This document shows positions 1 to 64,000 of a DNA stretch of 64,000 nucleotides, in pieces. The notes beneath the pieces are model-generated. The model searched no databases. It had not been told where the DNA came from and saw nothing but the letters and a program-made list of their open reading frames with translations. A program made the position numbers and the translations under genes. Origin of the DNA: an uncultured Bacteroidota bacterium (GTDB lineage Bacteria; Bacteroidota; Bacteroidia; 2-12-FULL-35-15); contig CAIYIS010000007.1 in NCBI GenBank assembly GCA_903926385.1, positions 71,614 to 135,613 of the forward strand, given 5' to 3'. How positions within the stretch are numbered: the first letter of the stretch is position 1; each line of letters starts with the position of its first letter.

Positions 1-752
1 CGAACGTTTGTATGCCACTTTCATTTTACTTCGCGGAGTAGAACGAAACATAGATTGTATCCGTTCAAAAAAAGAATTGATACCTTTTGATAAATCAGTT
101 CCGCGCTTGAATTGCTGAATAAAAACATAACCCATCAATGCACCGCCCAGATGAGCCAGATTACCTCCCACATTATTATACGAAGCCACACTCAGCACAT
201 CAATAAACAACACAAACAAGGCCACATATATTAATTTAACCTCTCCGATAAATAACATATTGATACGATAATGCGGCACCAATGTGGCTGCCGCAATAAT
301 AATAGCAGTAACTCCAGCCGATGCTCCCAGCAAATGTGTGCCGATAAATCCATGAAAAAACGGAAGCAGATTAAACAGCATTGTTATCAACCCTCCTGCT
401 ATTCCTCCCATCATATAGAGCGGAATTATTTTTCTGGAATCAGTAAAGTTGGTGAGTATTTGTCCAAACCAGAACAAAGTAACCATGTTCCAGAAAATAT
501 GCATCAGGTCGAAGTGAACAAACATATAAGTAATGAGTGTCCACGGACGGTAAATAAAACCTTCTATACTGATAGGAAGCGAAACAATATTGTTGTAAAA
601 ATCTTCAACCAACAATGTGCTTACACTGCCCCCGACAAAGAAAAAAAGTATTTTGGAAATACTGATAATTAAAAATACAGCAACATTGACAATGATTAAA
701 CGGGTAATAACATTGCCACTTTTTATTTTCTGCTTTATGTCTTCTATTATGT
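1..752 (-). CDS. rhomboid family intramembrane serine protease (C-terminal part runs off the window start)
   Basis: Continuous minus-strand frame from the ATG at 752-750. The translation has GASAGV (GxSG) and AHLGG(A)LMG motifs and multiple TM-like hydrophobic stretches. The plus-strand ORF 271-672 is antisense to it. Confidence 0.6.
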
Positions 753-764
753 GATTCGCCATTT

Positions 765-1517
765 CTAAAAAATTGTTCTTTTATTTTTCTTCCAGAACAT
801 GATTAAAATAAAACCAAACAACATACCTCCTAAATGAGCAAAGTGTGCCACATTGTCATTCGGATTGTTGGCAATTCCAAAAAATAATTCGGCAGCACCA
901 TACAACACAACAAACCATTTTGCTTTAATCGGAATAGCAAAATAAATATACAACAAAGTATTTGGAAACAGCATACCAAAAGCCAGCAATATGCCAAACA
1001 CCGCTCCCGATGCACCAATGGTAGAGTTATTAATCAATATATTTATTTCGCCCATCGTACCGTCTATAAAGTTTTTGCCTTCGGCATACACTTCCTGACC
1101 TTTGCTCAGCACCAGTGTCAAGTCTTCGGGCGATACCTGTGAATAAAGTGACTCCAATCGAAAATACGTTACCGCCAATTGAACCACTGCCGCACCTATG
1201 CCTGTAATCATGTAATACGTAAGGAAACGCTTCGAGCCCCAAAAGTTCTCGAGCACATTGCCAAACATCCATAAGGCAAACATATTAAAGAACAAGTGAG
1301 AAAAAGTAGCGTGCATAAACATATACGACACCAGCTGATACGAGCGAAACCGTTCCGAAAGCGGAAAGTGCAACCCTAAGATGTCTGATAAATCTATTTT
1401 GTATTGACTCTCCAGCACCATCGATGCCAGAAAAAATAAGCCGTTTAGTATCAATAAATTTTTTACTACCGGTGGTAATACACTGAAACTATTCGGTCGA
1501 TATTGTTGGTAACTCAT
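765..1517 (-). CDS. rhomboid family intramembrane serine protease
   Basis: 250 aa. The GASGAVFG (GxSG) motif and AHLGGMLFG catalytic-His region are typical of rhomboids. It sits in tandem with a paralog upstream. Confidence 0.75.
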   Translation of the reverse strand: MSYQQYRPNSFSVLPPVVKNLLILNGLFFLASMVLESQYKIDLSDILGLHFPLSERFRSYQLVSYMFMHATFSHLFFNMFALWMFGNVLENFWGSKRFLTYYMITGIGAAVVQLAVTYFRLESLYSQVSPEDLTLVLSKGQEVYAEGKNFIDGTMGEINILINNSTIGASGAVFGILLAFGMLFPNTLLYIYFAIPIKAKWFVVLYGAAELFFGIANNPNDNVAHFAHLGGMLFGFILIMFWKKNKRTIF

Positions 1518-1650
1518 TAATTTTTTTAGTTGTTCGTTATTAGTTGTTCGTTCCCTCGCCCTTTTTGCCTACTGCAAAATTGTCCAATTGCCTACTGCCA
1601 AATTGTCTTTTCCCCTCTTGCCTATTCGCTATTCACTATTGGCTATTCCA

Positions 1651-3522
1651 TCATTTCTTAAACCTCTTATCCAAATCTTCGCTCGAAAAAGTAGTTATTG
1701 TTGGTTTTCCCGAAGGTGTGCTGTAAGGCATACTGCAGGCAAACAGCTCATCTATCAGGTTATTCATTTCTTCCTGCGTTAATGTTCTGCCCGATTTTAT
1801 TGACATATTTCGTGCCATAGAACGAGCCAGATTCTCTCTTTTGTCCGATTTTAATTCCTGCAGGTTTTGTTTATAGTTTTCCAGTAAACCTTCCAGCAGC
1901 GCCACCGAGTCCATATTTACCGTATCGGCAGGTATCCCGTGTATCACAAATGTGTTCTTTCCAAACTCGCTTATGTCAAAACCCATGGCATGAATTTCCG
2001 GTTGCAGTTCTTTAACCAATGCAAAATCCGAAGCATTCAGCTCTATTGTTTTCGGAAACAGTTCCTGCTGTGTAGCCGACTTATGTTTCTCAAACGCCTC
2101 TAGTATGCGCTCATATAATATCCTTTCGTGAGCCCCCTGCTGGTCTATCACCATCAGTCCCGTTTTAATATGGGTCAAAATATATTTGTTGTGCAACTGA
2201 TAAGCCGTTTTCAGACTACTTTCGTGCAACTCATTATCCCAATCGGCATCTATCGTTTGCTGATTGTTCTCCTCTTTTTTAATCTCTATCTCCAGCTGAT
2301 TATCCGCATGGCGGCTATACATTTTTTCCCAATTAGCACGGTTCGATAATTCTCTTTCCGAAGTGTTGCGCTCCGGCAAAGCCCCCGTTACAAAAGGATT
2401 AAAATTAGGATCCACCTTTATTGTTGGCACTTTATAAATACCATCCACCGGTTTCAGAGGCATGTTATACAAATGTGCTTCCTGGTCAAAATCCAAACTC
2501 GGAGCTATATTAAATTGCCCAAGCGACTTTTTGACAGTGGAACGAAGAAAAGCATAAATCGCTTTTTCGTCTTCAAACTTCACTTCCGTTTTGGTAGGAT
2601 GTATGTTTATGTCTATACTTTTGGGGTCTACATCCAGCGTCAAAAAATACGATGCATAACTGTCCTTGGGCAGCAATTGCTCAAAAGCCGACTGCACCGC
2701 ATGATGCAAATACGAACTTTTTATAAATCGTTTGTTCAGAAAAAAGAACTGCTCCCCCCGGGTTTTCTTTGCAAAATCAGGCTTTATCACATATCCCTTT
2801 ATGTTCACTATTCCTGTTTCTTCCTCCACCGGCACCAGCCTTGTGTTATACGAATTGCCAAACAATGCCATCAGCCGCTGTTTCAAATTGCCTGCCGTTA
2901 GGTTAAACAGCTCTGTGTTGTTATGAAAAAAACTAAACCCCACCTGAGGATTAGGAATAGCCACCCGCTGAAACTCATCCATTATATGGCGCAACTCCAC
3001 AGCATCCGTTTTCAAAAAGTTTCGCCGGGCCGGCACATTATAAAACAAATTTTTAATCGCAATACTCGTTCCTTCCGCACAACTGCTCGCCTCCTGCCTT
3101 TTCACCTCGCTGCCTTCTATCTCTATCATCACCCCCACATCATCCCCTATCCGTTTTGTTTTTAGCTCCACCTGAGCTATAGCCGCTATCGAAGCCAGCG
3201 CCTCTCCCCTAAAACCCATCGTACGGATAGCAAACAAATCGTCTGCCTTTCTTATTTTCGAAGTAGCATGACGCTCAAAACTCATCCTTGCATCCGTAGC
3301 ACTCATCCCGCAACCATTGTCTATTACCTGAATCAACGTTTTGCCAGCATCTTTCACTATCAGCTTTATGTTTCCTCCCCCTGCATCCAGCGCATTTTCC
3401 ATCAATTCCTTTACTGCCGAAGCTGGCCTCTGAACCACCTCTCCGGCCGCTATCTGATTGGCTACTGAGTCCGGTAATAAATGAATTATATCTGACATTA
3501 TTTCTTGTTTCTTTTTGGGCAA
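1651..3522 (-). CDS. mutL: DNA mismatch repair protein MutL
   Basis: The N-terminal GHKL ATPase motifs (LPDSVANQIAAGEVVQRPASAVKELMENALDAG, DNGCGM) are unmistakable for MutL. An alternative start at the second Met (3498) is possible. Confidence 0.9.
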   Translation of the reverse strand: MPKKKQEIMSDIIHLLPDSVANQIAAGEVVQRPASAVKELMENALDAGGGNIKLIVKDAGKTLIQVIDNGCGMSATDARMSFERHATSKIRKADDLFAIRTMGFRGEALASIAAIAQVELKTKRIGDDVGVMIEIEGSEVKRQEASSCAEGTSIAIKNLFYNVPARRNFLKTDAVELRHIMDEFQRVAIPNPQVGFSFFHNNTELFNLTAGNLKQRLMALFGNSYNTRLVPVEEETGIVNIKGYVIKPDFAKKTRGEQFFFLNKRFIKSSYLHHAVQSAFEQLLPKDSYASYFLTLDVDPKSIDINIHPTKTEVKFEDEKAIYAFLRSTVKKSLGQFNIAPSLDFDQEAHLYNMPLKPVDGIYKVPTIKVDPNFNPFVTGALPERNTSERELSNRANWEKMYSRHADNQLEIEIKKEENNQQTIDADWDNELHESSLKTAYQLHNKYILTHIKTGLMVIDQQGAHERILYERILEAFEKHKSATQQELFPKTIELNASDFALVKELQPEIHAMGFDISEFGKNTFVIHGIPADTVNMDSVALLEGLLENYKQNLQELKSDKRENLARSMARNMSIKSGRTLTQEEMNNLIDELFACSMPYSTPSGKPTITTFSSEDLDKRFKK

Positions 3523-3589
3523 AGATAGGATTTTAAATTTCGGGATTCCATATTTCAGATTTCAAATTAATCAACAATTATTAGGGCGC

Positions 3590-3838
3590 ATCAAAGCAAT
3601 CTCTCAAGTTCAATTCGGCAATAGGCAATAAACAATAATCAATCACCAATCTTTCATTTGCCTACTGCCCAATTGCAAAATTGCTTAATTGTTTTTAGGG
3701 CACCATCCTTATCTCCCTTCGTATTCCCCTCTCCCGCTATCCGTTCCAAGTCCGCCCCCGCCATTGCCTGCACACTTCGGGCTTTCCACTGCTATCGGGT
3801 GCAGTTAGTCAGCGCCTCTTTCTTTGTTAGCTTTAAGT
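3590..3838 (+). repeat. dispersed ~250-bp repeat element, copy A (inverted relative to copies B and C)
   Basis: Over 90% identical to the reverse complement of 6594-6740 (shared core GGGCACCATCCTTATCTCCCTTCGTA...GTTAGTCAGCGCCTCT). The left arm shares GAACTTGAGAGATTG and GATTGGTGATTG blocks with copy B. Confidence 0.6.
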
Positions 3839-3869
3839 AAGCACGTAATAATACCCCAACCGTCTCGCA

Positions 3870-4050
3870 TCTCCCCCTCTCTTGTGGAGAGGGGATAAAG
3901 GGGAGAGGTACTTTCAACCCCGTTAGGGGTTATATGTTGGTAGCCACGGGTGAAACCCGTGGTAATTCAAATCCCCACCATCCTCCTAAACCCCTTTAGG
4001 GCGGCAAACAGCCAGTGGCTGTTTGAGCGAGTTCGTGCGTCAGCTGGTAG
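3870..4050. repeat. cluster of GC-rich stem-loops (REP/MITE-like palindromic element family)
   Basis: Consecutive perfect hairpins: CCCCTCTC-ttgtg-GAGAGGGG, AACCCC-gtta-GGGGTT, CCACGGG-tgaaa-CCCGTGG, AACAGCC-agt-GGCTGTT. Related hairpins recur at 5805-5875, 37406-37430 and 40503-40662. Confidence 0.45.
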
Positions 4051-4169
4051 CCTCGGCTTTTCCGTTTTCTGTTTTATTTTTGTTTTAAAAAGAGGGTTGT
4101 GCAACGGCTACTTATGTTAGCTGCTGTGCTTTCTTTCGTCTGTCTTGTGTTCTGTCAGTTTTAATGATG

Positions 4170-4752
4170 TTATTTAATTTCAAGTTTCGTCCAAATACTG
4201 TCTTGTTTCAATTCATTAATAAAGTCGTTTTTCAGTTCTGTGTTAGGAGCAGAATATGGAATTTCTTTTATGTCCGTCTTAAAGCAAACTTTTTCTTTAC
4301 AACTAAACTTTGTCCATTTCAAAGTTACCGCATTATCTTCTCGTGTCTTAACAATAAAAGCAGGAAGGTTTTTATTTATAGTGTCAGTTTCTGCTGCCCA
4401 ATTGGTTGCTTTGTCAACCCGCAAACTGTTGCAAAGTAACAACACTGTATTATTCTTTTGTCTATATGTTCCTTTGTAATATGTGTCGTTGCCAACACAA
4501 TAGTTAACTGCAACAAATTCGCTGTCATTTAAAAATAAAACATTCCCAGAACAACAATCACATTCACCCGTTGCGCGACATAATACTGTGTCAAAGTCTG
4601 GAGCTGTAACGTAAAGTTGTCCTGCAAGATTGATTTTTGTTAAACTGTCTCCTGCGGTCATTAATGTTTTGTCTGCTGTATTTGATTTGCAAGAGAATAG
4701 TCCAAGTGTCAATATTAAAACTATGTTGTATTTAGCGTTTTTCCAAAGTGTC
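4170..4752 (-). CDS. hypothetical lipoprotein
   Basis: The ORF has a signal peptide plus lipobox (ILTLGLFSC) if started at MTLWKN. It has several Cys pairs and no recognisable catalytic motif. Confidence 0.5.
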
Positions 4753-5051
4753 ATTTCTCTTTCTTTTATCAATGTCAGGCTTACGTTACGTTCGGTTCGT
4801 AGCATTGCAGCTAACAGTTATTATGCGCTACTCCTAATCCATTTATAGCGCAATGCATACCTAATTCGGCAGGATTTGCGCTATAACTTGTTCTATTCAG
4901 TAGCGTATATTTATAATAGTTTGTCAAGTGGCGATTGTATTTTGCTTAAATGTTTTTTGCTCACGTGTGTGTGTATTGATGCCTTTGCCGTTGTTTCCCT
5001 CCTCCAAATCTTCCTCGCTTAAATTCTTTTACAAATATATACTATTATTAT

Positions 5052-5091
5052 ATACCCAAAAAACAATCCCACCCATTTCTGAGCGGGATTG
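5052..5091 (-). terminator. rho-independent terminator (minus strand)
   Basis: On the minus strand, a CAATCCC / GGGATTG 7-bp stem is followed by TTTTTTGGG, immediately 3' of the 5103 stop. Confidence 0.45.
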
Positions 5092-5102
5092 ATGTTTTAA
5101 TT

Positions 5103-5675
5103 CTAACCGTTTTTTATTGCTGTTGGCAAACCGAGTACTTTCCTTTTTAAGGATTGTACTTCATCTGTCAAGGATAGTACTTTCCTTATCAAGGATTGTA
5201 CTTCATCTGTCAAGGATAGTTCTTTCCTTATCAAGGATTGTACTTTATCTGTCAAGGATAGTTCTTTCCTTATCAAGGATTGTACTTTATCTGTCAAGGA
5301 TTGTACTTTCCTTATCAAGGATTGTACTTTATCTGTCAAGGATAGTACTTTCCTTATCAAGGATTGTACTTTATCTGTCAAGGATTGTACTTTCCTTATC
5401 AAGGATTGTACTTTATCTGTCAAGGATTGTACTTTCCTTATCAAGGATTGTACTTTATCTGTCAAGGATAGTACTTTCCTTATCAAGGATTGTACTTCAT
5501 CTGTCAAGGATAGTACTATTTTTAGGAAGGATAGTACTCCATTTAGTAAGCCGAGTACTTCCTTTAACAATTGGAGTACTCCATCAAACAGACCGAGTAC
5601 TCCATTTAACAAGTCGAGTACTCCATTTAACAGACCGAGTACTCCATTTAACAAGTCGGCACGCGCGATGTACAC
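5103..5675 (-). CDS. coiled-coil protein built from 21-nt (heptad) tandem repeats; coding status uncertain
   Basis: The minus frame gives canonical a/d leucine heptads (LNGVLGL.., SLTDKVQSLIRKVQ repeated many times) and a terminator follows the stop. The opposite strand is also open through the repeat (5117-5764), so frame alone cannot decide. Confidence 0.35.
   Translation of the reverse strand: MYIARADLLNGVLGLLNGVLDLLNGVLGLFDGVLQLLKEVLGLLNGVLSFLKIVLSLTDEVQSLIRKVLSLTDKVQSLIRKVQSLTDKVQSLIRKVQSLTDKVQSLIRKVLSLTDKVQSLIRKVQSLTDKVQSLIRKELSLTDKVQSLIRKELSLTDEVQSLIRKVLSLTDEVQSLKRKVLGLPTAIKNG
5110..5660. repeat. tandem repeat, 21-bp unit alternating as a 42-bp super-unit, ~25 copies
   Basis: Direct reading shows CAAGGATTGTACTTTATCTGT / CAAGGATAGTACTTTCCTTAT alternating, degenerating to AACAGACCGAGTACTCCATTT units toward 5660. 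Confidence 0.85.
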
Positions 5676-5804
5676 TTAAACTCCGTTTTACCCATAGCCC
5701 AAGTTATTATATGCGTTTAAACGAAGGATTTTTAAGGTTTCGTGTTTTTCAGGTTTTGGGGTAAAATGCGTTTTAAAGCGATTTTTTGAGAAATTATCAC
5801 CTCT

Positions 5805-5875
5805 CCCCTGCCCCTCTCCGCAAAAACACCTCACCCCTTAATCCCCTCTCCGAAGGAGAGGGGGAGATGCGTGAC
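5805..5875. repeat. GC-rich hairpin element (same family as 3870-4050)
   Basis: CCCCTCTCC-gaa-GGAGAGGGGG perfect stem-loop plus CACCTCTCCCCTGCCCCTCTCC; same CCCTCTC/GAGAGGG core as the other copies. Confidence 0.4.
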
Positions 5876-6035
5876 GGTTGGGGTAAGTTTTAAGTATACA
5901 TATATATATATGTATTATATTTGTGGGGGGGAGGAAACGGGTTTGGTTTAACACCTGAAAAGGCGAGAAAATAGTTTAGCAAATTTATATGTTAACAGCA
6001 AGCGTAATGCCCGAACCTAACCGAACAACTATAGC

Positions 6036-6458
6036 GTGAAGAAGATTATAATTATATTGACAATTGCTTTTAGTTCTTGCAACAAATTTAATTGCGAAGA
6101 AGATTTAAGACAAGCAGGAATTAACTTCACTGAAGATTTTACAATACTAAAATATGATTCGGATGGAGCTCTTGGTGATTGGGATGATAACTTTCAATTA
6201 AAAATTAGCGACAAAGACGTGGAACTATTTATAAAAAAGGTACAGCAAACAAAGGGCTATAGAGAGTATAAGGAAAAAGAAATAGGTGAAGGAACTGATT
6301 GTTCAATCCCAGATTCCGATAGAATAACAGGTTATAAAAGAGGGACGACATTTTACTACTATATTGAAAAGAAATATGTAAAAGGGAAAGCAAATGAAAA
6401 TTATTGTATTTGGTTGACACCAGACAAAACATTTCACTTTGCATATAGAATGGAATGA
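6036..6458 (+). CDS. hypothetical lipoprotein
   Basis: Signal peptide with lipobox (LTIAFSSC), followed by a strong terminator. Confidence 0.55.
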   Translation: MKKIIIILTIAFSSCNKFNCEEDLRQAGINFTEDFTILKYDSDGALGDWDDNFQLKISDKDVELFIKKVQQTKGYREYKEKEIGEGTDCSIPDSDRITGYKRGTTFYYYIEKKYVKGKANENYCIWLTPDKTFHFAYRME

Positions 6459-6510
6459 ACACCCCTTCCTCTCCCTGGTTTCATTATAAAACTAAAACAA
6501 AAATAATTTC

Positions 6511-6546
6511 AAACCTCCGTTCAGCAATGTTCGGAGGTTTTTTTGT
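6511..6546 (+). terminator. rho-independent terminator
   Basis: ACCTCCG-ttcagcaatgtt-CGGAGGT stem followed by TTTTTTT. Confidence 0.6.
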
Positions 6547-6593
6547 GAAAGAAATGTAACCTCCAAACTCGCAAAAGAGCGAGTTCGGAGTGA

Positions 6594-6840
6594 GAACTGA
6601 AAGCTAACAAAGAGAGAGGCGCTGACTAACTGCACCCGATAGAAGTGGAAAGCCCGAAGTGGGGAGGCAATAGCGGGGGCGGACTTGGAACGGATAGCGG
6701 GAGAGAGGACTACGAAGGGAGATAAGGATGGTGCCCTAATGATTGGTGATTGGTGATTGAGATGTAAGATTTGAGATGTGAGATTTGAGATTGACGGTTG
6801 AACTTGAGAGATTGCTTCGCTACGCTCGCAATGACAGACA
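6594..6840 (-). repeat. dispersed ~250-bp repeat element, copy B
   Basis: Inverted near-identical copy of 3590-3838. It also carries GATTGGTGATTGGTGATTGAG and GAGATGTAAGATTTGAGATGTGAGATTTGAGATTG micro-repeats and the GAGATTGCTTCGCTACGCTCGCAATGACA tail shared with copy C. Confidence 0.6.
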
Positions 6841-6888
6841 CGAAACTTGAAACTTTACACTTTCTAACTTTAAACTGACAACTCTAAA

Positions 6889-7692
6889 TTAAATCTTAAA
6901 AGTAATAGCCTCCGAAAAGCTAAAATAAAAAGGAGCAATGGGAACTACGGGGTGGGTGTCGTAAATGCTGTTGAAGTTAAACTCTATGCCCACATGTTTG
7001 GTAATGTTAACATCCCATTTAATAACATTGGCAATGCGGGGGTAGATAAAAAATCGGTCGGGACGAGTTTGCAAAAAGGTGGTGAAGAAAAAATCGCTGT
7101 TGTCGCTTACTTTAATTTCGAATTTGATATACGAGTTGGATTTGATATACTGAGTTTGCACCGAAGGGGCGTTATGCGGAATGAGAGTGGAGTCGTAAAC
7201 AGCGGTGTAGTTCCATTGTTCCTGCTCGTACATTACGCCTGTGGCAAGCACAATATTGAACCGAGGATGAACGTAATTATTCCATCGGATGTTAGAGCCC
7301 GCCAGAGAGCGATACAAAATGCCTCGCTTGTTGTCCCACTGATACTGGGCATAACACTCGGGGTGTACTTTGTTTTTATAGTTATGCCGATAGCGAAGAT
7401 GAATAAAACCGGTGTTCAGGATATCGTCAGGCCCGTTGTAAGTAAACCGGAAACCGGATGAAAGCAACAGCAATTCTTTCGATTTTTGAAGAGACATGTC
7501 GAGCGTGTTCGAAGCATCATAAATGGTTGTTTTTTGTTTATCCACCTCCAGCCCACTGCCAAATACTGAATTGAAAAGGGCTTTGGATTTATATCCTGTT
7601 GTATCTATCTTATCAATAGAGATGATTTGCGCCCGCAACAATGGGGAGGAAAAGATAAAGAAAGTAAAAAAAAGAAGTAAGCTGTGTTTCAT
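6889..7692 (-). CDS. putative outer-membrane protein (signal peptide, beta-rich, C-terminal aromatic-x-hydrophobic)
   Basis: The N-terminal signal peptide MKHSLLLFFTFFIFSSPLLRAQ, the alternating hydrophobic pattern and the C-terminal ...ITFKI are consistent with an OM beta-barrel. Assignment to a named family was not possible. Confidence 0.45.
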   Translation of the reverse strand: MKHSLLLFFTFFIFSSPLLRAQIISIDKIDTTGYKSKALFNSVFGSGLEVDKQKTTIYDASNTLDMSLQKSKELLLLSSGFRFTYNGPDDILNTGFIHLRYRHNYKNKVHPECYAQYQWDNKRGILYRSLAGSNIRWNNYVHPRFNIVLATGVMYEQEQWNYTAVYDSTLIPHNAPSVQTQYIKSNSYIKFEIKVSDNSDFFFTTFLQTRPDRFFIYPRIANVIKWDVNITKHVGIEFNFNSIYDTHPVVPIAPFYFSFSEAITFKI

Positions 7693-7883
7693 TCAAAGTA
7701 ATTGATAGTGCAAAGTAACAAAACTTATGGCAATAATTTGATGTGAGATATGAGATATGAGATTTGAGATGGGTTTGCTTTAAGAAATCCGAATGGTGAA
7801 TATAAATTATGAATGCTTAAATCAAGGGGAGTGGTTTAAGTGAATTCTAACTATTGTTTATTTTAGTACTTTTGAGCCCCCAA

Positions 7884-9188
7884 ATGAAAAAAGTAGCATT
7901 TCATACATTAGGTTGTAAACTTAATTTTTCCGAAACAAGCACCATAGCTAGGCTGTTTGAAGAGCAGGGGTATGCCAAAGTGGATTTTAAACAGCCTTCG
8001 GATATTTATGTAATCAATACCTGCTCGGTAACAGCTAATGCTGACAAGGAATGTAAGCAGATAGTAAAATCGGCTTTGAGTATTTCGCCCGATGCATACA
8101 TAGTGGTGGTGGGCTGTTATGCCCAACTAAAGCCCGAAGAGATAGCCGATATAGATGGTGTAGACCTGGTGTTGGGTGCATCGGAAAAGTTTAAACTGCT
8201 GAATTACCTGAATGATTTGACTAAAAAAACAAAAGCGGAAGTGTATAGCTGCGAAATAGAGGAGGCCAACTTTTTTGTGGATGCTTACTCCTTTGGCGAC
8301 CGAACACGGGTGTTTTTAAAAGTACAAGACGGATGTGATTATACTTGTTCTTTCTGCACCATTCCCATGGCGCGCGGAAATAGCCGCAGTGATAGTATAG
8401 AGAATGTAGCCGCTAATGTAAAAAAGATAGCTAAGCAGGATGTAAAAGAGATAGTGCTTACAGGAGTTAATCTGGGTGATTTTGGAAATGATAATTCGAA
8501 CGATTTTTTTCAATTAGTACAAACATTGGATACACTTGCTTTTACTGAAGGCATAGAGCGATTCAGAATCTCGTCCATAGAGCCCAATTTGCTAAAGGAT
8601 GAAATAATAGCATTTGTGGCACAATCGAAGCGGTTTGTTCCGCATTTTCATATTCCATTGCAGTCGGGTAGTAATAAAATACTGAAAGCAATGCGCAGGC
8701 GCTATTTGCGCGAACTGTATGCCGAACGAGTGGCAACTATTAAAAAGGAGATGCCTCACTGCTGTATAGGAGTGGATGTAATAGTAGGCTTTCCGGGCGA
8801 AACGGATGATGATTTTCTGGAAACATATACTTTTTTAAACGAATTGGATGTGTCGTATCTGCATGTGTTTACTTATTCTGAACGGGATAATACAGATGCT
8901 GTGAAACTGAAAGACGCAGTGCCTATGAATGTGAGAAAGAAACGCAACAAAATGCTTCGCATATTATCTGCAAAAAAACTAAGAGCTTTTTATGAGCAAC
9001 ATTTGGGCGAAACCCGAACGGTGCTGTTTGAAGCCGATAATAAAGACGGATTTATGCACGGATTTACAGATAACTACATTAAGGTGAAAACCCCTGTAAA
9101 CAGCCAATTGATAAACCAACTAAAACAAGTAAAGCTAACCGAACTGGATGCGGATGGCTGTGTGTTGGTAACGGTTTTGGATGCGTAA
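7884..9188 (+). CDS. mtaB: radical-SAM methylthiotransferase, MtaB-like (MiaB/RimO family)
   Basis: N-terminal UPF0004 domain MKKVAFHTLGCKLNFSETS, radical SAM CxxxCxxC (CDYTCSFCTIP) and C-terminal TRAM-like region. The MtaB assignment over MiaB/RimO is by the N-terminal motif and is tentative. Confidence 0.7.
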   Translation: MKKVAFHTLGCKLNFSETSTIARLFEEQGYAKVDFKQPSDIYVINTCSVTANADKECKQIVKSALSISPDAYIVVVGCYAQLKPEEIADIDGVDLVLGASEKFKLLNYLNDLTKKTKAEVYSCEIEEANFFVDAYSFGDRTRVFLKVQDGCDYTCSFCTIPMARGNSRSDSIENVAANVKKIAKQDVKEIVLTGVNLGDFGNDNSNDFFQLVQTLDTLAFTEGIERFRISSIEPNLLKDEIIAFVAQSKRFVPHFHIPLQSGSNKILKAMRRRYLRELYAERVATIKKEMPHCCIGVDVIVGFPGETDDDFLETYTFLNELDVSYLHVFTYSERDNTDAVKLKDAVPMNVRKKRNKMLRILSAKKLRAFYEQHLGETRTVLFEADNKDGFMHGFTDNYIKVKTPVNSQLINQLKQVKLTELDADGCVLVTVLDA

Positions 9189-9287
9189 GGCATAACTGAG
9201 TGAGGCAAGACTACCTGAATTATTTTTCAACAATATTATTTTCAAAAGACACAAGTTCAACCTTTTATTATTAACAATAAAAAGAGG

Positions 9288-9320
9288 CCCTTTGTAACCC
9301 GCGTGTTCTCTCTATATTTG
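9288..9320 (+). promoter_or_regulatory. putative Bacteroidota sigma-A promoter (-33 TTG / -7 TATATTTG)
   Basis: TATATTTG (9313-9320) matches the TAnnTTTG -7 consensus about 30 nt upstream of the 9351 ATG. A TTG lies about 23 nt further upstream. Confidence 0.3.
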
Positions 9321-9350
9321 AGCATTAAATAATTTTATATAATTATAAAG

Positions 9351-12035
9351 ATGCTTACACGAATATCATTAATCAACTCAAAAGGCTATGGAAAAGCCGA
9401 ACTTAAATTAGATAATTGCGACTCGCTTCAGTTGGTGGGGCCTAATAATATTGGGAAAAGTACACTTATTTATGCTTTGAACTTTTTGTTTATTGTAGAC
9501 GGACAGAAAATGTCGTTTAGCGGACAACGAAAAGGAGATAAAGAAACCATTCACCATTATTTTCCTACTCATAACAAGAGTTTTCTGGTGTTCGAAATGA
9601 ACAAGCTCGGGTATTCGTGTATATTGGTTAAAGCCAATTCGGACTGGGATTTGGAGTATTACCGAATAGAAAGCGAATATAACGAAGAATACTTTTTTGA
9701 CAGTCAGGAAAAACATCGTATACGCAGTTTTGACGAAGTGGAAGCTTTGCTTGCCGCTAAAGGAATTGAATACAGAAAGTATGCAAACAAAACAGAAGTG
9801 TTTAATGATGTTTACAAAAGAGGGAAAAACAACAATGCTGTGGTTTGGCTTGAAGATGCAGTAAAAACGGATGGACTGAGTAATAACTTTTCGAAGATAT
9901 ACCGTTACCTTATCAACTCGAAACTTATTACCAATAAAACGCTGAAAGATTCGTTGATAATTGCCGATAACAGAGAAAATGAGGGGTTGAACTTTTCGCA
10001 ACGAAACAAAACGGATATACTTAGTTTGTTAAAAGCAAATCAGGAAATACGAAATATTAAAGCAATTCAGCACGACTTTTTGGAGTTCAGAGAAACAGTA
10101 CGTGTCTTTAATTCGAAATCGAAAATTGTAAGTGAGTTGATTTATTGTTTCAACAAAGCATACGTTTCGGCTATTCCTCAATTTGAAAATACAATTTTGG
10201 AAAAAGGACATAACATAACTTCTATCCATAATGAAATAAACGAAATACTTCAACCGAAGGAACTCGATTTTGCCACACGAATAGGTGAGAAAAAATCGGA
10301 TATAAAAAACAAAACAAATTACTTCCTTGATAAGCAAGCTGAGTTGAATGAAATCAACAAGTTTGAGACCATTGATTTTCTAAATGAACAACTGAGAAAT
10401 CTGGATAAATCTCGTAAAGAAATTGAGTCGAGGATAACTACTATTGAGTCGCAGAAACTTTCGAGCAAGCAACTAGAGGCAAGACTCGAAAAAATAAATC
10501 AGCAAATAGCGTTAACCGAAAAACAAATAGATAACTATAATAACCTGCTTATTCATAAAATTTCGGATGATGAGGATGTGAAAAAGTTGTTGAATACTGT
10601 TCTTTCGGAGCAGGTAGCTAGCTTGTCGAGCAAACAAATAAAAAAACCTATTAAGAAAATATCGAACAAATTACTTAGCATTTTTGATGGTGAGATTGAT
10701 ATTTCCAAAGGCTTGCTTTTAAAAGAATTTAAATCGGTAAAAGAATTTAAGGACGAACTAAAAGCACTGGAACATGAAAAAAACCAAACGCTGGAACTTC
10801 TGAAAGTGGTTACCGATAAAGAAAAAACGGATGCCAAACTAAAAGAAATTATTGGGGAGATAGAGGAGATAAAAGAGAAGGTGAAAAAGATAGTTAGTAA
10901 ACCTCAGCTCGAAAAACACCTTGCAATAGTTCAAGCAGATATCAAAAAGCTTACAGGCGAGCAAAATGATTTGGATGAAGCCTTGAAAGATTTGGTAAAA
11001 GAAATAGCGCAAAAACAAATAGCACTGGAGGCATTCCAGGATGAGAGAAGGAATTTTGAGGTAAGGTTGAAAGAACTTAAAGAACGTAAGATGGAGATAG
11101 AAACCATTACCGACATTGAGCCTACTGAATTTGAAATAACCGATAATCTCGACCACATTTATCAGAAAATAAAAATTCATCAAAATGATCGTTTAGACAT
11201 TAAGCTAAATAAAGGAAGGGTGTTTGACAGTTTGAAAAACAAACTGAATAACGATATAGCCGATGAAGAAGAGTTTATCAAATTTGTGCAGGAAGAGATA
11301 CTTTGTTTGAGTGATAAAGAAAGAAGTATTGACGGCCTTTTGCAAAGTATTTCAATGCAGTTTGCTACTCCTGCTCATGCCTTGATTAAGCGTTATGATG
11401 AATTTAAGCAGTTTGTTTATAATAAATTTAATACCAAACTTTCTAAAACTCGTATTTCTAACATTGAGTCGATGCGTGTGGAATTACTGGATAATGAACG
11501 TATCATTGGAGAGTTAAAGAAAATAAGCGCTATTCAGGAGTTTAACGGGCAAATGAGTTTTGAATTTGATCAATCAGAAAACTTAAAAATACTAAATACT
11601 TATTTGGATAACGGAAAGAAGATAAGTTTTGATGAGTTGTTTAACATTCAACTTGTGTTAACTATTCAAGGGAATGAAAAGCATGTGGACCTTGCCAATC
11701 AGGTGGAGTCGGATGGAACTGACAGAATGATACGTTTGGTTATGATCATGTCGATTATTAACCGACTTGCAATAACTGATGAGCAGAATAAGATAGTTTT
11801 GTTTATTGATGAGGTTGCCACGATAGATAAACAAAATCGTCCGGAGATTGTAAAGTTTTGTAACGAACATTTCTTTATCCCGATTTTTGCCGCACCAGAT
11901 GCAGTAGAAGGATTCAATAAATACTATTTTATTTATCCTTCTAAAAATAAGATTAACATCAATGAACGACAAAATGCAATTGTTGTTGAGAAAAATGGTG
12001 TAGTAGAAAAAATAGGAAAAAAAGTTAAATCTTAA
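9351..12035 (+). CDS. SMC/Rad50/SbcC-like ABC ATPase with long central coiled coil
   Basis: N-terminal Walker A GPNNIGKST. A region of roughly 400 aa rich in heptad-like E/K/L/I repeats follows. The C-terminus has a degenerate signature (ESDGTDRM), Walker B IVLFIDE, a D-loop and a later His. No nuclease partner (SbcD-like) follows. Confidence 0.7.
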   Translation: MLTRISLINSKGYGKAELKLDNCDSLQLVGPNNIGKSTLIYALNFLFIVDGQKMSFSGQRKGDKETIHHYFPTHNKSFLVFEMNKLGYSCILVKANSDWDLEYYRIESEYNEEYFFDSQEKHRIRSFDEVEALLAAKGIEYRKYANKTEVFNDVYKRGKNNNAVVWLEDAVKTDGLSNNFSKIYRYLINSKLITNKTLKDSLIIADNRENEGLNFSQRNKTDILSLLKANQEIRNIKAIQHDFLEFRETVRVFNSKSKIVSELIYCFNKAYVSAIPQFENTILEKGHNITSIHNEINEILQPKELDFATRIGEKKSDIKNKTNYFLDKQAELNEINKFETIDFLNEQLRNLDKSRKEIESRITTIESQKLSSKQLEARLEKINQQIALTEKQIDNYNNLLIHKISDDEDVKKLLNTVLSEQVASLSSKQIKKPIKKISNKLLSIFDGEIDISKGLLLKEFKSVKEFKDELKALEHEKNQTLELLKVVTDKEKTDAKLKEIIGEIEEIKEKVKKIVSKPQLEKHLAIVQADIKKLTGEQNDLDEALKDLVKEIAQKQIALEAFQDERRNFEVRLKELKERKMEIETITDIEPTEFEITDNLDHIYQKIKIHQNDRLDIKLNKGRVFDSLKNKLNNDIADEEEFIKFVQEEILCLSDKERSIDGLLQSISMQFATPAHALIKRYDEFKQFVYNKFNTKLSKTRISNIESMRVELLDNERIIGELKKISAIQEFNGQMSFEFDQSENLKILNTYLDNGKKISFDELFNIQLVLTIQGNEKHVDLANQVESDGTDRMIRLVMIMSIINRLAITDEQNKIVLFIDEVATIDKQNRPEIVKFCNEHFFIPIFAAPDAVEGFNKYYFIYPSKNKININERQNAIVVEKNGVVEKIGKKVKS

Positions 12036-12048
12036 TTAGTCTAATAAA

Positions 12049-13242
12049 ATGAAGGCAGAACCAAGAACCGTACTCCGATTTTTGTTAGAGTATTTTGATA
12101 TTGTAAAAGACCTGTTTGATGCACAAACAAGGGATAACATCATTACATACGAGGTAATGAATGAAATTACATCCAAACATAAAATGGATGTAAAGATTCA
12201 GTTGCTGGAGTATAAAATAATAAGTAATGTTGCGGAAAACTATCAGTTTCGTCCGGTATTCGCCAATTTGATTGAGTTTATTCTAAGCGAGTTTAAACCT
12301 ATGTTGCCCGAAACGATTGAAAAGTATCATGTTTCGATTGGTGAGCTATTCAGGAAAATACGTGAAAATATCAATGGAGATAGAGTTATCTTAAACCAGC
12401 GCATTAGTGAACTGAGTAATGAAATCAATAATTTCTATGAATCGGTAGAAAAGAATACGCTTGCGCTTTTGAATGAAACGCGCGAATTGAAAGCCAATGT
12501 AAAGAAAGTGGATTACCGTGAGAAAATTATTCGTGCATCCCGTTGGATTGATGAGTACATTATTCCGCTTAATAAAATTCTTGACTTAAACCATTCTACA
12601 TCGCTTACCACTAAACTGTATGAGGTGTCGGAATATACAAATCGTTATCGTTTAAATTTTGATGATGAAGGAACGCGAATTCAATTCGAGAAACTCTATT
12701 TTTCATTGATTCAAGTAAACGATAATCTATTGCGGCAGTCAAAAATTCTGACAAATGAATTATTGCCATTAATTGAACGAATCCGGACGGAGTCAATCAT
12801 TCTTTCCGGCTGGATTAATTTTCTTAAGGCACCTCACAAGAAAAAAGTTCCGAAAATACTTGAAGTAAAGAGAAACTACATTTATTCGAAAGATACCTTT
12901 TTTAATGCGGCAGAGTTTTTTGATGCCTTCAAAAATGATGCTGATGTATATATAGAAGATGAAGAGTATGCAGATGAAAAATGGATTTTTGACAAACAAC
13001 ATTACAAAGACAAATTGCAGGAAAATATGCCGGTGCTTGATTTCTTTAAATGGTGTAACAAAACGTTGAAAGAAGATTATAAAAAAGTAGAAATAGAAAA
13101 ATTCTTTGCCCTTACATCACTTGCATTTGAAGAGGATTTACAATTGGAATATCCGGCCAAAGCAGAATTTGACAAAATAAAAATAAACGAGTTAACATTA
13201 ACAGTACCAAAAATTACAATTAATAAACATGGAATATCCTAG
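12049..13242 (+). CDS. hypothetical protein, second gene of the ATPase operon
   Basis: 397 aa, starting 13 nt after the ATPase stop. Alpha-helical composition with no recognisable catalytic motifs. Confidence 0.65.
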   Translation: MKAEPRTVLRFLLEYFDIVKDLFDAQTRDNIITYEVMNEITSKHKMDVKIQLLEYKIISNVAENYQFRPVFANLIEFILSEFKPMLPETIEKYHVSIGELFRKIRENINGDRVILNQRISELSNEINNFYESVEKNTLALLNETRELKANVKKVDYREKIIRASRWIDEYIIPLNKILDLNHSTSLTTKLYEVSEYTNRYRLNFDDEGTRIQFEKLYFSLIQVNDNLLRQSKILTNELLPLIERIRTESIILSGWINFLKAPHKKKVPKILEVKRNYIYSKDTFFNAAEFFDAFKNDADVYIEDEEYADEKWIFDKQHYKDKLQENMPVLDFFKWCNKTLKEDYKKVEIEKFFALTSLAFEEDLQLEYPAKAEFDKIKINELTLTVPKITINKHGIS

Positions 13243-13750
13243 AAACCACCGCAAAATTGTAGACGAACTCATGAGCGGTAAATTTATTTTACCCATTGAA
13301 CAGCATTACGAAGTATTAAAAGAAAATGAAGAATTCTATATTGATTTTTTTAAAATTTCTTTTAATTATGATTTGAAGTTTACTCAACATTACGTGTATT
13401 TAGTATCTGATGAATCAGCAGAAATGCTTTCTAGAGATATGTGCATTTTCTTTGCTGTTTTGAGTTACGAACTTGACCGAGACGGAAAAAACTTCCTTGA
13501 ACGCATTCAGTACACCGAGTTTGAACTGGATGAATTAGAAAATTATTTTATCAATTCATCCTACATTGATTTAATTCAAAGCAACAAACAATTGAAAGAT
13601 GCAGATGCTCGCAAGAATTTTATCAATACTTTAAACAGACGAAATATACTCGAAAAGATTGGAGACAACAGAATACTTTTCACGTCAGCGCATAAATTCT
13701 TTATGGATTTCGCATCTGATATTGTGAAATTTGAAAACGTTGAGGAATAA
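13229..13750 (+). CDS. hypothetical protein, third gene of the ATPase operon
   Basis: 173 aa. Its start overlaps the upstream stop by 14 nt (ATGGAATATCCTAG), indicating translational coupling. Acidic helical protein. Confidence 0.6.
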   Translation: MEYPRNHRKIVDELMSGKFILPIEQHYEVLKENEEFYIDFFKISFNYDLKFTQHYVYLVSDESAEMLSRDMCIFFAVLSYELDRDGKNFLERIQYTEFELDELENYFINSSYIDLIQSNKQLKDADARKNFINTLNRRNILEKIGDNRILFTSAHKFFMDFASDIVKFENVEE

Positions 13751-13785
13751 CAAGGTTATTTAGTCAATCCGTGTTTTCTTTAAAA

Positions 13786-13820
13786 TAAAATCAGGTGTCG
13801 ATCACCTGATTTTGTTTTGT
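13786..13820 (+). terminator. rho-independent terminator closing the three-gene operon
   Basis: ATCAGGTG-tcga-(t)CACCTGAT stem followed by TTTGTTTTG. Confidence 0.6.
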
Positions 13821-13871
13821 ACCTTCGTCCCGAAATCAATTATTACAATAATTCATTCATACTAATATAAC

Positions 13872-15047
13872 GTGTATCCATCCATCTACTATGCCCTGAA
13901 AGACTTGTTCGGTTGGGATTTGCCATTCTTTAAAATGATTCAGAGTTTTGGCTTTTTTGTAGCCATTTCGTTTTTGCTGGCCGCTTATTTTCTGACCAGG
14001 GAGTTAAAACGAAAAGAAAATGAAGGGTTGTTGACTACTACCACTCGCAAAGTGTTGATAGGAGAAAAAGCTACACAGATGGAGCTAATCACTTCGGCCA
14101 TCATCGGGTTTCTGATAGGATATAAAGTGGTGTATGTGCTTTTTAATTTTTCGGCATTTACCGAAAATACACAGGGCTTTTTGTTGTCGTCAAAAGGAAA
14201 TTTGTTTGGAGGTATTGTTTTGGCTGTGGTTATGGCCTTTCTTAAATACAGAGAAAAGGAGAAAACAAAATTGCCTGAACCAAAATGGATAGAAGAAACA
14301 GTCCATCCGTTTCAGGAAGTTGGAAATATAACGTTGATAGCGGCTTTTGCGGGTTTGCTGGGCGCTAAGGTGTTTCACAATCTGGAAAACTGGGATGAAT
14401 TTGTGAAAGATCCGGTGGATGCATTGCTTTCGTTTAGCGGGCTAACGATGTACGGAGGACTAATATGTGCTTCGGTGGCTTGTATTTATTACGGATTAAA
14501 AAAGAAAATACCTGCTCCCCACCTGATAGATGCCACTGCACCTTCGCTTATGCTTGCTTATGGTGTCGGTAGATTGGGTTGTCAGATAGCCGGTGACGGT
14601 GACTGGGGGATAAATAATGTGGCCCCAAAACCGGGTTGGTTGAGCTGGGCACCTGATTGGGTTTGGAGTTATGATTATGCTCACAATGTGAATTCGGTGG
14701 GGGAACAAATTCCAAATTGTGTGAATGATAAGTTCTGTTACCATTTGGTTCCACCTGTGTTTCCTACTCCTTTTTACGAAACCATTATGTGTTTGATTTT
14801 GTTTTTTGTGTTGTGGAAAATACGTAAACGCATTACTGTTCCGGGAGTGTTGTTTTGTGTTTATTTAATAATGAATGGCGCAGAACGCTTCGCGATAGAA
14901 TCTATACGAGTGAATACATTGTACCATATCGGCACGTTTGGATTTACACAAGCTCAGTTGATTTCTGTATTGTTATTCATTACGGGAATTGCGGGGGTGT
15001 TTTACTTCCGAAAGAAACACAATGCCACGAGTGTTCAGAAAAATTAA
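13872..15047 (+). CDS. lgt: prolipoprotein diacylglyceryl transferase (Lgt)-like polytopic membrane protein
   Basis: Multi-TM protein with an Lgt-like N-terminus (..GWDLPFFKMIQSFGFFVAISFLLAAYF) and YGVGRLGCQIAGDGDWG, resembling the GRxGCF/GNF Lgt signature. Confidence 0.5.
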   Translation: MYPSIYYALKDLFGWDLPFFKMIQSFGFFVAISFLLAAYFLTRELKRKENEGLLTTTTRKVLIGEKATQMELITSAIIGFLIGYKVVYVLFNFSAFTENTQGFLLSSKGNLFGGIVLAVVMAFLKYREKEKTKLPEPKWIEETVHPFQEVGNITLIAAFAGLLGAKVFHNLENWDEFVKDPVDALLSFSGLTMYGGLICASVACIYYGLKKKIPAPHLIDATAPSLMLAYGVGRLGCQIAGDGDWGINNVAPKPGWLSWAPDWVWSYDYAHNVNSVGEQIPNCVNDKFCYHLVPPVFPTPFYETIMCLILFFVLWKIRKRITVPGVLFCVYLIMNGAERFAIESIRVNTLYHIGTFGFTQAQLISVLLFITGIAGVFYFRKKHNATSVQKN

Positions 15048-15053
15048 GTAAGA

Positions 15054-16781
15054 TTATTTTTCTATGTCTGTTTCGTTATAGATGTGCAAATCGATATAGT
15101 ATAAATCGGTTGCTACTTTAAAATCTTCAGGATGCATGTCTTTTAAATTAATGGTTTGCTGCCCATCTATAGAAGGATAAATTTCAGTAAATACATTTTT
15201 ATCGGTGGTGATTTTAACCGGCATGGAAAAGTGAGATAGCTTAATAATCTGCTCTTCTTCGTCTGTGGTTACGGTTTTGAATTTGTAATAATAATTAGCC
15301 TTTAAATCCATAAAATCCTTCCATAATATAATTTCGAGAGTAGGAATACACTTGGTGCGCAAGTAGACATTAAAGAGGGAGGAGAAATTAATTCCGGAAA
15401 GGTCGTTAAAGTATTTTTCAACCTCGGCAGAAGTTACACTCTGATATTTGTATTTGTCCTGAATACCTCTGATGATGGCAAAAAAACGAGGGTCGTCATC
15501 CATCAAACTTCTGATGGTGTGCAAAAGCATAGCCCCTTTGGAATACATATCGCCCGAGCCTTCGTTGTTTACATTGTATCTGCCAATGATGGCTTCGTCA
15601 TTACTGATGTCTTTTTTTTCAGCGTTGATGTATTCCAGGTATGCATCGTGCCCGTAAAGATATTCGATGTAGAGCGCTTCGGCATAAGTTCCAAAACCTT
15701 CGTGAATCCACATGTCGGCAATATCAGATGAAGTTACACTGTTTCCCCACCATTCGTGTGCGCTTTCGTGAATAATGATGTAATCAAACTGATATCCTGT
15801 TCCGGAACGGTCGTATCCGAGGTATCCGTTTTTAAATTTATTTCCGTAAGCAATACAGCTTTGGTGTTCCATGCCCAGAAAAGGAGCTTCTACAAGTTTG
15901 TATCCATCATTCACAAAAGGATATTCACCAAAATAATTGTAGTAAGCATCCATCATGGGTTTTACCTGAGCAAATTGTTTTTCGGCTTTGGTCGCATTGT
16001 AAGGCAGTACATAATAATCGAGCGTGAGTGTGTCGGGATAGTCTTTGTTTTTATAAAAATCTTTGATGTGTTTGTATTTTCCAATGTTTACCGTTACATC
16101 GTAGTTATTGATGGGATAAGAAACATACCATTCGAAACGGGTGTAATTATTATCTAAATGTGTGGTGCGTTTTAATCTTCCATTCGATATTTCATTCAGC
16201 CCATTGGGTACAGCCACTCTGATGAGCATTTCGTTAGGTTCATCGCTTTGATGTTCTTTGCAAGGATACCATAAACTGGCACCGGTACCCTGGCATGAAA
16301 CACCAACAAATGGATTGCCGTCTTTATCTGTGGTCCATGTAAAGCCACCATCCCATGGAGGATTTTTAGCCACCTGAGGATTTCCGGAATAAAAAACTTT
16401 GATACTTTGGGCGGTTCCCTTTCGGATACTATCGGGGAAAGTTACAAACACAGCATCGAATTGACGAGTAAACTTTAATTCCTTTGTATTGTATAGAATC
16501 TTTTCAATCTTCATATTGCTGAATAAATCAACCTGAAGTGTTTTGAAATTTTTAACTGTAAGAAATTTGATGGTATTGCTACCGCTTATGAATTTATTTT
16601 CGATGTCGATTTTAATATCCAGGTCGTACATCAAAATATCATAACAGGAACGAAAGGGAGTAATCTCTCCTCTCAGCGAATCGGCTTTGGTGAATTTTTT
16701 TTTAACTTCATAAGAAGGTTGGGCTATTGCAGAAATAGTGAATAAAAAAAACAGAATAAAAATAGTATTATGTTTTTTCAC
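15054..16781 (-). CDS. M1 family zinc metallopeptidase (aminopeptidase N-like), secreted
   Basis: Signal peptide, a GxMEN-like FLGMEHQ, zinc motif HESAHEWWGN followed by WIHEGFGTYAE (HExxH-x18-E). Its start abuts the stop of the upstream TPR gene. Confidence 0.75.
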   Translation of the reverse strand: MKKHNTIFILFFLFTISAIAQPSYEVKKKFTKADSLRGEITPFRSCYDILMYDLDIKIDIENKFISGSNTIKFLTVKNFKTLQVDLFSNMKIEKILYNTKELKFTRQFDAVFVTFPDSIRKGTAQSIKVFYSGNPQVAKNPPWDGGFTWTTDKDGNPFVGVSCQGTGASLWYPCKEHQSDEPNEMLIRVAVPNGLNEISNGRLKRTTHLDNNYTRFEWYVSYPINNYDVTVNIGKYKHIKDFYKNKDYPDTLTLDYYVLPYNATKAEKQFAQVKPMMDAYYNYFGEYPFVNDGYKLVEAPFLGMEHQSCIAYGNKFKNGYLGYDRSGTGYQFDYIIIHESAHEWWGNSVTSSDIADMWIHEGFGTYAEALYIEYLYGHDAYLEYINAEKKDISNDEAIIGRYNVNNEGSGDMYSKGAMLLHTIRSLMDDDPRFFAIIRGIQDKYKYQSVTSAEVEKYFNDLSGINFSSLFNVYLRTKCIPTLEIILWKDFMDLKANYYYKFKTVTTDEEEQIIKLSHFSMPVKITTDKNVFTEIYPSIDGQQTINLKDMHPEDFKVATDLYYIDLHIYNETDIEK

Positions 16782-18110
16782 TTATTTGCAATTAAAAATT
16801 CGTTTACTCTTTGCAGCACCATTGCCTAATTTTTCAGCTCGTTTGTAATCTTCACAAGCCAGTTCTGATTTCTTTTGCAGTAAAAATAAATCGCCTCGTG
16901 CTAATAAAATCGAACTGTAGTCAGAATTAATTTCTAACATTTTATTGTAGTCTTCAATGGCACTTTCATAATTTTTGGTGGTGAAGAAGAGGATGGCTCT
17001 TTTATGTAAAATGTCGAGATTTCCGGGAGCAACTTTTAGTGCACGCGTTAAGTCGGAGATAGCACAAACCAAATTACCTTTTTGCGTTTCGGCAATGGCA
17101 CGCTGATTATATCCATCTGTACTATTCGGATTTTTTTCGATTGCGACATTATAATCCATCAATGCTTGTTGATATTTACCCATAAAATCGTAGGCATTGC
17201 CTCGAAGTATAATTGCTTCGTTGTAGTCTTTTTTATATTTTAATGCATAAGTACAATCATCAATTATTTTGTCGTATTTCTTTAAATCAAATTCGGCTAA
17301 TGCCCTGGTGTAATATGCAAGTGCATTGGTTGAATCCAATTGTATAGCTTTGGAACAATCTTCAACAGCACCGGCATCATTTCCCATCTCATCCTTAATT
17401 TCGGCACGTTTCAACAGAGCAAACACATCAGTAGGTTCCAATTCCAGTCCTTTGTTGTAATCTGCCAATGCAAGTTTATTGTTTTTCAGTTCGCGATGCA
17501 TATAGGCTCTGTTAAAATAGGCAGAAGAAACATCTGGATTGATGGCAATGAGTTTTGAAAGAACTTTGATTGAAAGTGAATCAGAGCCAAGTGCACTGTA
17601 AGCATGAGCCTGGTTGATGTAGGCCATAGTGTACTTATTATTCAGTTGAATTGCTTTTCCAAAATCAGCGATGGCCAAATCGTATTTCCGTTGCAGGTTG
17701 TATAAATATCCCCTGTTATTATAAATCTCTGCCATGTTTGGTGCAATGGCTAAAGCTGAATTGAAATCATTTATTGCATCATCATACTTTTGCATTCCGC
17801 TAAAAGTGGTTCCGCGATTCACCAAAGCTTCTACTTTTTTTGGGTTGAAATAAATTGCTCTTGTGTAGTCAGAAATGGCTTCGATGGTATTGCCAATGTT
17901 AGAATATGCAACTCCTCTGCTGTAATAAGCTTCAGCATTTTTCGGGGAATCTTTAATTACTTTGTCGAATACTTTAATGGCTTCTGTGTATTTTTTTTCT
18001 GCAAGCAAACTGTTACCTGTTTTTAAAGCAGGGTCAGAGATGGTGACAACTTGAGCACGAAATACAATGGTAACAAAACAAAACAGAATAAACAGAAAAC
18101 TTTTTTTCAT
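16782..18110 (-). CDS. tetratricopeptide (TPR) repeat protein, secreted
   Basis: Signal peptide MKKSFLFILFCFVTIVFRAQ followed by about 12 canonical 34-aa TPR units (AxxYxxRGxAY.. pattern). Confidence 0.75.
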   Translation of the reverse strand: MKKSFLFILFCFVTIVFRAQVVTISDPALKTGNSLLAEKKYTEAIKVFDKVIKDSPKNAEAYYSRGVAYSNIGNTIEAISDYTRAIYFNPKKVEALVNRGTTFSGMQKYDDAINDFNSALAIAPNMAEIYNNRGYLYNLQRKYDLAIADFGKAIQLNNKYTMAYINQAHAYSALGSDSLSIKVLSKLIAINPDVSSAYFNRAYMHRELKNNKLALADYNKGLELEPTDVFALLKRAEIKDEMGNDAGAVEDCSKAIQLDSTNALAYYTRALAEFDLKKYDKIIDDCTYALKYKKDYNEAIILRGNAYDFMGKYQQALMDYNVAIEKNPNSTDGYNQRAIAETQKGNLVCAISDLTRALKVAPGNLDILHKRAILFFTTKNYESAIEDYNKMLEINSDYSSILLARGDLFLLQKKSELACEDYKRAEKLGNGAAKSKRIFNCK

Positions 18111-18139
18111 CACTTGTTTTAAAAAAACGAACAAATATA

Positions 18140-18182
18140 AAAACAAAAACGCCTCGTAGCACAAAGCAACGAGGCGTTTTGT
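18140..18182 (-). terminator. hairpin terminator (functions for the 18197-18799 minus-strand gene)
   Basis: AACGCCTCG / CGAGGCGTT 9-bp stem flanked by an A-run upstream and a T-run downstream, so it reads as a T-tailed hairpin on the minus strand. Confidence 0.5.
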
Positions 18183-18196
18183 TAATAGAAGAATAA

Positions 18197-18799
18197 CTAT
18201 TTCGATTTTACAATCTTTCTAGTTTCGGAAAGTAAACCTTCTTTGTATGTACGAACAAAGTAAATTCCTGATGGGATTGCATCTAAATTCATTTCAATGG
18301 TTCCTTCAATCGAAGATAATTCAACAGATTTAACCAAAGAACCAACAACGTTCAAAATTTCAATTTTAGATAAGTTATTATACGTTAAACTAATTTTTTC
18401 GGTGAATGGATTAGGGTACACAGATGTCAAGAGATTTTCACTAGGTTCTTCAATTCCTACAGGTGTTACAGTGAAACTAGCCAACATTGAAGTTCCCATT
18501 AATCCACATTTGTAAGCATATGTTCCTGCTGTAGTAATTGTGTATGAGAATGTTTGGCCAGTAGTAGATAGATTTGGAGAATTAAAAGCTGCAGCCCCTG
18601 ATGGAATAATTATGCTTGCAACGTTGTGCGTCCCTGCTCCTGCAGCCAATGTCCAAACAATAACATCGCCAACTGCTGCATTTAATGCTTGTGGAGAAAA
18701 GGCGGCAGACCCTATTGAAACAGGAATGTTAACGGCATTTGAATTAATGTTACAAAAGATGAAACTTGATGCTAATAGAATTGTGTAAATTTTTTTCAT
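18197..18799 (-). CDS. small secreted protein with T9SS type A C-terminal sorting domain
   Basis: Signal peptide, and C-terminal YPNPFTEKISLTY...LPSGIYFVRTY...KIVKSK typical of Por_Secre_tail. The central region has an HNV...YAYKCGLMGTSM cupredoxin-like pattern lacking the second His. Confidence 0.65.
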   Translation of the reverse strand: MKKIYTILLASSFIFCNINSNAVNIPVSIGSAAFSPQALNAAVGDVIVWTLAAGAGTHNVASIIIPSGAAAFNSPNLSTTGQTFSYTITTAGTYAYKCGLMGTSMLASFTVTPVGIEEPSENLLTSVYPNPFTEKISLTYNNLSKIEILNVVGSLVKSVELSSIEGTIEMNLDAIPSGIYFVRTYKEGLLSETRKIVKSK

Positions 18800-18861
18800 T
18801 TGATATAATTTTATTGGTTAATACTTCGTCAAAGGTAATACATTTTTAATATGTATCAAAA

Positions 18862-19587
18862 TTATGAAATAACCTCCTCTAGTATAGCTATGGATTTTAC
18901 TTCGCCAAATCCTATAATATGAAATTGATAAAAAAGGATGAGCGATTCTATTAATTGTTTTCTTTCTAGTTTATTCAGCTTTATGGTGTTGATTGTTTCA
19001 AACGATCCACAAATGAAGGTATAAAGTTGATTACTTCTTGAGATGCTTAAATAAAAAGGATGTTCGGGAACTGAATTCTTGAAGACTCCTTCTTTTAAAT
19101 CGAATATAGAATTGTTATGAATATATTCCCCTTGGGGATAAAATCCTAAGTGTTTTGTTAATCGCAACATAAAATACAAATGAAAATTTGAACAGTTTCT
19201 GTTTTCAATATCTAATAACAATAAAGAATTTTTAATAAATTCGAATAACTCTGCATCAGAATGAGATTCTTTAAGCGATTTGTAAAGAATTTCGTTCACG
19301 AATAGTAGGATGGAGCTTTTTACGATTTGATAGGGAATTGTTTGATATGGAGAGCTGTTGTTAACTTCAGTCATACGTTGAAGTTCTCCCTTTTCAGAAT
19401 GAGTTACTTCTAAGTCTATTATTGAGAGTGGCTGGAAGAGACTGGCTTTTGTTTTAGATTTTTTTGAACGAGTACCATTAATAAGATATGATTGCAATCC
19501 AAAATCTTTGGTATATAATTTAACAATTAAGCTGGTATCTGAATATTTCTGACAATGAAGAACGATTCCACTTGTTTTGTGTAGCAT
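18862..19587 (-). CDS. recO: DNA repair protein RecO
   Basis: N-terminal OB-fold sequence MLHKTSGIVLHCQKYSDTSLIVKLYTKDFGLQSYL and a length typical of RecO. The longer ORF start at 19674 would overlap the upstream gene. Confidence 0.65.
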   Translation of the reverse strand: MLHKTSGIVLHCQKYSDTSLIVKLYTKDFGLQSYLINGTRSKKSKTKASLFQPLSIIDLEVTHSEKGELQRMTEVNNSSPYQTIPYQIVKSSILLFVNEILYKSLKESHSDAELFEFIKNSLLLLDIENRNCSNFHLYFMLRLTKHLGFYPQGEYIHNNSIFDLKEGVFKNSVPEHPFYLSISRSNQLYTFICGSFETINTIKLNKLERKQLIESLILFYQFHIIGFGEVKSIAILEEVIS

Positions 19588-19624
19588 ACTGGAAATTACC
19601 TGTTTCAAAAAAGTAGAATTACTT

Positions 19625-21964
19625 TTAATTAATAAACAGAATTTTTGAGACACATTTTTGACTGCCATCAACACTTGTGCAGAATACCATGTAAACTCCG
19701 GTACTCACTCTTTCCCCTTTAAAATTGGTGCCGTACCATAATGCCTGACCTCCTTCTGAAGTAGTTTCATACACTAGTGTACCACTTATATCCGTAATTT
19801 TTACAGTTGAACTTTCAGACATTCCTTTGATTGCAATTGGTCCTGTATAATCTGGTTTTACTGGATTCGGAAACGCATACATACCGCTACAATCGTCATT
19901 GCTTTCGGTTGCAGAACCTCTGAATTCGATTATTCCTTTCGCCGTTCCAAAAAACACTTCACCTGTTTTATGGTTAATGGCAATTGTTCTAACATCATTA
20001 CTGAAAAGCGGACTGTTGTTCTCATCAAAATGATAGATTTGCTGTGTTCCGTCAGCTGACATTAAAAATACACCAGAATTGGCGGTTGCAATCCATTTTC
20101 TATTGGCATCATCCACAGCAATAGCCTGAACCAACTCTGTAAGTAATAAAATTTGAACATGCCCATCTTGAGTTAATAATATTTGCTGTGAATCAAAATT
20201 CTGACCAGAGACAAATGCATTTTCAGGAGAATAAAATACAGAAATACCCTTATCCGTTCCAACCCAAATTTCTCCATTTTTATCTTCTGCCATACAATAA
20301 ACATTTACACTTGGCAAAGCTCCGTTTCCTGAAGCTGATGTTAGGATTTTAGTATTTGCAGAGGAGGCGGTAGAATAATTTCCCGATGCGCATACCATCA
20401 TTCCTTTTCCCTGCAATGCAACCCATTTTTGATCATTTTTATCAATTAGTACTTGCCTTACATAGGCTCCACCTGCACCAATCATACTAGTGAAATCGAT
20501 AGCAGACCAAGTTCCTGATGAAGATTTTTTAACCAAACAATGCGGTACAGATGAATTACCAACCCACAAAGTTCCGTTAGCATCCATTGCCATGCCATCG
20601 GTCTTAATAGACCCAGCAACGCCTAATGTGCTGTTGGTATTGTTATAATATTTTACCGGAATATTATTGTAAAGTTCAATCACTCCATGTTCCCATGAAG
20701 AAGCAAAGCCATGTTTTTCATCTGCTGGATCAACTAAAGTATTGACCAAATCTAATAGTGTGTCAAAGCCAACTACGCTAGGGTAAGCTCCTTTTAAGTT
20801 AGTCCATGTATTATCCTTGTATGTATATATTTCGGCAGCCCTCCAAAGCCCATATGCACTCACATCGTATCCTCCAGGAACAACCAATAGGTTTCCTCCA
20901 GAACAACTCATCCCAAATGTTTTTTCGCTTGCAGGCCCATTAGGGTAATGATATTCTGAACCATAAGAATGTCTCCATGACACCAAACCATTGTTTCCAT
21001 CAGCAATCCACATATCTCCATTGGAATCATAGGCCGCACTATTTGCGTCGGTAACATAACTAGAAGGGCCTCCAAAAAACCATGAAGAATAGGCTGTTGA
21101 ACCAATAATTGAGTCGTACAAGGCAGCAGAACCCATCATAACTACTCCTAACTTATTGTTAAATACTCTTAATTGACGAACTGTATAGCCTGATGACTGG
21201 AACCATGGATTCCAAGAAGTATCTACGGGATTATAAACACTTATTAAATCCTGAAAAATCACTCCATTTTCTAAAAATTTTGAGCGATTAACATAAATTT
21301 TTCCTTGGAAGGCGGCAATTGTGCTGTATTTACCAGTAGGCAAATTTTGAACTCGATGCCAGTTGTTGAAATCAGCTAAGTTGGTGTTTTGAAAAAAGGC
21401 TTTGTAAACCCCAACTTCAGTAGCAACGTAAAAATAAGTGTCATCTGAAGTGATATCATATACTTTCATGGCATTTCCGTTTGTTCCAATATAGTAGGTA
21501 TCCGAGACTTCCATTCTATACATGTCGATAACCACAATACCAAACCCGCAAGCCAGATATGCAAATTGGTTCGAAAAATAAACATTGTAAATATGTTTAT
21601 CTCCAATTATGTTTTTGCGTTTGATATCCGAAATATTAATGATTGAATTGGAATTGTCAATGATATCGATGTTGGAATTTTCATAACAAATGATGGCCTT
21701 GTTCACGGTATGATTAAATCCAACCACCTTACCTTGCACATCTGATAGGCCGTTTATTTTTGATAAACGATCCATGGAATTGTCGCCTTTATTGAAGGCA
21801 AATATTCCGCTTTTGGTAACGCAATATACTTTTCCGTTTCCTTCGGCCACAGCCACTCCGCTCTTATACGAAAGGTGGTCAGCCCAATGAAAGATGGGTA
21901 CATTTTGGGCTATTCCAAAAGTGATGACGAACTGAACAGAAATTAATAAAATTATATTTTTCAT
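19625..21964 (-). CDS. PorZ-like T9SS protein: two-component-regulator propeller repeats plus T9SS type A CTD
   Basis: 779 aa with a signal peptide and repeated Reg_prop-like blades (..NGEIWVGTDKGISVF.., ..NRKWIATANSGVFLM..). The C-terminal YAFPNPV...GVYMV sorting domain and the size match P. gingivalis PorZ. Confidence 0.55.
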   Translation of the reverse strand: MKNIILLISVQFVITFGIAQNVPIFHWADHLSYKSGVAVAEGNGKVYCVTKSGIFAFNKGDNSMDRLSKINGLSDVQGKVVGFNHTVNKAIICYENSNIDIIDNSNSIINISDIKRKNIIGDKHIYNVYFSNQFAYLACGFGIVVIDMYRMEVSDTYYIGTNGNAMKVYDITSDDTYFYVATEVGVYKAFFQNTNLADFNNWHRVQNLPTGKYSTIAAFQGKIYVNRSKFLENGVIFQDLISVYNPVDTSWNPWFQSSGYTVRQLRVFNNKLGVVMMGSAALYDSIIGSTAYSSWFFGGPSSYVTDANSAAYDSNGDMWIADGNNGLVSWRHSYGSEYHYPNGPASEKTFGMSCSGGNLLVVPGGYDVSAYGLWRAAEIYTYKDNTWTNLKGAYPSVVGFDTLLDLVNTLVDPADEKHGFASSWEHGVIELYNNIPVKYYNNTNSTLGVAGSIKTDGMAMDANGTLWVGNSSVPHCLVKKSSSGTWSAIDFTSMIGAGGAYVRQVLIDKNDQKWVALQGKGMMVCASGNYSTASSANTKILTSASGNGALPSVNVYCMAEDKNGEIWVGTDKGISVFYSPENAFVSGQNFDSQQILLTQDGHVQILLLTELVQAIAVDDANRKWIATANSGVFLMSADGTQQIYHFDENNSPLFSNDVRTIAINHKTGEVFFGTAKGIIEFRGSATESNDDCSGMYAFPNPVKPDYTGPIAIKGMSESSTVKITDISGTLVYETTSEGGQALWYGTNFKGERVSTGVYMVFCTSVDGSQKCVSKILFIN

Positions 21965-22141
21965 AGATAATTACACATAAGGTTACAATACTAACAAAAA
22001 ACTTCACGTATTATTGCGTAAACTTAAAAATATTTTTTCGAAATCGACTTTAGAATAATCATCATTTGTTGTATTTTTTTGATTCTTCTTTAATGAATTC
22101 CAATACTCATTACTTAATTTATATCTTTGCGCCCATTCAAA

Positions 22142-22215
22142 GGCTTCGTAGTTCAACTGGATAGAATGGCAGATTCCGGTTCTGCAGGTTGGAGGTTCGA
22201 ATCCTCTCGAGGTCA
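22142..22215 (+). tRNA. tRNA-Arg (anticodon CCG)
   Basis: Hand-folded cloverleaf: D-arm GTTC/GAAT, perfect anticodon stem GCAGA/TCTGC with loop TTCCGGT, T-arm GGAGG-TTCGAAT-CCTCT. The acceptor GGCTTCG/CGAGGTC has two G-T wobbles and CCA is not encoded. The six-frame GFEPP ORF at 22004-22228 is the usual tRNA artefact. Confidence 0.6.
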
Positions 22216-22293
22216 CTAAATAATCCAATAGGATAAAATGGATGGAGATAGTTCTGGTTTTCGAATTATCTACTACTTATTCCAACAATGGAA

Positions 22294-23337
22294 TTAAAAA
22301 GTTACCGCTACTTCCTTTATATTATTGTAAGTAATCTTAGAAATCGCATTCAGTACATCAGGCAGTTTTTTTACATCTTTTCCTTGTGTCATTACTGTGA
22401 GTAGATATGGTGTTTGGTCAAGATAAACAATGCCCGATTCGGATAATTGATGAATTTCTGGATTGTTTCGGTCTCCCCACTCTCCAAATTTATGAGCTAA
22501 CAGGATGCTATTAGGAAGGCCGCTTTGAATTCCGTCTTTAAAGTCGCATTCGGTTAATAATTCAGCAATGAACTCTGAATCTTCTGTTTTCAAGTATCCC
22601 GAATTGTAAACTACTTTTAGAAAAGCGGAATAATCTTTGGCCGAAATCTGATAATTGATATCATGTACATCGGGCACAACTAACCCAAAATCGGAAAACA
22701 TTTTTTTGAATGCATCCAAATCAACATTGTTATTTAAAATAAAAGTTGCGTTGTTATCCGAATAAGCAATCATGTATTTGAGCAATTCTTTTATGGAATA
22801 GGTTCTTCCCGGAACAATCTGATTGGAATTGTACGTTTGCTGAGGCACTCCGCTTTTTGGTAAATTAAAAACTAATTTTTTGTTCAATATTCCCGGATTT
22901 CGTTCTTCCATTTTTAAATAGGTGATGAGTATTGGCAGTTTGATGAGAGAACCTGGATGAAACATAGCGTTTTCATTTATACTTATAAAATCACCTTTGC
23001 CAAATACTCTAATGTAAACCGAAGCATTGTCGAGTATTCCGTTTTGTTTGAATCTAGATATTGCGTCTTGTAACTCTATTTTTAATCCTTTGTAGTTACC
23101 CGATTCACAGGTTTTATCGGCAAACAATAAAGGGTTGATTAATTTAAACCCTTGTAATCTTTGGGCAGTTAATTCGCATGAAGAACCTGATGATTGAACG
23201 GTTTCAGGTATGGAAGTAACGGAGGCTGCATGGAGATTTGATTTCTTGTAGGCCTTATAACAAATAGCAAACGTAACTATACTAGAAGCTACAGAAGCTA
23301 CTAATAGCCCTTTTATCGTTACTTTTTTATTTAACAT
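22294..23337 (-). CDS. class A beta-lactamase-like serine hydrolase, secreted
   Basis: SxxK (SLIK), SDN (YSDNNA) and a KTG-like KFG motif in the correct order and spacing; N-terminal signal/anchor. Confidence 0.6.
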   Translation of the reverse strand: MLNKKVTIKGLLVASVASSIVTFAICYKAYKKSNLHAASVTSIPETVQSSGSSCELTAQRLQGFKLINPLLFADKTCESGNYKGLKIELQDAISRFKQNGILDNASVYIRVFGKGDFISINENAMFHPGSLIKLPILITYLKMEERNPGILNKKLVFNLPKSGVPQQTYNSNQIVPGRTYSIKELLKYMIAYSDNNATFILNNNVDLDAFKKMFSDFGLVVPDVHDINYQISAKDYSAFLKVVYNSGYLKTEDSEFIAELLTECDFKDGIQSGLPNSILLAHKFGEWGDRNNPEIHQLSESGIVYLDQTPYLLTVMTQGKDVKKLPDVLNAISKITYNNIKEVAVTF

Positions 23338-23454
23338 TTTTATTTAGTTTTGTTATAGGGAGGCGAATGTAGAAACAATATTCAGTAGTTAGCGTATAAG
23401 TAGGTATAAAGGGTATTCTCGTAGACGAACATGGCTTTTGCTTAAGTATAATAG

Positions 23455-23495
23455 ATAAAAAAAGTCCTGTTATTTATTTATAACAGGACTTTTCT
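23455..23495 (-). terminator. bidirectional hairpin terminator downstream of hppA
   Basis: AGTCCTGTTAT-ttattt-ATAACAGGACT 11-bp stem flanked by A7 and T4. Confidence 0.55.
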
Positions 23496-23513
23496 ATTTT
23501 ATACTTAAAAAGA

Positions 23514-26117
23514 CTAGTGTTTCTCAGCACAAACTGATCCGCAGCTTTTCATACATTCTTCTTTTGTTTTGCAACCTTTGGTGCAACCTTCCATACATGC
23601 ACTTTCTTTTTTGTTTCCACATGCTGCTCCTTCTTTTTTATCGCAACAAGCTTTTGCTCCAGCGTTGCATATCTTTTTACATTCTGTGCAACCTTTTGCT
23701 TCGCACTCTACGTGGCATTTCCCAAAACATCCTTTTTCGCAAGCTATTCCTTTTTCTTTGCATTTATCCATGCACTCTTGAGAACAATCTGTCATTCCGG
23801 CATGTTCCATACACATTGCTTTTTCGTCAGGCGAGCATTTCATCGAATCGCAATATGCTGCACATTCTTCTATTGTCATTTGTGCACATTTGCTCATGTC
23901 GCATTTCATTTCCATTGCACCTGCACAACATTCTTTTTTCATTCCGCTGCACTCTCCGCCTTCTGTTGCACCTGCTACAGGAGCCATTGAAATGTATGGA
24001 GCAATTACCAACGAAACAATAGACATTAATTTGATAAGAATATTCATTGACGGGCCTGATGTATCTTTAAACGGGTCTCCAACTGTATCACCGGTAACAG
24101 ATGCTTTGTGTGGCTCTGATTTTTTGTAATACATTTCTCCGTTTATCATTACTCCTTTTTCGAATGATTTTTTAGCGTTATCCCAAGCACCTCCGGCATT
24201 GTTCTGGAAAATTCCCATCAATACACCCGAAACAGTAACACCGGCTAATAAGCCTCCTAATACTTCAGGGCCGAATGCAAATCCAACAATAAGTGGAGTG
24301 ATTAACGCAATGGCTCCCGGAAGCATCATTTCGCGGATAGATGCTTTGGTAGATATTTCCACACATTTTTCGTATTCAGGTTTTGCTTTGTATTCCATTA
24401 TTCCAGGAATTTCTCTGAATTGTCTTCTCACTTCGTTCACCATATCCATTGCTGCACGACCTACTGCTGCAATAGCCAATGAGGAGAAAATAAACGGAAT
24501 CATTGCTCCAACAAATAATCCGGCCAAAACATTGGCTTTGTAAATATCGATGGCGCTAATTCCGGCCACTCCAACAAATGCGGCAAACAATGCCAAAGCA
24601 GTTAACGCTGCCGAAGCTATCGCAAATCCTTTTCCGGCTGCAGCTGTGGTATTTCCTACTGCATCCAAATTATCGGTGCGCTCTCTAACTTCAGGTGGCA
24701 ATTGGCTCATTTCGGCTATACCACCTGCGTTATCAGCGATAGGGCCGAAAGCATCAATGGCTAATTGCATTGCTGTAGTAGCCATCATTCCGGCTGCAGC
24801 TATTGCCACCCCGTATAAACCCGCAAAATGATATGATATCATTATACCTCCTGCTAATGTCAAAATAGGAATAACTGTAGATTCCATACCTACCGAAAGT
24901 CCTCCGATAATATTAGTAGCATGTCCGGTTGCTGATTTCTGAATAATACTGTTTACCGGACGTTTGCCCATAGCTGTATAATACTCCGTAACGATACTCA
25001 TGATGGTTCCTACCACAAGTCCAACCATGATAGAAATAAATACATTGATATTAGTAAAATCATATCCTCTCAAATTCATATTAACCGGCAACATGTACAT
25101 TACCACAAAATAACTGGCAATAGCCGTTAAAATGATAGACGACCAGTTACCCAAATTCAAAGCTTTCTGAACACTGTCTTTTTCTCCTCTAATCTGAACA
25201 AAGAAAGTTCCGATAATGGAGAAAACAATACCTAAACCGCAAATAACCATTGGCAGCAATACCGGTGAGAAACCATTGAAACCGTCAATTGCAACACCGT
25301 TTTCTTTTGGCATTACAATTTCTTGTCCAAGGACCATTGTAGCCAAAATAGTAGCCACATACGAACCAAATAAGTCGGCACCCATACCAGCCACATCACC
25401 TACATTGTCTCCTACGTTATCAGCTATAGTGGCAGGGTTACGCACATCGTCTTCGGGAATTCCTGCTTCTACTTTACCCACTAAGTCTGCTCCCACATCG
25501 GCTGCTTTGGTGTAAATACCTCCACCCACACGGGCAAACAAAGCGATTGACTCAGCTCCTAATGAGAAACCGGTTAATACTTCGATAGCAGTGCGCATTT
25601 GCTCACTGTCCACATCCACTACATTAAATATTTTAAGGAAAATGATAAACAAACCACCTAATCCAAATACGGCTAATCCGGCCACACCTAATCCCATTAC
25701 AGTTCCTCCTGTAAACGATACTTTAAGGGCTTTTGCCAAACTGGTACGAGCAGCCTGTGTGGTACGAACGTTGGCTTTGGTAGCCACTTTCATTCCTATG
25801 TATCCGGCTGTAGCCGAAAATACTGCTCCTATAATAAAGGCAACGGCAATAATCCAGCTGGAGTGGATAGGATGACCATGTATTTCGTGTACAGTACCCG
25901 AAAAGGCCAGTAATGCCGCGGCAAAAATTACAAATATGCTCAATACTCTCCATTCGGCTTTCAAAAAGGCCATAGCTCCTTTGGCTATGTAGCCAGCAAG
26001 TTCTTGCATATTGGCATCTCCTGCATCCTGTTTGCTTACCCAGGCCGACTTCACTGCCATTACTATTAATCCTAAAATCCCGAAGAGGGGTGCTAAATAA
26101 ATAAAGTATTGATTCAT
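23514..26117 (-). CDS. hppA: membrane-bound H+-translocating pyrophosphatase (K+-stimulated type) with an unusual Cys-rich C-terminal extension
   Basis: Diagnostic DNVGDNVGD and [17 protein letters not shown] motifs; GNTTAA (Ala, not Lys) indicates the K+-dependent class. The last ~150 aa (from ..[13 protein letters not shown]) contain about 36 Cys plus many Met/Lys/Glu, unlike normal H+-PPases. Confidence 0.9.
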
Positions 26118-26159
26118 TTTTTAATTAATTATTTTTTCCTTTTGTTTCTATTATAATTC

Positions 26160-26195
26160 TTTCCCTTTTTTAAAAGGGGTGCAAAACTATACAAA
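26160..26195 (-). promoter_or_regulatory. putative Bacteroidota promoter for hppA (-7 TAGTTTTG followed by GCACCCC)
   Basis: The minus strand reads TATAGTTTTGCACCCC. The same TTTGCACCCC context precedes the dehydrogenase gene at 54690-54715. Confidence 0.3.
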
Positions 26196-26544
26196 TTATC
26201 CTAATTAGCAAAAAGAGATTTTACCTTATACGGTAATTTTTATAGAAATCAATAATTTCGGAGGGGAGAAGAGTCGATTGAAAGTTGAAATGTTGGAAGT
26301 TTCAGGTATTAGGTTGTCATTATGAGCGCAGCAATTTCCATATTATCATTATTCAATAAACCTACTATTTATATTGCGTAAAATACGACAATAAAAGTCC
26401 GAATATTTCTGAACGGAGGTAATTGTTGCGGTTGGAAGTTAAAAGCAGGGGAATTAGAAATTTTAAGCACCGATATGAAGAGGGAGTTTGACAATTGGGG
26501 CATTCCGTTTCGGGACTTCTGTAATTATATTACATTTTCTTATC

Positions 26545-26780
26545 TTTAGTTTATAAATTCGTGTCTTGAGTTAATCAATTCGTGTCTCCAGATTATAAAT
26601 TCTTGTTTCCAGATTATAAATTCGTGACTTGAGGTAATCAATTCGTGTATTCAGTTTATGAATTCGTGTCTCCGGATTATAAATTCGTGTCTTGAGGTAA
26701 TCAATTCGTGTCTTCAGTTTATTAATTCGTGTCTCCAGATTACAAATTCGTGTCTCTAGTTTATGAATTCGTGCCAAGGT
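26545..26780. repeat. tandem array of about 11 copies of a 21-bp unit (consensus ATnAATTCGTGTCTCCAGATT)
   Basis: Direct reading: an invariant AATTCGTGTCT core with a variable 3' half. It lies in a 1.3-kb gene-free region upstream of hppA. There are no unique spacers, so it is not CRISPR. Confidence 0.85.
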
Positions 26781-27040
26781 ATTTGAGGGTTGGTTTGTTG
26801 ATTTGTTGGTTTGGTCTGTTGTGTTTTTAGCCTTGGTAATTGAAGAAATTGGGTTTTTATACTGGAAAATGTAAAATTTGTTAGGTGTTTTTCAAGAAAT
26901 CGGTGGGTTTTTTAAAATTAGGGATGTGGTGTTAGTAGGAAGGAGAGGTTTGACGATTGTTTCGGTGGGCACATACATTGTATGTAGGAAGAAAATCTTC
27001 TAACTCAGAAACGAGATAGTTGGGAGGGAAAAATGTAGGG

Positions 27041-27296
27041 TAACAAAGAGCGATGCGATGACTAACTGCACCCGACCCGTGCGAAGTATCCTTTTTTTGG
27101 TTCGATGGAGAAGTAGGGAATAACCCTTCGACAGGCTCAGGGTGACGAGAAAGCTCATGATGACTGAGAAAAAGATACCGTGCGAGGGCGGGAGAGAGGA
27201 CTACGAAGGGAGATAAAGGATGGTGCCCTAACGATTGTTGATTGGCGATTGGTTATTGAGCATTAGAGATTGCTTGGCTGCGCTCGCAATGACAAA
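27041..27296 (-). repeat. dispersed ~250-bp repeat element, copy C
   Basis: Shares both ends with copy B (GACTAACTGCACCCGA... and GGGAGAGAGGACTACGAAGGGAGATAAAGGATGGTGCCCTAACGATTG...GCTCGCAATGACA) but has a divergent or inserted middle. Confidence 0.55.
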
Positions 27297-27408
27297 CTCA
27301 AACTTTAGCTAAGATATGAGCAATGCTATGTTAAAATTGCATTGAAAGGAGAGGTAAATCATTATTAAAATCAATTTATCTTTGCTTTCGATGTGCTAAA
27401 ATGGCTAA

Positions 27409-28044
27409 ATGAAAAGGGTGTTTTTTTGGGTATGTATTCTTATGGGTAAGGTGGGCAGTGCTCAGGTAAACGATAAGTTGCCTGCTGCAAATGTTTTCAA
27501 AATTGGAAACTACACGGTAACCATGAAAAATTCTTTTGAGTTTTACTCGGTAGATAAACAGAGTAACGATACGCTATTAATCGAAATTTGCTCGAATAAT
27601 ATGTTCGCTCCTTTTGGTGTGTTTAAAGATACCAATGCTATTAAACAAAGCCAGCTAAAAAATTACCGAATGAGAAACCGAATTGGTACAGGCGAAGATG
27701 CTCATCTGGTGCAAACCACCCTTACTAGCGACACGAATAATTTGGAATATTATTTTTTTAGCAATGCAGAAACAGCAGCTCATTCTTATATAATAAGAGG
27801 AAATATTTTTGATCCTAAGCTCAAAATTTTTAATACCATTCAGCTTGGCGTTGATAAAAAGACTTTTTACGATACCTTTTTTATTTCGTATCCGCAGGCT
27901 TTGGAATCGAATTTTAATTATGTTATACTTCAAACATGTGTATTTGGTATTCAACATATTTATCGATTTGAGAAAAATAAGTTGTATTCGGTGCGGTTTC
28001 GCTGCCCCAATTGTGTGGGGGTAAAACGAATTGACAAATATTAA
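27409..28044 (+). CDS. hypothetical secreted protein
   Basis: Signal peptide MKRVFFWVCILMGKVGSAQ; no recognisable motifs. Confidence 0.5.
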   Translation: MKRVFFWVCILMGKVGSAQVNDKLPAANVFKIGNYTVTMKNSFEFYSVDKQSNDTLLIEICSNNMFAPFGVFKDTNAIKQSQLKNYRMRNRIGTGEDAHLVQTTLTSDTNNLEYYFFSNAETAAHSYIIRGNIFDPKLKIFNTIQLGVDKKTFYDTFFISYPQALESNFNYVILQTCVFGIQHIYRFEKNKLYSVRFRCPNCVGVKRIDKY

Positions 28045-28056
28045 GAGGAGGAAGAA

Positions 28057-30324
28057 TTATTTAGCCAAAATTTTCATGGCATCTTTTACCGGTATTAGTT
28101 CATCTTTATTATAGGCTACCAGAAAGGCATCTTTTATTCCAAAGTTTTTTTTGATTTCTTCTTTATAATCTTTGGCTTGTTTGTAGTCTGTGAAAGCACC
28201 TACCAGATAACGCAAATTTCCTTCGTTGTCTTTCTGAGCTTTTACATTATTCATTTTTTTGAACACTGCTTGTAAATCTGCCGGAGGTAAACCTTTAAAC
28301 TTGCCTACCTGTATTTTTATAAACACTTCGTTTTTGTTGGCGTGCATCACTGTGGAATCTTCTTCCACCACCATTGGTTTTAGTTCGTCAGCCAAAATAG
28401 GTGTTACTCCTGCTTCTTTCATGGTAATGCGCACACCGTCTTTGTAAGCGGTTACATAAGTGCCTTCATAACCTTTGTCAGTAAGTTCGTTTTTGTAAGA
28501 ATTGGCTTCTTCGTAATTTTTGTAAGAACCACTGGTGTAACGATACACTCCGTCTTCCATTTGAATTTCTACTACATTATTAATATCGTTCAAAACTGAT
28601 TTTGGCAATCGTTCTTTAAATGCACCAATCTGAATACGAAATACAATGCCCGGAGTTTTAATGTCGGTGTAAGGGTAGTAATCTTTTTCGGTAAGTTTTT
28701 CGTTATCTTTATAATTCCTGAAAAGTGTTTTTTTCTTTACAGGTTTTGTTGTACGGCCTTGTAGTTTGGTTAGAGCTGCTTTGTTATCGTCAGCGTTATC
28801 GGCCAATGCATTTACATCTTCAGGAGTTTCTTCAGTGGTGGTACCGTTGGAGTTCTTATGTTTAATTTTCTTAGGATACGGACTGTAAAATTTTCCATGT
28901 TGTTTTAAAACCACACGTGCTTTACTAAATCCAATGGCAATCATTTCCAGTTTTCTTTTCTCGGCATATTCAAGAATATGAAAATCGCCTGCTGTGTACA
29001 TAGCAGTGTTTGGGCTAATTTCGTTAGTTCCCAAATCAGGAATGCTTAATAAAATATTCATAAGTGGTACCGGAATATTTTCGCGATAGGTTCCCAAATC
29101 GACCATATACTGTTTTTTGTAAAATTCGTCGTAGGCTGTTTGCTCGTTGTGGGTATGAACCACTCTTGGATTGTATTCTCCAGTAGAATCCATGTAAACC
29201 AAGTATTGACGGGCCTGAAGAGAATCGTTTAGAGTGACACCTCTTAAATCTACAATTGCCTCTTTAGCCGACTCGGGCTCGTCATCTTTAAAATTAGGCA
29301 CATTGTCCAAATCTCCGTCAAGAGGGCAACCCTTGCTGTTTACCGAAACACCGTGAGGAGTACCGGGACAATCGTCTCTGAAATCGGGAACTTTATCACC
29401 ATCTTCGTCTGCTTTTTCGAATGAACGCATCAGTTTATAATCCGCATCTTTCACTTTTCCGAAGGTATAACTCAACGAAACAGACGACATCATATAGTTA
29501 TCTTTTTTACTGTTTCCGGCTCTATTTCCAATGCTGCTTGCAGTAATTCCATCAATGTAATCGGTAGAAGTGAAATGCATCACAGCTCCCATTTTAAACT
29601 TTAAATTATCTGTCAAGTTGAATAAAATACCGGCTCCAACAGGCAAGGCAAACGCAGTGGTGGGGTAACTGCCAAAACCATCTGCATTTGATGCTCGTAT
29701 ATCAGTTTCAAATTTATAATCTCGCTGAATAATGACAGCATTGGTAGCATTAACATCGTTTTGGTCTAGGTTTCGGATGGTGCCGTCTGACCAGTAATGA
29801 TAAGCTATTCCGTTTTTGTCAAACAAATCTGTTTTAGAAGAAAATTGAAATGCTTCGAAACCTAAGGAAATAAAAGGGCTAGCAATGCGATCTTTTTTGA
29901 GGAAGTTACCGAAATCGTATTGAACATTTATTCCTCCAGAAGTTATTTGCGATTCGAAATTAAGGTTTCTATTGTTTGCGGCAAAGCGTTCGTTGGCCGA
30001 TAATTTTCCGTAAAGAAAGAAGATGTTTACATCCAGGTAATCGGTAATAGCGTGTCCGAGATTGGCTTCCAAAGCCATTTTACTTACGGTTGGAGAAGTA
30101 AAATGCTTGTCGTACATATCACCGTAAAAAGAAAGCATACCAATACCAGCACCAAACTTAGGACGAAAATAAAACTTCTTTACAGGTTTATCATCAGCTG
30201 CCACATAGTTGTGAGCAGCAGAATAACGAGCAGCCGAATCGGCCGGAGATGTCGAACCATTCTGGGAAACAGCAATACTGCTGATAAGTAAGAAAAGAAA
30301 AATATATTTTATTTTCAAAAACAT
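28057..30324 (-). CDS. outer-membrane beta-barrel-domain protein with thrombospondin type 3 (Ca-binding) repeats and three SPOR-like C-terminal repeats
   Basis: Signal peptide; N-terminal roughly 300-aa domain paralogous to that of 32406-33722; DxDxDG-type TSP3 repeats (DEDGDKVPDFRDDCPGTP...); three copies of a ~70-aa unit (..IQIGAF..., ..IQVGKF..., ..LVGAF...) resembling SPOR domains. Confidence 0.6.
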   Translation of the reverse strand: MFLKIKYIFLFLLISSIAVSQNGSTSPADSAARYSAAHNYVAADDKPVKKFYFRPKFGAGIGMLSFYGDMYDKHFTSPTVSKMALEANLGHAITDYLDVNIFFLYGKLSANERFAANNRNLNFESQITSGGINVQYDFGNFLKKDRIASPFISLGFEAFQFSSKTDLFDKNGIAYHYWSDGTIRNLDQNDVNATNAVIIQRDYKFETDIRASNADGFGSYPTTAFALPVGAGILFNLTDNLKFKMGAVMHFTSTDYIDGITASSIGNRAGNSKKDNYMMSSVSLSYTFGKVKDADYKLMRSFEKADEDGDKVPDFRDDCPGTPHGVSVNSKGCPLDGDLDNVPNFKDDEPESAKEAIVDLRGVTLNDSLQARQYLVYMDSTGEYNPRVVHTHNEQTAYDEFYKKQYMVDLGTYRENIPVPLMNILLSIPDLGTNEISPNTAMYTAGDFHILEYAEKRKLEMIAIGFSKARVVLKQHGKFYSPYPKKIKHKNSNGTTTEETPEDVNALADNADDNKAALTKLQGRTTKPVKKKTLFRNYKDNEKLTEKDYYPYTDIKTPGIVFRIQIGAFKERLPKSVLNDINNVVEIQMEDGVYRYTSGSYKNYEEANSYKNELTDKGYEGTYVTAYKDGVRITMKEAGVTPILADELKPMVVEEDSTVMHANKNEVFIKIQVGKFKGLPPADLQAVFKKMNNVKAQKDNEGNLRYLVGAFTDYKQAKDYKEEIKKNFGIKDAFLVAYNKDELIPVKDAMKILAK

Positions 30325-30407
30325 TCGCAAATGTAAACAAAAAACCCAATCTAACATTTCGTTGACCTGAATGCTAAATTGGGCTTAAAAGTACTATTAT
30401 TTGTTTA

Positions 30408-32339
30408 CTACTTATACCATTTTTGGCTGGTAATCATTAGTGCCTCTTGAACAGTAATACGTTTTCCTTGATTATAGGCAGTTACCCAAGCATCAGAAAC
30501 ACCTTTAGTTTTTATTTGGTCGCGTGCATCATGAGCTTCTTTATATACTTTATGCGAACCAACCACATATTTAGTAAATCCATCAGCCATTTCAGTGTTT
30601 ACTTTTTGTTTGATATTGTATAAAGAAGCTAAACTTTCAGCTGTTCTTGCATTGCGCAATGCTGCTATCTGAACACTATACGAAACATTACCCTGAGGAG
30701 AAGGTATAGTGGAAGCAGATAATTCAGGAACTTTAGGTTCAGGAGCTGATTTAACAGCAGCCACTTCTGGTTCCGCTTTTTTGATTTCAGCAGGAGTTTC
30801 TGTTTTTACAACAGGAGGAGTTACTTCCGTAGTTTCTTTGTTGACTAATGGCTCAGCTATTTTGGTTACAGCAGGAGGAGGAGTAACAGCTGTTGATTCT
30901 GTAACAGGTGTAGGAGGTGTTACTACTGGTTGCTCGTTAGTGTTAGCAGGAGTATTAGCATTTGCAACAGCAGGAGTTGAACCAGCTACAAGTATATTTA
31001 CATTACTAGTGGCAACCACAGATCTTTTTGTTTCATCGTTTTCGATATAGGAAAATGAACCATCAATAGGCTGCATTCCGCTTGTACCTGAAACAATATC
31101 TACTTTATAAGATATTTTAAAAGTAGGAGTAGTAGGTAACGACACCCACACAAATTTTATTTTTCCATCAATAAACGAGAATGAAGCACCTGCAGATTCT
31201 TTAGCAGAGGCAACTAATCCACCCGGTAAGGTTTCGATATACTTTGCAAATCCTCCAATATTACCTTTGTTAATTGTTATTTCAACATTGAAAGACGATT
31301 CGGATACACTTTCAGGAACATTTCGGGTACAAACAACTGAAGAAGCTTCAGGGCCTGTAGTAGCCGCAGGAGGAGGTGTAGGAGTTACATTAGTTGTTTC
31401 AGGAGCCTTTGTTGTAGGAGTTTCTGTTACAGCCGAAGGTGGTTGATAAGCAACTGCTGGTTCTGGCACTTTTGTAGCCACTGCGGGAGGAACAACAGTG
31501 TTTGTTGCAGGTGTTTCTGTAGTTGTAACCGGAGGTTCTGTTGGAGTAACTGTTTCTGTAGCGACTGCTGCAGGAGCATTTCCTTTCAAATCTTTTGTTA
31601 ATACCACTATATCTTTCGAGTCTTTATAGTTTGCTTTCGATTTTAGTCCTACCATATGAGTATCGGTTTCTTCTAAAGCTACCATACATTCTTTGTCAAT
31701 TGATAATTTGGAGAAAAGGAAAAAGCCTGTTGTATCGGTTATGGTACTCTGAATTACTTCACCTGAGGCATTTTTTAATAATACTTTCAAATTAGAAATT
31801 GGAGCATCTTTGTCGTCAAAGTAATTTCCGGAAACGGAAACAAGACTATTTTTATCTGTATTTGCTGGAGGAGTTACTACAGGAGGCGCACTAACAACCG
31901 GAGCTGGTTTTGCTTCTATATTAATAGTAACAGGAGAAATTTCTACTTGTTGTTTTACATTATTCACTACATAAGCAAACTTTCCGGCAATAAATTTATC
32001 ACCCGGAACAATACTTCCGTCAACTTTTATTTTATAGGATATTTTCATCTCTTTATCGTTTGGCATAGCCATCCAGATAAATTTTACCGAATTATTCGAA
32101 AAAGTAAAAGACGCACCATCAGTAGCACCGGCAGTTGCTTCAAAACCATCAGGTAGTTCCTGCTGAAGCTTAGCAAAGCCATCGGCATCTCCTTTCTTAA
32201 TCACTAACTCAACGGTAAATTCACTACCCACCTTAGCGCTTCCCTGTGCTTTTTGTGTAATGGTAATACCATCAGCGAAAAAAAACTGATAAATCAACAA
32301 TGCGAATGTGTTGAATAATAATAAAAGATATTTTATCAT
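30408..32339 (-). CDS. cell-surface protein with two ~100-aa repeated domains, Pro/Thr-rich linkers and a C-terminal SPOR-like domain
   Basis: Duplicated domain (..GSEFTVELVIKKGDADGFAKLQQELPDGF.. / ..SSFNVEITINKGNIGGFAKYIETLPGGL..), long PT-rich spacers, and a YSVQIAALRN...AWVTAY SPOR-like terminus. Confidence 0.55.
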   Translation of the reverse strand: MIKYLLLLFNTFALLIYQFFFADGITITQKAQGSAKVGSEFTVELVIKKGDADGFAKLQQELPDGFEATAGATDGASFTFSNNSVKFIWMAMPNDKEMKISYKIKVDGSIVPGDKFIAGKFAYVVNNVKQQVEISPVTINIEAKPAPVVSAPPVVTPPANTDKNSLVSVSGNYFDDKDAPISNLKVLLKNASGEVIQSTITDTTGFFLFSKLSIDKECMVALEETDTHMVGLKSKANYKDSKDIVVLTKDLKGNAPAAVATETVTPTEPPVTTTETPATNTVVPPAVATKVPEPAVAYQPPSAVTETPTTKAPETTNVTPTPPPAATTGPEASSVVCTRNVPESVSESSFNVEITINKGNIGGFAKYIETLPGGLVASAKESAGASFSFIDGKIKFVWVSLPTTPTFKISYKVDIVSGTSGMQPIDGSFSYIENDETKRSVVATSNVNILVAGSTPAVANANTPANTNEQPVVTPPTPVTESTAVTPPPAVTKIAEPLVNKETTEVTPPVVKTETPAEIKKAEPEVAAVKSAPEPKVPELSASTIPSPQGNVSYSVQIAALRNARTAESLASLYNIKQKVNTEMADGFTKYVVGSHKVYKEAHDARDQIKTKGVSDAWVTAYNQGKRITVQEALMITSQKWYK

Positions 32340-32405
32340 GATATTTTGGTTTTGGTTTTACTTAATTGTTTTGTTGTTTTTATTTTACTTGTTATTAATT
32401 TTAAT

Positions 32406-33722
32406 TTATTGTTCAAAGAAAAAGTCAATCAGATCATTCAGTTTTTCAACAGTGAAACTAGAGTCACCATCAAAGAAGCTGTCTATCGCACCTGTTATTT
32501 CATCCGTTGAAATAAATCCATCATTATTTTTATCTGCAGGTTTTAAAGTTCCAGGTATTTTAGACAGAGCTCCAGAGTTGTTTTTGTTTTCCTGTTTTGT
32601 TTTGTTTTCAACTTCGTAGAGATAAGCCAATGTTGGGTTATCGTATAATAACTTGCTTCTTTCAGTTGCAACCGAATCAAATTGCATCTGACGAGCAGCT
32701 AATGTAGAATCGGAAAGAGCACTGCCAAATTCGTCTACTACAGCTCCTGGGGCAGTATACGGGTCTCTGTCTTTAAAATTAGGAACACCATCTTCATCCG
32801 AATCCCAAGGGCATCCAAATGGATCAGTCTTAACACCTTTCGGAGTTCCGGGGCAACGGTCATCTTTATCTTTTATACCATCACCATCGGTGTCCATTTT
32901 GTCTAGAGCCGAAAAATCAACAGCTTTATATTGAGGGCGGCTGTCGTCTTCCATTTTACCGAAATTATATTGAAGAGCAAAATGTGTGAACAAATATTTA
33001 TCGTTTCTTCCGGTTTTTACATTATCAATCCAATCCGTCATAGTAACATAATAAGTGGCTCCCAGATTAACATCTATATTATAAGCAAGTTTTAATTTAA
33101 CCCCTAAACCAAGCGGAAAGGAAAGAGAGCTTCGTTTATAATTAATCAATGAATCTTTTAATTGTGTTTCGTAAGTGTAATCTCTTTTTAATTCTACCGA
33201 TTGGAAATAGTTGGGAGCCGATTCGTCAATATCGCGAATAGAACCATCTCTCCAATAATGATAAGGTCTGCCCTGAGCATCGGTTAAATCTCCGTGCGGA
33301 TCGAATTTCAAAAATCCGATACCGGCTAAAACATAAGGAGCCATTATACTGTTACGTTTTAATAAATAGTCGTTATCAAAATGAGCAACTACACATAAAT
33401 CGGCTTGTATTATTTTTGATTCGAAGTTCAAGTTACTGCTTTGAGAACTTTCGTTGTCAGAAAGTTTACCATATAAACCAGAAAGCGATACTCCTAAATA
33501 TTTGCCTATTCTTTCTTCAACAGTAAGATTCATACCGCTTCTCATTTTAGAGAACTTGCTTAATTTTATTCCGTTTCCTAAATCTCCGTCAAAGGTTAGT
33601 ATTCCAACACCCAAAGCAGCAGACGGGAGTTGTTTAGCCTTCTCAGGAGTTGTTATTTCCTGTGAATTGATTGCTCCAATCAACACACACTGAAAAACTA
33701 ATGCAAATAAATATTTTGTCAT
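32406..33722 (-). CDS. outer-membrane beta-barrel-domain protein with thrombospondin type 3 repeats (paralog of 28057-30324)
   Basis: Signal peptide MTKYLFALVFQCVLIGAINSQ, a paralogous barrel-like domain, and TSP3 repeats (DTDGDGIKDKDDRCPGTPKG..DSDEDGVPNFKDRDP). Confidence 0.6.
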   Translation of the reverse strand: MTKYLFALVFQCVLIGAINSQEITTPEKAKQLPSAALGVGILTFDGDLGNGIKLSKFSKMRSGMNLTVEERIGKYLGVSLSGLYGKLSDNESSQSSNLNFESKIIQADLCVVAHFDNDYLLKRNSIMAPYVLAGIGFLKFDPHGDLTDAQGRPYHYWRDGSIRDIDESAPNYFQSVELKRDYTYETQLKDSLINYKRSSLSFPLGLGVKLKLAYNIDVNLGATYYVTMTDWIDNVKTGRNDKYLFTHFALQYNFGKMEDDSRPQYKAVDFSALDKMDTDGDGIKDKDDRCPGTPKGVKTDPFGCPWDSDEDGVPNFKDRDPYTAPGAVVDEFGSALSDSTLAARQMQFDSVATERSKLLYDNPTLAYLYEVENKTKQENKNNSGALSKIPGTLKPADKNNDGFISTDEITGAIDSFFDGDSSFTVEKLNDLIDFFFEQ

Positions 33723-34287
33723 TTTTAGACCGATTAATTTATTATATGTATTCGTTTGTACCAAGGGGTATTTGTTTTTCTTGGACAAATCTATTCCTAA
33801 ATGAAGTAGACTTTTCACCTGCTACTTTTGTAATTGCAAACATCAATATGTTGATAACCGCTTTTTTGGTTTTTTATTATTTGTATGCTTGTTTGTGAAT
33901 AAAACTGCTTTGTAGTGTCAGTAAAATAAGGCATAGTCATGTTTTTGATTAGATGTGGAAATAAAAGAAATAAACACGTTATTAACAATTTTGTTTTAAT
34001 AACTATTGACCTGTATTTTTAAAACACGAATTGAGAAAAACAAAAAAAGAGAAGCGGAGATGAGTTCCTTAAATTTGGTGTTTTTTAAGAAAGCACGATT
34101 TTATTTCATTTCTTTTCGTGCGAAAAGTAAAACCGGAGCCTGCCTTTTTTTCTTATATAATTAGGGTAATGAAAAAAATAAATTATTCATGATTCTGTTT
34201 CCTAAAGAAAAAAAAGAAATGTTAGGAATATGAACATGTTGTTTGAAATGTTTAAGAAGGGCTTCCAGATTCTCCTCCGAATTTTGA

Positions 34288-37200
34288 ATGAACAAAGATT
34301 GTATTCAAGAAAAAATATACGAATTTGTATTTGAAACATTTTTATGCGTACATTTAGCATCGAATTTGAGTAAATCTAATCTAAAAACTTTTAAGAAATT
34401 GAAAAAACAATTACTACTACTACTTGTCTGTATAATTAATGGTTTTGCACTAAGTGCTCAGTCGTTTCAGTTGTTTACAGAAGATTTTGAATCCACCAAT
34501 GCTTTTACCCTTAACACACCTGGACCCGGTTCTTCATCTGGTAATAACAGATGGACAGTAACCAACAATTATACAGGAGTTCCTTTATACAACAATACCA
34601 TGAGTGAGGATAGTACTTATAGCGGTTCCATTGCATTTGCACCTCACAGTAAATATCTTCATATTTATGATTCATTTTCGGGTATTACTAATGCTAATTA
34701 TGATGCTACAACAGTGTCTGACAATTTTTCATGTCTTACCAACGGCTTGTGTACATTGGGAATGGATAGTGTTCATTTTATTTTTTATTACCTGTGCGAA
34801 GGCTCTGCAAATGCTCATGGAGAAGTTTATTATAGTATAAATGGTGGTCCTTGGATCCAAACAGGACAAGCTCAGTATAAGAATAAATACAAATGGCAAT
34901 ACGAAGACATTACTGACCCAGCATTCAGTAATCAAACCAACTTGCGTTTTGGTTTCAGATGGTTAAACGGGAGCGGTACTCCTCCTTCTAACGAATCTTT
35001 TTCTATAGATGATATAGATGTTGCAGCCAGTTACGGAAGCAATACAGGAAATCCGGTTACATGTACTGTTGACAGTGTCGTTCCGAATCCGGTGTGTCAA
35101 GGTAACTATATTTATATTTATTGGCACTTGTCGGATACTTTATGTGACGGAAGTTATACCATTCAACTTTCAAATTCAGGCGGTACTTTTCCGGGAGCAA
35201 ACGCTTGGATATTTAATGTGTATTATCCTCAAACTAGCGGTGTAATGGTTATTCAGTTACCAAATACTGTACTTCCCGGAAGTTGTTATAAAATACGAAT
35301 CAATCGAACCACTCCTCTCCCTGCCATCACAGGAATCGCCAGTGCATGTTATTCAATAATTGCTTGTCCTAATACCATTTCCACACTCCAACCTGTCGTC
35401 ACCATGGATACAAATGCCGTCTGTATAGGTAGTGCTATTGATATTCCATTCTGGTCGGAAGGTGTGTATCTTATTGGCAATTCATACACAGCTCAGCTGT
35501 CCGATTCAAACGGAGTTTTCCCGAGTTCTCCAACTATAATAAATGCTTCGTTTGATCACAATACCTATTCACCAGTTCTTCCCCCTTATCAGCCAGGGTC
35601 AGTTTCAGGTATAGTACCAACAGTGACACCTGGGTGCAATTATTATATCCGTGTTGTTTCCAATAACCCTACTGCAATCGGGACCCCCTATGGACCTTTC
35701 TGCATTCGGCAGTGTGATATAGAAACCAACAACAACACGGATCTTCATTTTTGTGTAACCGATTGTTCTGTGCTTCCTCTTGGGCAGAACACGACAATAC
35801 CGGTTGGTACAAATACGTTTGATTCCACCATGACAGGAGCGGTGTATGGGTTTGGGAATATTTTCAAATCTCAATTAATGAGCAGTATGACATTTGCTCA
35901 GATTGGTTCGGACGGGATACTAGGCCATGTAGCAGCCACACACGACACCATAATGCCTATTCATGCTCCTTGTAAAGATAGTTTAGCTATTAATCCTCCT
36001 TATGGAATTCCGCTTGGAATGAATTATATGAGAGCAATTGCAACGAACACCACTCAGCCGGATAATGCATTGGGTAGTTTGGTAAGAGTTACCATTGGAG
36101 CTACGCATTCTGTGGGGCCTTCTGTAGACTGTTTGAACTACACCACATTTATGCCGCAAGATACTTTTTGTTTAGGCGATCAGATATATCCTGAGTTTTC
36201 GCCTTATAATTATTTTGATAATTCCACTTATCAATGGATTATAAGCGGATTCAATAATGGCAATCCTTTTTCAAATCTTCAGGGCGCTAATTCAAACAAT
36301 ACTGGTTATGCATTCAATTTTCAACCGGGAACTTATACTTTTTCTGTTCTGGAAACCAATAACGGATGTATAGGACAATGGGGACCTGTTAAAACAATTG
36401 TGGTACTTGGGCCTCCAAGTGTTGCTATTACCGGACCAAATGTAATTTGTTTGGGCGACACCGTTCATTATTCGATACCCGCACAAGGTGTGGTTACACT
36501 GGGTGTTTGGAATAGCACTAATTCAAATGGACATTTAATTAATTCAACCAATACAGAAACTAATGCAATCGGTCAATCTACCGGTACATTTTTACTAACT
36601 GTGCAAGCGGTTAATACATGTGGTTCGGCTTCGAATTCACGAAGCATTACTGTAAAACCATATCCGAATGCTAATGCTGGAAATGATACTACTGTTTGTG
36701 TCAATCAGCCGATAACCCTGAGTACACCTACAGGAACAGGTTATATGTACAATTGGGTAACGGGAGGTACTACTGTAAATTCAACACATAGTTTTACGGT
36801 TAATCCGGTATCTACTTCCACTTATGTTGTTACCGTTTCAGTTTCGGGAGGATGTAAAACAAGAGATACGGTGGTGGTAAATGTGCAAACTCCTACCGGA
36901 GTTGCATTTCCTGAAAACGTTTGTCCATTAGGTAATAATCCGATTACATTGGCTGCCGACAGTTCCGGAAGTAGTTATTACTGGTTGCCGGGAGGACAAA
37001 CAACTCCAAGTATTTCGGTAAACGATACGGGTGTTTATTCGGTAGCGATAACAATGCCTGGAAGAGCTTGTGCAAGAGTTGTTACATTTAATGTGGCTCC
37101 CGAACCATGCCCTCAGGATTTGGTGTTAGCTATGCCTAATGTATTTTCGCCAGAAGGAAATGGTGTGAATGATTTTTTCACTCCAATTACTACTGGTGCT

Positions 37201-37398
37201 TATGCTGACTTTAAAGTAAAAATATACGACCGTTGGGGATTGCTGGTGTTCGAATCTGCCGACCCTTTCTTTAAATGGGATGGTACACACAAAGGAAAAA
37301 AATGCCCGGATGGTGTTTATTATTACATTGTAAATTATTTGCAAACTGGAAAAGATAGTCAGAGTCAAAGCGGATTCATAACCTTAATAAGAAAATAG
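34288..37398 (+). CDS. large secreted adhesin-like protein with T9SS type B (gliding-motility-associated, CHU_C-type) C-terminal domain
   Basis: The C-terminal ..FSPEGNGVNDFF...YDRWGLLVFES...KWDGT...GVYYYIV motif set is characteristic of the type B sorting domain. The upstream region has Cys-containing Ig/SprB-like repeats. The true start is probably internal (the signal peptide is near aa 40-58). Confidence 0.75.
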   Translation: MNKDCIQEKIYEFVFETFLCVHLASNLSKSNLKTFKKLKKQLLLLLVCIINGFALSAQSFQLFTEDFESTNAFTLNTPGPGSSSGNNRWTVTNNYTGVPLYNNTMSEDSTYSGSIAFAPHSKYLHIYDSFSGITNANYDATTVSDNFSCLTNGLCTLGMDSVHFIFYYLCEGSANAHGEVYYSINGGPWIQTGQAQYKNKYKWQYEDITDPAFSNQTNLRFGFRWLNGSGTPPSNESFSIDDIDVAASYGSNTGNPVTCTVDSVVPNPVCQGNYIYIYWHLSDTLCDGSYTIQLSNSGGTFPGANAWIFNVYYPQTSGVMVIQLPNTVLPGSCYKIRINRTTPLPAITGIASACYSIIACPNTISTLQPVVTMDTNAVCIGSAIDIPFWSEGVYLIGNSYTAQLSDSNGVFPSSPTIINASFDHNTYSPVLPPYQPGSVSGIVPTVTPGCNYYIRVVSNNPTAIGTPYGPFCIRQCDIETNNNTDLHFCVTDCSVLPLGQNTTIPVGTNTFDSTMTGAVYGFGNIFKSQLMSSMTFAQIGSDGILGHVAATHDTIMPIHAPCKDSLAINPPYGIPLGMNYMRAIATNTTQPDNALGSLVRVTIGATHSVGPSVDCLNYTTFMPQDTFCLGDQIYPEFSPYNYFDNSTYQWIISGFNNGNPFSNLQGANSNNTGYAFNFQPGTYTFSVLETNNGCIGQWGPVKTIVVLGPPSVAITGPNVICLGDTVHYSIPAQGVVTLGVWNSTNSNGHLINSTNTETNAIGQSTGTFLLTVQAVNTCGSASNSRSITVKPYPNANAGNDTTVCVNQPITLSTPTGTGYMYNWVTGGTTVNSTHSFTVNPVSTSTYVVTVSVSGGCKTRDTVVVNVQTPTGVAFPENVCPLGNNPITLAADSSGSSYYWLPGGQTTPSISVNDTGVYSVAITMPGRACARVVTFNVAPEPCPQDLVLAMPNVFSPEGNGVNDFFTPITTGAYADFKVKIYDRWGLLVFESADPFFKWDGTHKGKKCPDGVYYYIVNYLQTGKDSQSQSGFITLIRK

Positions 37399-37405
37399 TC
37401 ACTTG

Positions 37406-37430
37406 TTATTTGTTTTTCCCCCTCTCGAGT
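37406..37430 (+). terminator. GC-rich hairpin immediately after the 37398 stop (terminator-like; same CCCTCTC/GAGAGGG family)
   Basis: CCCCCTCTC-gagtga-GAGAGGGGG perfect 9-bp stem; the T-tract is weak. Confidence 0.3.
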
Positions 37431-37473
37431 GAGAGAGGGGGAAACTATTTTGATAGGGTTAAATAAAACAAAG

Positions 37474-40437
37474 ATGAGGTTGCTTCTACATATATTTTCA
37501 GCTGGTGCTAAGCAGGTTTATTTTCGACTTGTTTTGTTAGTTGCTTTTTTATGTGTTGCTAATCCCTTCGTTTCTTTTGCTCAGCGGCCCGACCCGATAT
37601 TAAAACCCGGACAATACCTTCCTCGTCTTACGGGATTATATTCCAGCAAACAAAGTCTCCCTTCTCCAAATAATACGGATGATACAGAGAATTATTTTCC
37701 TGAAAAATTTCCTTTGGATAAAAATCATTGCAAAGAAGATATTAGCAAACGTACGCCTACATCGAGAACATACAAGTCGGATGATGGGCAAATAGTGGTG
37801 GAAAATTCGCTTGCAAACATAAATTATTATGATAAGAATAAAGAGTTGCAGCCACTCACTCCCAATTTATATCCTGCATTAAACGGATGGATGGGCAAGT
37901 GTCAAGAGTTTCCTACTTATCTTCATCCTGATGGAAGTACCGAACTGACTTTATACGAGCATACATTTTCTTTTAATAAAAATTGCCGAATAAATAATCA
38001 GCCAATTAATATGACTGATTACACGGTAGGAGTAGAGGGTATGTATGCTCATGAGGTTTATCCTTCAGTTGATAAAAAAATCGTGTTTTTTGAAAATATG
38101 ATAGAAACCGATTACATCATTCAACAGCCCGTTGCTAGTAACGGACAGGACATTGTTTTTTCGGAAGAAATTAATTTGCCTGCCGGATATACTATTGTAA
38201 AAAATCCAAAACCTGTGCAGTTTAGAAAAGAAGGAGTGCCGATGGTGAACGATGATGAGTTGGATGAATACATAGTGGTGGATGCAGAAAAACGAGTGCA
38301 ATCGCAATTAAAGACTCCTGTTTATTATGATAAAAAATATAAATCGATAGCAGGTAAATATGAAGTAGTAACGGAGAATAACAAGACCATTCTGAAATAT
38401 GTTGTGCCTGCATCGTGGCTAAATGATGCATCAAGAGTATATCCGGTAACTATCGACCCTGTGGTATTTGGCCCGTATTCATGGTATCCTCCTCAGTTTG
38501 GTCCTTACAGTTATCCTACAGGTTGGTTACCGAGTTGTCAGGCTCCTAACTGGTCATCCGATAGTATGCTTATTACTATTCCTGCCAATGTTACTGTAAC
38601 ACATTTGATAACTTGGGATAGTTATTATGCGGATATGGTAAATGGAATTTTGATGGTATGGGGAGCTATGTACTTGCATTCGCCTTGTGGCACAACACCT
38701 GTGTTTGTTGCCGGTGGAGTAGGGGCCGACTCCTCCGGATATGCTTACCTGGATAGTTTCAATTTGGCAACCTGGGTTGGTTGTTGTTTTCCTCCATCGT
38801 GTAGCCCTCAATCATTTTATTTATCTCACCATTTTCAGCGCATTGCTATGTTGGGGCCTGGTTGCAATTTAACTATGGTTGGTTATAGTCCGGCAAGTCC
38901 ATGGAAATTTCATTGTTTCTTTATTGGGCGAACAGTAGAAACCTCTCAAAGTAATGGATGGTTTCTGTTTCCTTCTCCGGTGTGTTCGGACACCTGTAAT
39001 GTCAAGTTGAGAGTTATTAGTAATTATGGCGTACCTCCTTATACGCTCACACATCCGTGGGCTGCCGGAAGCTTGACGTACGGCACTGCAACAGGTGGAT
39101 GCAATAGTCACGGAACAGACACAATATCGCTTACCATTCCCGGATGTCCTACGTATTGTGGTGTTAATTCTACATTGAGTGTTCCTCCGCCCCATATCAC
39201 AGATGTTTGTGGAGATACAGTGGCGGGGCTTTCGCCTAAAAATATTACCATTCATCCTGCACCCGATGCACAAGCCAGCAATGTTACTGTTTGTGCAGGT
39301 ATGCCCATAAGTATTGCTGTTACATCGTGTGTGCCCACAGCCACATTTATATGGACAGGTAGCGATGCCAGCAGCGGTACAGGAAATATTTCGAATACTA
39401 ATACTGCTGTGCCAGGAGTTATTACATACACCGCTACACCAACAGCCAATGGATGTGCAGGCGCTCCTGCTATAGTTACCGCCACCATAGCCAATCAGCC
39501 AACGGCATCTCTTGTGGCTTCGGGCAATTTTATATGCGGAGGAATTCCGATTACCATTACCGGTTCGGGTGGGCCGCCTTATCAGTGGAGTGGAGGAAGC
39601 ACCGCCACTACAGCTTCAATCACTGTTACTCCAATGCTTACTACTGCTTATTATTTAACGGTAGGTTCGGGCAGTTGTACCGATTCGGCTAGTGTTATTA
39701 TTCAGGTCGATTCAATGCCTTTGCCTACTGTGGCCGGAAATCAGGTTATTTGCGAAGGGCAGAGTACTACTTTGGTTGCTACTGGTGCATCCACTTATTT
39801 ATGGAGTGGAGGTGTAAACAGTACTAATGCAACTGTTACTGTTTCGCCAGTATTAACCACTACTTATTATGTTACTGGTACTACTTCTTGCGGAAGTTCT
39901 ATAGATACTGCTGTGGTTACGGTTAATCCTATACCCAATGTTTACACCGGAAATACAGATACTACCATCACTGCAGGAATTACTTTGCAGTTGAGCAGTT
40001 TTGGTGGTAACTCTTATATATGGAGCGGAGATGGTTTGTCGTGTTCAGCTTGTCCCGACCCCATTGCACAGCCTCTAACCACTACTACGTACACATTAAC
40101 AGGAACCGATTTGAACGGATGTTCTTCTACCGATTACTTTACGGTTACCGTATTGCCGGGAGAAGATATTTTATATATACCGAATACTATTACCCCTGAC
40201 GAGAATGATAAAAACGATGTTTTTTATGCCTATGGCATCAACATAAAACATTTGCAAATGCAGGTGTTCGACCGTTGGGGAGAACTTATTTTTGAAAGTA
40301 ATGATAAATCAATTGGCTGGAATGGTATGCAAAACGGGGATTATGTGGGTATGGGGGTGTACGTTTATGTTATTCGTTGCGACTTTAACGATGGCACCAG
40401 TGTGAAACGAATTGGAAATATTAATGTGATTTATTAG
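37474..40437 (+). CDS. large secreted adhesin-like protein with T9SS type B C-terminal domain
   Basis: Signal peptide MRLLLHIFSAGAKQVYFRLVLLVAFLCVANPFVSFAQ. Repeated ~75-aa Cys-containing Ig-like units (..CxG..xxLxAxGAxxYxWSxG..). C-terminal ITPDENDKNDVF...FDRWGELIFES...GWNG...GVYVYVI type B CTD. Confidence 0.75.
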   Translation: MRLLLHIFSAGAKQVYFRLVLLVAFLCVANPFVSFAQRPDPILKPGQYLPRLTGLYSSKQSLPSPNNTDDTENYFPEKFPLDKNHCKEDISKRTPTSRTYKSDDGQIVVENSLANINYYDKNKELQPLTPNLYPALNGWMGKCQEFPTYLHPDGSTELTLYEHTFSFNKNCRINNQPINMTDYTVGVEGMYAHEVYPSVDKKIVFFENMIETDYIIQQPVASNGQDIVFSEEINLPAGYTIVKNPKPVQFRKEGVPMVNDDELDEYIVVDAEKRVQSQLKTPVYYDKKYKSIAGKYEVVTENNKTILKYVVPASWLNDASRVYPVTIDPVVFGPYSWYPPQFGPYSYPTGWLPSCQAPNWSSDSMLITIPANVTVTHLITWDSYYADMVNGILMVWGAMYLHSPCGTTPVFVAGGVGADSSGYAYLDSFNLATWVGCCFPPSCSPQSFYLSHHFQRIAMLGPGCNLTMVGYSPASPWKFHCFFIGRTVETSQSNGWFLFPSPVCSDTCNVKLRVISNYGVPPYTLTHPWAAGSLTYGTATGGCNSHGTDTISLTIPGCPTYCGVNSTLSVPPPHITDVCGDTVAGLSPKNITIHPAPDAQASNVTVCAGMPISIAVTSCVPTATFIWTGSDASSGTGNISNTNTAVPGVITYTATPTANGCAGAPAIVTATIANQPTASLVASGNFICGGIPITITGSGGPPYQWSGGSTATTASITVTPMLTTAYYLTVGSGSCTDSASVIIQVDSMPLPTVAGNQVICEGQSTTLVATGASTYLWSGGVNSTNATVTVSPVLTTTYYVTGTTSCGSSIDTAVVTVNPIPNVYTGNTDTTITAGITLQLSSFGGNSYIWSGDGLSCSACPDPIAQPLTTTTYTLTGTDLNGCSSTDYFTVTVLPGEDILYIPNTITPDENDKNDVFYAYGINIKHLQMQVFDRWGELIFESNDKSIGWNGMQNGDYVGMGVYVYVIRCDFNDGTSVKRIGNINVIY

Positions 40438-40502
40438 TGCATTGGTTCGATTGATCAATGGTTAATTAGTTTCCTACCTATTCCTAATCTTATAATCTTC
40501 TG

Positions 40503-40662
40503 AACGCCTCACCCCTGAACTAGCACACAATCCGGCTCAAACAGCCACAGGCTGTTTGCCCTTCCCTCTCCAAAGGAGAGGGGGCGAAGCTTAGTGAAAC
40601 ATGAATTTTGTTTATAATTAGGCTCCCCTCTCTTTTGGAGAAGGGCCGTGGGTGAGGCGTTT
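40503..40662. repeat. ~160-bp highly structured palindromic element with terminal inverted repeats (MITE/REP-like)
   Basis: Outer inverted repeat GAACGCCTCACCCC ... GGGTGAGGCGTT encloses the hairpins AAACAGCC-aca-GGCTGTTT and CCCTCTCC-aaa-GGAGAGGG, the same motifs as at 3870-4050. Confidence 0.5.
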
Positions 40663-40740
40663 TGTTATTTATAAATAATGTTAAGGATGGGTGCAATTAG
40701 TATAGTTGTTTCTCCTTCCCCAATTTTCTTCCTTTATTAA

Positions 40741-41097
40741 TTAGTATGCTCTGAACAGCGATTCCAAAGGGATGTTTAGTTTTTCGTGCAAATTACGAAT
40801 CATATTAATGGATAGTTTACGCTTGCGGTTTAATATCTCGCTTACTCTGTTTCTTGAACCAATGATATTAGTGAGGTCTTTTGCCTCGTAACCCAATTGT
40901 TCCATTCTAAATTTAATCGCTTCAATTGGGTCAGGAGCATCTATGGGGTAATGCTCATCTTCATATTTTTCAATCAAAATACCAAGAATCTCTAATTCGT
41001 TTCCTTCCTTAGTTCCGGGACGAGAATCGAATATTTCTTCCAAACGGAGCAATGCTTGTTTATAATCTTTTGCCGATTTTATGGGTTTAATGTTCAT
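40741..41097 (-). CDS. higA: type II antitoxin HigA (XRE-family HTH)
   Basis: 118 aa. The HigA-like N-terminal region MNIKPIKSAKDYKQALLRLEEI and HTH region LGYEAKDLTNIIGSRNRVSEILNRKRKLSINMIRNL. It lies directly downstream of a HigB-like toxin. Confidence 0.7.
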   Translation of the reverse strand: MNIKPIKSAKDYKQALLRLEEIFDSRPGTKEGNELEILGILIEKYEDEHYPIDAPDPIEAIKFRMEQLGYEAKDLTNIIGSRNRVSEILNRKRKLSINMIRNLHEKLNIPLESLFRAY

Positions 41098-41108
41098 CTG
41101 TTGAATTA

Positions 41109-41423
41109 TTAAATTGTGTTAGCGTCTATCCTGTTGTAAGCAGCATGTGTTCCCACAAACCGAATCCAAACCATTTTATATTTATAATTTATCTTTACTA
41201 TTAAACGATACGAATTGCCTTTAATATTAAATACAACCCTGTTGTTGGCCAAAAAGCTTGCACTCGGATAATTTATTTTTATATCTTTTGTGGAACGCCA
41301 ATCAGCAGTGTTCGTTTCGTCATACCAAGCCTTTAATTGCTGTTCGCTATCGGCATGTTTTTCCCAAAACTCCTTCAATGTTTTTTTTGCAATAACTCTC
41401 AATGTCTTTTTATATGGGTACAA
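41109..41423 (-). CDS. higB: type II toxin HigB (RelE/ParE superfamily mRNA interferase)
   Basis: 104 aa. ..KTLKEFWEKHADSEQQLKAWYDE....NYRLIVKINYKYKMVWIRFVGTHAAYNRIDANTI matches the HigB family. Toxin-first order with an 11-bp gap to higA. Confidence 0.75.
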   Translation of the reverse strand: MYPYKKTLRVIAKKTLKEFWEKHADSEQQLKAWYDETNTADWRSTKDIKINYPSASFLANNRVVFNIKGNSYRLIVKINYKYKMVWIRFVGTHAAYNRIDANTI

Positions 41424-41910
41424 ATGTACGAATCGTTTTTTAGGAATGTTCCCAAATGGGGAACTTTATTTTTAAGAGGTGTTTTTTGTTTATTACTTTT
41501 TTCATCTTATCCGTGATGTAAAATATTTTTATCATAAATTAACCAACCAAATAAATTATTTTGTATTTTTGAACCATCCTATTCAACTGACAGCAAAAGC
41601 TTAAGTCGATTGAGGCGAAATGGTAATTCTATTATTTTTTAGATTTTGTTGGTTTTTTGTTAGGTTAAAATAAAAGAGTGCGCTGATTTGTATGATTGTT
41701 TAGGATAAAAAATGATTGCTTATAATACAATTGGAATTAGGAAGAAAATGAGATAGAATAGTATGATCGAATTTATGATAAAGTGGTTTGCACATGCGTA
41801 CTTCTCTTTATGCACAACATCATTTTTTATCATCACTTCAATCATAAATCATTTTCAATTCTTACCTATCATAATTATCAGCGTACCATTTTTCGAATCA
41901 ACAGAAAATT

Positions 41911-42627
41911 TTGTATAACTTCAATTTTTATAGTATGAAAACAAAACGCTATTTAACCAGCACTAAAACACGCAGAAGTATTGTCCGTAAAAGTTACAAG
42001 TCCGGAAAAAAACAAAAAAAGATACTGATTTTATTGAGCACAACCACCGTAATTCATACGGTTATCGGTTTGCTGAAAATGCCCAGAACAGTGGCTGCAA
42101 AAGGTGTTCGGGCTTCCGAAATTTCAAGGGCTGTGGCAGCAAGCACACGAGTGACTACTTCGGCAGCAGTAATAACTGCACTCAATCAAAAAATTAATAC
42201 CTATACTAAAGCCACTCCAAAAACTCGGCCTGCAGCAGAACTAGCCATGATGAAAGCTCTCAATTCTATTCTTCGTAATTATCAAACTACAGCAGATAAC
42301 GACCCTGAAAATGCTTTGGACATATTTGCTTCCGGAACATTTGGAACTAAAGGGTATGGAGGACGCACTCAACAAGAATTTAAAGTGAAAAATTCTACGG
42401 TAACTGGCTCAGTTACTCTAGTGGCTAAAGGAGGTGGAAACTATTGTTGTCATGTTTGGAAGTATTCTCTGGATGGAGAGAACTGGAATTGGATAATGCC
42501 TACCATTAAAGCTAAAGCTACTATCGAAGACCTTCCAGAAGGGCAAACTGTTTATTTTACTCACGAGTTAGTTACCGGAAAAGGGCCACAAGGTGTAAGT
42601 CAAATATTCAAATTAGTGATAGGCTGA
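41911..42627 (+). CDS. hypothetical protein
   Basis: 238 aa; basic N-terminus, one hydrophobic segment, no recognisable motifs. Start may be at MKTKRYL (41935). Confidence 0.4.
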   Translation: MYNFNFYSMKTKRYLTSTKTRRSIVRKSYKSGKKQKKILILLSTTTVIHTVIGLLKMPRTVAAKGVRASEISRAVAASTRVTTSAAVITALNQKINTYTKATPKTRPAAELAMMKALNSILRNYQTTADNDPENALDIFASGTFGTKGYGGRTQQEFKVKNSTVTGSVTLVAKGGGNYCCHVWKYSLDGENWNWIMPTIKAKATIEDLPEGQTVYFTHELVTGKGPQGVSQIFKLVIG

Positions 42628-42689
42628 TTAGTAATTTGCTTTGCCAAGTATACAAAATACATAAGTAGTTGAGTAAAATGTACAACAAC

Positions 42690-42960
42690 TCACATTGTTG
42701 TTACAATAATTTCTCACATTGTTACAATATTATCTCACATTGTGAGGAGAATCTCTTACATTATTACAATAATCTCTCACATTCTTACAATAATGTCTTA
42801 CATTATTACGATAATGTCTCACATTGTTATAATAATCTCTAACATTATTACGAAAATTTCTTACATTGTTACAATAATTTATCACATTATTACGATAATG
42901 TCTTACATTATTACAACATTGCCTCTCATTATTACATTAATGTCTCACATCAATATAACA
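42690..42960. repeat. tandem array of about 13 copies of a 21-bp unit, each containing the palindrome ATTGT-n-ACAAT
   Basis: Units such as AATTTCTCACATTGTTACAAT, AATGTCTTACATTATTACGAT; the half-sites ATTGT/ACAAT are exact reverse complements. There are no unique spacers. Confidence 0.85.
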
Positions 42961-43045
42961 ACTCAGTATTCTGCTTAAACATAACAAGTTTAAAGGGGAA
43001 TTTCTTCGTCTGTTCTTACTGCCAATCAAATATTAAAAAGCTAAA

Positions 43046-43087
43046 GTGAAAAGGGAATAATGAATAGAAAGATAGTAAAGGAGTAAA
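43046..43087 (+). pseudogene. remnant of a T9SS type A CTD tail (..KGIMNRKIVKE*); left direct repeat of the PIN cassette
   Basis: AAGGGAATAATGAATAGAAAGATAGTAAAGGAGTAA is a 37-nt, 3-mismatch direct repeat of 43785-43821. Only 11 codons stay in frame before an upstream stop. Confidence 0.4.
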
Positions 43088-43098
43088 ATTTCTTTGCC

Positions 43099-43470
43099 TT
43101 ATTTTTCATAAAGCAAAACATCAATTTCATTTATTTTTTTAAAATCTTTATCTGCCGTAAGTAATGGTAATGAAAGATATTGTGCTGTGGCGGCAATAAT
43201 AGCATCAGGTAATTTCAATTTATTTTTAACGCGATGTGTGATTGCATTTTTTTTGATGGAAGGATTAATATCAATAATAATACAATCGTTTAATAATTCA
43301 GAAAGTTTATCTTTTTCATGCAAAGAATATTTTCTATACGACAATAATTCTAATTCGGTGATAAATGAAATGTAAACTGAGTTGGAATCGAGCAGAGAAA
43401 CTAATGCTTCGTCTTTATCGAGAAGGTAAATGAGAATATTTGTGTCAACAAAAATATTATTGCCATTCAT
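43099..43470 (-). CDS. vapC: PIN-domain toxin (VapC-like)
   Basis: 123 aa. Conserved acidic residues (FVDTN.., ..ELE.., ..TADKDF) in PIN order. Confidence 0.75.
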   Translation of the reverse strand: MNGNNIFVDTNILIYLLDKDEALVSLLDSNSVYISFITELELLSYRKYSLHEKDKLSELLNDCIIIDINPSIKKNAITHRVKNKLKLPDAIIAATAQYLSLPLLTADKDFKKINEIDVLLYEK

Positions 43471-43621
43471 CGCGCATTTGTTTTTGAATGGATAATGCGT
43501 CTTCAGAGAAGTGAATAGCTCCGGAATATTTTTTTGCGTTAAATACCCTTTTATTATTTCCAGATTTAAGGAATTTCTCTAAAATTCGCTTGCTTGTTTT
43601 TTTATTAATGACCAATACCAT
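43457..43621 (-). CDS. putative small antitoxin partnered with the PIN toxin
   Basis: 54-aa ORF (MVLVINKKTSKRILEKFLKSG...MRDEWQ), too short for the ORF track. Its TAA stop overlaps the PIN ATG (..GATGAATGGCAATAA), the classic toxin-antitoxin arrangement. Confidence 0.5.
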   Translation of the reverse strand: MVLVINKKTSKRILEKFLKSGNNKRVFNAKKYSGAIHFSEDALSIQKQMRDEWQ

Positions 43622-43740
43622 ACTACTATTTTTTTTGTAAAAGTACGAAAAAGAAAAATACTACTATTAAAATAGTGAACCTATTTGGAGAATGCATCCA
43701 ACAACTAACAACCAACAACCAACAACTTACCCTTGATATG

Positions 43741-43824
43741 AGCGGTATGGCAAAGGGAGTTTATTTTTTAACAGTAAATAGCAAGAAGGGAATAGTGAAT
43801 AGAAAAATAGTGAAGGAGTAAGGA
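43741..43824 (+). pseudogene. C-terminal fragment of a T9SS type A sorting domain (..LTLDMSGMAKGVYFLTVNSKKGIVNRKIVKE*); right direct repeat of the cassette
   Basis: In-frame Por_Secre_tail-like tail of about 35 aa. Its stop is followed by a strong terminator, but there is no upstream ORF body (the frame opens only after a stop at ~43690). Confidence 0.5.
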
Positions 43825-43861
43825 TGCAAGGAATATCCATAGTTAAAGAATAAAGAAAAGG

Positions 43862-43893
43862 CCTCCGAACAAAATAGTTCGGAGTTTTTTTTG
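43862..43893 (+). terminator. rho-independent terminator
   Basis: CTCCGAAC-aaaatag-(t)TCGGAG stem plus T8. Confidence 0.55.
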
Positions 43894-43945
43894 TTTTATA
43901 CGGCCCCGATGAAGCAAAATATGCCTTGTATCTGAAAAAAAAGAG

Positions 43946-43953
43946 TACTTTTG
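43946..43953 (+). promoter_or_regulatory. putative -7 promoter element TACTTTTG upstream of tig
   Basis: Matches the TAnnTTTG consensus about 45 nt upstream of the tig start. Confidence 0.3.
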
Positions 43954-43996
43954 TGCTCCTTAAAAAAAATTAAAGAAAAATTACCAAAAACAAATT

Positions 43997-45349
43997 TTGA
44001 AAATGAATATTATTCAGGAGAACATTGACGAGTTAAATGCAGTATTGAAAGTGGAAGTATCGGCCGAAGATTATCTGCCGCAAGTAAAATCGGTATTGAA
44101 AAATTATCAGAAAAAAGCCAGTATACCAGGGTTTCGTCCCGGTAAAGTACCTGCAGGATTGATAGAAAAACAATACGGAAAAGGAATAAAAGTGGATGAG
44201 ATTCAAAAACTGTTGAGCGATTCATTGATTCAATATATGACAGAAAAAAAACTGAATGTATTGGGAAGTCCGTTGCCTAAAGAAGGTACCGAAAACACTA
44301 TTGACTGGGATGGAAGTAATTTCGAATTTTATTATGAATTAGGTCTTTCGCCTGAGTTTTCGGTAGAAATTACACCGAAAGATAAATTGGTTTTTCAAAC
44401 CTTGAAAATAGATGATGCTTTGTTAAACAAAAACATTGAAAGCATCACCAAACGTTACGGAAAAGTACAACCTCAGGAATCGGTAAGTGCTGATGATTTA
44501 TTGTATGGAGAATTTGTTCAGCTAAACGATGCAGGTGAAGTGGTAGAAGGCGGAATTAACAAAGCAGGTTCTTTGTTTCTTGACAAATTAGTGGATGACG
44601 ATACCAAAAAAATGTTGTTGGGTAAAAAAGCGGGCGACCAAGTAGTGATTCATTCTACTAAACTTTCGGCAAACAAAACCGACCTTGCAGCAATGCTGGG
44701 AATTGAAAAAGGGATTGCCGAAATATTGAACTGCAATATTCAGTTCACCATTAAAGAAATTACACATATCGTTCCTGCCGAAATCAATCAGGAGTTTTTA
44801 GATAAAGTGTTCGGACCGGGTGTGGTTAATTCGGAAGAAGAATTCAGATTAAAAATAAAAGACGAACTTACGGAGAGTTATCTGAATGATAGCAATACCA
44901 AGTTTTATTACGATGCAATAGATTATTTAATGTCTAAAATAAATTTTAATTTGCCGGAGAAGTTTTTGAAACGTTACCTTACTTTTTCGAACAGAGATAA
45001 ATTTACACCTGATGAAGTTGAAAAGGATTTCAGTCAATATTCTATTGGAATGAAATGGCAGTTGATACAAAACAAACTGACTGATGAGTATAACATTAAT
45101 GTTACAGAAGAGGACATGGTTGATTACATCAAAAATAACATCATCCGTCAGTATGGAGCTCATTTGCTGGAGTCGATGGGAGATGAAGAGTTAACCAAAA
45201 CAGCAAAACGTGTGTTGGGTAACGAAGAGGAGGCTAAAAAAGTTCATGACGACCTTCTTGTTTATAAAATGAAAGAGCTTTTTAAATCAAAATTTACTTT
45301 GGAAAATCAGGAAGTAGATTATGATGTGTTTTTTGGTGTGAAAAAATAG
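43997..45349 (+). CDS. tig: trigger factor
   Basis: N-terminal ribosome-binding domain with the GFRPGKVP signature; the length and the tig-clpP-clpX gene order are conserved. Confidence 0.9.
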   Translation: MKMNIIQENIDELNAVLKVEVSAEDYLPQVKSVLKNYQKKASIPGFRPGKVPAGLIEKQYGKGIKVDEIQKLLSDSLIQYMTEKKLNVLGSPLPKEGTENTIDWDGSNFEFYYELGLSPEFSVEITPKDKLVFQTLKIDDALLNKNIESITKRYGKVQPQESVSADDLLYGEFVQLNDAGEVVEGGINKAGSLFLDKLVDDDTKKMLLGKKAGDQVVIHSTKLSANKTDLAAMLGIEKGIAEILNCNIQFTIKEITHIVPAEINQEFLDKVFGPGVVNSEEEFRLKIKDELTESYLNDSNTKFYYDAIDYLMSKINFNLPEKFLKRYLTFSNRDKFTPDEVEKDFSQYSIGMKWQLIQNKLTDEYNINVTEEDMVDYIKNNIIRQYGAHLLESMGDEELTKTAKRVLGNEEEAKKVHDDLLVYKMKELFKSKFTLENQEVDYDVFFGVKK

Positions 45350-45399
45350 AATTACCTTCGCATCGCAATCAAAGAAATTAAATTCTAAAATCTATATAT

Positions 45400-46074
45400 A
45401 TGTTCGACAATAATGAATTTCGCAAGTATGCTGTAAAGCACAAAGGAATCAGTGGAAGTACATTCGATTCTTATTCCCGTCACAACGTTACCAGTATGAC
45501 CCCTTACATCATTGAGGAGCGTCAGCTGAACGTAGCTCAGATGGACGTATTTTCGCGTTTGATGATGGACCGGATTATTTTTCTGGGAACAGGAATTGAC
45601 GATCAAGTAGCTAATATTATTCAGGCACAGCTATTGTTTTTACAATCAGTAGATGCTAAAAAAGACATTCAGATTTATTTGAACAGTCCGGGAGGCTCTG
45701 TTTATGCAGGTTTGGGGATTTATGATACCATGCAATATATTTCTCCTGATGTAGCTACCATTTGTACAGGTATGGCTGCTTCGATGGGAGCGGTATTGAT
45801 GTGTGCTGGTGCAAAAGGAAAACGAGCTGCTTTGAAACACGCTCGTGTAATGATTCATCAGCCAATGGGTGGAGCAGAAGGACAAGCATCGGATATCGAA
45901 ATCACAGCTAAGGAAATTCAAAAGTTGAAAAAAGAATTGTACGACATCATTGCTAAACACAGCGGACAAACGTATGAAAAAGTGTGGGCCGATAGCGACC
46001 GCGATTACTGGATGACTTCGGAAGAAGCCAAAGAATACGGTATGGTGGATGAGCTGTTGTTCAGAACAAAATAA
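45400..46074 (+). CDS. clpP: ATP-dependent Clp protease proteolytic subunit
   Basis: RIIFLG..., the TICTGMAASMGA (active-site Ser) and HQPMGG (His) motifs. Confidence 0.92.
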   Translation: MFDNNEFRKYAVKHKGISGSTFDSYSRHNVTSMTPYIIEERQLNVAQMDVFSRLMMDRIIFLGTGIDDQVANIIQAQLLFLQSVDAKKDIQIYLNSPGGSVYAGLGIYDTMQYISPDVATICTGMAASMGAVLMCAGAKGKRAALKHARVMIHQPMGGAEGQASDIEITAKEIQKLKKELYDIIAKHSGQTYEKVWADSDRDYWMTSEEAKEYGMVDELLFRTK

Positions 46075-46209
46075 ACAAAGCGTTTACTGAAAATAAAACG
46101 TAAAATTAAATGGTTATGGGCATTGCCGGTAGCCATTTAATTTTTTAACAAAATACCCGGAGCGAGTAGTTAATCATAAACCCCGATTTCTAAATCACTC
46201 AATTAAAAA

Positions 46210-47466
46210 ATGGCAAAAGAAAAAGAAGACAAAGAAATTAAATGCTCTTTCTGCGGAAGAAGCAAGCAAGGAACAGATGTTTTGATAGCCGGTATTACGG
46301 GGCATATCTGTAATCATTGCGTTGCTCAGGCACAAACTATAGTTCGCGATGAAGTGAGTCAGCGTACCAATTCTTCTATGTATTCGGCTCTTCAATTACT
46401 CAAACCTCATGATATCAAAAAGCATCTGGATGAGTATGTAATAGGTCAGGATGAAGCAAAGAAAGTGCTTTCGGTAGCTGTTTACAACCATTACAAACGA
46501 TTGATGCAATCGCAAACCAAGACTACTCACAAGGACGATATAGAAATAGAAAAGTCGAATGTGATTATGATTGGCGAAACCGGTACTGGTAAAACGTTAT
46601 TGGCTCGTACCATTGCTAAAGTGCTCAATGTGCCTTTTTGTATTGCTGATGCTACTGTGCTAACAGAAGCAGGATATGTAGGAGAAGATGTGGAAAGTAT
46701 TTTATCGCGTTTGCTTCAGGCTGCCGATTTTGATGTAGCTGCAGCCGAAAGAGGAATAGTGTTTATTGATGAATTGGATAAAATTGCCCGCAAAGGAGAT
46801 AATCCTTCCATCACCAGAGATGTTTCGGGAGAGGGAGTTCAACAAGGTCTTTTAAAATTGCTCGAAGGGTCTATAGTGGGTGTGCCTCCTCAGGGCGGAC
46901 GTAAACATCCGGAACAAAAGATGATTCAGGTGAACACCAAAAATATTCTTTTTATTTGCGGAGGTGCATTCGATGGCATTACCCGTCATATAGGAAATAG
47001 ATTGAATACTCAAGCTATAGGTTATAGTCTTGACAAGGATGTAGAAAACATTGATAAAGAAAATTTGCTTCAGTATGTTTCGCCTCAGGATATCAAAAGT
47101 TTCGGACTCATACCCGAATTAATCGGTCGTTTACCGGTACTTACTTATCTTAATCCGTTGGATGCCGACACCCTGCTGAGAATATTAAGTGAGCCTAAAA
47201 ATGCATTGATAAAACAATACACTCATCTATTTGAAATGGATGGAGTGAAAATAAAGTTCGAAAAGGGGGTGCTGGATTACATTGTGGAGAAAGCAATGGA
47301 ATTTAAATTGGGAGCAAGAGGTTTGCGTTCCATCTGCGAAGCAATCATGATCGAACTGATGTACGATACACCTTCTAATCCATCGGTGAAGGAAATAAGC
47401 ATTACACTAAAATATGTAAAAGATAAATTGAAAAAATCATTAATCAACAAGCTGAAAGCCGCATAG
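46210..47466 (+). CDS. clpX: ATP-dependent Clp protease ATP-binding subunit ClpX
   Basis: C4 zinc finger CSFCGRS...CNHC, Walker A GETGTGKT, Walker B FIDELDKI. Confidence 0.92.
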   Translation: MAKEKEDKEIKCSFCGRSKQGTDVLIAGITGHICNHCVAQAQTIVRDEVSQRTNSSMYSALQLLKPHDIKKHLDEYVIGQDEAKKVLSVAVYNHYKRLMQSQTKTTHKDDIEIEKSNVIMIGETGTGKTLLARTIAKVLNVPFCIADATVLTEAGYVGEDVESILSRLLQAADFDVAAAERGIVFIDELDKIARKGDNPSITRDVSGEGVQQGLLKLLEGSIVGVPPQGGRKHPEQKMIQVNTKNILFICGGAFDGITRHIGNRLNTQAIGYSLDKDVENIDKENLLQYVSPQDIKSFGLIPELIGRLPVLTYLNPLDADTLLRILSEPKNALIKQYTHLFEMDGVKIKFEKGVLDYIVEKAMEFKLGARGLRSICEAIMIELMYDTPSNPSVKEISITLKYVKDKLKKSLINKLKAA

Positions 47467-47493
47467 GTTTTTGCTTTGATTAAATCGGAATCG

Positions 47494-47532
47494 AAAATCC
47501 TGCTTCGTGTTTGCGAGGCAGGATTTTTTTAT
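47494..47532 (+). terminator. rho-independent terminator after clpX
   Basis: AATCCTGC-ttcgtgtttgcga-GCAGGATT stem plus T7. Confidence 0.6.
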
Positions 47533-47652
47533 TCTATACTTTTCAACACCGCAAAATTTTGACACTTTAATATCTACTTTTACAAGCAAACTTAACGAAC
47601 GATTTAAGAGAGCTAAATTGTTAGAATCAACATTAAAAACTATTAAAATACA

Positions 47653-50600
47653 ATGAATTTTTCCCATCTTCATGTGCATACCCAATTTTCGCTGTTGGAT
47701 GGAGCAGCCGATATTTCTTCGCTTTACAAAAAAGCGGTAAACGATAATATGCGAGCTGTTGCTATTACCGATCATGGAAACATGTTTGGTGTATTCAAAT
47801 TTGTAGCAGAAGCCGGCAAACACAATACGCCCGAAAACCCTAATAAAATTAAACCCATTGTAGGTTGCGAATTTTATGTGGTAGATAACATGCATAAACG
47901 AGCCTTTACAAAGGATGATAAAGATGTGCGCTACCATCAGCTATTATTAGCCAAAGATGCCGAAGGATATAAAAACCTGGTTAAGCTTTGTTCCTATGGT
48001 TATATGGAAGGGTTGTACGGAAAATACCCGCGTATCGACAAAGAACTTATTCTGAAATATCATAAGGGCCTGATTGCAACAACCTGTTGTTTGGGAGCAT
48101 CTGTGCCTCGTGTTATATTGAGAAAAGGAGAGGATGAAGGTGAAAAGGAATTCAAATGGTGGCTGGATATTTTTGGTGAAGATTATTATGTAGAGTTGCA
48201 ACGACACAATATTCCAGAACAAAATACCGTGAATGAAGTATTGCTAAAACTTGCTAAAAAATATAATGTAAAAATAATTGCTTCTAACGATTCGCATTAT
48301 GTTGACCAAGAAGATTCCAATGCTCATGATATTTTGCTTTGCATAAATACTGGTGAGAAACAAAGTACACCAACCATGAAAGATTTTGGTGATGACGATT
48401 CTGTTTCTTCAAAAGGAAAACGTTTTGCTTTTTATAACAACGAATTTTATTTTAAGACAACAGCTGAAATGACTCAGCTTTTCAGCGACCTGCCTCAGGC
48501 CATTGATAACACCAATGAGATAGTAGATAAAATAACTCCGCTCAAACTAAAGCAGGATATCATGTTGCCCAATTATCAAATACCTGATGGTTTTGCCACT
48601 CAGGATGATTTTTTGTACGACATGACTTACAAAGGCGCGAAAGAACGTTACAAGGAAATTACACCTGAAGTAGATGAACGATTGAGATTCGAATTGTTTA
48701 CTATTAAAACAATGGGTTTTGCAGGTTACTTCCTTATTGTAGCCGATTTTATTAATCACGGAAAAGACATTGGTGTGTTTGTTGGGCCTGGTCGTGGTTC
48801 TGCTGCGGGTTCTGCGGTGGCTTATTGTATTGGAATAACCAACATCGACCCGATAAAATATAATTTACTATTCGAACGTTTCCTTAATCCCGACCGTAAA
48901 ACAATGCCCGATATTGATACGGATTTTGATGATGAAGGTCGTCAAAAGGTGATTGATTATGTGGTGGAGAAATACGGAAAGAATCAAGTTGCACAAATTG
49001 TAACCTATGGTACAATGGCTGCCAAAAGCAGTATTAAAGATGTTGCCCGTGTTATGGATTTACCATTGCAGGAATCGAATATGCTAGCCAAACTCGTACC
49101 CGACAAACCCGGCATTGAACTGGACAGAGTGATGAATGCTCCGCTTACAGGAGATGACAGTCTGGAAATGAAAGAAGGTTTGATGGCTGATGATATTGAA
49201 AATGTAAAGAAACTACGTGCCATAGCTGATGGAAATGATTTACAGGCAACCGTTCTGAGAGAAGCATTGGTGCTCGAAGGTTCTGTTCGCGGAACTGGTA
49301 TTCATGCTTCTGCTATTATCATTGCTCCAAAAGATTTAACGGATATTGTTCCTATATCGGCCTCCAAAGAAACCGAGTTGTTCATTACTCAGTACGATGG
49401 TAAAGTGATTGAAGATGCCGGTGTAATTAAGATGGATTTTTTGGGACTCAAAACACTAACTATCCTGAGAGATGCCTTGAGACTGATAAAGGAAAACCAT
49501 GGAGTGGAAATGGAGATAGATGATGTTCCGTTGGACGATGCTGCTACTTTCGAACTTTATCAAAAAGGAGATACCAATGGTACATTTCAGTTCGAAAGTG
49601 CCGGAATGCAGAAGCACTTGATTAATCTGAAACCGGATAAGTTTGCAGATTTAATTGCCATGAACGCATTGTATCGTCCCGGCCCTATTGAATACATCCC
49701 TAACTTTATTGCGCGTAAAAGCGGTAAGGAAGCCATTACATACGATTTGCCCGAAATGGAAGAATACCTTTCGGATACTTATGGTATCACGGTATATCAG
49801 GAGCAAGTCATGCTTCTATCGCAAAAGTTGGCAGGTTTTACAAAAGGTGATGCCGATATTTTGCGTAAAGCAATGGGAAAAAAAGACCGTGGCACACTGG
49901 ATAAAATGAAAAGCAAGTTTGTAGAAGGTGCCACTGCTAAAGGACATCCTATTGAAAAGCTTGAAAAGATATGGACTGATTGGGAAAAGTTTGCTCAATA
50001 TGCGTTTAATAAATCTCACTCTACTTGTTATGCATTTGTTGCATTTCAAACAGCTTATTTAAAAGCTCACTATCCTGGCGAATACATGTCGTCCGTGCTA
50101 ACTCACCATTTAAGTAATATTGATAAAATTACTTTCTTTATGGATGAGTGTAAACGTATGGGAGTGCCTGTACTCGGCCCGGATGTAAACGAAAGTCAAT
50201 ATCAGTTTTCGGTAAATAAAAACGGACAAATCCGTTTTGGAATGGGAGGAATAAAAGGGGTTGGAGAAAATGCCGTAATTGCAATAGTTAACGAGCGTAA
50301 AGAAAATGGCCCTTACAAAAATGTCTTCGATTTTGTTCGAAGAATAAATCTGAGAGCGGTAAACAAAAAGACATTAGAAAGTCTTGCTTATTCAGGTGGT
50401 TTGGATAGTTTCGGCATTCATCGTGCTACTTATTTCTTTACCGAGGGGAATGATAATTCCAATTTTCTGGAACGCGTTATTCGCTATGGTGGTTCACATC
50501 AGGAAGGGGTTAACTCGGCTCAGGTGTCGCTTTTTGGAGAAGAATCTTCAGCAGATATTCCTGAACCTAAAATACCCGTATGTGAAGAGTGGCATAAATT

Positions 50601-51249
50601 AATACAACTGAAAAACGAAAAAGATGTGGTTGGTTTCTTTATTTCAGGGCATCCTCTGGATACGTATAAACTGGAAATGGAAAACTTCTGCTTTCATTCG
50701 GTGAGTGATACAAAAAAACTTGAAGAAAATAAAAACAAAGAACTTGTGTTTGGAGGTATCGTTACTGCCGTTCACAACGGTGTTACCAAAACCGGAAATC
50801 CCTGGGGGAAAATAACACTCGAAGATTATCGCGAATCGGCCGAACTGGCTTTCTTTGGTGAGGATTATGTAAAGTTCAAGCAATATATGGTTAATGGATT
50901 GTTTCTATACATCAAAGGTAAAGTACAAGAACGATTCAGACAGGCAGATAATTTAGAATTTAAAGCAAGTAATATTCAACTGTTATCTGAACTGCGAGAT
51001 AAACTTGCCAAAACCATTACCATTAATGTTGGTTTGTCCGAATTGAATGATGATTTTATTTTAAAAGTAGAAGAGATACTTAGCGAAAATGCAAACGTAC
51101 AACCCCGCAACTGTTTGTTGCGTTTCCGTGTGATAGATGCGGAAGAAAATATTTCTGTTTTTCTGCCGTCAAAAAAAATAAAAGTGAATCCTAATAATGA
51201 GCTGTTAGAAATGTTAGAAGTCAATCATCTTACTTATTCTTTGAATTAA
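47653..51249 (+). CDS. dnaE: DNA polymerase III alpha subunit
   Basis: N-terminal PHP domain (HLHVHTQFSLLDGA), polymerase core motifs (PDIDTDF, GLLKMDFLGLKTL), C-terminal OB region. Confidence 0.92.
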   Translation: MNFSHLHVHTQFSLLDGAADISSLYKKAVNDNMRAVAITDHGNMFGVFKFVAEAGKHNTPENPNKIKPIVGCEFYVVDNMHKRAFTKDDKDVRYHQLLLAKDAEGYKNLVKLCSYGYMEGLYGKYPRIDKELILKYHKGLIATTCCLGASVPRVILRKGEDEGEKEFKWWLDIFGEDYYVELQRHNIPEQNTVNEVLLKLAKKYNVKIIASNDSHYVDQEDSNAHDILLCINTGEKQSTPTMKDFGDDDSVSSKGKRFAFYNNEFYFKTTAEMTQLFSDLPQAIDNTNEIVDKITPLKLKQDIMLPNYQIPDGFATQDDFLYDMTYKGAKERYKEITPEVDERLRFELFTIKTMGFAGYFLIVADFINHGKDIGVFVGPGRGSAAGSAVAYCIGITNIDPIKYNLLFERFLNPDRKTMPDIDTDFDDEGRQKVIDYVVEKYGKNQVAQIVTYGTMAAKSSIKDVARVMDLPLQESNMLAKLVPDKPGIELDRVMNAPLTGDDSLEMKEGLMADDIENVKKLRAIADGNDLQATVLREALVLEGSVRGTGIHASAIIIAPKDLTDIVPISASKETELFITQYDGKVIEDAGVIKMDFLGLKTLTILRDALRLIKENHGVEMEIDDVPLDDAATFELYQKGDTNGTFQFESAGMQKHLINLKPDKFADLIAMNALYRPGPIEYIPNFIARKSGKEAITYDLPEMEEYLSDTYGITVYQEQVMLLSQKLAGFTKGDADILRKAMGKKDRGTLDKMKSKFVEGATAKGHPIEKLEKIWTDWEKFAQYAFNKSHSTCYAFVAFQTAYLKAHYPGEYMSSVLTHHLSNIDKITFFMDECKRMGVPVLGPDVNESQYQFSVNKNGQIRFGMGGIKGVGENAVIAIVNERKENGPYKNVFDFVRRINLRAVNKKTLESLAYSGGLDSFGIHRATYFFTEGNDNSNFLERVIRYGGSHQEGVNSAQVSLFGEESSADIPEPKIPVCEEWHKLIQLKNEKDVVGFFISGHPLDTYKLEMENFCFHSVSDTKKLEENKNKELVFGGIVTAVHNGVTKTGNPWGKITLEDYRESAELAFFGEDYVKFKQYMVNGLFLYIKGKVQERFRQADNLEFKASNIQLLSELRDKLAKTITINVGLSELNDDFILKVEEILSENANVQPRNCLLRFRVIDAEENISVFLPSKKIKVNPNNELLEMLEVNHLTYSLN

Positions 51250-51310
51250 TGTCTGACAGAAGTCACACTTGTTGCGATTCATATTTTATAAATTTGCCGG
51301 GTTTTAAAAA

Positions 51311-52063
51311 ATGAATACAGACGCAATAATTGAAATAAAGAATTTAGTGAAGTCGTTTAAAGGCTCATCATCGCCTGCTGTTAACGATGTTTCATTTACC
51401 ATTAGTCGGAATGAAATCTTTGGTTTGCTAGGCCCAAACGGTGCAGGGAAGACAACTACTATTTCTATTTTATGCGGATTATTCCCCCCTACAAGAGGCC
51501 ATGTTTTAATTGATGGGAAAGATTTAAACGGAGATTTGGATACTATCAAACAAATAGTGGGAGTAGTTCCTCAGGACTTGGCGCTTTATCCTACACTCAC
51601 TGCCCGCGAAAATCTTAGTTTTTATGGACACATGTATGGACTAAGCGGAAAAACACTGAAAGATAAAATCAGTATGTGGCTTGATAATTTCGGGTTAACC
51701 GAGGCGGCCAACAGGCGAGTGTCCACTTTTTCGGGAGGAATGAAACGAAGAGTAAATTTGATTGCCGGAATATTACACAGTCCTAAGATTTTGTTTTTAG
51801 ATGAACCTACAGTGGGGGTGGATGTGCAATCGCGTAATGTGATTATTGAATATTTAAAACAACTGAATCAAACCGGGACTACTATTATTTATACATCACA
51901 TCACATGGACGAAGCAGAGCACTTTTGTACTCAGGTTGCCATTATCGATCATGGAAAAATAATAATTGAAGGAAGTCCTAAAAAATTAATTTCGGATAAT
52001 GCCGGATGCGAGAATCTGGAATCTGTTTTCCTTAAACTAACTAACCGAGCTTTGCGCGATTAA
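51311..52063 (+). CDS. ABC transporter ATP-binding protein (ABC-2 type)
   Basis: Walker A GPNGAGKTT, signature FSGGMKRR, Walker B ILFLDEPT, H-loop. Confidence 0.85.
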   Translation: MNTDAIIEIKNLVKSFKGSSSPAVNDVSFTISRNEIFGLLGPNGAGKTTTISILCGLFPPTRGHVLIDGKDLNGDLDTIKQIVGVVPQDLALYPTLTARENLSFYGHMYGLSGKTLKDKISMWLDNFGLTEAANRRVSTFSGGMKRRVNLIAGILHSPKILFLDEPTVGVDVQSRNVIIEYLKQLNQTGTTIIYTSHHMDEAEHFCTQVAIIDHGKIIIEGSPKKLISDNAGCENLESVFLKLTNRALRD

Positions 52064-52072
52064 TCGATACGT

Positions 52073-53368
52073 ATGTTTAAAAAGTTATTAGCAGCAATAA
52101 AAAAAGAAGCACTAATTCTATTACGAGATAGAGTAGGGCTTGCTATTTTATTTCTGATGCCAATGATTCTGATTTTTGTAATGACACTTATTCAGGATTC
52201 AGCTTTTAAAACTTTAAATGAAAAAGGCATTCCTGTTTTATTTGTTGATGACGACAAAGATTCGTTGGGTGTAGATATCGAAAGGGGATTGCGTAAATCG
52301 GAATTGTGTTCGTTTCACGATTCTATAAACGGAAAACCTGCCACTGCCGATATAGTTAAACAAGCAGTAGCAGACGGAAAGTTTCTGGTGGGGATTGTAG
52401 TTCCTAAAGGAGCTACCAAAGCCATAAAGAAAAATGTGGCTTGGTTAGTTCAGCAAACATTAAGTGTGGATTCTGTGTCCGAAAAAAGCAAACATCTAAA
52501 ATTCGATTCGGTAGAAATTGCCATCTATATTGACCCTATTACCAAAAAGTCTTTTATAAATTCGGTAACCAGCAGCCTTCATGAATTTATTTCGAACATA
52601 AAAACAAAGATTATGTTTCGTTCGTTTTCGAGCGAACTCGATGCTCTGATTCCGGACAAAAAGCCAACTCCTGATAATGTATTCGGACAAACTCAGATTA
52701 TTAAATATAAAGAAGAGTATGCTTCAAAAAGCATAGGTGAAATAGTGCCAAATGCAGTTCAGCATAATGTTCCGGCCTGGACTATTTTTGCAATGTTTTT
52801 TATTGTTCTTCCATTAGCTGGTAGTATGGTGAAAGAAAAAAATGAAGGCAGTATATTTAGGTTGCACACCATGCCGAGTTCTTTTCTTATCCTCATCAAC
52901 GGAAAAATAATTGTGTATGTTTTTGTTTGTCTAATTCAGTTTGTGCTGATGTTGTCAGTAGGGCTGGTGTTTTTACCTATGCTTGGACTCCCCACATTGA
53001 TAATGGGACAGAGTTTGGCCGGGATCATTATCATTACTATTGCTACATCGTTTGCTGCTACAGGTTATGGTGTAATGGTTGGAACCATTGCGACAACAGA
53101 ACAGCAAGGGGCCATAGTGGGTTCGCTTTCTATTCTTCTTTTGTCAGCTATTGGAGGAGTGTGGGTTCCTACTTATGTAATGCCCGAAGTAATGCGAAAC
53201 ATCAGTGTAGTTTCTCCCCTCAACTGGTCGCTTGAAGGATTTTATGACTTGTTTCTTCGCAACGGAACAGTGAGTACCATCATTCCTCAGGCAATAAAAT
53301 TGATTGTTTTCTTTTTTATCACTATGGCTGTTGCGTCATTTGTAAACCGTATGAAACGAAAAATTTAA
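52073..53368 (+). CDS. ABC-2 family transporter permease
   Basis: N-terminal TM helix, a large extracytoplasmic loop, then five further TM helices; it follows the ATPase after a 9-bp gap. Confidence 0.7.
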   Translation: MFKKLLAAIKKEALILLRDRVGLAILFLMPMILIFVMTLIQDSAFKTLNEKGIPVLFVDDDKDSLGVDIERGLRKSELCSFHDSINGKPATADIVKQAVADGKFLVGIVVPKGATKAIKKNVAWLVQQTLSVDSVSEKSKHLKFDSVEIAIYIDPITKKSFINSVTSSLHEFISNIKTKIMFRSFSSELDALIPDKKPTPDNVFGQTQIIKYKEEYASKSIGEIVPNAVQHNVPAWTIFAMFFIVLPLAGSMVKEKNEGSIFRLHTMPSSFLILINGKIIVYVFVCLIQFVLMLSVGLVFLPMLGLPTLIMGQSLAGIIIITIATSFAATGYGVMVGTIATTEQQGAIVGSLSILLLSAIGGVWVPTYVMPEVMRNISVVSPLNWSLEGFYDLFLRNGTVSTIIPQAIKLIVFFFITMAVASFVNRMKRKI

Positions 53369-53435
53369 TTCAACTTCCTCTTTCCTAAAAAAAGGACTGA
53401 GAAATTAGATAAGAAAATAGAATAGGATAATATAA

Positions 53436-53470
53436 AAGGCCTCCCCCAAAAAGAGAGGCCTTTATTTTTA
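53436..53470. terminator. bidirectional hairpin terminator between convergent genes
   Basis: AAAGGCCTC-ccccaaaaaga-GAGGCCTTT stem flanked by A/T runs. Confidence 0.55.
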
Positions 53471-54673
53471 ATAGGCGTAATCGCTTAGGTATTCAAAAGG
53501 GGTATTTAATTTACCATCTATGCAAATGGATGCTCTGTTTATTACGTTGTCAGGGTCTTCGTTTATCAAACAAGGTAATACTCGTTCCATTAAATCTTTT
53601 CCAAAATCATCGCTTGAATCGCGAGGTAATTCACAAGGTAAATTATCTACTGCCATAATACAAACGGTATGTTTGTTAAATGGCAAATCTTCTTTGTCCT
53701 GTTTAATATTGTATCCGTAAAACGGATCAGCAATAGTACTCGAACGAATAGTGGTAGGTACGGAACCATTCATGTCGCAGGTAATATCTGCAATAACACT
53801 AATTCTGAAATCGTTTTCTTTTGTATCAGAAAGCTCAAACATACGAGGAGCTTTGGGGTCCCAGTAGTGCGATGAAATAAATATATCCGTCACCTTGGTA
53901 TACTGTCGGAAAATAGATTTAAAATGTTCAGGATGCTGAAAAAAGTCGTGCAGGTCGAAATTATGGTCATCCACACGTTCCACATAATCTCTCGGGTTTA
54001 GTTGACAATACACAGGTTCGCGGAAAGATGCCATAAGAAATTCTTCGGGAGTAACCTTGCGAATACGCAAAGCGCTTAAGGTTTCTATCACACCGTTAGC
54101 CACTCGTCCACCACCGGTAAGTGCTATTTTGATATTAGGTAATTTGGCACGTTTTAATTCTTCTTCCATTTCAGCACGGTCTCTGCAAATATTGGCAGGC
54201 TTAAGCTGGAACAAATCGTATTTTTTACCATAACCTAATATTCCGTTGTAAGCCCCTACAATGCCAGCATAACGACCAAAGCCGATAATACGATTGTTGT
54301 TTTTGTCTGTCAGCGTTTCGTAATCGATCATCTGAATTTTCTTTTCAATAAAAGCTTTCATCAGTTTCTGATTATGCGCTTGTTTTTTGATAGTATGCGA
54401 AAAGAAAAAGTATTTTTTCCCTGGAATCAACAAGTCTTTTGGCACCTCTTTAACTCCCATCAATATATCGCAGCCGCTTAGATCTTCTTTAAGCATCACC
54501 CCAAATGCCGTGTATTCGCTGTCGGCATAACATCTTATTTTGCTGGGTTGCACAAATATTTTAATAGAAGGATAAGTGCGCATTAACTCTGCACAGATTA
54601 ATGGAGTTAAGGGAACACGTTTATCAGGAGGATTCTTTTCTTCGCGTAGTACGCCAATTCTTAGTTTGTTCAT
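53468..54673 (-). CDS. NAD(P)-dependent dehydrogenase of the alanine dehydrogenase/PNT family (saccharopine/alanine dehydrogenase-like)
   Basis: N-terminal LREEKNPPDKRVPLTP and Rossmann ALTGGGRVANGV; about 400 aa. The specific substrate cannot be inferred. Confidence 0.5.
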   Translation of the reverse strand: MNKLRIGVLREEKNPPDKRVPLTPLICAELMRTYPSIKIFVQPSKIRCYADSEYTAFGVMLKEDLSGCDILMGVKEVPKDLLIPGKKYFFFSHTIKKQAHNQKLMKAFIEKKIQMIDYETLTDKNNNRIIGFGRYAGIVGAYNGILGYGKKYDLFQLKPANICRDRAEMEEELKRAKLPNIKIALTGGGRVANGVIETLSALRIRKVTPEEFLMASFREPVYCQLNPRDYVERVDDHNFDLHDFFQHPEHFKSIFRQYTKVTDIFISSHYWDPKAPRMFELSDTKENDFRISVIADITCDMNGSVPTTIRSSTIADPFYGYNIKQDKEDLPFNKHTVCIMAVDNLPCELPRDSSDDFGKDLMERVLPCLINEDPDNVINRASICIDGKLNTPFEYLSDYAY

Positions 54674-54689
54674 TTTATTACAATTTTAG

Positions 54690-54715
54690 GGGTGCAAAGA
54701 TAGTTTTAATTAGGA
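54690..54715 (-). promoter_or_regulatory. putative promoter (-7 TATCTTTG followed by GCACCCC) for the dehydrogenase gene
   Basis: The minus strand reads AAAACTATCTTTGCACCCCTAAAA, the same TTTGCACCCC context as upstream of hppA. Confidence 0.3.
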
Positions 54716-54869
54716 AAGGAGAACCTAATAGAGGGTGATATGCAGTATTGCAATTTTGCAAAATTCTTATATATGAAGAGTTATTCTCTTTTTTTAGTCT
54801 TAAAATTAATTTGCTTTAAATAAGGGTGCGATATTTGCGTATCTTTGCGCTCAGTTCTTTTAAACAATA

Positions 54870-55232
54870 GGGGTCGTACGGTTTTGACAGCGAGTGCGAT
54901 TTTTATGTAAGCATGTCGTGTGTTGTGAATATGACACGTAAATACTAATTCTCAAATTTCTATATGGCGAGTCTAACTACGCTATGGCTGCTTAATACCA
55001 AGTATTAAGTGCCTTTGTTTCCGGAGAAGCTCTGATCTTCTGCGTCTCCAGCGAAGCATCATAAACGAAGAAATAGTTGCGAAGAACTTCGATTCGCAAT
55101 GAGATAAAGAAGATAAGTAAACCTGTTGGCCTGCAAACTTGCCTAAGTTTAACGAAAATCAAAAGTAAGCTACACATGTAGAAAGCATATTAATTCCTTG
55201 TTTGGACGAGGGTTCGAATCCCTCCGACTCCA
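54870..55232 (+). ncRNA. ssrA: transfer-messenger RNA (tmRNA); tag peptide G-E-S-N-Y-A-M-A-A-stop
   Basis: The 5' end GGGGTCGTACGGTTTTGAC pairs with the 3' end CGACTCC-A. Internal tag ORF GGCGAGTCTAACTACGCTATGGCTGCTTAA; 3' tRNA-like T-arm GGACGAGGGTTCGAATCCCTCC. About 363 nt. Confidence 0.85.
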
Positions 55233-55295
55233 CTCCATGGGAAGGTTACATAAGTAGCCTTCCCTTTTTTGTTTCACCTGTAAGCGCTCTAATTC

Positions 55296-55700
55296 CTAAG
55301 ATTTCATTGCTATCACTTCTTTGAGCAAAGCGATGTCATTTTTTAGTTTTTCATTCTCTTTTTCCAATTCTTGCACTCGTGTGGTGAGTTCATTGCTTGC
55401 ATGTGGGCCAAATTCGGCTGGTAAAGTATCGGCAATTTCTCTGATGAAATTATACTTCAAAATCTGGCAAACATCGTATAGTGTACCCAACGGCAGCACC
55501 GGCTTTTTGAAAAAACCGGCAATGGTGGATGGTTTCATCCCCTGCATCCTTGCCCATCCCGATTGATAAAGCCTGTGATCTTTTACATATTTTCTTAGCA
55601 TTTCACCTACATGAGGCGGCTTGGCTCCGTTAAACGGTGTACGTTTGGTTGATGTTCGCGACATTTTTTTAATTAGTTTAGTTATCGTTTCTGACGGCAA
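55296..55700 (-). CDS. hypothetical small DNA-binding-like protein (putative HTH plus C-terminal leucine-zipper-like coiled coil)
   Basis: 134 aa, with a basic N-terminus, an HTH-like segment GEMLRKYVKDHRLYQSGWARMQGMKPSTIAG, and a C-terminal coiled coil ELEKENEKLKNDIALLKEVIAM. It lies directly 3' of ssrA. Confidence 0.4.
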   Translation of the reverse strand: MPSETITKLIKKMSRTSTKRTPFNGAKPPHVGEMLRKYVKDHRLYQSGWARMQGMKPSTIAGFFKKPVLPLGTLYDVCQILKYNFIREIADTLPAEFGPHASNELTTRVQELEKENEKLKNDIALLKEVIAMKS

Positions 55701-55719
55701 ATATACAAATTTAGAATTA

Positions 55720-55990
55720 GTGATACTTATAGTAGGTAATATAATTACTTTATAAGGGTAATTATATTTATTATATTAGGTAAATATTAATCTTTATATT
55801 GGTAATTATATTACTCAAAATTGGTAAAAGAATATATTTAAGTAGGTAATACGATTACTTAAAGTAAGTAATTATATTACTTATTAATAGTAATATGTTT
55901 ACCTTTATAAGGTAAGTATATTGCCTTTTATAATGAAATGAATTACTTTTTTTAGGTAAATGTATTCCTTATTATAGGGAATAATTAAAT
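55720..55990. repeat. AT-rich array of about 11 copies of a ~22-bp unit containing the palindrome GTAAT-n3-ATTAC
   Basis: Units GGTAATTATATTAC.., GGTAATACGATTAC.., AGTAATTATATTAC.. about 22 bp apart; half-sites GTAAT/ATTAC are exact reverse complements. It sits in the promoter region of the 55296-55700 gene. Confidence 0.7.
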
Positions 55991-56137
55991 TATAAAACTA
56001 TATTAGAGCTTAAGGGAATAATTATTCTAATAAGAATAGAGAGAAATTTAAAAAAGTGTATTAAATTAATGGATAACTCCTACTTGATGTACCCCCCTAA
56101 AGTGAGATGAAGTGATTCTGCTTCTAAAATAGGTTGG

Positions 56138-59100
56138 TTACTTAAGCACCGTAACACTTCCAATATATTTATGGTCTTCTTTGTGATTATCTTTTAAATT
56201 TACCACGTAAACATACACACCATCCTGCACCAAGTTCCCCATATAGGTTCCATCCCAGTGTTTAGATAAATCATCTCCATAAAATAACAGATTTCCCCAC
56301 CGGTCAAAAATTCTCATTTCGTAGGAAGTAATGCTTTCGCCCAAACCGTAAAACTCATCATTCACACCATCTCCGTTAGGAGTAAAAGCATCCGGAATAT
56401 AAAAAGTAAATACACCTTCTATAGAAATACAATGGGTTACAGTATCCGAACAATTCGCATTTGACGCGGTTAGTAACACGCAGTAAGAACCTATTTGAGA
56501 ATATTCATGTGTTGGATTTTTGGCACTACTGAAATTATTTGGCATTCCTGTATCTCCGAAATTCCAGCTCCACATAGTTGAATTGGTTGATAGATTAGTA
56601 AAATTAACAACCGGGAAAGTGATTAATGATGTCAATGGTGCTGTGAATTCAGCCACAGGCACCACATTAACTGTAACAGTTCCCGTTCCCGAACTAGAGC
56701 ACCCATTGGAGGTTCCGGTTACTGTATAAGTAGTTGTTGTGTCAGGAATTACTACTATATTGTTAGAAGTAGAGCCCGTATTCCACGAATAAGCAAGTGC
56801 TCCGTTGGCCGTAAGCACTGCTGAAGTACCTGCACACACCGTTACCGAATTTACACTAATTACAGGAAATTGATAAACCGTTATGGTTGCAGATGCAGTA
56901 GTGCTGCATCCCAATGCTGTTCCGGTTACAGTGTAACTTGTGGTAGCTGTTGGAAACACTGTAATGGCCGCAGTATTTGCCGCAGTATTCCATAAAAACG
57001 AAGTGGCATTACCCAACGCAGTTAAGGTTGCCGGTTGTCCTGCACAAGAAGAGATCGAATTTACAATAAGATTAGGAAGAGGATTAACCGTAACAGTTGA
57101 AACAGCTGTTGCCACACATCCAAGTGTTGAGCCGGTTACCGTATACGTAGTGGTTACAACAGGAGAGGCTGTTGCTGATGCTCCTGCAGCCGTTACTCCT
57201 GCACTCCATGTATAACTCACCGCTCCTGCTGCTGTCATGGTGGCCACAGCTCCGTTACATATTGTTGGTGAAGTAACGGTAACAATCGGAAGCGGATTAA
57301 CCAGCACCGATATGGTGTCTCTCGCACTTTCACAGCTAGCTATGGTTTGCGATACATAATAATTTGTTGTTCCTGCCACAAGTGTCGAAGGTGTTGGCGA
57401 AAGCGCATTTCCTGAGCCTCCTGCCGCAGCGGTGTACCAAAGCAAACCCGCACCGGTGGAAGTCAGGGCGGGTGCAACATCGTTCTGACAATAGGTAAGC
57501 GGTGAAACAACAACAGGTGGAGCAGGGGCACTAATGGTGACATTATAGCTGACTGCAGTTCCTGCACCACAAGTACCGGTTTCGGTAACAGAAACAGTTC
57601 CTACTCCGGCCGCACCAAAACTCACGGTTATCTGGTTTGTTCCTTGTCCGGCCGTTATGCTTGCTCCTGCCGGTACAGACCAGTTGAATGTAGAACCAGC
57701 AGTATTGGTTACAGAATATATAATACCTGTGGCATTCGGGCAAACAGGAGTAGTACCTGTGATGGCCGATGTTACGGGCAAAAGAGTAACCCCTACAGCT
57801 AAACTGACTGCTGTTCCCGGTCCGCAATTGTTTGTTTCGATCACAGAAACATTGCCACTGGTTACTCCAAAGGTTACTGTTATTTGATTGGTTCCTTGTC
57901 CGGCTGTAATGGTTGCACCTGCCGGAACGGTCCAGGCATAAGTGTTTCCAACTGTATTGGTAACTGAATAAACAACTCCTGTTGTATTTAAACATACAGT
58001 TGCAGGTCCTGTAATGACGGAGGTTGCAGGCAAAGAAGTTACCACAACAGCAAAGTTGACAGCCGCTCCCGGTCCGCAATTATTAGTTTCTATTACAGAA
58101 ACATTGCCTGAATTTGAACCGAAGGTTACAGTTATTTGATTGGTGCCTTGTCCTGCTGTGATACTTGCACCAACAGGAACTGCCCATGCATAGGTATTCC
58201 CAACAGTGTTGGTTACAGAAAACGTTACACCAGCTGTATTCGGACAAACAGGTGTAGTGCCTGTAATAGCCGATGTAACCGGTAAAGAGAATAAAGTAAC
58301 AGCAAAATTTACAGCTGCTCCCGGTCCGCAATTGTTGGTTTCTATTACGGAAACATTGCCCGCAGTCGCTCCAAAGTTTACTGTAATCTGGTTGGTGCCT
58401 TGGCCGGCAGTAATTGTTGCTCCTGCCGGAACGGTCCAGGCATAGGTATTTCCAACCGTATTGGTAACTGAATAAACAACTCCGGTGGCATTCGGGCAAA
58501 CAGGGGTAGTACCTGTAATGGCTGATGTAACAGGTAACGGAGAAATAGCAACAGCAAAGTTAACAGCCGCACCCGGTCCGCAATTATTGGTTTCTATTAC
58601 GGAAACATTGCCGGCATTGGTTCCAATGGTTACGGTTATCTGATTAGTCCCCTGACCGGCTGTAATGACAGAACCGGCTGGCACTGTCCATGCATAGGTT
58701 GAACCTGCTGTATTGGTAACCGAATAAATTACACCGGCAGTGTTTGGACAAACTGGTGTGGTGCCTGTGATAACTGATGTTACAGGTAAAGTGGTAACAC
58801 CAACAGCAAAGTTAACTGCCGCTCCCGGTCCGCAATTGTTTGTCTCAATTACTGAAACTGTTCCAGAAGTTACACCAAAGCTAACTGTAATTTGATTGGT
58901 ACCTTGACCGGCTGTTATGACTGCTCCTGCCGGAACAGTCCAGGCATAGGTATTTCCAATGGTGTTGGTAACAGAATAAGTAATACCTGTTGCATTCAAA
59001 CACACAGGTGTAATTCCTGTTATAGCTGATGTTGTTGGCAATGGAAAAATGGCAACAGCAAAGTTAACAGCTGCTCCCGGTCCGCAATTATTCGTTTCTA

Positions 59101-62100
59101 CAACTGAAACATTTCCCGGAGTAGTTCCAAAATCAACAGTGATCTGATTGGTGCCTTGTCCGGCTGTAATTGTTGCACCTGCCGGAACGGTCCAGGCATA
59201 AGTATTTCCAACCGTATTGGTAACTGAATAAACAACTCCTGTTGTATTAGGACAAACTGGTGTAGTGCCTGTGATGGCTGAAGTAACAGGTAATGAAAAA
59301 GTGGTTACAACAAAATTTACTGCTGTTCCTGGTCCGCAATTATTCGATTCGGCAACGGAAACAGTACCAGCAGTCGCTCCAAAGTTTACAGTAATCTGAT
59401 TAGTGCCTTGTCCTGCAGTAATCGTTGCTCCGGCAGGAACGGTCCAGGCATAAGTGTTTCCAACTGTATTGGTAACTGAATAAACAGCACCTGTTGCATT
59501 CGGGCAAACGGGAGTAGTGCCTGTAATGGTTGATGTGACAGGCAATGAATAAGTAGTTACAGCAAAATTTATGGCTGTTCCGGGTCCACAATTATTCGAT
59601 TCGACAACAGAAACAGTGCTTGCTGTTGCTCCAAAAGTTACTGTTATTTGGTTGGTGCCTTGTCCGGCTGTAATCGTAGCTCCTGCCGGAACGGTCCAGG
59701 CATAAGTATTTCCAACAGTGTTGGTGACTGAAAAAACAACTCCTACAGCATTCGGACAAACTGGTGTGGTGCCTGTGATGACTGATGTTACAGGTAACTG
59801 TGTAATCGTAACCGGGAAGTTAACGGCTGTTCCGGGTCCGCAATTGTTTGTCTCAATTACTGAAACTGTTCCAGAAGTTACACCAAAGCTAACTGTAATT
59901 TGATTGGTACCTTGACCGGCTGTTATGATTGCTCCTGCCGGAACAGTCCAGGCATAGGTATTTCCAATGGTGTTGGTAACAGAATAAGTAATGCCAGAGG
60001 CATTCAAACAAACCGGAGAAGAGCCTGTGATGGCTGATGTGGTTGGCAAAGGTGAAATGGCTACAGCAAAATTAACTGCCGGACCTGAACCGCACATATT
60101 GGTTTCAATTACTGAGACATTTCCCGGAGTGGCTCCGAAAGTAACGGTTATCTGATTGGTGCCTTGACCGGCTGTGATGGCAGCTCCTGTCGGAACAGTC
60201 CAGGCATAAGTATCTCCGGCAATATTGGTAACAGAATAAATTACCCCTGTGGTATTCGGACAAACTGGTGTGGTACCGGTAATGGCTGAAGTAACAGGTG
60301 GAGGAAGTATAGCAACAGCATAGTTAACTGTAGCTCCCACTCCGCATGTTCCCGTTTCGGTAACGGTAACATTTCCTCCCGTAGGGCCGAAGTTTACTGA
60401 AATTTGATTACTGCCTTGACCCGAAACGAGTGTAGCTCCTGCCGGAACTGTCCAGGCATAGGTACTGCCGGTGGTATTAACTACTGAAAAAAGAACTCCT
60501 GCAGCATTTGCACAAATAGGTGAAGTACCCGTGATAGCTGATGTAACTGGAAGTAAAGTAATAGCTACCGGAAGACTAACAGCAGCTCCTATTCCACACA
60601 CATTCGATTCGATAACAGAAACGGTGCCGCCTGCAGCTCCCCAATTGATGGCAATCTGATTTGTACCTTGCCCTGAAGCAATGGTAGCTCCGCCAGTTAC
60701 TGTCCAGCTGTATGTATTTCCAGCCACATTGGTAACCGAATAAGCTATACCGGGAGCATTGAGACAAACGGGCGAAGGGCCAATGATGGGTGTAGTTACA
60801 GGAATTGGTGTAACCACCAAGGCATAATTTACAGCAGGTCCCGGCCCGCAAACATTGGTTTCTACCACAGAAATGGTTCCTCCGGTTGTGCCGAAATTAA
60901 CGGTAATTTGATTAGTGCCTTGTCCGGCTGTAATGGTGGCTCCTGCCGGAACCGTCCAGGCATAGGTATCTCCAGGAGTATTGGTAACCGAATAACTAAC
61001 ACCTGCTGTGTTCGGACAAACAGGTGTGGTACCTGTGATGGCTGATGTAACAGGCAAAGGAGTAACAGCAACGGCCATGTTAACAGCTGCTCCGGGTCCG
61101 CAAATATTGGTTTGAACCACCGAAACGGTTCCGTTTGCACTTCCCCAGTTAACGGTTATCTGATTGCTACCTTGTCCGGCTGTGATGGTGGAACCTGCCG
61201 GAACGGTCCAGGCATAGGTGTTTCCAACAACATTAGTAACCGAATAAACCAATCCGGTTTGATTAGGACAAACGGGAGTGGTGCCTGCAATGGCTGATGT
61301 AACAGGTAAAGGGAAAATAGCAACTGGAAAATTAACTAAAACTCCCGGGCCGCAAACATTACTTTCTGTAACCGAAACATTGCCTCCTGTGCCGGCAAAG
61401 GTGACTGTAATCTGATTGGTACCTTGTCCGGAGGTAATAGTAGCACCTACCGGAACGGTCCAGGCATAGGTATCTCCGGGAACATTGGTAGCCGAATAAA
61501 TAACACCTGCAGCCGTAGGGCAAACGGGTGTGGTGCCTGTGATGGCTGAGGTAACGGGCAATTGAGTTACCACAACTGCAAGGTTAACGGCAGCTCCGGG
61601 TCCGCAAATATTGGTTTGAATAACAGAAATAGTTCCGTTGGCTCCGCCCCAGTTAACAGTTATCTGATTAGTGCCTTGTCCGGCTGTAATGGTGGCACCG
61701 GCCGGAACGGTCCAGGCATAGGTGTTTCCAACAACATTAGTAACCGAGTAAATCAATCCAGTTTGATTAGGACAAACGGGAGTGGTGCCTGCAATGGCTG
61801 AAGTAACAGGCAGAGGGAAGATAGCAACCGGAAAATTAACTGAAACTCCGGGTCCGCAAACATTGCTTTCTGTTACCGAAACATTGCCTCCTGTACCGGC
61901 AAAGGTTACTGTAATTTGATTGGTGCCTTGTCCGGATGTAATGGTAGCTCCAGCCGGAACGGTCCAGGCATAGGTATCTCCGGGAATATTGGTAACCGAA
62001 TAAACGACACCAGCAGCTGTAGGGCAAACGGGGGTGGTACCGGTGATGGCTGATGTAACTGGCAATTGAGTTACCACAACTGCAAGGTTAACAGCTGCTC

Positions 62101-64000
62101 CTGCTCCGCAAATATTGGTTTGAATCACCGAAACGGTTCCGTTTGCATTTCCCCAGTTAACTGTTATCTGATTAGTTCCTTGTCCGGCTGTGATGGAGGT
62201 TCCTGCCGGAACGGTCCAGGCATAGGTATCTCCAACAACATTGGTAACCGAAAAGATTAATCCGGTTTGATTAGGACAAACGGGAGTGGTGCCTGTGATG
62301 GCTGAGGTAACTGGTAAAGGAAAAATAGCCACCGGGAAGTTAACGGCCGGAGCAACTCCGCACGGGTTACTTTGTATCACCGACACATTGCCTCCTGTTC
62401 CGGCAAAGTTTACTGTAATTTGATTGGTGCCTTGTCCTGATGTAATGGTAGCTCCCGGAGGAACTGTCCAGGCATAAGTGCTTAATGCCACATTGGCCAC
62501 AGAATAAACAACTCCTGAAGCAGTAGGGCATACGGGTGTTGTTCCGGTAATAGGAGTGGCAACGGGCAATGGAGTAACGGAAACAGCCATGGTGATGGCC
62601 GGGTCGCTGCGGCAAATGTTAGACTGAATAACAGAAACGGTTCCACCTGTAGTGCCAAAATTAACAGTAATTTGATTTGTACCTTGCCCGGAAGTAATGG
62701 TAGCACCTGCCGGAACGGTCCATGTATAGGTTATTCCAGCAACAGCCGGAAGAGAATACACCATGCCGGTGGCGTTAGGACAAATAGGTGTTGGGCCGGT
62801 GATGGGTGCCGGAACAATAGTTACACCAATTACAGTAACCACTATTGGTTTTCGATAAGTGCCGGGGCAAAACCCTGCATAATAAGTGGCGGTAGCAAAC
62901 AAAGGAGGGGTGGTATAAGTAGGGCCTGTGGCTATGGGCGCTCCTCCAACCAAAGTTGTGTACCAATAAATGGTGGCACCAATAGGGCCATTTATAGAAG
63001 CCGTTAAAGTAGCAGTGTTTCCGTTACAGATGGTAATATCGGCCACGGTTATGGTATCGTGAGTAATGAGTTGATTTATAAGTCCGCTTGCACCTTTTGT
63101 TGCTCCGTTTGGAGGAAATTCAGTAAGTCCAGCTGAGTTTGTTGTTCCGTTGTTTCCACCATTTCCAATTTGAGTTATTGCTCCTCCTGCTGTGGCAAGG
63201 TAACCAGCACCGCCACCTCCACCAGGACCTTCAGCTTCAATACTGCCTGCAATAAGAAATTGTGTGCCCCCGGGGCCTCCGTTGACGGAAGCGGTAATGC
63301 CTGAAAGTGTTCCAACACTATTTATAATAATAGTTCCACCACCACCACCACCGGCAGCTCCATCAAATCCTGAATTTAAACAGGCTCCTCCAGGAGCTAC
63401 AATACTTCCCCCTCCGCTTAAAGTACCATAATTCATTATGTATACGATTCCGCCTCCTGGCATTCCAACACCAGCAGCTCCATTATCCCTGTCACCGGCA
63501 CCACCACCACCACCCATAAAAATTTTACCTGTAGAATAATCGAGCGGCCGTCCTCCTAATCCTCCGTTAGCTTGACGGTTATCTCCTCCCCATAAAGCAT
63601 TATTCGTTCCAGTAATCGTTGCATTCTGGTCTGTTAAAGAAGTGGAATAACCACCTCTTCCTCCACCTCCTGAAGTATGAGCTGAAAATCCAGGAGATTC
63701 CAAATCCCAGGCTGAAACCCAACCTGCACCTCCTGCAACACTTGGATTTCCTTGGCCATCCCAAGTAAGCAATGATGAAGCATTAGCACCACCACCACCA
63801 CCAGCATTATGACAATCACCACCACCACCTCCATTAGCGAAAGCTCCTCTACCATACTGCCCACCCAATGTATTGTAATCGGCACCATATCCTCCAATGC
63901 CTTCTCCTTTATTGGAGCCCACTGTGAAACTTGTTCCTGCATATTGTGTTCCTCCGAAGCCAGTGGGGTTAAGGGGAGCCAAACCGCCTCCCCTGAAACC
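56138..64000 (-). CDS. giant T9SS type B substrate / adhesin (over 2614 aa; the N-terminus continues beyond the window end)
   Basis: The N-terminus is Gly-rich. About 25 tandem 76-aa Ig/PKD-like repeats follow (..PVTSAITGTTPVCPNxxGVxYSVTNxxGxTYAWTVPAGATITAGQGTNQITVxFG..). After further Ig-like repeats come a PKD domain (WSWNFGDTG...HEY...GSY) and a type B CTD (FTPNGDGVNDEF...FDRWGNLLF..WDGT..GVYVYVV). Confidence 0.85.
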   Translation of the reverse strand, partial: GFRGGGLAPLNPTGFGGTQYAGTSFTVGSNKGEGIGGYGADYNTLGGQYGRGAFANGGGGGDCHNAGGGGGANASSLLTWDGQGNPSVAGGAGWVSAWDLESPGFSAHTSGGGGRGGYSTSLTDQNATITGTNNALWGGDNRQANGGLGGRPLDYSTGKIFMGGGGGAGDRDNGAAGVGMPGGGIVYIMNYGTLSGGGSIVAPGGACLNSGFDGAAGGGGGGTIIINSVGTLSGITASVNGGPGGTQFLIAGSIEAEGPGGGGGAGYLATAGGAITQIGNGGNNGTTNSAGLTEFPPNGATKGASGLINQLITHDTITVADITICNGNTATLTASINGPIGATIYWYTTLVGGAPIATGPTYTTPPLFATATYYAGFCPGTYRKPIVVTVIGVTIVPAPITGPTPICPNATGMVYSLPAVAGITYTWTVPAGATITSGQGTNQITVNFGTTGGTVSVIQSNICRSDPAITMAVSVTPLPVATPITGTTPVCPTASGVVYSVANVALSTYAWTVPPGATITSGQGTNQITVNFAGTGGNVSVIQSNPCGVAPAVNFPVAIFPLPVTSAITGTTPVCPNQTGLIFSVTNVVGDTYAWTVPAGTSITAGQGTNQITVNWGNANGTVSVIQTNICGAGAAVNLAVVVTQLPVTSAITGTTPVCPTAAGVVYSVTNIPGDTYAWTVPAGATITSGQGTNQITVTFAGTGGNVSVTESNVCGPGVSVNFPVAIFPLPVTSAIAGTTPVCPNQTGLIYSVTNVVGNTYAWTVPAGATITAGQGTNQITVNWGGANGTISVIQTNICGPGAAVNLAVVVTQLPVTSAITGTTPVCPTAAGVIYSATNVPGDTYAWTVPVGATITSGQGTNQITVTFAGTGGNVSVTESNVCGPGVLVNFPVAIFPLPVTSAIAGTTPVCPNQTGLVYSVTNVVGNTYAWTVPAGSTITAGQGSNQITVNWGSANGTVSVVQTNICGPGAAVNMAVAVTPLPVTSAITGTTPVCPNTAGVSYSVTNTPGDTYAWTVPAGATITAGQGTNQITVNFGTTGGTISVVETNVCGPGPAVNYALVVTPIPVTTPIIGPSPVCLNAPGIAYSVTNVAGNTYSWTVTGGATIASGQGTNQIAINWGAAGGTVSVIESNVCGIGAAVSLPVAITLLPVTSAITGTSPICANAAGVLFSVVNTTGSTYAWTVPAGATLVSGQGSNQISVNFGPTGGNVTVTETGTCGVGATVNYAVAILPPPVTSAITGTTPVCPNTTGVIYSVTNIAGDTYAWTVPTGAAITAGQGTNQITVTFGATPGNVSVIETNMCGSGPAVNFAVAISPLPTTSAITGSSPVCLNASGITYSVTNTIGNTYAWTVPAGAIITAGQGTNQITVSFGVTSGTVSVIETNNCGPGTAVNFPVTITQLPVTSVITGTTPVCPNAVGVVFSVTNTVGNTYAWTVPAGATITAGQGTNQITVTFGATASTVSVVESNNCGPGTAINFAVTTYSLPVTSTITGTTPVCPNATGAVYSVTNTVGNTYAWTVPAGATITAGQGTNQITVNFGATAGTVSVAESNNCGPGTAVNFVVTTFSLPVTSAITGTTPVCPNTTGVVYSVTNTVGNTYAWTVPAGATITAGQGTNQITVDFGTTPGNVSVVETNNCGPGAAVNFAVAIFPLPTTSAITGITPVCLNATGITYSVTNTIGNTYAWTVPAGAVITAGQGTNQITVSFGVTSGTVSVIETNNCGPGAAVNFAVGVTTLPVTSVITGTTPVCPNTAGVIYSVTNTAGSTYAWTVPAGSVITAGQGTNQITVTIGTNAGNVSVIETNNCGPGAAVNFAVAISPLPVTSAITGTTPVCPNATGVVYSVTNTVGNTYAWTVPAGATITAGQGTNQITVNFGATAGNVSVIETNNCGPGAAVNFAVTLFSLPVTSAITGTTPVCPNTAGVTFSVTNTVGNTYAWAVPVGASITAGQGTNQITVTFGSNSGNVSVIETNNCGPGAAVNFAVVVTSLPATSVITGPATVCLNTTGVVYSVTNTVGNTYAWTVPAGATITAGQGTNQITVTFGVTSGNVSVIETNNCGPGTAVSLAVGVTLLPVTSAITGTTPVCPNATGIIYSVTNTAGSTFNWSVPAGASITAGQGTNQITVSFGAAGVGTVSVTETGTCGAGTAVSYNVTISAPAPPVVVSPLTYCQNDVAPALTSTGAGLLWYTAAAGGSGNALSPTPSTLVAGTTNYYVSQTIASCESARDTISVLVNPLPIVTVTSPTICNGAVATMTAAGAVSYTWSAGVTAAGASATASPVVTTTYTVTGSTLGCVATAVSTVTVNPLPNLIVNSISSCAGQPATLTALGNATSFLWNTAANTAAITVFPTATTSYTVTGTALGCSTTASATITVYQFPVISVNSVTVCAGTSAVLTANGALAYSWNTGSTSNNIVVIPDTTTTYTVTGTSNGCSSSGTGTVTVNVVPVAEFTAPLTSLITFPVVNFTNLSTNSTMWSWNFGDTGMPNNFSSAKNPTHEYSQIGSYCVLLTASNANCSDTVTHCISIEGVFTFYIPDAFTPNGDGVNDEFYGLGESITSYEMRIFDRWGNLLFYGDDLSKHWDGTYMGNLVQDGVYVYVVNLKDNHKEDHKYIGSVTVLK
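57200..62810. repeat. about 25 near-identical 228-bp tandem repeats inside the giant adhesin gene
   Basis: DNA-level periodicity of 228 bp (76 codons) with high identity. It generates dozens of spurious ORFs in all other frames. Confidence 0.8.

Follow-up and report, generated by a model that had tools for sequence, protein, structure and literature searches.

A VapBC-type toxin–antitoxin module between short direct repeats of a T9SS sorting-domain end in an uncultured Bacteroidota bacterium

How does a toxin–antitoxin (TA) cassette come to lie between two copies of the very end of a T9SS sorting domain? We addressed this question for a locus of an uncultured Bacteroidota bacterium (GCA_903926385.1), using a 64,000-nt stretch of contig CAIYIS010000007.1 (71614–135613), hereafter the window, from whose first letter all positions are counted (Table 1). 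A preliminary description, made from the sequence alone, had proposed insertion of the cassette into the 3′ end of a T9SS cargo gene that has since been lost, or duplication and recombination of that end. The locus is essentially an ordinary rearrangement scar in an accessory region, and the evidence below argues for a history of more than one step.

Table 1 Features of the locus and its neighbourhood (positions in the window).
Feature	Position	Strand	Content or basis
HigA	40741–41097		profile match
HigB	41109–41423		profile match
17-nt site CAATCAAATATTAAAAA	43023–43039		single-copy in the window, L006 and L008
36-nt direct repeat, left copy	43051–43086	+	last 11 CTD codons and stop (KGIMNRKIVKE-stop), isolated
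vapC-type PIN-domain toxin gene, 123 aa	43099–43470	–	Pfam PIN; PDB VapC 7by2
Antitoxin gene, 54 aa	43457–43621	–	conserved beside the toxin gene at unrelated loci
TA leader and probable promoter	43622–43650	–	alignment with L010
T9SS type-A sorting-domain relic, 59 codons and stop	43642–43821	+	Por_Secre_tail, TIGR04183
36-nt direct repeat, right copy	43786–43821	+	authentic end of the CTD relic (KGIVNRKIVKE-stop)
Intrinsic terminator of the lost cargo gene	43863–43892	+	CTCCGAAC-loop-GTTCGGAG, then T8

The cassette itself is probably a standard and functional type II VapBC module, in which a PIN RNase toxin would be neutralised by the small antitoxin encoded just upstream. Profile and structure searches bore out the earlier recognition of a vapC-like gene: its product matches Pfam PIN (PF01850) over residues 6–114 (profile positions 1–118 of 120; E = 1.6e-18), and its one match among solved structures in the PDB is the VapC ribonuclease 7by2 (E = 5.6e-10). 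Matches to the NCBIfam VapC models were weak and stayed under their cut-offs. Residues D9 (in DTN), E41, D89 (LPDAI) and D109 (KDF) are aligned with their counterparts in 7by2; they appear to be the conserved acidic active-site residues of PIN domains, presumably with a catalytic role. At E ≤ 1e-5 we counted 2554 homologues of the toxin, and the exact protein is present on many contigs. Against an 85%-identical homologue on contig L010, dN/dS is 0.056 (with dS saturated), a ratio that points to strong purifying selection on what looks like a normal module. The antitoxin shares 46 of 53 residues with its L010 partner, and between the window and the sister strain the toxin gene has accumulated three synonymous and two non-synonymous changes.

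An equivalent small ORF precedes the toxin gene in the unrelated loci L010–L015, L019 and L021. The preliminary description had the 54-aa ORF overlap the toxin gene such that its stop lay on the toxin ATG; the ORF and its overlap are real, and the overlap measures 14 nt, with the antitoxin stop 11 nt inside the toxin gene. Searches of Pfam, NCBIfam and PHROGs returned no family for the antitoxin, including no AbrB, RHH, Phd/YefM or HTH hit. The module thus resembles type II VapBC systems in its PIN domain and acidic residues, in its small overlapping upstream partner, in the size and order of a two-gene operon, in its wide, patchy distribution across accessory regions and in its strong purifying selection, and is unlike them in that the antitoxin fits no described antitoxin family. 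Judged by these comparisons, the VapBC module and the sorting-domain relic beside it would belong to known kinds, and the antitoxin family appears to be undescribed.

At the DNA level, the cassette is homologous to L010 between the toxin stop and a point about 20 nt upstream of where the antitoxin gene starts. Since homology with other members of the TA family is limited to this interval (~43090–43645), the cassette abuts both repeat and relic: 12 nt separate the toxin stop from the left repeat, and the CTD relic begins 0–10 nt from the cassette. Promoters of Bacteroidota share a –7 box of consensus TAnnTTTG. In the window, TACTTTTA (minus strand, 43637–43644) is one mismatch away from this box, and L010 carries a perfect copy, TATCTTTG, at the equivalent place; from this consensus we infer that a promoter at ~43637–43680 drives leftward transcription of the TA pair. 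The TA family showed no general tie to CTD tails, as none occur in loci L019–L023.

Two minor features touch on the cassette and its family. The presumed TA promoter lies between two exact copies of an 11-nt direct repeat, ATACTACTATT (43620–43630 and 43658–43668), of which one overlaps the start codon of the antitoxin gene and the second falls in the CTD-relic codons N-T-T-I; the repeat could be an operator or the signature of a junction. On L010 (3840–3938), a 32-aa ORF directly follows the homologous PIN gene (a gene call is also present in L011 and L013). It has a signal-peptide-like N-terminus, followed by ASLDLSPGKVVKE and a stop codon, and ends in KVVKE. This ORF could be a collapsed T9SS cargo gene; we rejected it as a sign of an association between TA genes and CTD tails, as it has no Pfam support.

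To the right of the cassette lies the longer of the two sorting-domain fragments. It matches Pfam Por_Secre_tail at profile positions 17–74 of 75 (E = 2.8e-11) and TIGR04183 at positions 22–72 of 72, reaching the end of the model (E = 2.5e-10), and gave E = 1e-22 in tblastn. The fragment therefore extends over about 56–59 codons where about 35 had been counted before; the accompanying statements that it keeps its terminator and has no gene body stood. Compared with T9SS type-A cargo genes (TIGR04183/Por_Secre_tail), it agrees with the sorting domain to the last residue, and differs in that the first ~19 CTD residues (consensus YPNPFTSQTTITFSEEQ), the passenger domain and the signal peptide are missing; the left copy is shorter still, at 11 codons. 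Because its reading frame is closed at 43609–43611 and the TA cassette lies directly upstream on the opposite strand, it is a relic and not a cargo gene. The terminator consists of a hairpin (43863–43884) followed by a T-run, and our search found two terminator-like sites (one hairpin, counted on both strands) against 0.3 expected. Three non-synonymous and two synonymous changes separate the relic between strains, a pattern compatible with a pseudogene, in numbers too small for proof.

A HMMER search of 1.84 billion representatives with the relic as query yielded 575 hits at E ≤ 0.001. Among these are many full-length proteins of 300–830 aa whose CTDs are 60–71% identical across the whole relic (for example P0250, with the C-terminus ...EKGIVNRKIVKD, also given as ...IKVMNMLGECIQQLTTNNKEQILDMSGYAKGVYFVRIESEKGIVNRKIVKD), and the relic is accordingly a member of a well-populated CTD subfamily. 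Orphan CTD fragments without a gene body also occur on unrelated metagenome contigs, at L027 1284–1472 (P0244), L028 483–740 (P0312) and L029 555–782 (P0381), downstream of non-coding DNA. Their domain homology begins within ~10 codons of the start of the window relic ('...KNTTIKIVN'), and that of P0317 does so less exactly; for the shared truncation point, a post hoc estimate gives p of roughly 0.01. These other truncated relics beginning near the same point are the least ordinary aspect of the locus. A candidate inverted CTD tail in L028 was rejected as a 10-nt chance match.

We then turned to the repeats. Near-identical direct repeats do flank the TA cassette, over 36 nt and not the 37 nt first reported, and both encode the end of a T9SS type-A CTD, as had been recognised. 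The two copies, which start 735 nt apart in the window, are identical at 33 of 36 positions, and the three differences are all A/G transitions (G, A and G in the right copy). They are the sole matches in the 64-kb window at up to three mismatches, a level at which 100 dinucleotide-preserving shuffles gave no match. Even at up to nine mismatches only the same two copies are found, and a degenerate scan of JGI metagenomes for the encoded tail returned the same locus only; the possibility that the repeat is a common dispersed element, raised at the outset as a refutation, can thus be set aside. In the sister lineage (L006 and L008), the copies are identical at all 36 positions and equal the window's right copy, so that the three differences in the window are probably derived. 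Divergence from the sister lineage is raised in the tract that contains the window's left copy, at 8 differences in 94 nt compared with ~1.3% in the TA genes, and the simplest reading is that the repeat was originally perfect and the window's left copy is drifting.

Both boundaries of the repeat are sharp. An upstream extension of the homology between the copies is not significant (p = 0.23 and 0.52), a downstream one scores 0, and the 3′ edge coincides exactly with the TAA stop codon. Upstream of the left copy, a stop codon lies three codons before KGIMNRKIVKE, and we found no CTD homology there, either with Pfam on three reconstructions (some of them frameshift-corrected) or in an anchored-extension alignment, which was not significant; at the protein level, the copy extends by two codons (SE-KGI...), too short to count. 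The repeats have no role in TA function. As 36 bp of homology they could delete the cassette, a deletion that the toxin would counter-select.

Relatives were searched for an intact parent gene and for an allele lacking the cassette, the two checks that the preliminary description had proposed; neither was found. A word-indexed protein search with the relic returned the sister-strain relic only, and when JGI metagenomes were scanned with a degenerate DNA pattern of the tail KGI[V/M/I]NRKIVKE, the sister-strain copy of this locus was the sole match; viral contigs gave none. The JGI metagenome and viral contig scans likewise gave no second insertion of the repeat-bounded unit. Conspecific contigs that cover the whole region (L001/L024, L006 and L008) share the arrangement of the window, and shorter ones (L002–L004, L025 and L026) agree with it over the parts they cover. 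An empty site would read ...GCTAAAGTGAA + 36-mer + GGATGCAAGGAA, and the junction of a circle or of a conversion would carry the right-copy alleles (G, A, G) followed by AATTTCTTTGCC; neither a cassette-free allele, an empty site nor an excised circle was present in the conspecific assembled contigs or the JGI scan, a weak negative that covers assemblies only. Related genomes thus do show the arrangement without an uninterrupted ancestor, an outcome first named as a refutation, yet these genomes are conspecific and the refutation is not decisive.

The arrangement is common to both conspecific lineages with assembled DNA. The sister lineage (L006, from JGI 3300021354, and L008, from ENA ERZ27300129) is 93–96% identical to the window overall, with mosaic divergence. 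In the 3′ half of tig (44800–45300), identity between the window and L006 drops to 75–88% between flanks of 98–100%, which argues for mosaic recombination between lineages. A search with the trigger factor gave no close outgroup: the best hit among GTDB species genomes reached 40% identity, and the best non-conspecific trigger factor is 63% identical, with an rRNA operon upstream and conserved synteny downstream of tig. In the literature, we found nothing relevant on TA cassettes flanked by direct repeats.

The accessory region that holds the locus varies among strains and is bordered by a type-B cargo gene (CHU_C; 37429–40437) on one side and the housekeeping tig-clpP-clpX block on the other; two type-B cargo genes are found just upstream of the locus. 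The whole stretch from the type-B cargo gene to tig varies among conspecific strains. A HigBA toxin–antitoxin pair (40741–41423), for instance, occupies ~1 kb (40448–41477) where L008 has ~109 bp with a terminator. Comparison of the window with L008 revealed no direct repeats flanking the HigBA segment, and we rejected it as a model for the mechanism, as it is a replacement without flanking repeats.

A second variable segment lies much closer to the cassette. Contig L030 (sample ERZ27313323), retrieved with a 230-aa orphan protein, is 100% identical to window positions 35935–43039 and then diverges. After 330 nt of non-coding DNA, the insertion (L030 7089–9006) carries a plus-strand gene of at least 524 aa, with a signal peptide, an LRR, an SdrD_B-like domain and, up to the contig end, the first 79 positions of DUF7619. 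Over its last 39 residues, the product shares 85% identity with the beginning of P0391/P0288, which continues with the rest of DUF7619 and then a Por_Secre_tail of the relic's subfamily; the L030 gene is probably a T9SS type-A cargo gene. In L001/L024, from the same sample, 228 nt of unrelated sequence are joined to the window from 43023 onward (L024 1–245). Both insertion junctions (L030 and L024) contain the 17-nt site of Table 1, forming a perfect 17-nt repeat beyond which homology is not significant.

One strain that matches the window at 100% across 7.1 kb hence has an extra segment between perfect 17-nt repeats. This segment includes a T9SS-type cargo gene 28 nt to the left of the left 36-nt repeat, with the 17-nt repeat 11 nt away. 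Because both the window and the more distant L006 and L008 are without this segment, its insertion in that strain is more parsimonious than repeated deletion. The cargo gene body proposed to have been lost is indeed absent from the window, and the co-occurring variant strain has a candidate near the left repeat. However, other DNA lies between this gene and the repeat, and as the CTD of its closest homologue is merely 59% identical to the window relic, it is probably a paralogue and not the parent. As for the interior of the insertion, the exact partial protein was not in the cluster table, and nothing similar was found in the viral collection. This exchange of content (HigBA, cargo gene) between the same conserved flanks is reminiscent of minimal mobile elements and other strain-variable cassettes exchanged by homologous recombination in flanking genes, a concept that, unlike the situation here, does not predict short perfect border repeats.

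What, then, is the minimal history of the locus? With U for the left flank, D for the 36-mer, T for the TA cassette, C for CTD residues ~20–67 and R for the terminator plus tig, the order is U-D-T-C-D-R. C-D-R is contiguous ancestral sequence, namely an in-frame CTD followed by its own terminator. The novel junctions number three (U/D, D/T and T/C) in less than 800 bp; a single insertion cannot explain the locus, and at least two events are needed. The placement of a TA cassette between repeats was therefore correctly described at the outset, and its simple insertion into the 3′ end of a cargo gene was not.

The history that we favour, at about an even chance of being right, is that a VapBC module became lodged in a decaying, strain-variable cluster of T9SS cargo genes and that the left repeat is a trimmed second copy of a CTD end. 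Its key intermediate, common to every model we built, would have had the form (cargo gene ...C-D)-T-(C-D)-R: a cargo gene ending in a CTD and its stop codon, a convergent TA cassette, a second CTD copy from residue ~20 to the stop, the terminator and tig. Such a structure could have arisen from tandem or paralogous cargo genes or, equally possibly, by single-crossover integration of TA-bearing DNA with a CTD fragment; a third route would be a long duplication made during the insertion. A later deletion from the left would then have removed the upstream gene and spared its last 36 nt.

Lodging followed by trimming would account for the right copy continuing as an in-frame CTD and for the TA cassette filling the gap precisely. 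The homology would end at the stop codon because coding homology between paralogous CTDs ends there, and the left boundary would be sharp because it is a deletion end-point. Further features that appear to favour it are the relic's own terminator, the last profile position being reached, a cargo-rich and rearranging neighbourhood, and the perfect repeats in L006 and L008. On none of the contigs examined did an intact gene end in the left repeat, as the intermediate would require, and as there is no CTD-like remnant to the left of the left copy, the deletion end-point is an idea that we infer and do not observe.

Two other explanations compete with this one, and we consider each of them unlikely. 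According to the first, the left copy would be a short templated patch, with 36 nt copied from the nearby CTD end during illegitimate or replication-based repair (template switching) as the TA cassette was joined. Three novel junctions in less than 800 bp would suit such a process, as would a copy that is short, exact, sharply bounded and near its template; it would, however, leave the block's ending exactly at the stop codon as a coincidence, and no microhomology was identified at the junctions.

Under the second, to which we accord a similarly low probability, the 36-nt repeats would resemble attL and attR, generated when a small circular or mobilisable unit made up of the TA genes and a truncated CTD integrated at the 3′ end of a resident cargo gene; such a unit might re-excise as a 735-bp circle. 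Like islands at the 3′ ends of genes or tRNAs, the locus has accessory DNA with a TA module between gene-3′-end repeats that are perfect in L006 and L008 and have sharp edges at the stop codon, as is typical when elements insert at gene 3′ ends and restore them. The perfect 17-nt repeat around another insertion 11 nt away, and the several unrelated truncated CTD relics that begin within ~10 codons of the same CTD position, would also speak for it. Yet neither within the unit nor next to it is an integrase or recombinase gene present: the ORFs of at least 100 aa in 37429–47466 encode a CHU_C cargo protein, HigA, HigB, the PIN toxin, trigger factor, ClpP and ClpX, or, in the case of the 238-aa orphan protein, match no family. 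Integration would moreover require the left copy to be preceded by the CTD of the target gene, whereas an intact target gene is missing from the expected side. The bounded segment measures merely 699 bp, other members of the TA family reside in unrelated contexts without CTD fragments, and neither an empty site nor a second insertion of the unit was found in conspecific contigs or in the JGI and viral scans.

A bolder extension, which we regard as distinctly improbable, would have both the 36-nt repeat of the CTD tail and the 17-nt repeat at 11 nt distance act as recombination sites of small integrase-less cassettes. These would home to T9SS cargo genes at their 3′ ends by means of a targeting arm, a truncated sorting domain that reaches from the 'xIKIxN' strand as far as the stop; if true, it would explain why independent CTD relics start near the same domain position. 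Finally, that the repeats are a target-site duplication from transposition of the TA cassette is highly improbable despite direct repeats around an inserted-looking cassette, since the right repeat is in frame with ~48 further CTD codons inside the 'insert' (the duplicated target would need to have completed a CTD by chance, and this anatomy effectively refutes the idea), no terminal inverted repeats or transposase ORF were found at the unit, and 36 bp far exceeds known transposon duplications.

Returning to the favoured history of lodging and trimming, the locus offers a documented example of TA modules settling in decaying, strain-variable cargo clusters of Bacteroidota, and one at which short perfect repeats mark the borders of variable segments. 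The recurrent CTD truncation point, together with two perfect repeats 11 nt apart, leaves some small probability that cassettes use CTD ends as landing sites. Should the repeats be active recombination sites, then the abundant similar ends of T9SS sorting domains would constitute a previously unrecognised landing pad for accessory cassettes.

Several further observations concern the surroundings of the locus. An Rfam search of 41400–44100 detected nothing. The orphan protein mentioned above (238 aa, or 230 aa from ATG; 41911–42627) matches no Pfam, NCBIfam or PHROGs family; the 3′ half of its gene has 81–82% DNA identity between strains, making it far more diverged than its neighbours, and it lies directly upstream of an array with a 21-bp period. 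This array (42701–42950), 100 nt to the left of the left repeat, comprises 12 units, each with the inverted repeat ACATTATT-AC-AATAATGT. In L006 it has equal length and no indels, and every unit is strain-specific (TTGGTTC for TTRTTAC), resulting in an identity of ~70% as against ~99% in the TA genes. The window contains two further tandem arrays of 21-bp period with unrelated units, at 5134–5658 (within a coiled-coil-like ORF) and 26543–26773, and a 21-bp array (147–379) also precedes the truncated CTD relic on the unrelated contig L028. G+C-rich palindromic REP-like elements (CCCTCTCC...GGAGAGGG) adjoin variable segments at 40500–40660 in the window, at L010 3225–3265, directly upstream of the homologous TA cassette, and at L027 1205–1235. 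Elsewhere in the window, the minus strand encodes an intact small type-A cargo protein with a plastocyanin-like domain and a Por_Secre_tail (18197–18799) and a 2614-aa type-B T9SS cargo protein (56138–63982) whose ~21 PKD-like domains are encoded by a 252-bp tandem repeat in ~19 copies.

Follow-up and report, generated by a model that had tools for sequence, protein, structure and literature searches.

An AT-rich tandem array of 22-bp palindromic units in the genome of an uncultured Bacteroidota bacterium is probably the cognate multi-site operator of the small helix-turn-helix (HTH)/leucine-zipper protein encoded beside it. Array and gene appear to form a stand-alone chromosomal module rather than the remnant of an element integrated at ssrA. 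In our best reading of the sequence comparisons, zipper-held dimers of this protein would coat the array at their own promoter and autoregulate the gene.

The HTH-zipper gene, its start codon and its promoter

The 64-kb stretch of DNA analysed here (64,000 nucleotides, hereafter the window) contains the following features; the basis of each is given in parentheses.

54870-55235, plus strand: ssrA (tmRNA), context, outside the module (ARAGORN; Rfam RF00023, 135.5 bits)
55239-55274, plus strand: ssrA terminator, a G+C-rich hairpin followed by a T-run, between two convergent genes (sequence)
55296-55664, minus strand: HTH-zipper gene, 122 aa (ORF list, homologues, Pfam on family members, PDB profile search, AF2, Foldseek)
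55698-55713, minus strand: two adjacent matches to TAnnTTTG, the -7 box (sequence and boxes of orthologues)
55709-55994, no strand: repeat array (register print, phase and shuffle statistics, TRF, unit stack)
55736-55748, no strand: exact palindrome GTAATATAATTAC (exact-motif search)
55802-55814, no strand: exact palindrome GTAATTATATTAC (exact-motif search)
55846-55858, no strand: exact palindrome GTAATACGATTAC (exact-motif search)
55868-55880, no strand: exact palindrome GTAATTATATTAC (exact-motif search)
55890-55902, no strand: GTAATATGTTTAC, looser form GTAA-N5-TTAC (motif match)

The original prediction placed a 134-aa gene directly after tmRNA. This description is not confirmed as it stands: the gene is encoded on the minus strand and converges with ssrA, the array being on the side away from ssrA, and its product is most likely a protein of 122 aa starting at ATG 55664. 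The database annotation also gives 134 aa, from a TTG at 55700 (55698-55700); however, this TTG falls within a candidate -7 promoter box, and in four of five homologue clusters the start residue is aligned with ATG 55664. The gene is monocistronic and is followed by a terminator. Proceeding away from ssrA, the order is HTH-zipper gene, array, a gene for a 2828-aa CHU_C adhesin and a U32 peptidase gene.

Bacteroidetes promoters have a -7 box with the consensus TAnnTTTG. Two matches to it, TAAATTTG at 55713-55706 and TATATTTG at 55705-55698, are situated directly downstream of the array, 49 and 41 nt upstream of ATG 55664. All four orthologues have TAnnTTTG 41-49 nt upstream of the ATG (at -41 to -44 in L019, L020 and L006), and in this orthologue group the array reaches the -33 region of the Bacteroidetes-type promoter or overlaps it. 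L006 and L020 each have a perfect palindrome across the -33 region, its end being 8-9 nt upstream of the box. In the 44-59% clade, an exact TAnnTTTG box was not found and the arrays extend nearly to the start codon; the geometry of promoter and array, and hence the predicted sign of regulation, thus varies within the family. A sigma-70 promoter scan gave 6 sites (5.9 expected) and is uninformative for Bacteroidetes-type sequence.

The array in the window

The array comprises 13 units in an exact 22-bp register, counting two degenerate end units; the 11 clearer units span 55731-55972. Their consensus on the plus strand is a-GGTAAT-nnn-ATTAC-c/t-T, and (G)GTAA is found at 55736+22k for k = 0-8 and 10. 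The phasing is far beyond chance: a single phase modulo 22 holds 10 of the 11 GTAA (maximum of 4 in 2000 dinucleotide shuffles), lag-22 self-identity is 0.558 versus 0.355±0.03 in shuffles (z = 6.9), and TRF reports periods of 22, 23 and 44.

The predicted register of about 11 units at roughly 22-bp spacing was thus confirmed and extended, whereas the claim that every unit carries an exact GTAAT-N3-ATTAC was not. Just four units have the exact palindrome (at 55736, 55802, 55846 and 55868), the unit at 55890 matches the looser GTAA-N5-TTAC, and the others are degenerate. Good palindromes are thus present in 4-5 of the 13 units, and the GGTAA half is far better kept than the TTAC half. Chance would give 0.14 copies of GTAAT-N3-ATTAC in the window; one further exact copy lies outside the array, at 26521. 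The region is indeed AT-rich, as had been described (21.9% GC in the intergenic stretch 55661-56140, 38.5% in the window). The array does not fill a whole 400-bp promoter region, as had been supposed, but covers ~286 bp of a ~470-bp gap. Three assemblies share its sequence without change and two others show a one-base difference, indicating a stable locus and not a slippage hot-spot.

The window also contains three more arrays with a 21-bp period, with no gene of the family nearby, so that arrays of such period also have other causes in this genome. These arrays were considered as parts of the same system and rejected, since no family member is near them and their units read as heptad-repeat ORFs. 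Also set aside was a 163-aa gene conserved upstream in the 44-59% clade, which is not present in the window and shows no relationship with the 238-aa ORF next to the 42.7-kb array.

The protein: HTH head and leucine zipper

The protein combines a Cro/C1 (XRE) five-helix HTH with a four-heptad leucine zipper. The HTH occupies approximately residues 18-80 and the C-terminal zipper residues 92-121, with L93, L100, L107 and L114 at heptad position d and N104 at position a. N104 is invariant; an Asn at this core position is known from GCN4-type zippers as the mark of parallel dimers. Palindromic units and a dimer-type zipper are thus both present in the sequence. The AF2 model, built from 30 sequences (an earlier model from 6 sequences, with pLDDT 61, was too poor for use), has a pLDDT of 81, above 90 over residues 20-70, and consists of five helices and a long helix at 92-121. 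Foldseek matched it to HipB, SinR, restriction-modification (R-M) controller proteins (C.AhdI), VanU and lambda cI, with TM-target scores of 0.6-0.7 to HipB, C.AhdI, SinR and VanU; a PDB profile search gave VanU (3tyr) and HipB. Among 63 family members, Pfam recognises HTH_26 in 12 and HTH_3 in 5 (17 of 63 together). The window protein alone stays below the Pfam thresholds, and Pfam, NCBIfam, PHROGs and PADLOC scans of it returned no family above threshold. The earlier designation as a small HTH/coiled-coil protein thus agrees with the structure prediction, Foldseek and profile matches.

The four-heptad zipper with Asn at core position a is also characteristic of eukaryotic and viral bZIP factors. 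Nevertheless, a bZIP transcription factor was rejected, as bZIP_1 scores 19.8 bits (cut-off 27.6) and matches only the zipper part, residues 91-121. The segment before the zipper, LPAEFGPHASNE, is acidic or proline-rich, with no basic region contiguous with the zipper, and DNA reading is assigned to the separate HTH domain.

A family of genes with upstream arrays

A profile search found 533 clusters (50% identity) at E≤1e-3, 129 of which reach E≤1e-10. The family has been seen mostly in Bacteroidota-type sequence. Relatives in metagenomes were searched for with an HTH-only alignment; the matches listed for a full-length-alignment scan of genome contigs were mostly coiled-coil pattern matches and included one true relative (L009). 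The family is undescribed, has no Pfam family of its own and bears no source-given name. A literature search found nothing on the family or on such arrays, and a survey of prokaryotic satellites (PMC6749651) mentions neither Bacteroidetes nor 21/22-bp units nor promoters.

All 18 family loci examined, in several unrelated genomic contexts, have a 21/22-bp-periodic array of 6-16 phased units upstream of the gene. In each of them, the 400 bp upstream contain a segment with a lag-20 to lag-23 self-identity of 0.45-0.90, as compared with a maximum of 0.416 in control segments from the same loci (n = 674); in 17 of the 18, the value is above those of all 300 composition-matched shuffles. Some arrays are nearly homogeneous (lag identity 0.90 in L027 and 0.85 in L013).

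Orthologues with 71-79% amino acid identity adjoin rnpB (L005/L019, L009/L020) or, in the case of L006, other genes. Their arrays retain GTAA-N5-TTAC, ~10-fold enriched over shuffles, in otherwise unrelated flanks; the dyad-symmetric core is retained while the spacers drift. More distant members have other motifs, mostly palindromic, e.g., GATAGTTTAACTATC in L026, GGAGTTTAACTAC in L027, TTAGGCA-N3-TGCCTAA in L024 and L028, and GTATT-N6-AATAC in L013. Note that the recognition helix of L028 resembles that of L027, yet its motif is like that of L024; similarity of recognition helices thus does not translate neatly into similarity of motifs, which counts against the proposed pairing of protein and site. 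In a distant clade, the gene is the first of an operon that also includes SpoIID.

Furthermore, there are two pairs of near-identical loci in which array and HTH head have been replaced jointly, while the zipper half is 98-100% identical. The L024/L027 pair has flanks of 89% identity and unalignable arrays; the HTH heads differ by 26 aa (62 nt) and the tails by 0 aa and 2 nt over 60 codons. In L021/L022, there are 22 amino acid differences in the head and one in the tail. With a common zipper half, a different head and a different array, these two mosaics are natural specificity-swap experiments on DNA reading by XRE proteins.

These observations bear on the possibility that the array acts without the adjoining protein, either as a slippage minisatellite or as an intrinsically curved, AT-rich stretch that sets the strength of the promoter downstream, possibly via changes in copy number. 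The DNA is extremely AT-rich, several family arrays are near-perfect tandem copies, as from a recent expansion, and the window has the other ~21-bp arrays unrelated to the family. We nevertheless consider this explanation quite improbable, given the tie of the arrays to one protein family in 18 of 18 loci, the conservation of the dyad core among orthologues and the joint replacement of array and head. Moreover, the five assemblies of the window's population show no copy-number variation.

A proposed multi-site operator

We suggest that both HTH heads of a zipper-held dimer contact a single dyad-symmetric unit (GGTAAT-N3-ATTACC), whose half-sites are about one helical turn apart. The 22-bp spacing of the units corresponds to roughly two helical turns. 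As many as 13 dimers would therefore be arranged along much the same side of the helix, an alignment that may allow cooperative binding. At the promoter-proximal end, the units would extend up to or across the -33 region of the Bacteroidetes-type promoter that belongs to the gene itself. Occupancy of the array would consequently act back on the expression of the gene and would most likely repress it. Together, array, promoter and gene form a self-contained module of ~0.7 kb. As many units in the window are degenerate and their TTAC half is poorly kept, not all of them need be occupied. Physical binding, the dimeric state, cooperativity and the sign of regulation are all predicted from sequence here. 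The original suggestion of an autoregulated operator array gains comparative support from the arrays upstream of every relative examined, the motif kept in orthologues, the exchange of array and head in the mosaic pairs and, in the orthologue group, the array that abuts or overlaps the promoter.

Thirteen sites are far beyond the need of simple autorepression, which suggests an additional or a different role. The protein-coated array might mainly be a structural nucleoprotein landmark, with autoregulation as a by-product: a centromere-like site, a chromosome-anchoring or bridging site, or an identity/incompatibility tag, comparable to ParR/parC, SopB/sopC or RacA/ram. The 6-16 phased sites are of the scale of plasmid centromeres and iterons and unlike ordinary operators; specificity diversifies fast, with array and reading head swapped as one cassette; and the near-homogeneous arrays of L027 and L013 imply ongoing concerted evolution. 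Rapid specificity change and cassette swapping are typical where cross-talk is harmful, i.e., in partition, incompatibility and immunity systems. In addition, the gene stands alone, without an evident target operon in the window. As in partition loci, the array of putative binding repeats is located at the promoter of the gene for the putative binding protein. However, the operon contains no NTPase gene, and none of the orthologue loci has a neighbouring partner gene, whether for a ParA-, ParM- or TubZ-type NTPase or for another protein. The fold is an XRE HTH, neither RHH nor ParB, the operon with SpoIID in the distant clade fits an ordinary transcription factor, and nothing points to a second array with which this one could be bridged. 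We therefore regard a mainly structural function as unlikely.

Island, attachment-site and origin readings

The array had also been proposed to be an origin or attachment remnant of an integrated element. In this interpretation, it would be an iteron-type origin or what is left of the attachment site of an element inserted at the ssrA 3' end, and the protein would be the Rep protein or regulator of that element. The locus does adjoin ssrA, and iterons classically show this geometry of phased 22-bp repeats in AT-rich DNA. An authentic iteron locus with the same unit length is L035, which was found by a DNA-pattern search of IMG/VR and is unrelated to the family; it has 4+4 iterons of 22 bp beside a 453-aa Rep-like and a ParA-like gene (identities judged by size and sequence). 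Furthermore, L004 and L018 share an alternative junction, located 12 nt within the ssrA 3' end, beyond which lies an IS1-family transposase. In both, however, the 12-nt piece of ssrA remains joined to the module, which would thereby lie on the chromosomal side, outside the inserted DNA. Note that the contigs of L004 and L018 start at the same base and may derive from one read set.

The original suggestion was to look beyond the window for an integrase or a duplicated ssrA 3' end. Contig L001 of the same genome overlaps the window from ~45.3 kb and extends to ~1.7 kb past its end; no integrase is present among the genes called on it, and no duplicate of the ssrA 3' end (last 62 nt, match of at least 12 nt) exists elsewhere in the 64-kb window or in L001. 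No Rep, integrase or Par gene was found among the ORFs and gene calls adjoining the module, and the adjoining protein, a 122-aa XRE HTH-zipper, matches no Rep family. No relatives were detected by tblastn in 72,556 plasmids and 50,697 phages, or by a protein search of IMG/VR. The orthologous modules adjoin rnpB or ordinary genes, not ssrA. Iteron origins combine tandem phased repeats of ~17-22 bp in AT-rich DNA, as seen here (13 units, 22 bp, 22% GC), with an adjacent winged-helix Rep gene and with DnaA boxes or a plasmid or mobile context, neither of which this locus has. DnaA boxes in the window are at chance (21 observed, 21.5 expected), with none in 54000-57000. A chromosomal origin was rejected as well, on the basis of these numbers and of a search for a turn in GC skew, which found none. 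Taken together, these results leave the island and origin readings unsupported, and we consider an element remnant at ssrA extremely unlikely.

Comparison with known systems

The proposed operator can be compared with several known systems. The lambda, 434 and P22 repressors, HipB, SinR and C proteins have the same five-helix HTH. Cro/C1 repressors bind as dimers to dyad-symmetric sites of 13-17 bp, several of which are phased on one face of the DNA over their own promoter, and autoregulate, as predicted here. However, those systems have 2-4 operators (e.g., the four hipBA operators of HipB, or the C-boxes of C proteins), whereas the family has 6-16 sites in a strict 21/22-bp tandem array. Dimerisation is predicted to proceed via a C-terminal leucine zipper rather than via a globular domain or hook. 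Furthermore, there are no partner toxin, R-M or phage genes, and no Pfam or NCBIfam family spans the whole protein.

Theta-plasmid iterons (of the R6K, pPS10, RK2 and pSC101 type, and those of L035) are likewise tandem AT-rich units of ~22 bp beside the gene of their binder. Their Rep proteins also autoregulate, and fast divergence of specificity is common to iterons and to this family. In iterons, however, the repeats are direct and the binder is a winged-helix Rep monomer of 25-50 kDa, whereas palindromes and a 14-kDa XRE HTH protein are found here, with no DnaA boxes, plasmid context or Rep.

Partition centromeres, i.e., parC with ParR (R1), the omega/heptad arrays of pSM19035, tubC with TubR and sopC with SopB, consist of some ten phased units upstream of the binder's own promoter. 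The binder represses this promoter and its dimers coat the array into a higher-order complex, a behaviour that may be shared by the present protein. The inverted repeat in each of the 12 x 43-bp units of sopC also resembles the palindromic units described here. Unlike these systems, the module has no ParA, ParM or TubZ; the protein is an XRE HTH rather than an RHH, ParB or winged HTH, and its gene is chromosomal and alone.

RacA/ram and MatP/matS also combine a small DNA-binding head (HTH or RHH in their case) and a C-terminal coiled coil with palindromic sites, and matS is a 13-bp 5-N3-5 palindrome, as is GTAAT-N3-ATTAC. RacA and MatP are, however, unrelated in sequence to our protein, and their sites are scattered over hundreds of kilobases rather than gathered in one tandem array at the gene's promoter.

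Implications

For the annotation of this genome, the start codon is corrected (most likely 122, not 134 aa) and the apparent signal of an island at ssrA is removed. If our inference holds, one rule would link protein and site across a family that has no Pfam family of its own, and the cognate site could be read from the upstream 21/22-bp array in the 18 loci examined. Both the very large number of sites and the speed at which specificity turns over are unusual in a chromosomal regulator that stands alone, and may indicate a function beyond autoregulation. It is conceivable, though speculative, that these loci represent a widespread undescribed class of reader plus array, in which an XRE-HTH/zipper protein and its 6-16 private sites co-diversify and are exchanged as one cassette. 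If so, selection would act for private DNA-protein specificities rather than for ordinary gene regulation, and the modules would serve to identify, insulate or anchor the chromosome, as a counterpart of the determinants of plasmid incompatibility or phage immunity.

Layout of the locus and gene model

In the genome of this uncultured Bacteroidota bacterium, a small gene lies next to ssrA. Because it lies on the minus strand, it converges on ssrA, and an AT-rich gap separates it from a very large adhesin gene:

54870-55235, plus strand: tmRNA gene ssrA (ARAGORN; Rfam)
55239-55274: G+C-rich hairpin and T-run after ssrA
55296..55700, minus strand: small HTH-zipper gene, open reading frame of the ORF list
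55665-56137: AT-rich gap upstream of the small gene
3' end at 56138, minus strand: very large adhesin gene (internal repeats of 252 bp), across the AT-rich gap from the small gene

The original prediction described the small gene as encoding 134 amino acids. The gene is present, but the TTG start of the 134-aa model falls within a candidate -7 promoter box, and a 122-aa protein starting with the ATG at 55664 is therefore the better model. The start residue is aligned with this ATG (MSR.../MAR...) in four of five homologue clusters. The -7 box of Bacteroidetes promoters has the consensus TAnnTTTG; it is matched by both TAAATTTG and TATATTTG, located in the gene's direction 49 and 41 nt upstream of the ATG (window 55713-55698), and the same box is found at -41 to -44 in three orthologous loci. 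In the orthologue loci L006 and L020, a perfect GGTAATTATATTAC(C) stops 8-9 nt short of the box on its upstream side, which puts it over the -33 region. The window's last perfect palindrome stops 24 nt short of the box, and -33 is covered by a degenerate unit.

The full adhesin (2828 aa; domains Ig_7, PKD and CHU_C), followed by a U32 peptidase, can be seen in L001, an overlapping contig of the same genome that spans the window from ~45.3 kb onward and ends only ~1.7 kb past the window's end. This cell-surface protein (window 56138-64000, continuing in L001) has ~19 tandem 252-bp (84-aa) Ig/PKD-like repeats and CHU_C (type IX secretion) as C-terminal domain; the GC content of its gene is 45-49% vs 38% for the window.

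The repeat array

The predicted tandem array with ~22-bp spacing was borne out and is highly non-random. Printed in a 22-bp register from 55731, the region has (G)GTAA at 55736+22k for k=0-8 and 10. Between 55700 and 56000 there are 11 GTAA, of which ten fall in a single phase modulo 22 (maximum of 4 in 2000 dinucleotide-preserving shuffles), and the lag-22 self-identity of 55731-55994 is 0.558 vs 0.355±0.030 in shuffles (z=6.9), with 0.60 at lag 44. The claims that each unit contains an exact inverted repeat and that the array fills the whole 400 bp were overstated. The exact palindrome GTAAT-N3-ATTAC, with a chance expectation of 0.14 per window, is present in four array units only (55736, 55802, 55846 and 55868), and the looser form GTAA-N5-TTAC adds the one at 55890; the others are degenerate, the GGTAA half being kept in ten units and the ATTAC half in about half of these. 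With degenerate end units counted, the array consists of 13 units (55709-55994). Elsewhere in the window a single exact palindrome occurs, at 26521. Three other assemblies carry exactly the same array (100% identity) and two more have a one-base difference, so that there is no sign of copy-number instability across these five.

The array accompanies the gene in the family loci examined

Similar arrays were found upstream of orthologues in unrelated contexts. The orthologues in L005/L019, L009/L020 and L006/7/8 are 79%, 72% and 71% identical to the window protein, respectively. In the first two pairs (L009 being from a Bacteroidota MAG), the gene adjoins a divergent RNase P RNA gene (Rfam), and in L006/7/8 it sits after the terminator of an unrelated gene; these loci have nothing in common with the window beyond array and gene. 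Nevertheless, an AT-rich 22-bp array of GTAA-N5-TTAC units is located directly 5' of the gene in every one of them, with 7, 7, 6 and 3 matches (at most one mismatch) per locus, where shuffles predict 0.3-0.7. Pooling the units gives the consensus a-(A/G)GTAA(T)-nnn-(A)TTAC(C/T)T; orthologues keep its dyad core, and the spacers drift.

At the RNase P loci (L005:3686-4440, L009:1-710, L020), the array is located between the gene and the divergently transcribed rnpB, whose 5' end is ~70 bp from it (72-79% orthologues). A stable-RNA gene (ssrA, rnpB) adjoins the module in two of three orthologue contexts, which may reflect chance or a preferred location.

The linkage was then assessed for 18 family loci, taken from contigs encoding family members and from an HTH-only metagenome scan. 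All 18 have a 176-bp stretch within 400 bp upstream with a lag-20..23 self-identity of 0.45-0.90 (control maximum 0.416 over 674 windows from the same loci), and 17 exceed all 300 composition-matched shuffles of their own upstream region; the exception, L033, has a 42-bp period (0.82 identity). Members at least 44% identical to the window protein form a clade with a 22-bp period; in remoter clades, including that with the DUF4922-[gene]-SpoIID operon, the period is 21 bp. The unit sequence varies by locus, with a dyad in most units inspected.

Unit dyads at individual family loci
L026: GATAGTTTAACTATC
L027: GGAGTTTAACTAC
L024, L028: TTAGGCA-N3-TGCCTAA
L022: TTATC...GATAA
L013: GTATT-N6-AATAC

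In the 44-59% clade, a conserved 163-aa gene precedes the terminator, array and HTH-zipper gene (L027:1593-2084; L022:1726-2217; also L011, L012, L021, L024, L026, L028); it matches no Pfam or PADLOC family and has no homologue in the window. Distant members (~27% identity; L013:4001-5702, L015, L017) belong to the operon DUF4922-[HTH-zipper]-SpoIID, which is preceded by a TAnnTTTG box and a 21-bp array; in L013 this array has 11 near-identical units.

Natural swaps of array and head

Two pairs of mosaic loci connect the arrays with the protein. In L024 and L027, the upstream flank is 89% identical for 1.7 kb, and the 163-aa proteins encoded upstream match at 96.6%. The two arrays defy alignment with each other, and of 58 head positions (residues up to the TLF motif) 26 differ, with 62 changes at the nucleotide level, whereas the remaining 60 codons have no amino-acid and two nucleotide changes. 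The same applies to L021/L022 (head 22/49 differences, tail 1/61; different arrays). Judged from these sequences, array and putative DNA-reading head are inherited and replaced as one unit, as would be expected if the head reads the array. The swaps are the strongest available stand-in for direct binding evidence.

The HTH-zipper protein

No family was matched at threshold by the window protein in Pfam, NCBIfam, PHROG and PADLOC scans; sub-threshold matches were bZIP-type (residues 91-121) and, weakly, HipB (residues 23-72). A word-indexed search of 5.8 billion proteins returned six clusters, all without name. In an exhaustive HMMER search with a profile, 533 representatives (of 50% clusters) reached E<=1e-3 and 129 of them E<=1e-10; at least one hit (P0014) is clearly an artefact of repeats. 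With few exceptions, members are 105-125 aa long. A few of ~200 aa carry two tandem HTHs; P0045, P0049, P0066 and others (~200-250 aa) have two such heads followed by a C-terminal coiled coil and may be single-chain 'dimers'. Among 63 members, 12 match HTH_26 and five HTH_3, and a PDB search with the family profile found VanU (3tyr) and HipB.

The AF2 model (30-sequence alignment; pLDDT 81, above 90 over the HTH) has helices at 19-29, 34-41, 45-53, 59-69 and 73-79 and a single long helix at 92-121. Foldseek retrieved HipB, SinR, C.AhdI, C.BclI, VanU, ClgR and lambda cI from the PDB, and phage XRE or CI-like proteins from a viral library. By fold, the protein is a member of the XRE/Cro-C1 HTH group. 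In its C-terminal helix, Leu 93, 100, 107 and 114 occupy heptad position d, and V97, N104, I111 and I118 position a. An asparagine at a core 'a' position, as in GCN4, favours an in-register parallel dimer; N104 is invariant within the close group, and we infer such a dimer for the window protein.

Identity as bZIP was ruled out, as there is no basic region, and as a known TA antitoxin, as there is no partner gene; Rep, ParB and ParR were rejected as well.

No support for an island or origin at ssrA

The suggestion that the array is an attachment or origin remnant of an island at ssrA was not supported. No integrase is among the genes called on L001, and neither the window nor L001 repeats any stretch of at least 12 nt from the final 62 nt of ssrA. 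DnaA boxes are matched about as often as expected by chance and not at all near the array, the GC skew shows no turn, and plasmid, phage and IMG/VR collections contained no relatives.

A DNA-pattern scan of IMG/VR did recover a genuine 22-bp iteron origin, L035, which exemplifies the features missing at the window array. Here (10100-10450), an AT-rich core lies between four 22-bp iterons (GTTACCAAYCCTTCGTAAAACT) and four copies in inverted orientation. They adjoin a 453-aa gene, a 121-aa gene and a 226-aa gene, of which the first looks Rep-like and the last ParA-like as judged by sequence.

In L004 (780-1860) and L018 (700-1684), the array, gene and terminator are identical to the window, and the sequence departs from it exactly 12 nt inside the ssrA 3' end (...TGGAGTGGAGTC|CACCAACC...; compare window 55222-55235), with a complete 230-aa IS1-family transposase beyond the junction. 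These contigs start at the same base, L004 with a Nextera adapter, and may share one read set rather than being independent. As the 12-nt ssrA fragment remains joined to the module, the simplest reading is that an insertion may have occurred between ssrA and the module in some cells, which would put the module on the chromosomal flank.

Other 21-bp arrays

Arrays with a 21-bp period seem to be common in this organism. Eleven tandem 21-bp units (26543-26773; core AATTCGTGTCT) are situated within 1.3 kb that contain no long ORFs, and form on the minus strand a 68-aa heptad-repeat ORF (LETRIYN x9); Rfam gave no match. The sole exact GTAATTATATTAC beyond the focal array (26521-26533) is 10 bp from their left edge. 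Twelve 21-bp units at 42701-42950, each with the palindrome TAATGT-N3-ACATTA and also readable as heptad-repeat ORFs (NNVRDYY), have a 238-aa ORF on one side and a PIN-domain toxin/antitoxin pair on the other, both with their 3' ends towards the array, and no HTH-zipper family gene nearby. At 5134-5658, ~25 tandem units of 21/42 bp can be read through in several frames, including a minus-strand ORF (190 aa) of SLTDKVQSLIRKVQ repeats; they either encode a repeat protein resembling a coiled coil or are a non-coding satellite. A further 21-bp array (TTTCTTCGGTCTTACTTAACG) is found past the IS1-like gene in L004 (2030-2183).

Proposed mechanism and relation to known systems

A zipper-held dimer would set its two HTH heads on one dyad unit, whose half-sites are about one helical turn apart, as in the 434 and P22 operators. 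With a unit every 22 bp (~2.1 turns), successive dimers would be on nearly the same face of the DNA and could touch. Filling of the array should shut the promoter, since its -33 region is overlapped by the units closest to it, and so result in steep, cooperative autorepression; we infer the binding, dimer state, cooperativity and sign of regulation. The main rival is a structural or 'identity' role that the array may have, kept because 6-16 sites are more than simple autoregulation needs.

The working principle of the proposed autorepression most resembles that of autoregulatory multi-operator repressors (HipB, SinR, C-proteins, phage CI), whereas the geometry and number of sites are like those of iteron and centromere arrays (R6K, pPS10, ParR/parC, sopC). 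The partner genes defining the latter families were looked for and not found, and the module was therefore not classed with them. Our literature search found no description of the protein family or its arrays, and these proteins are given a name in no source. In kind, the module is familiar: a DNA-binding protein whose probable cognate sites stand in tandem at the promoter of its own gene. What sets it apart is the strict 21/22-bp register of arrays that reach 16 units, together with rapid turnover of the motif and co-swapping of head and array.
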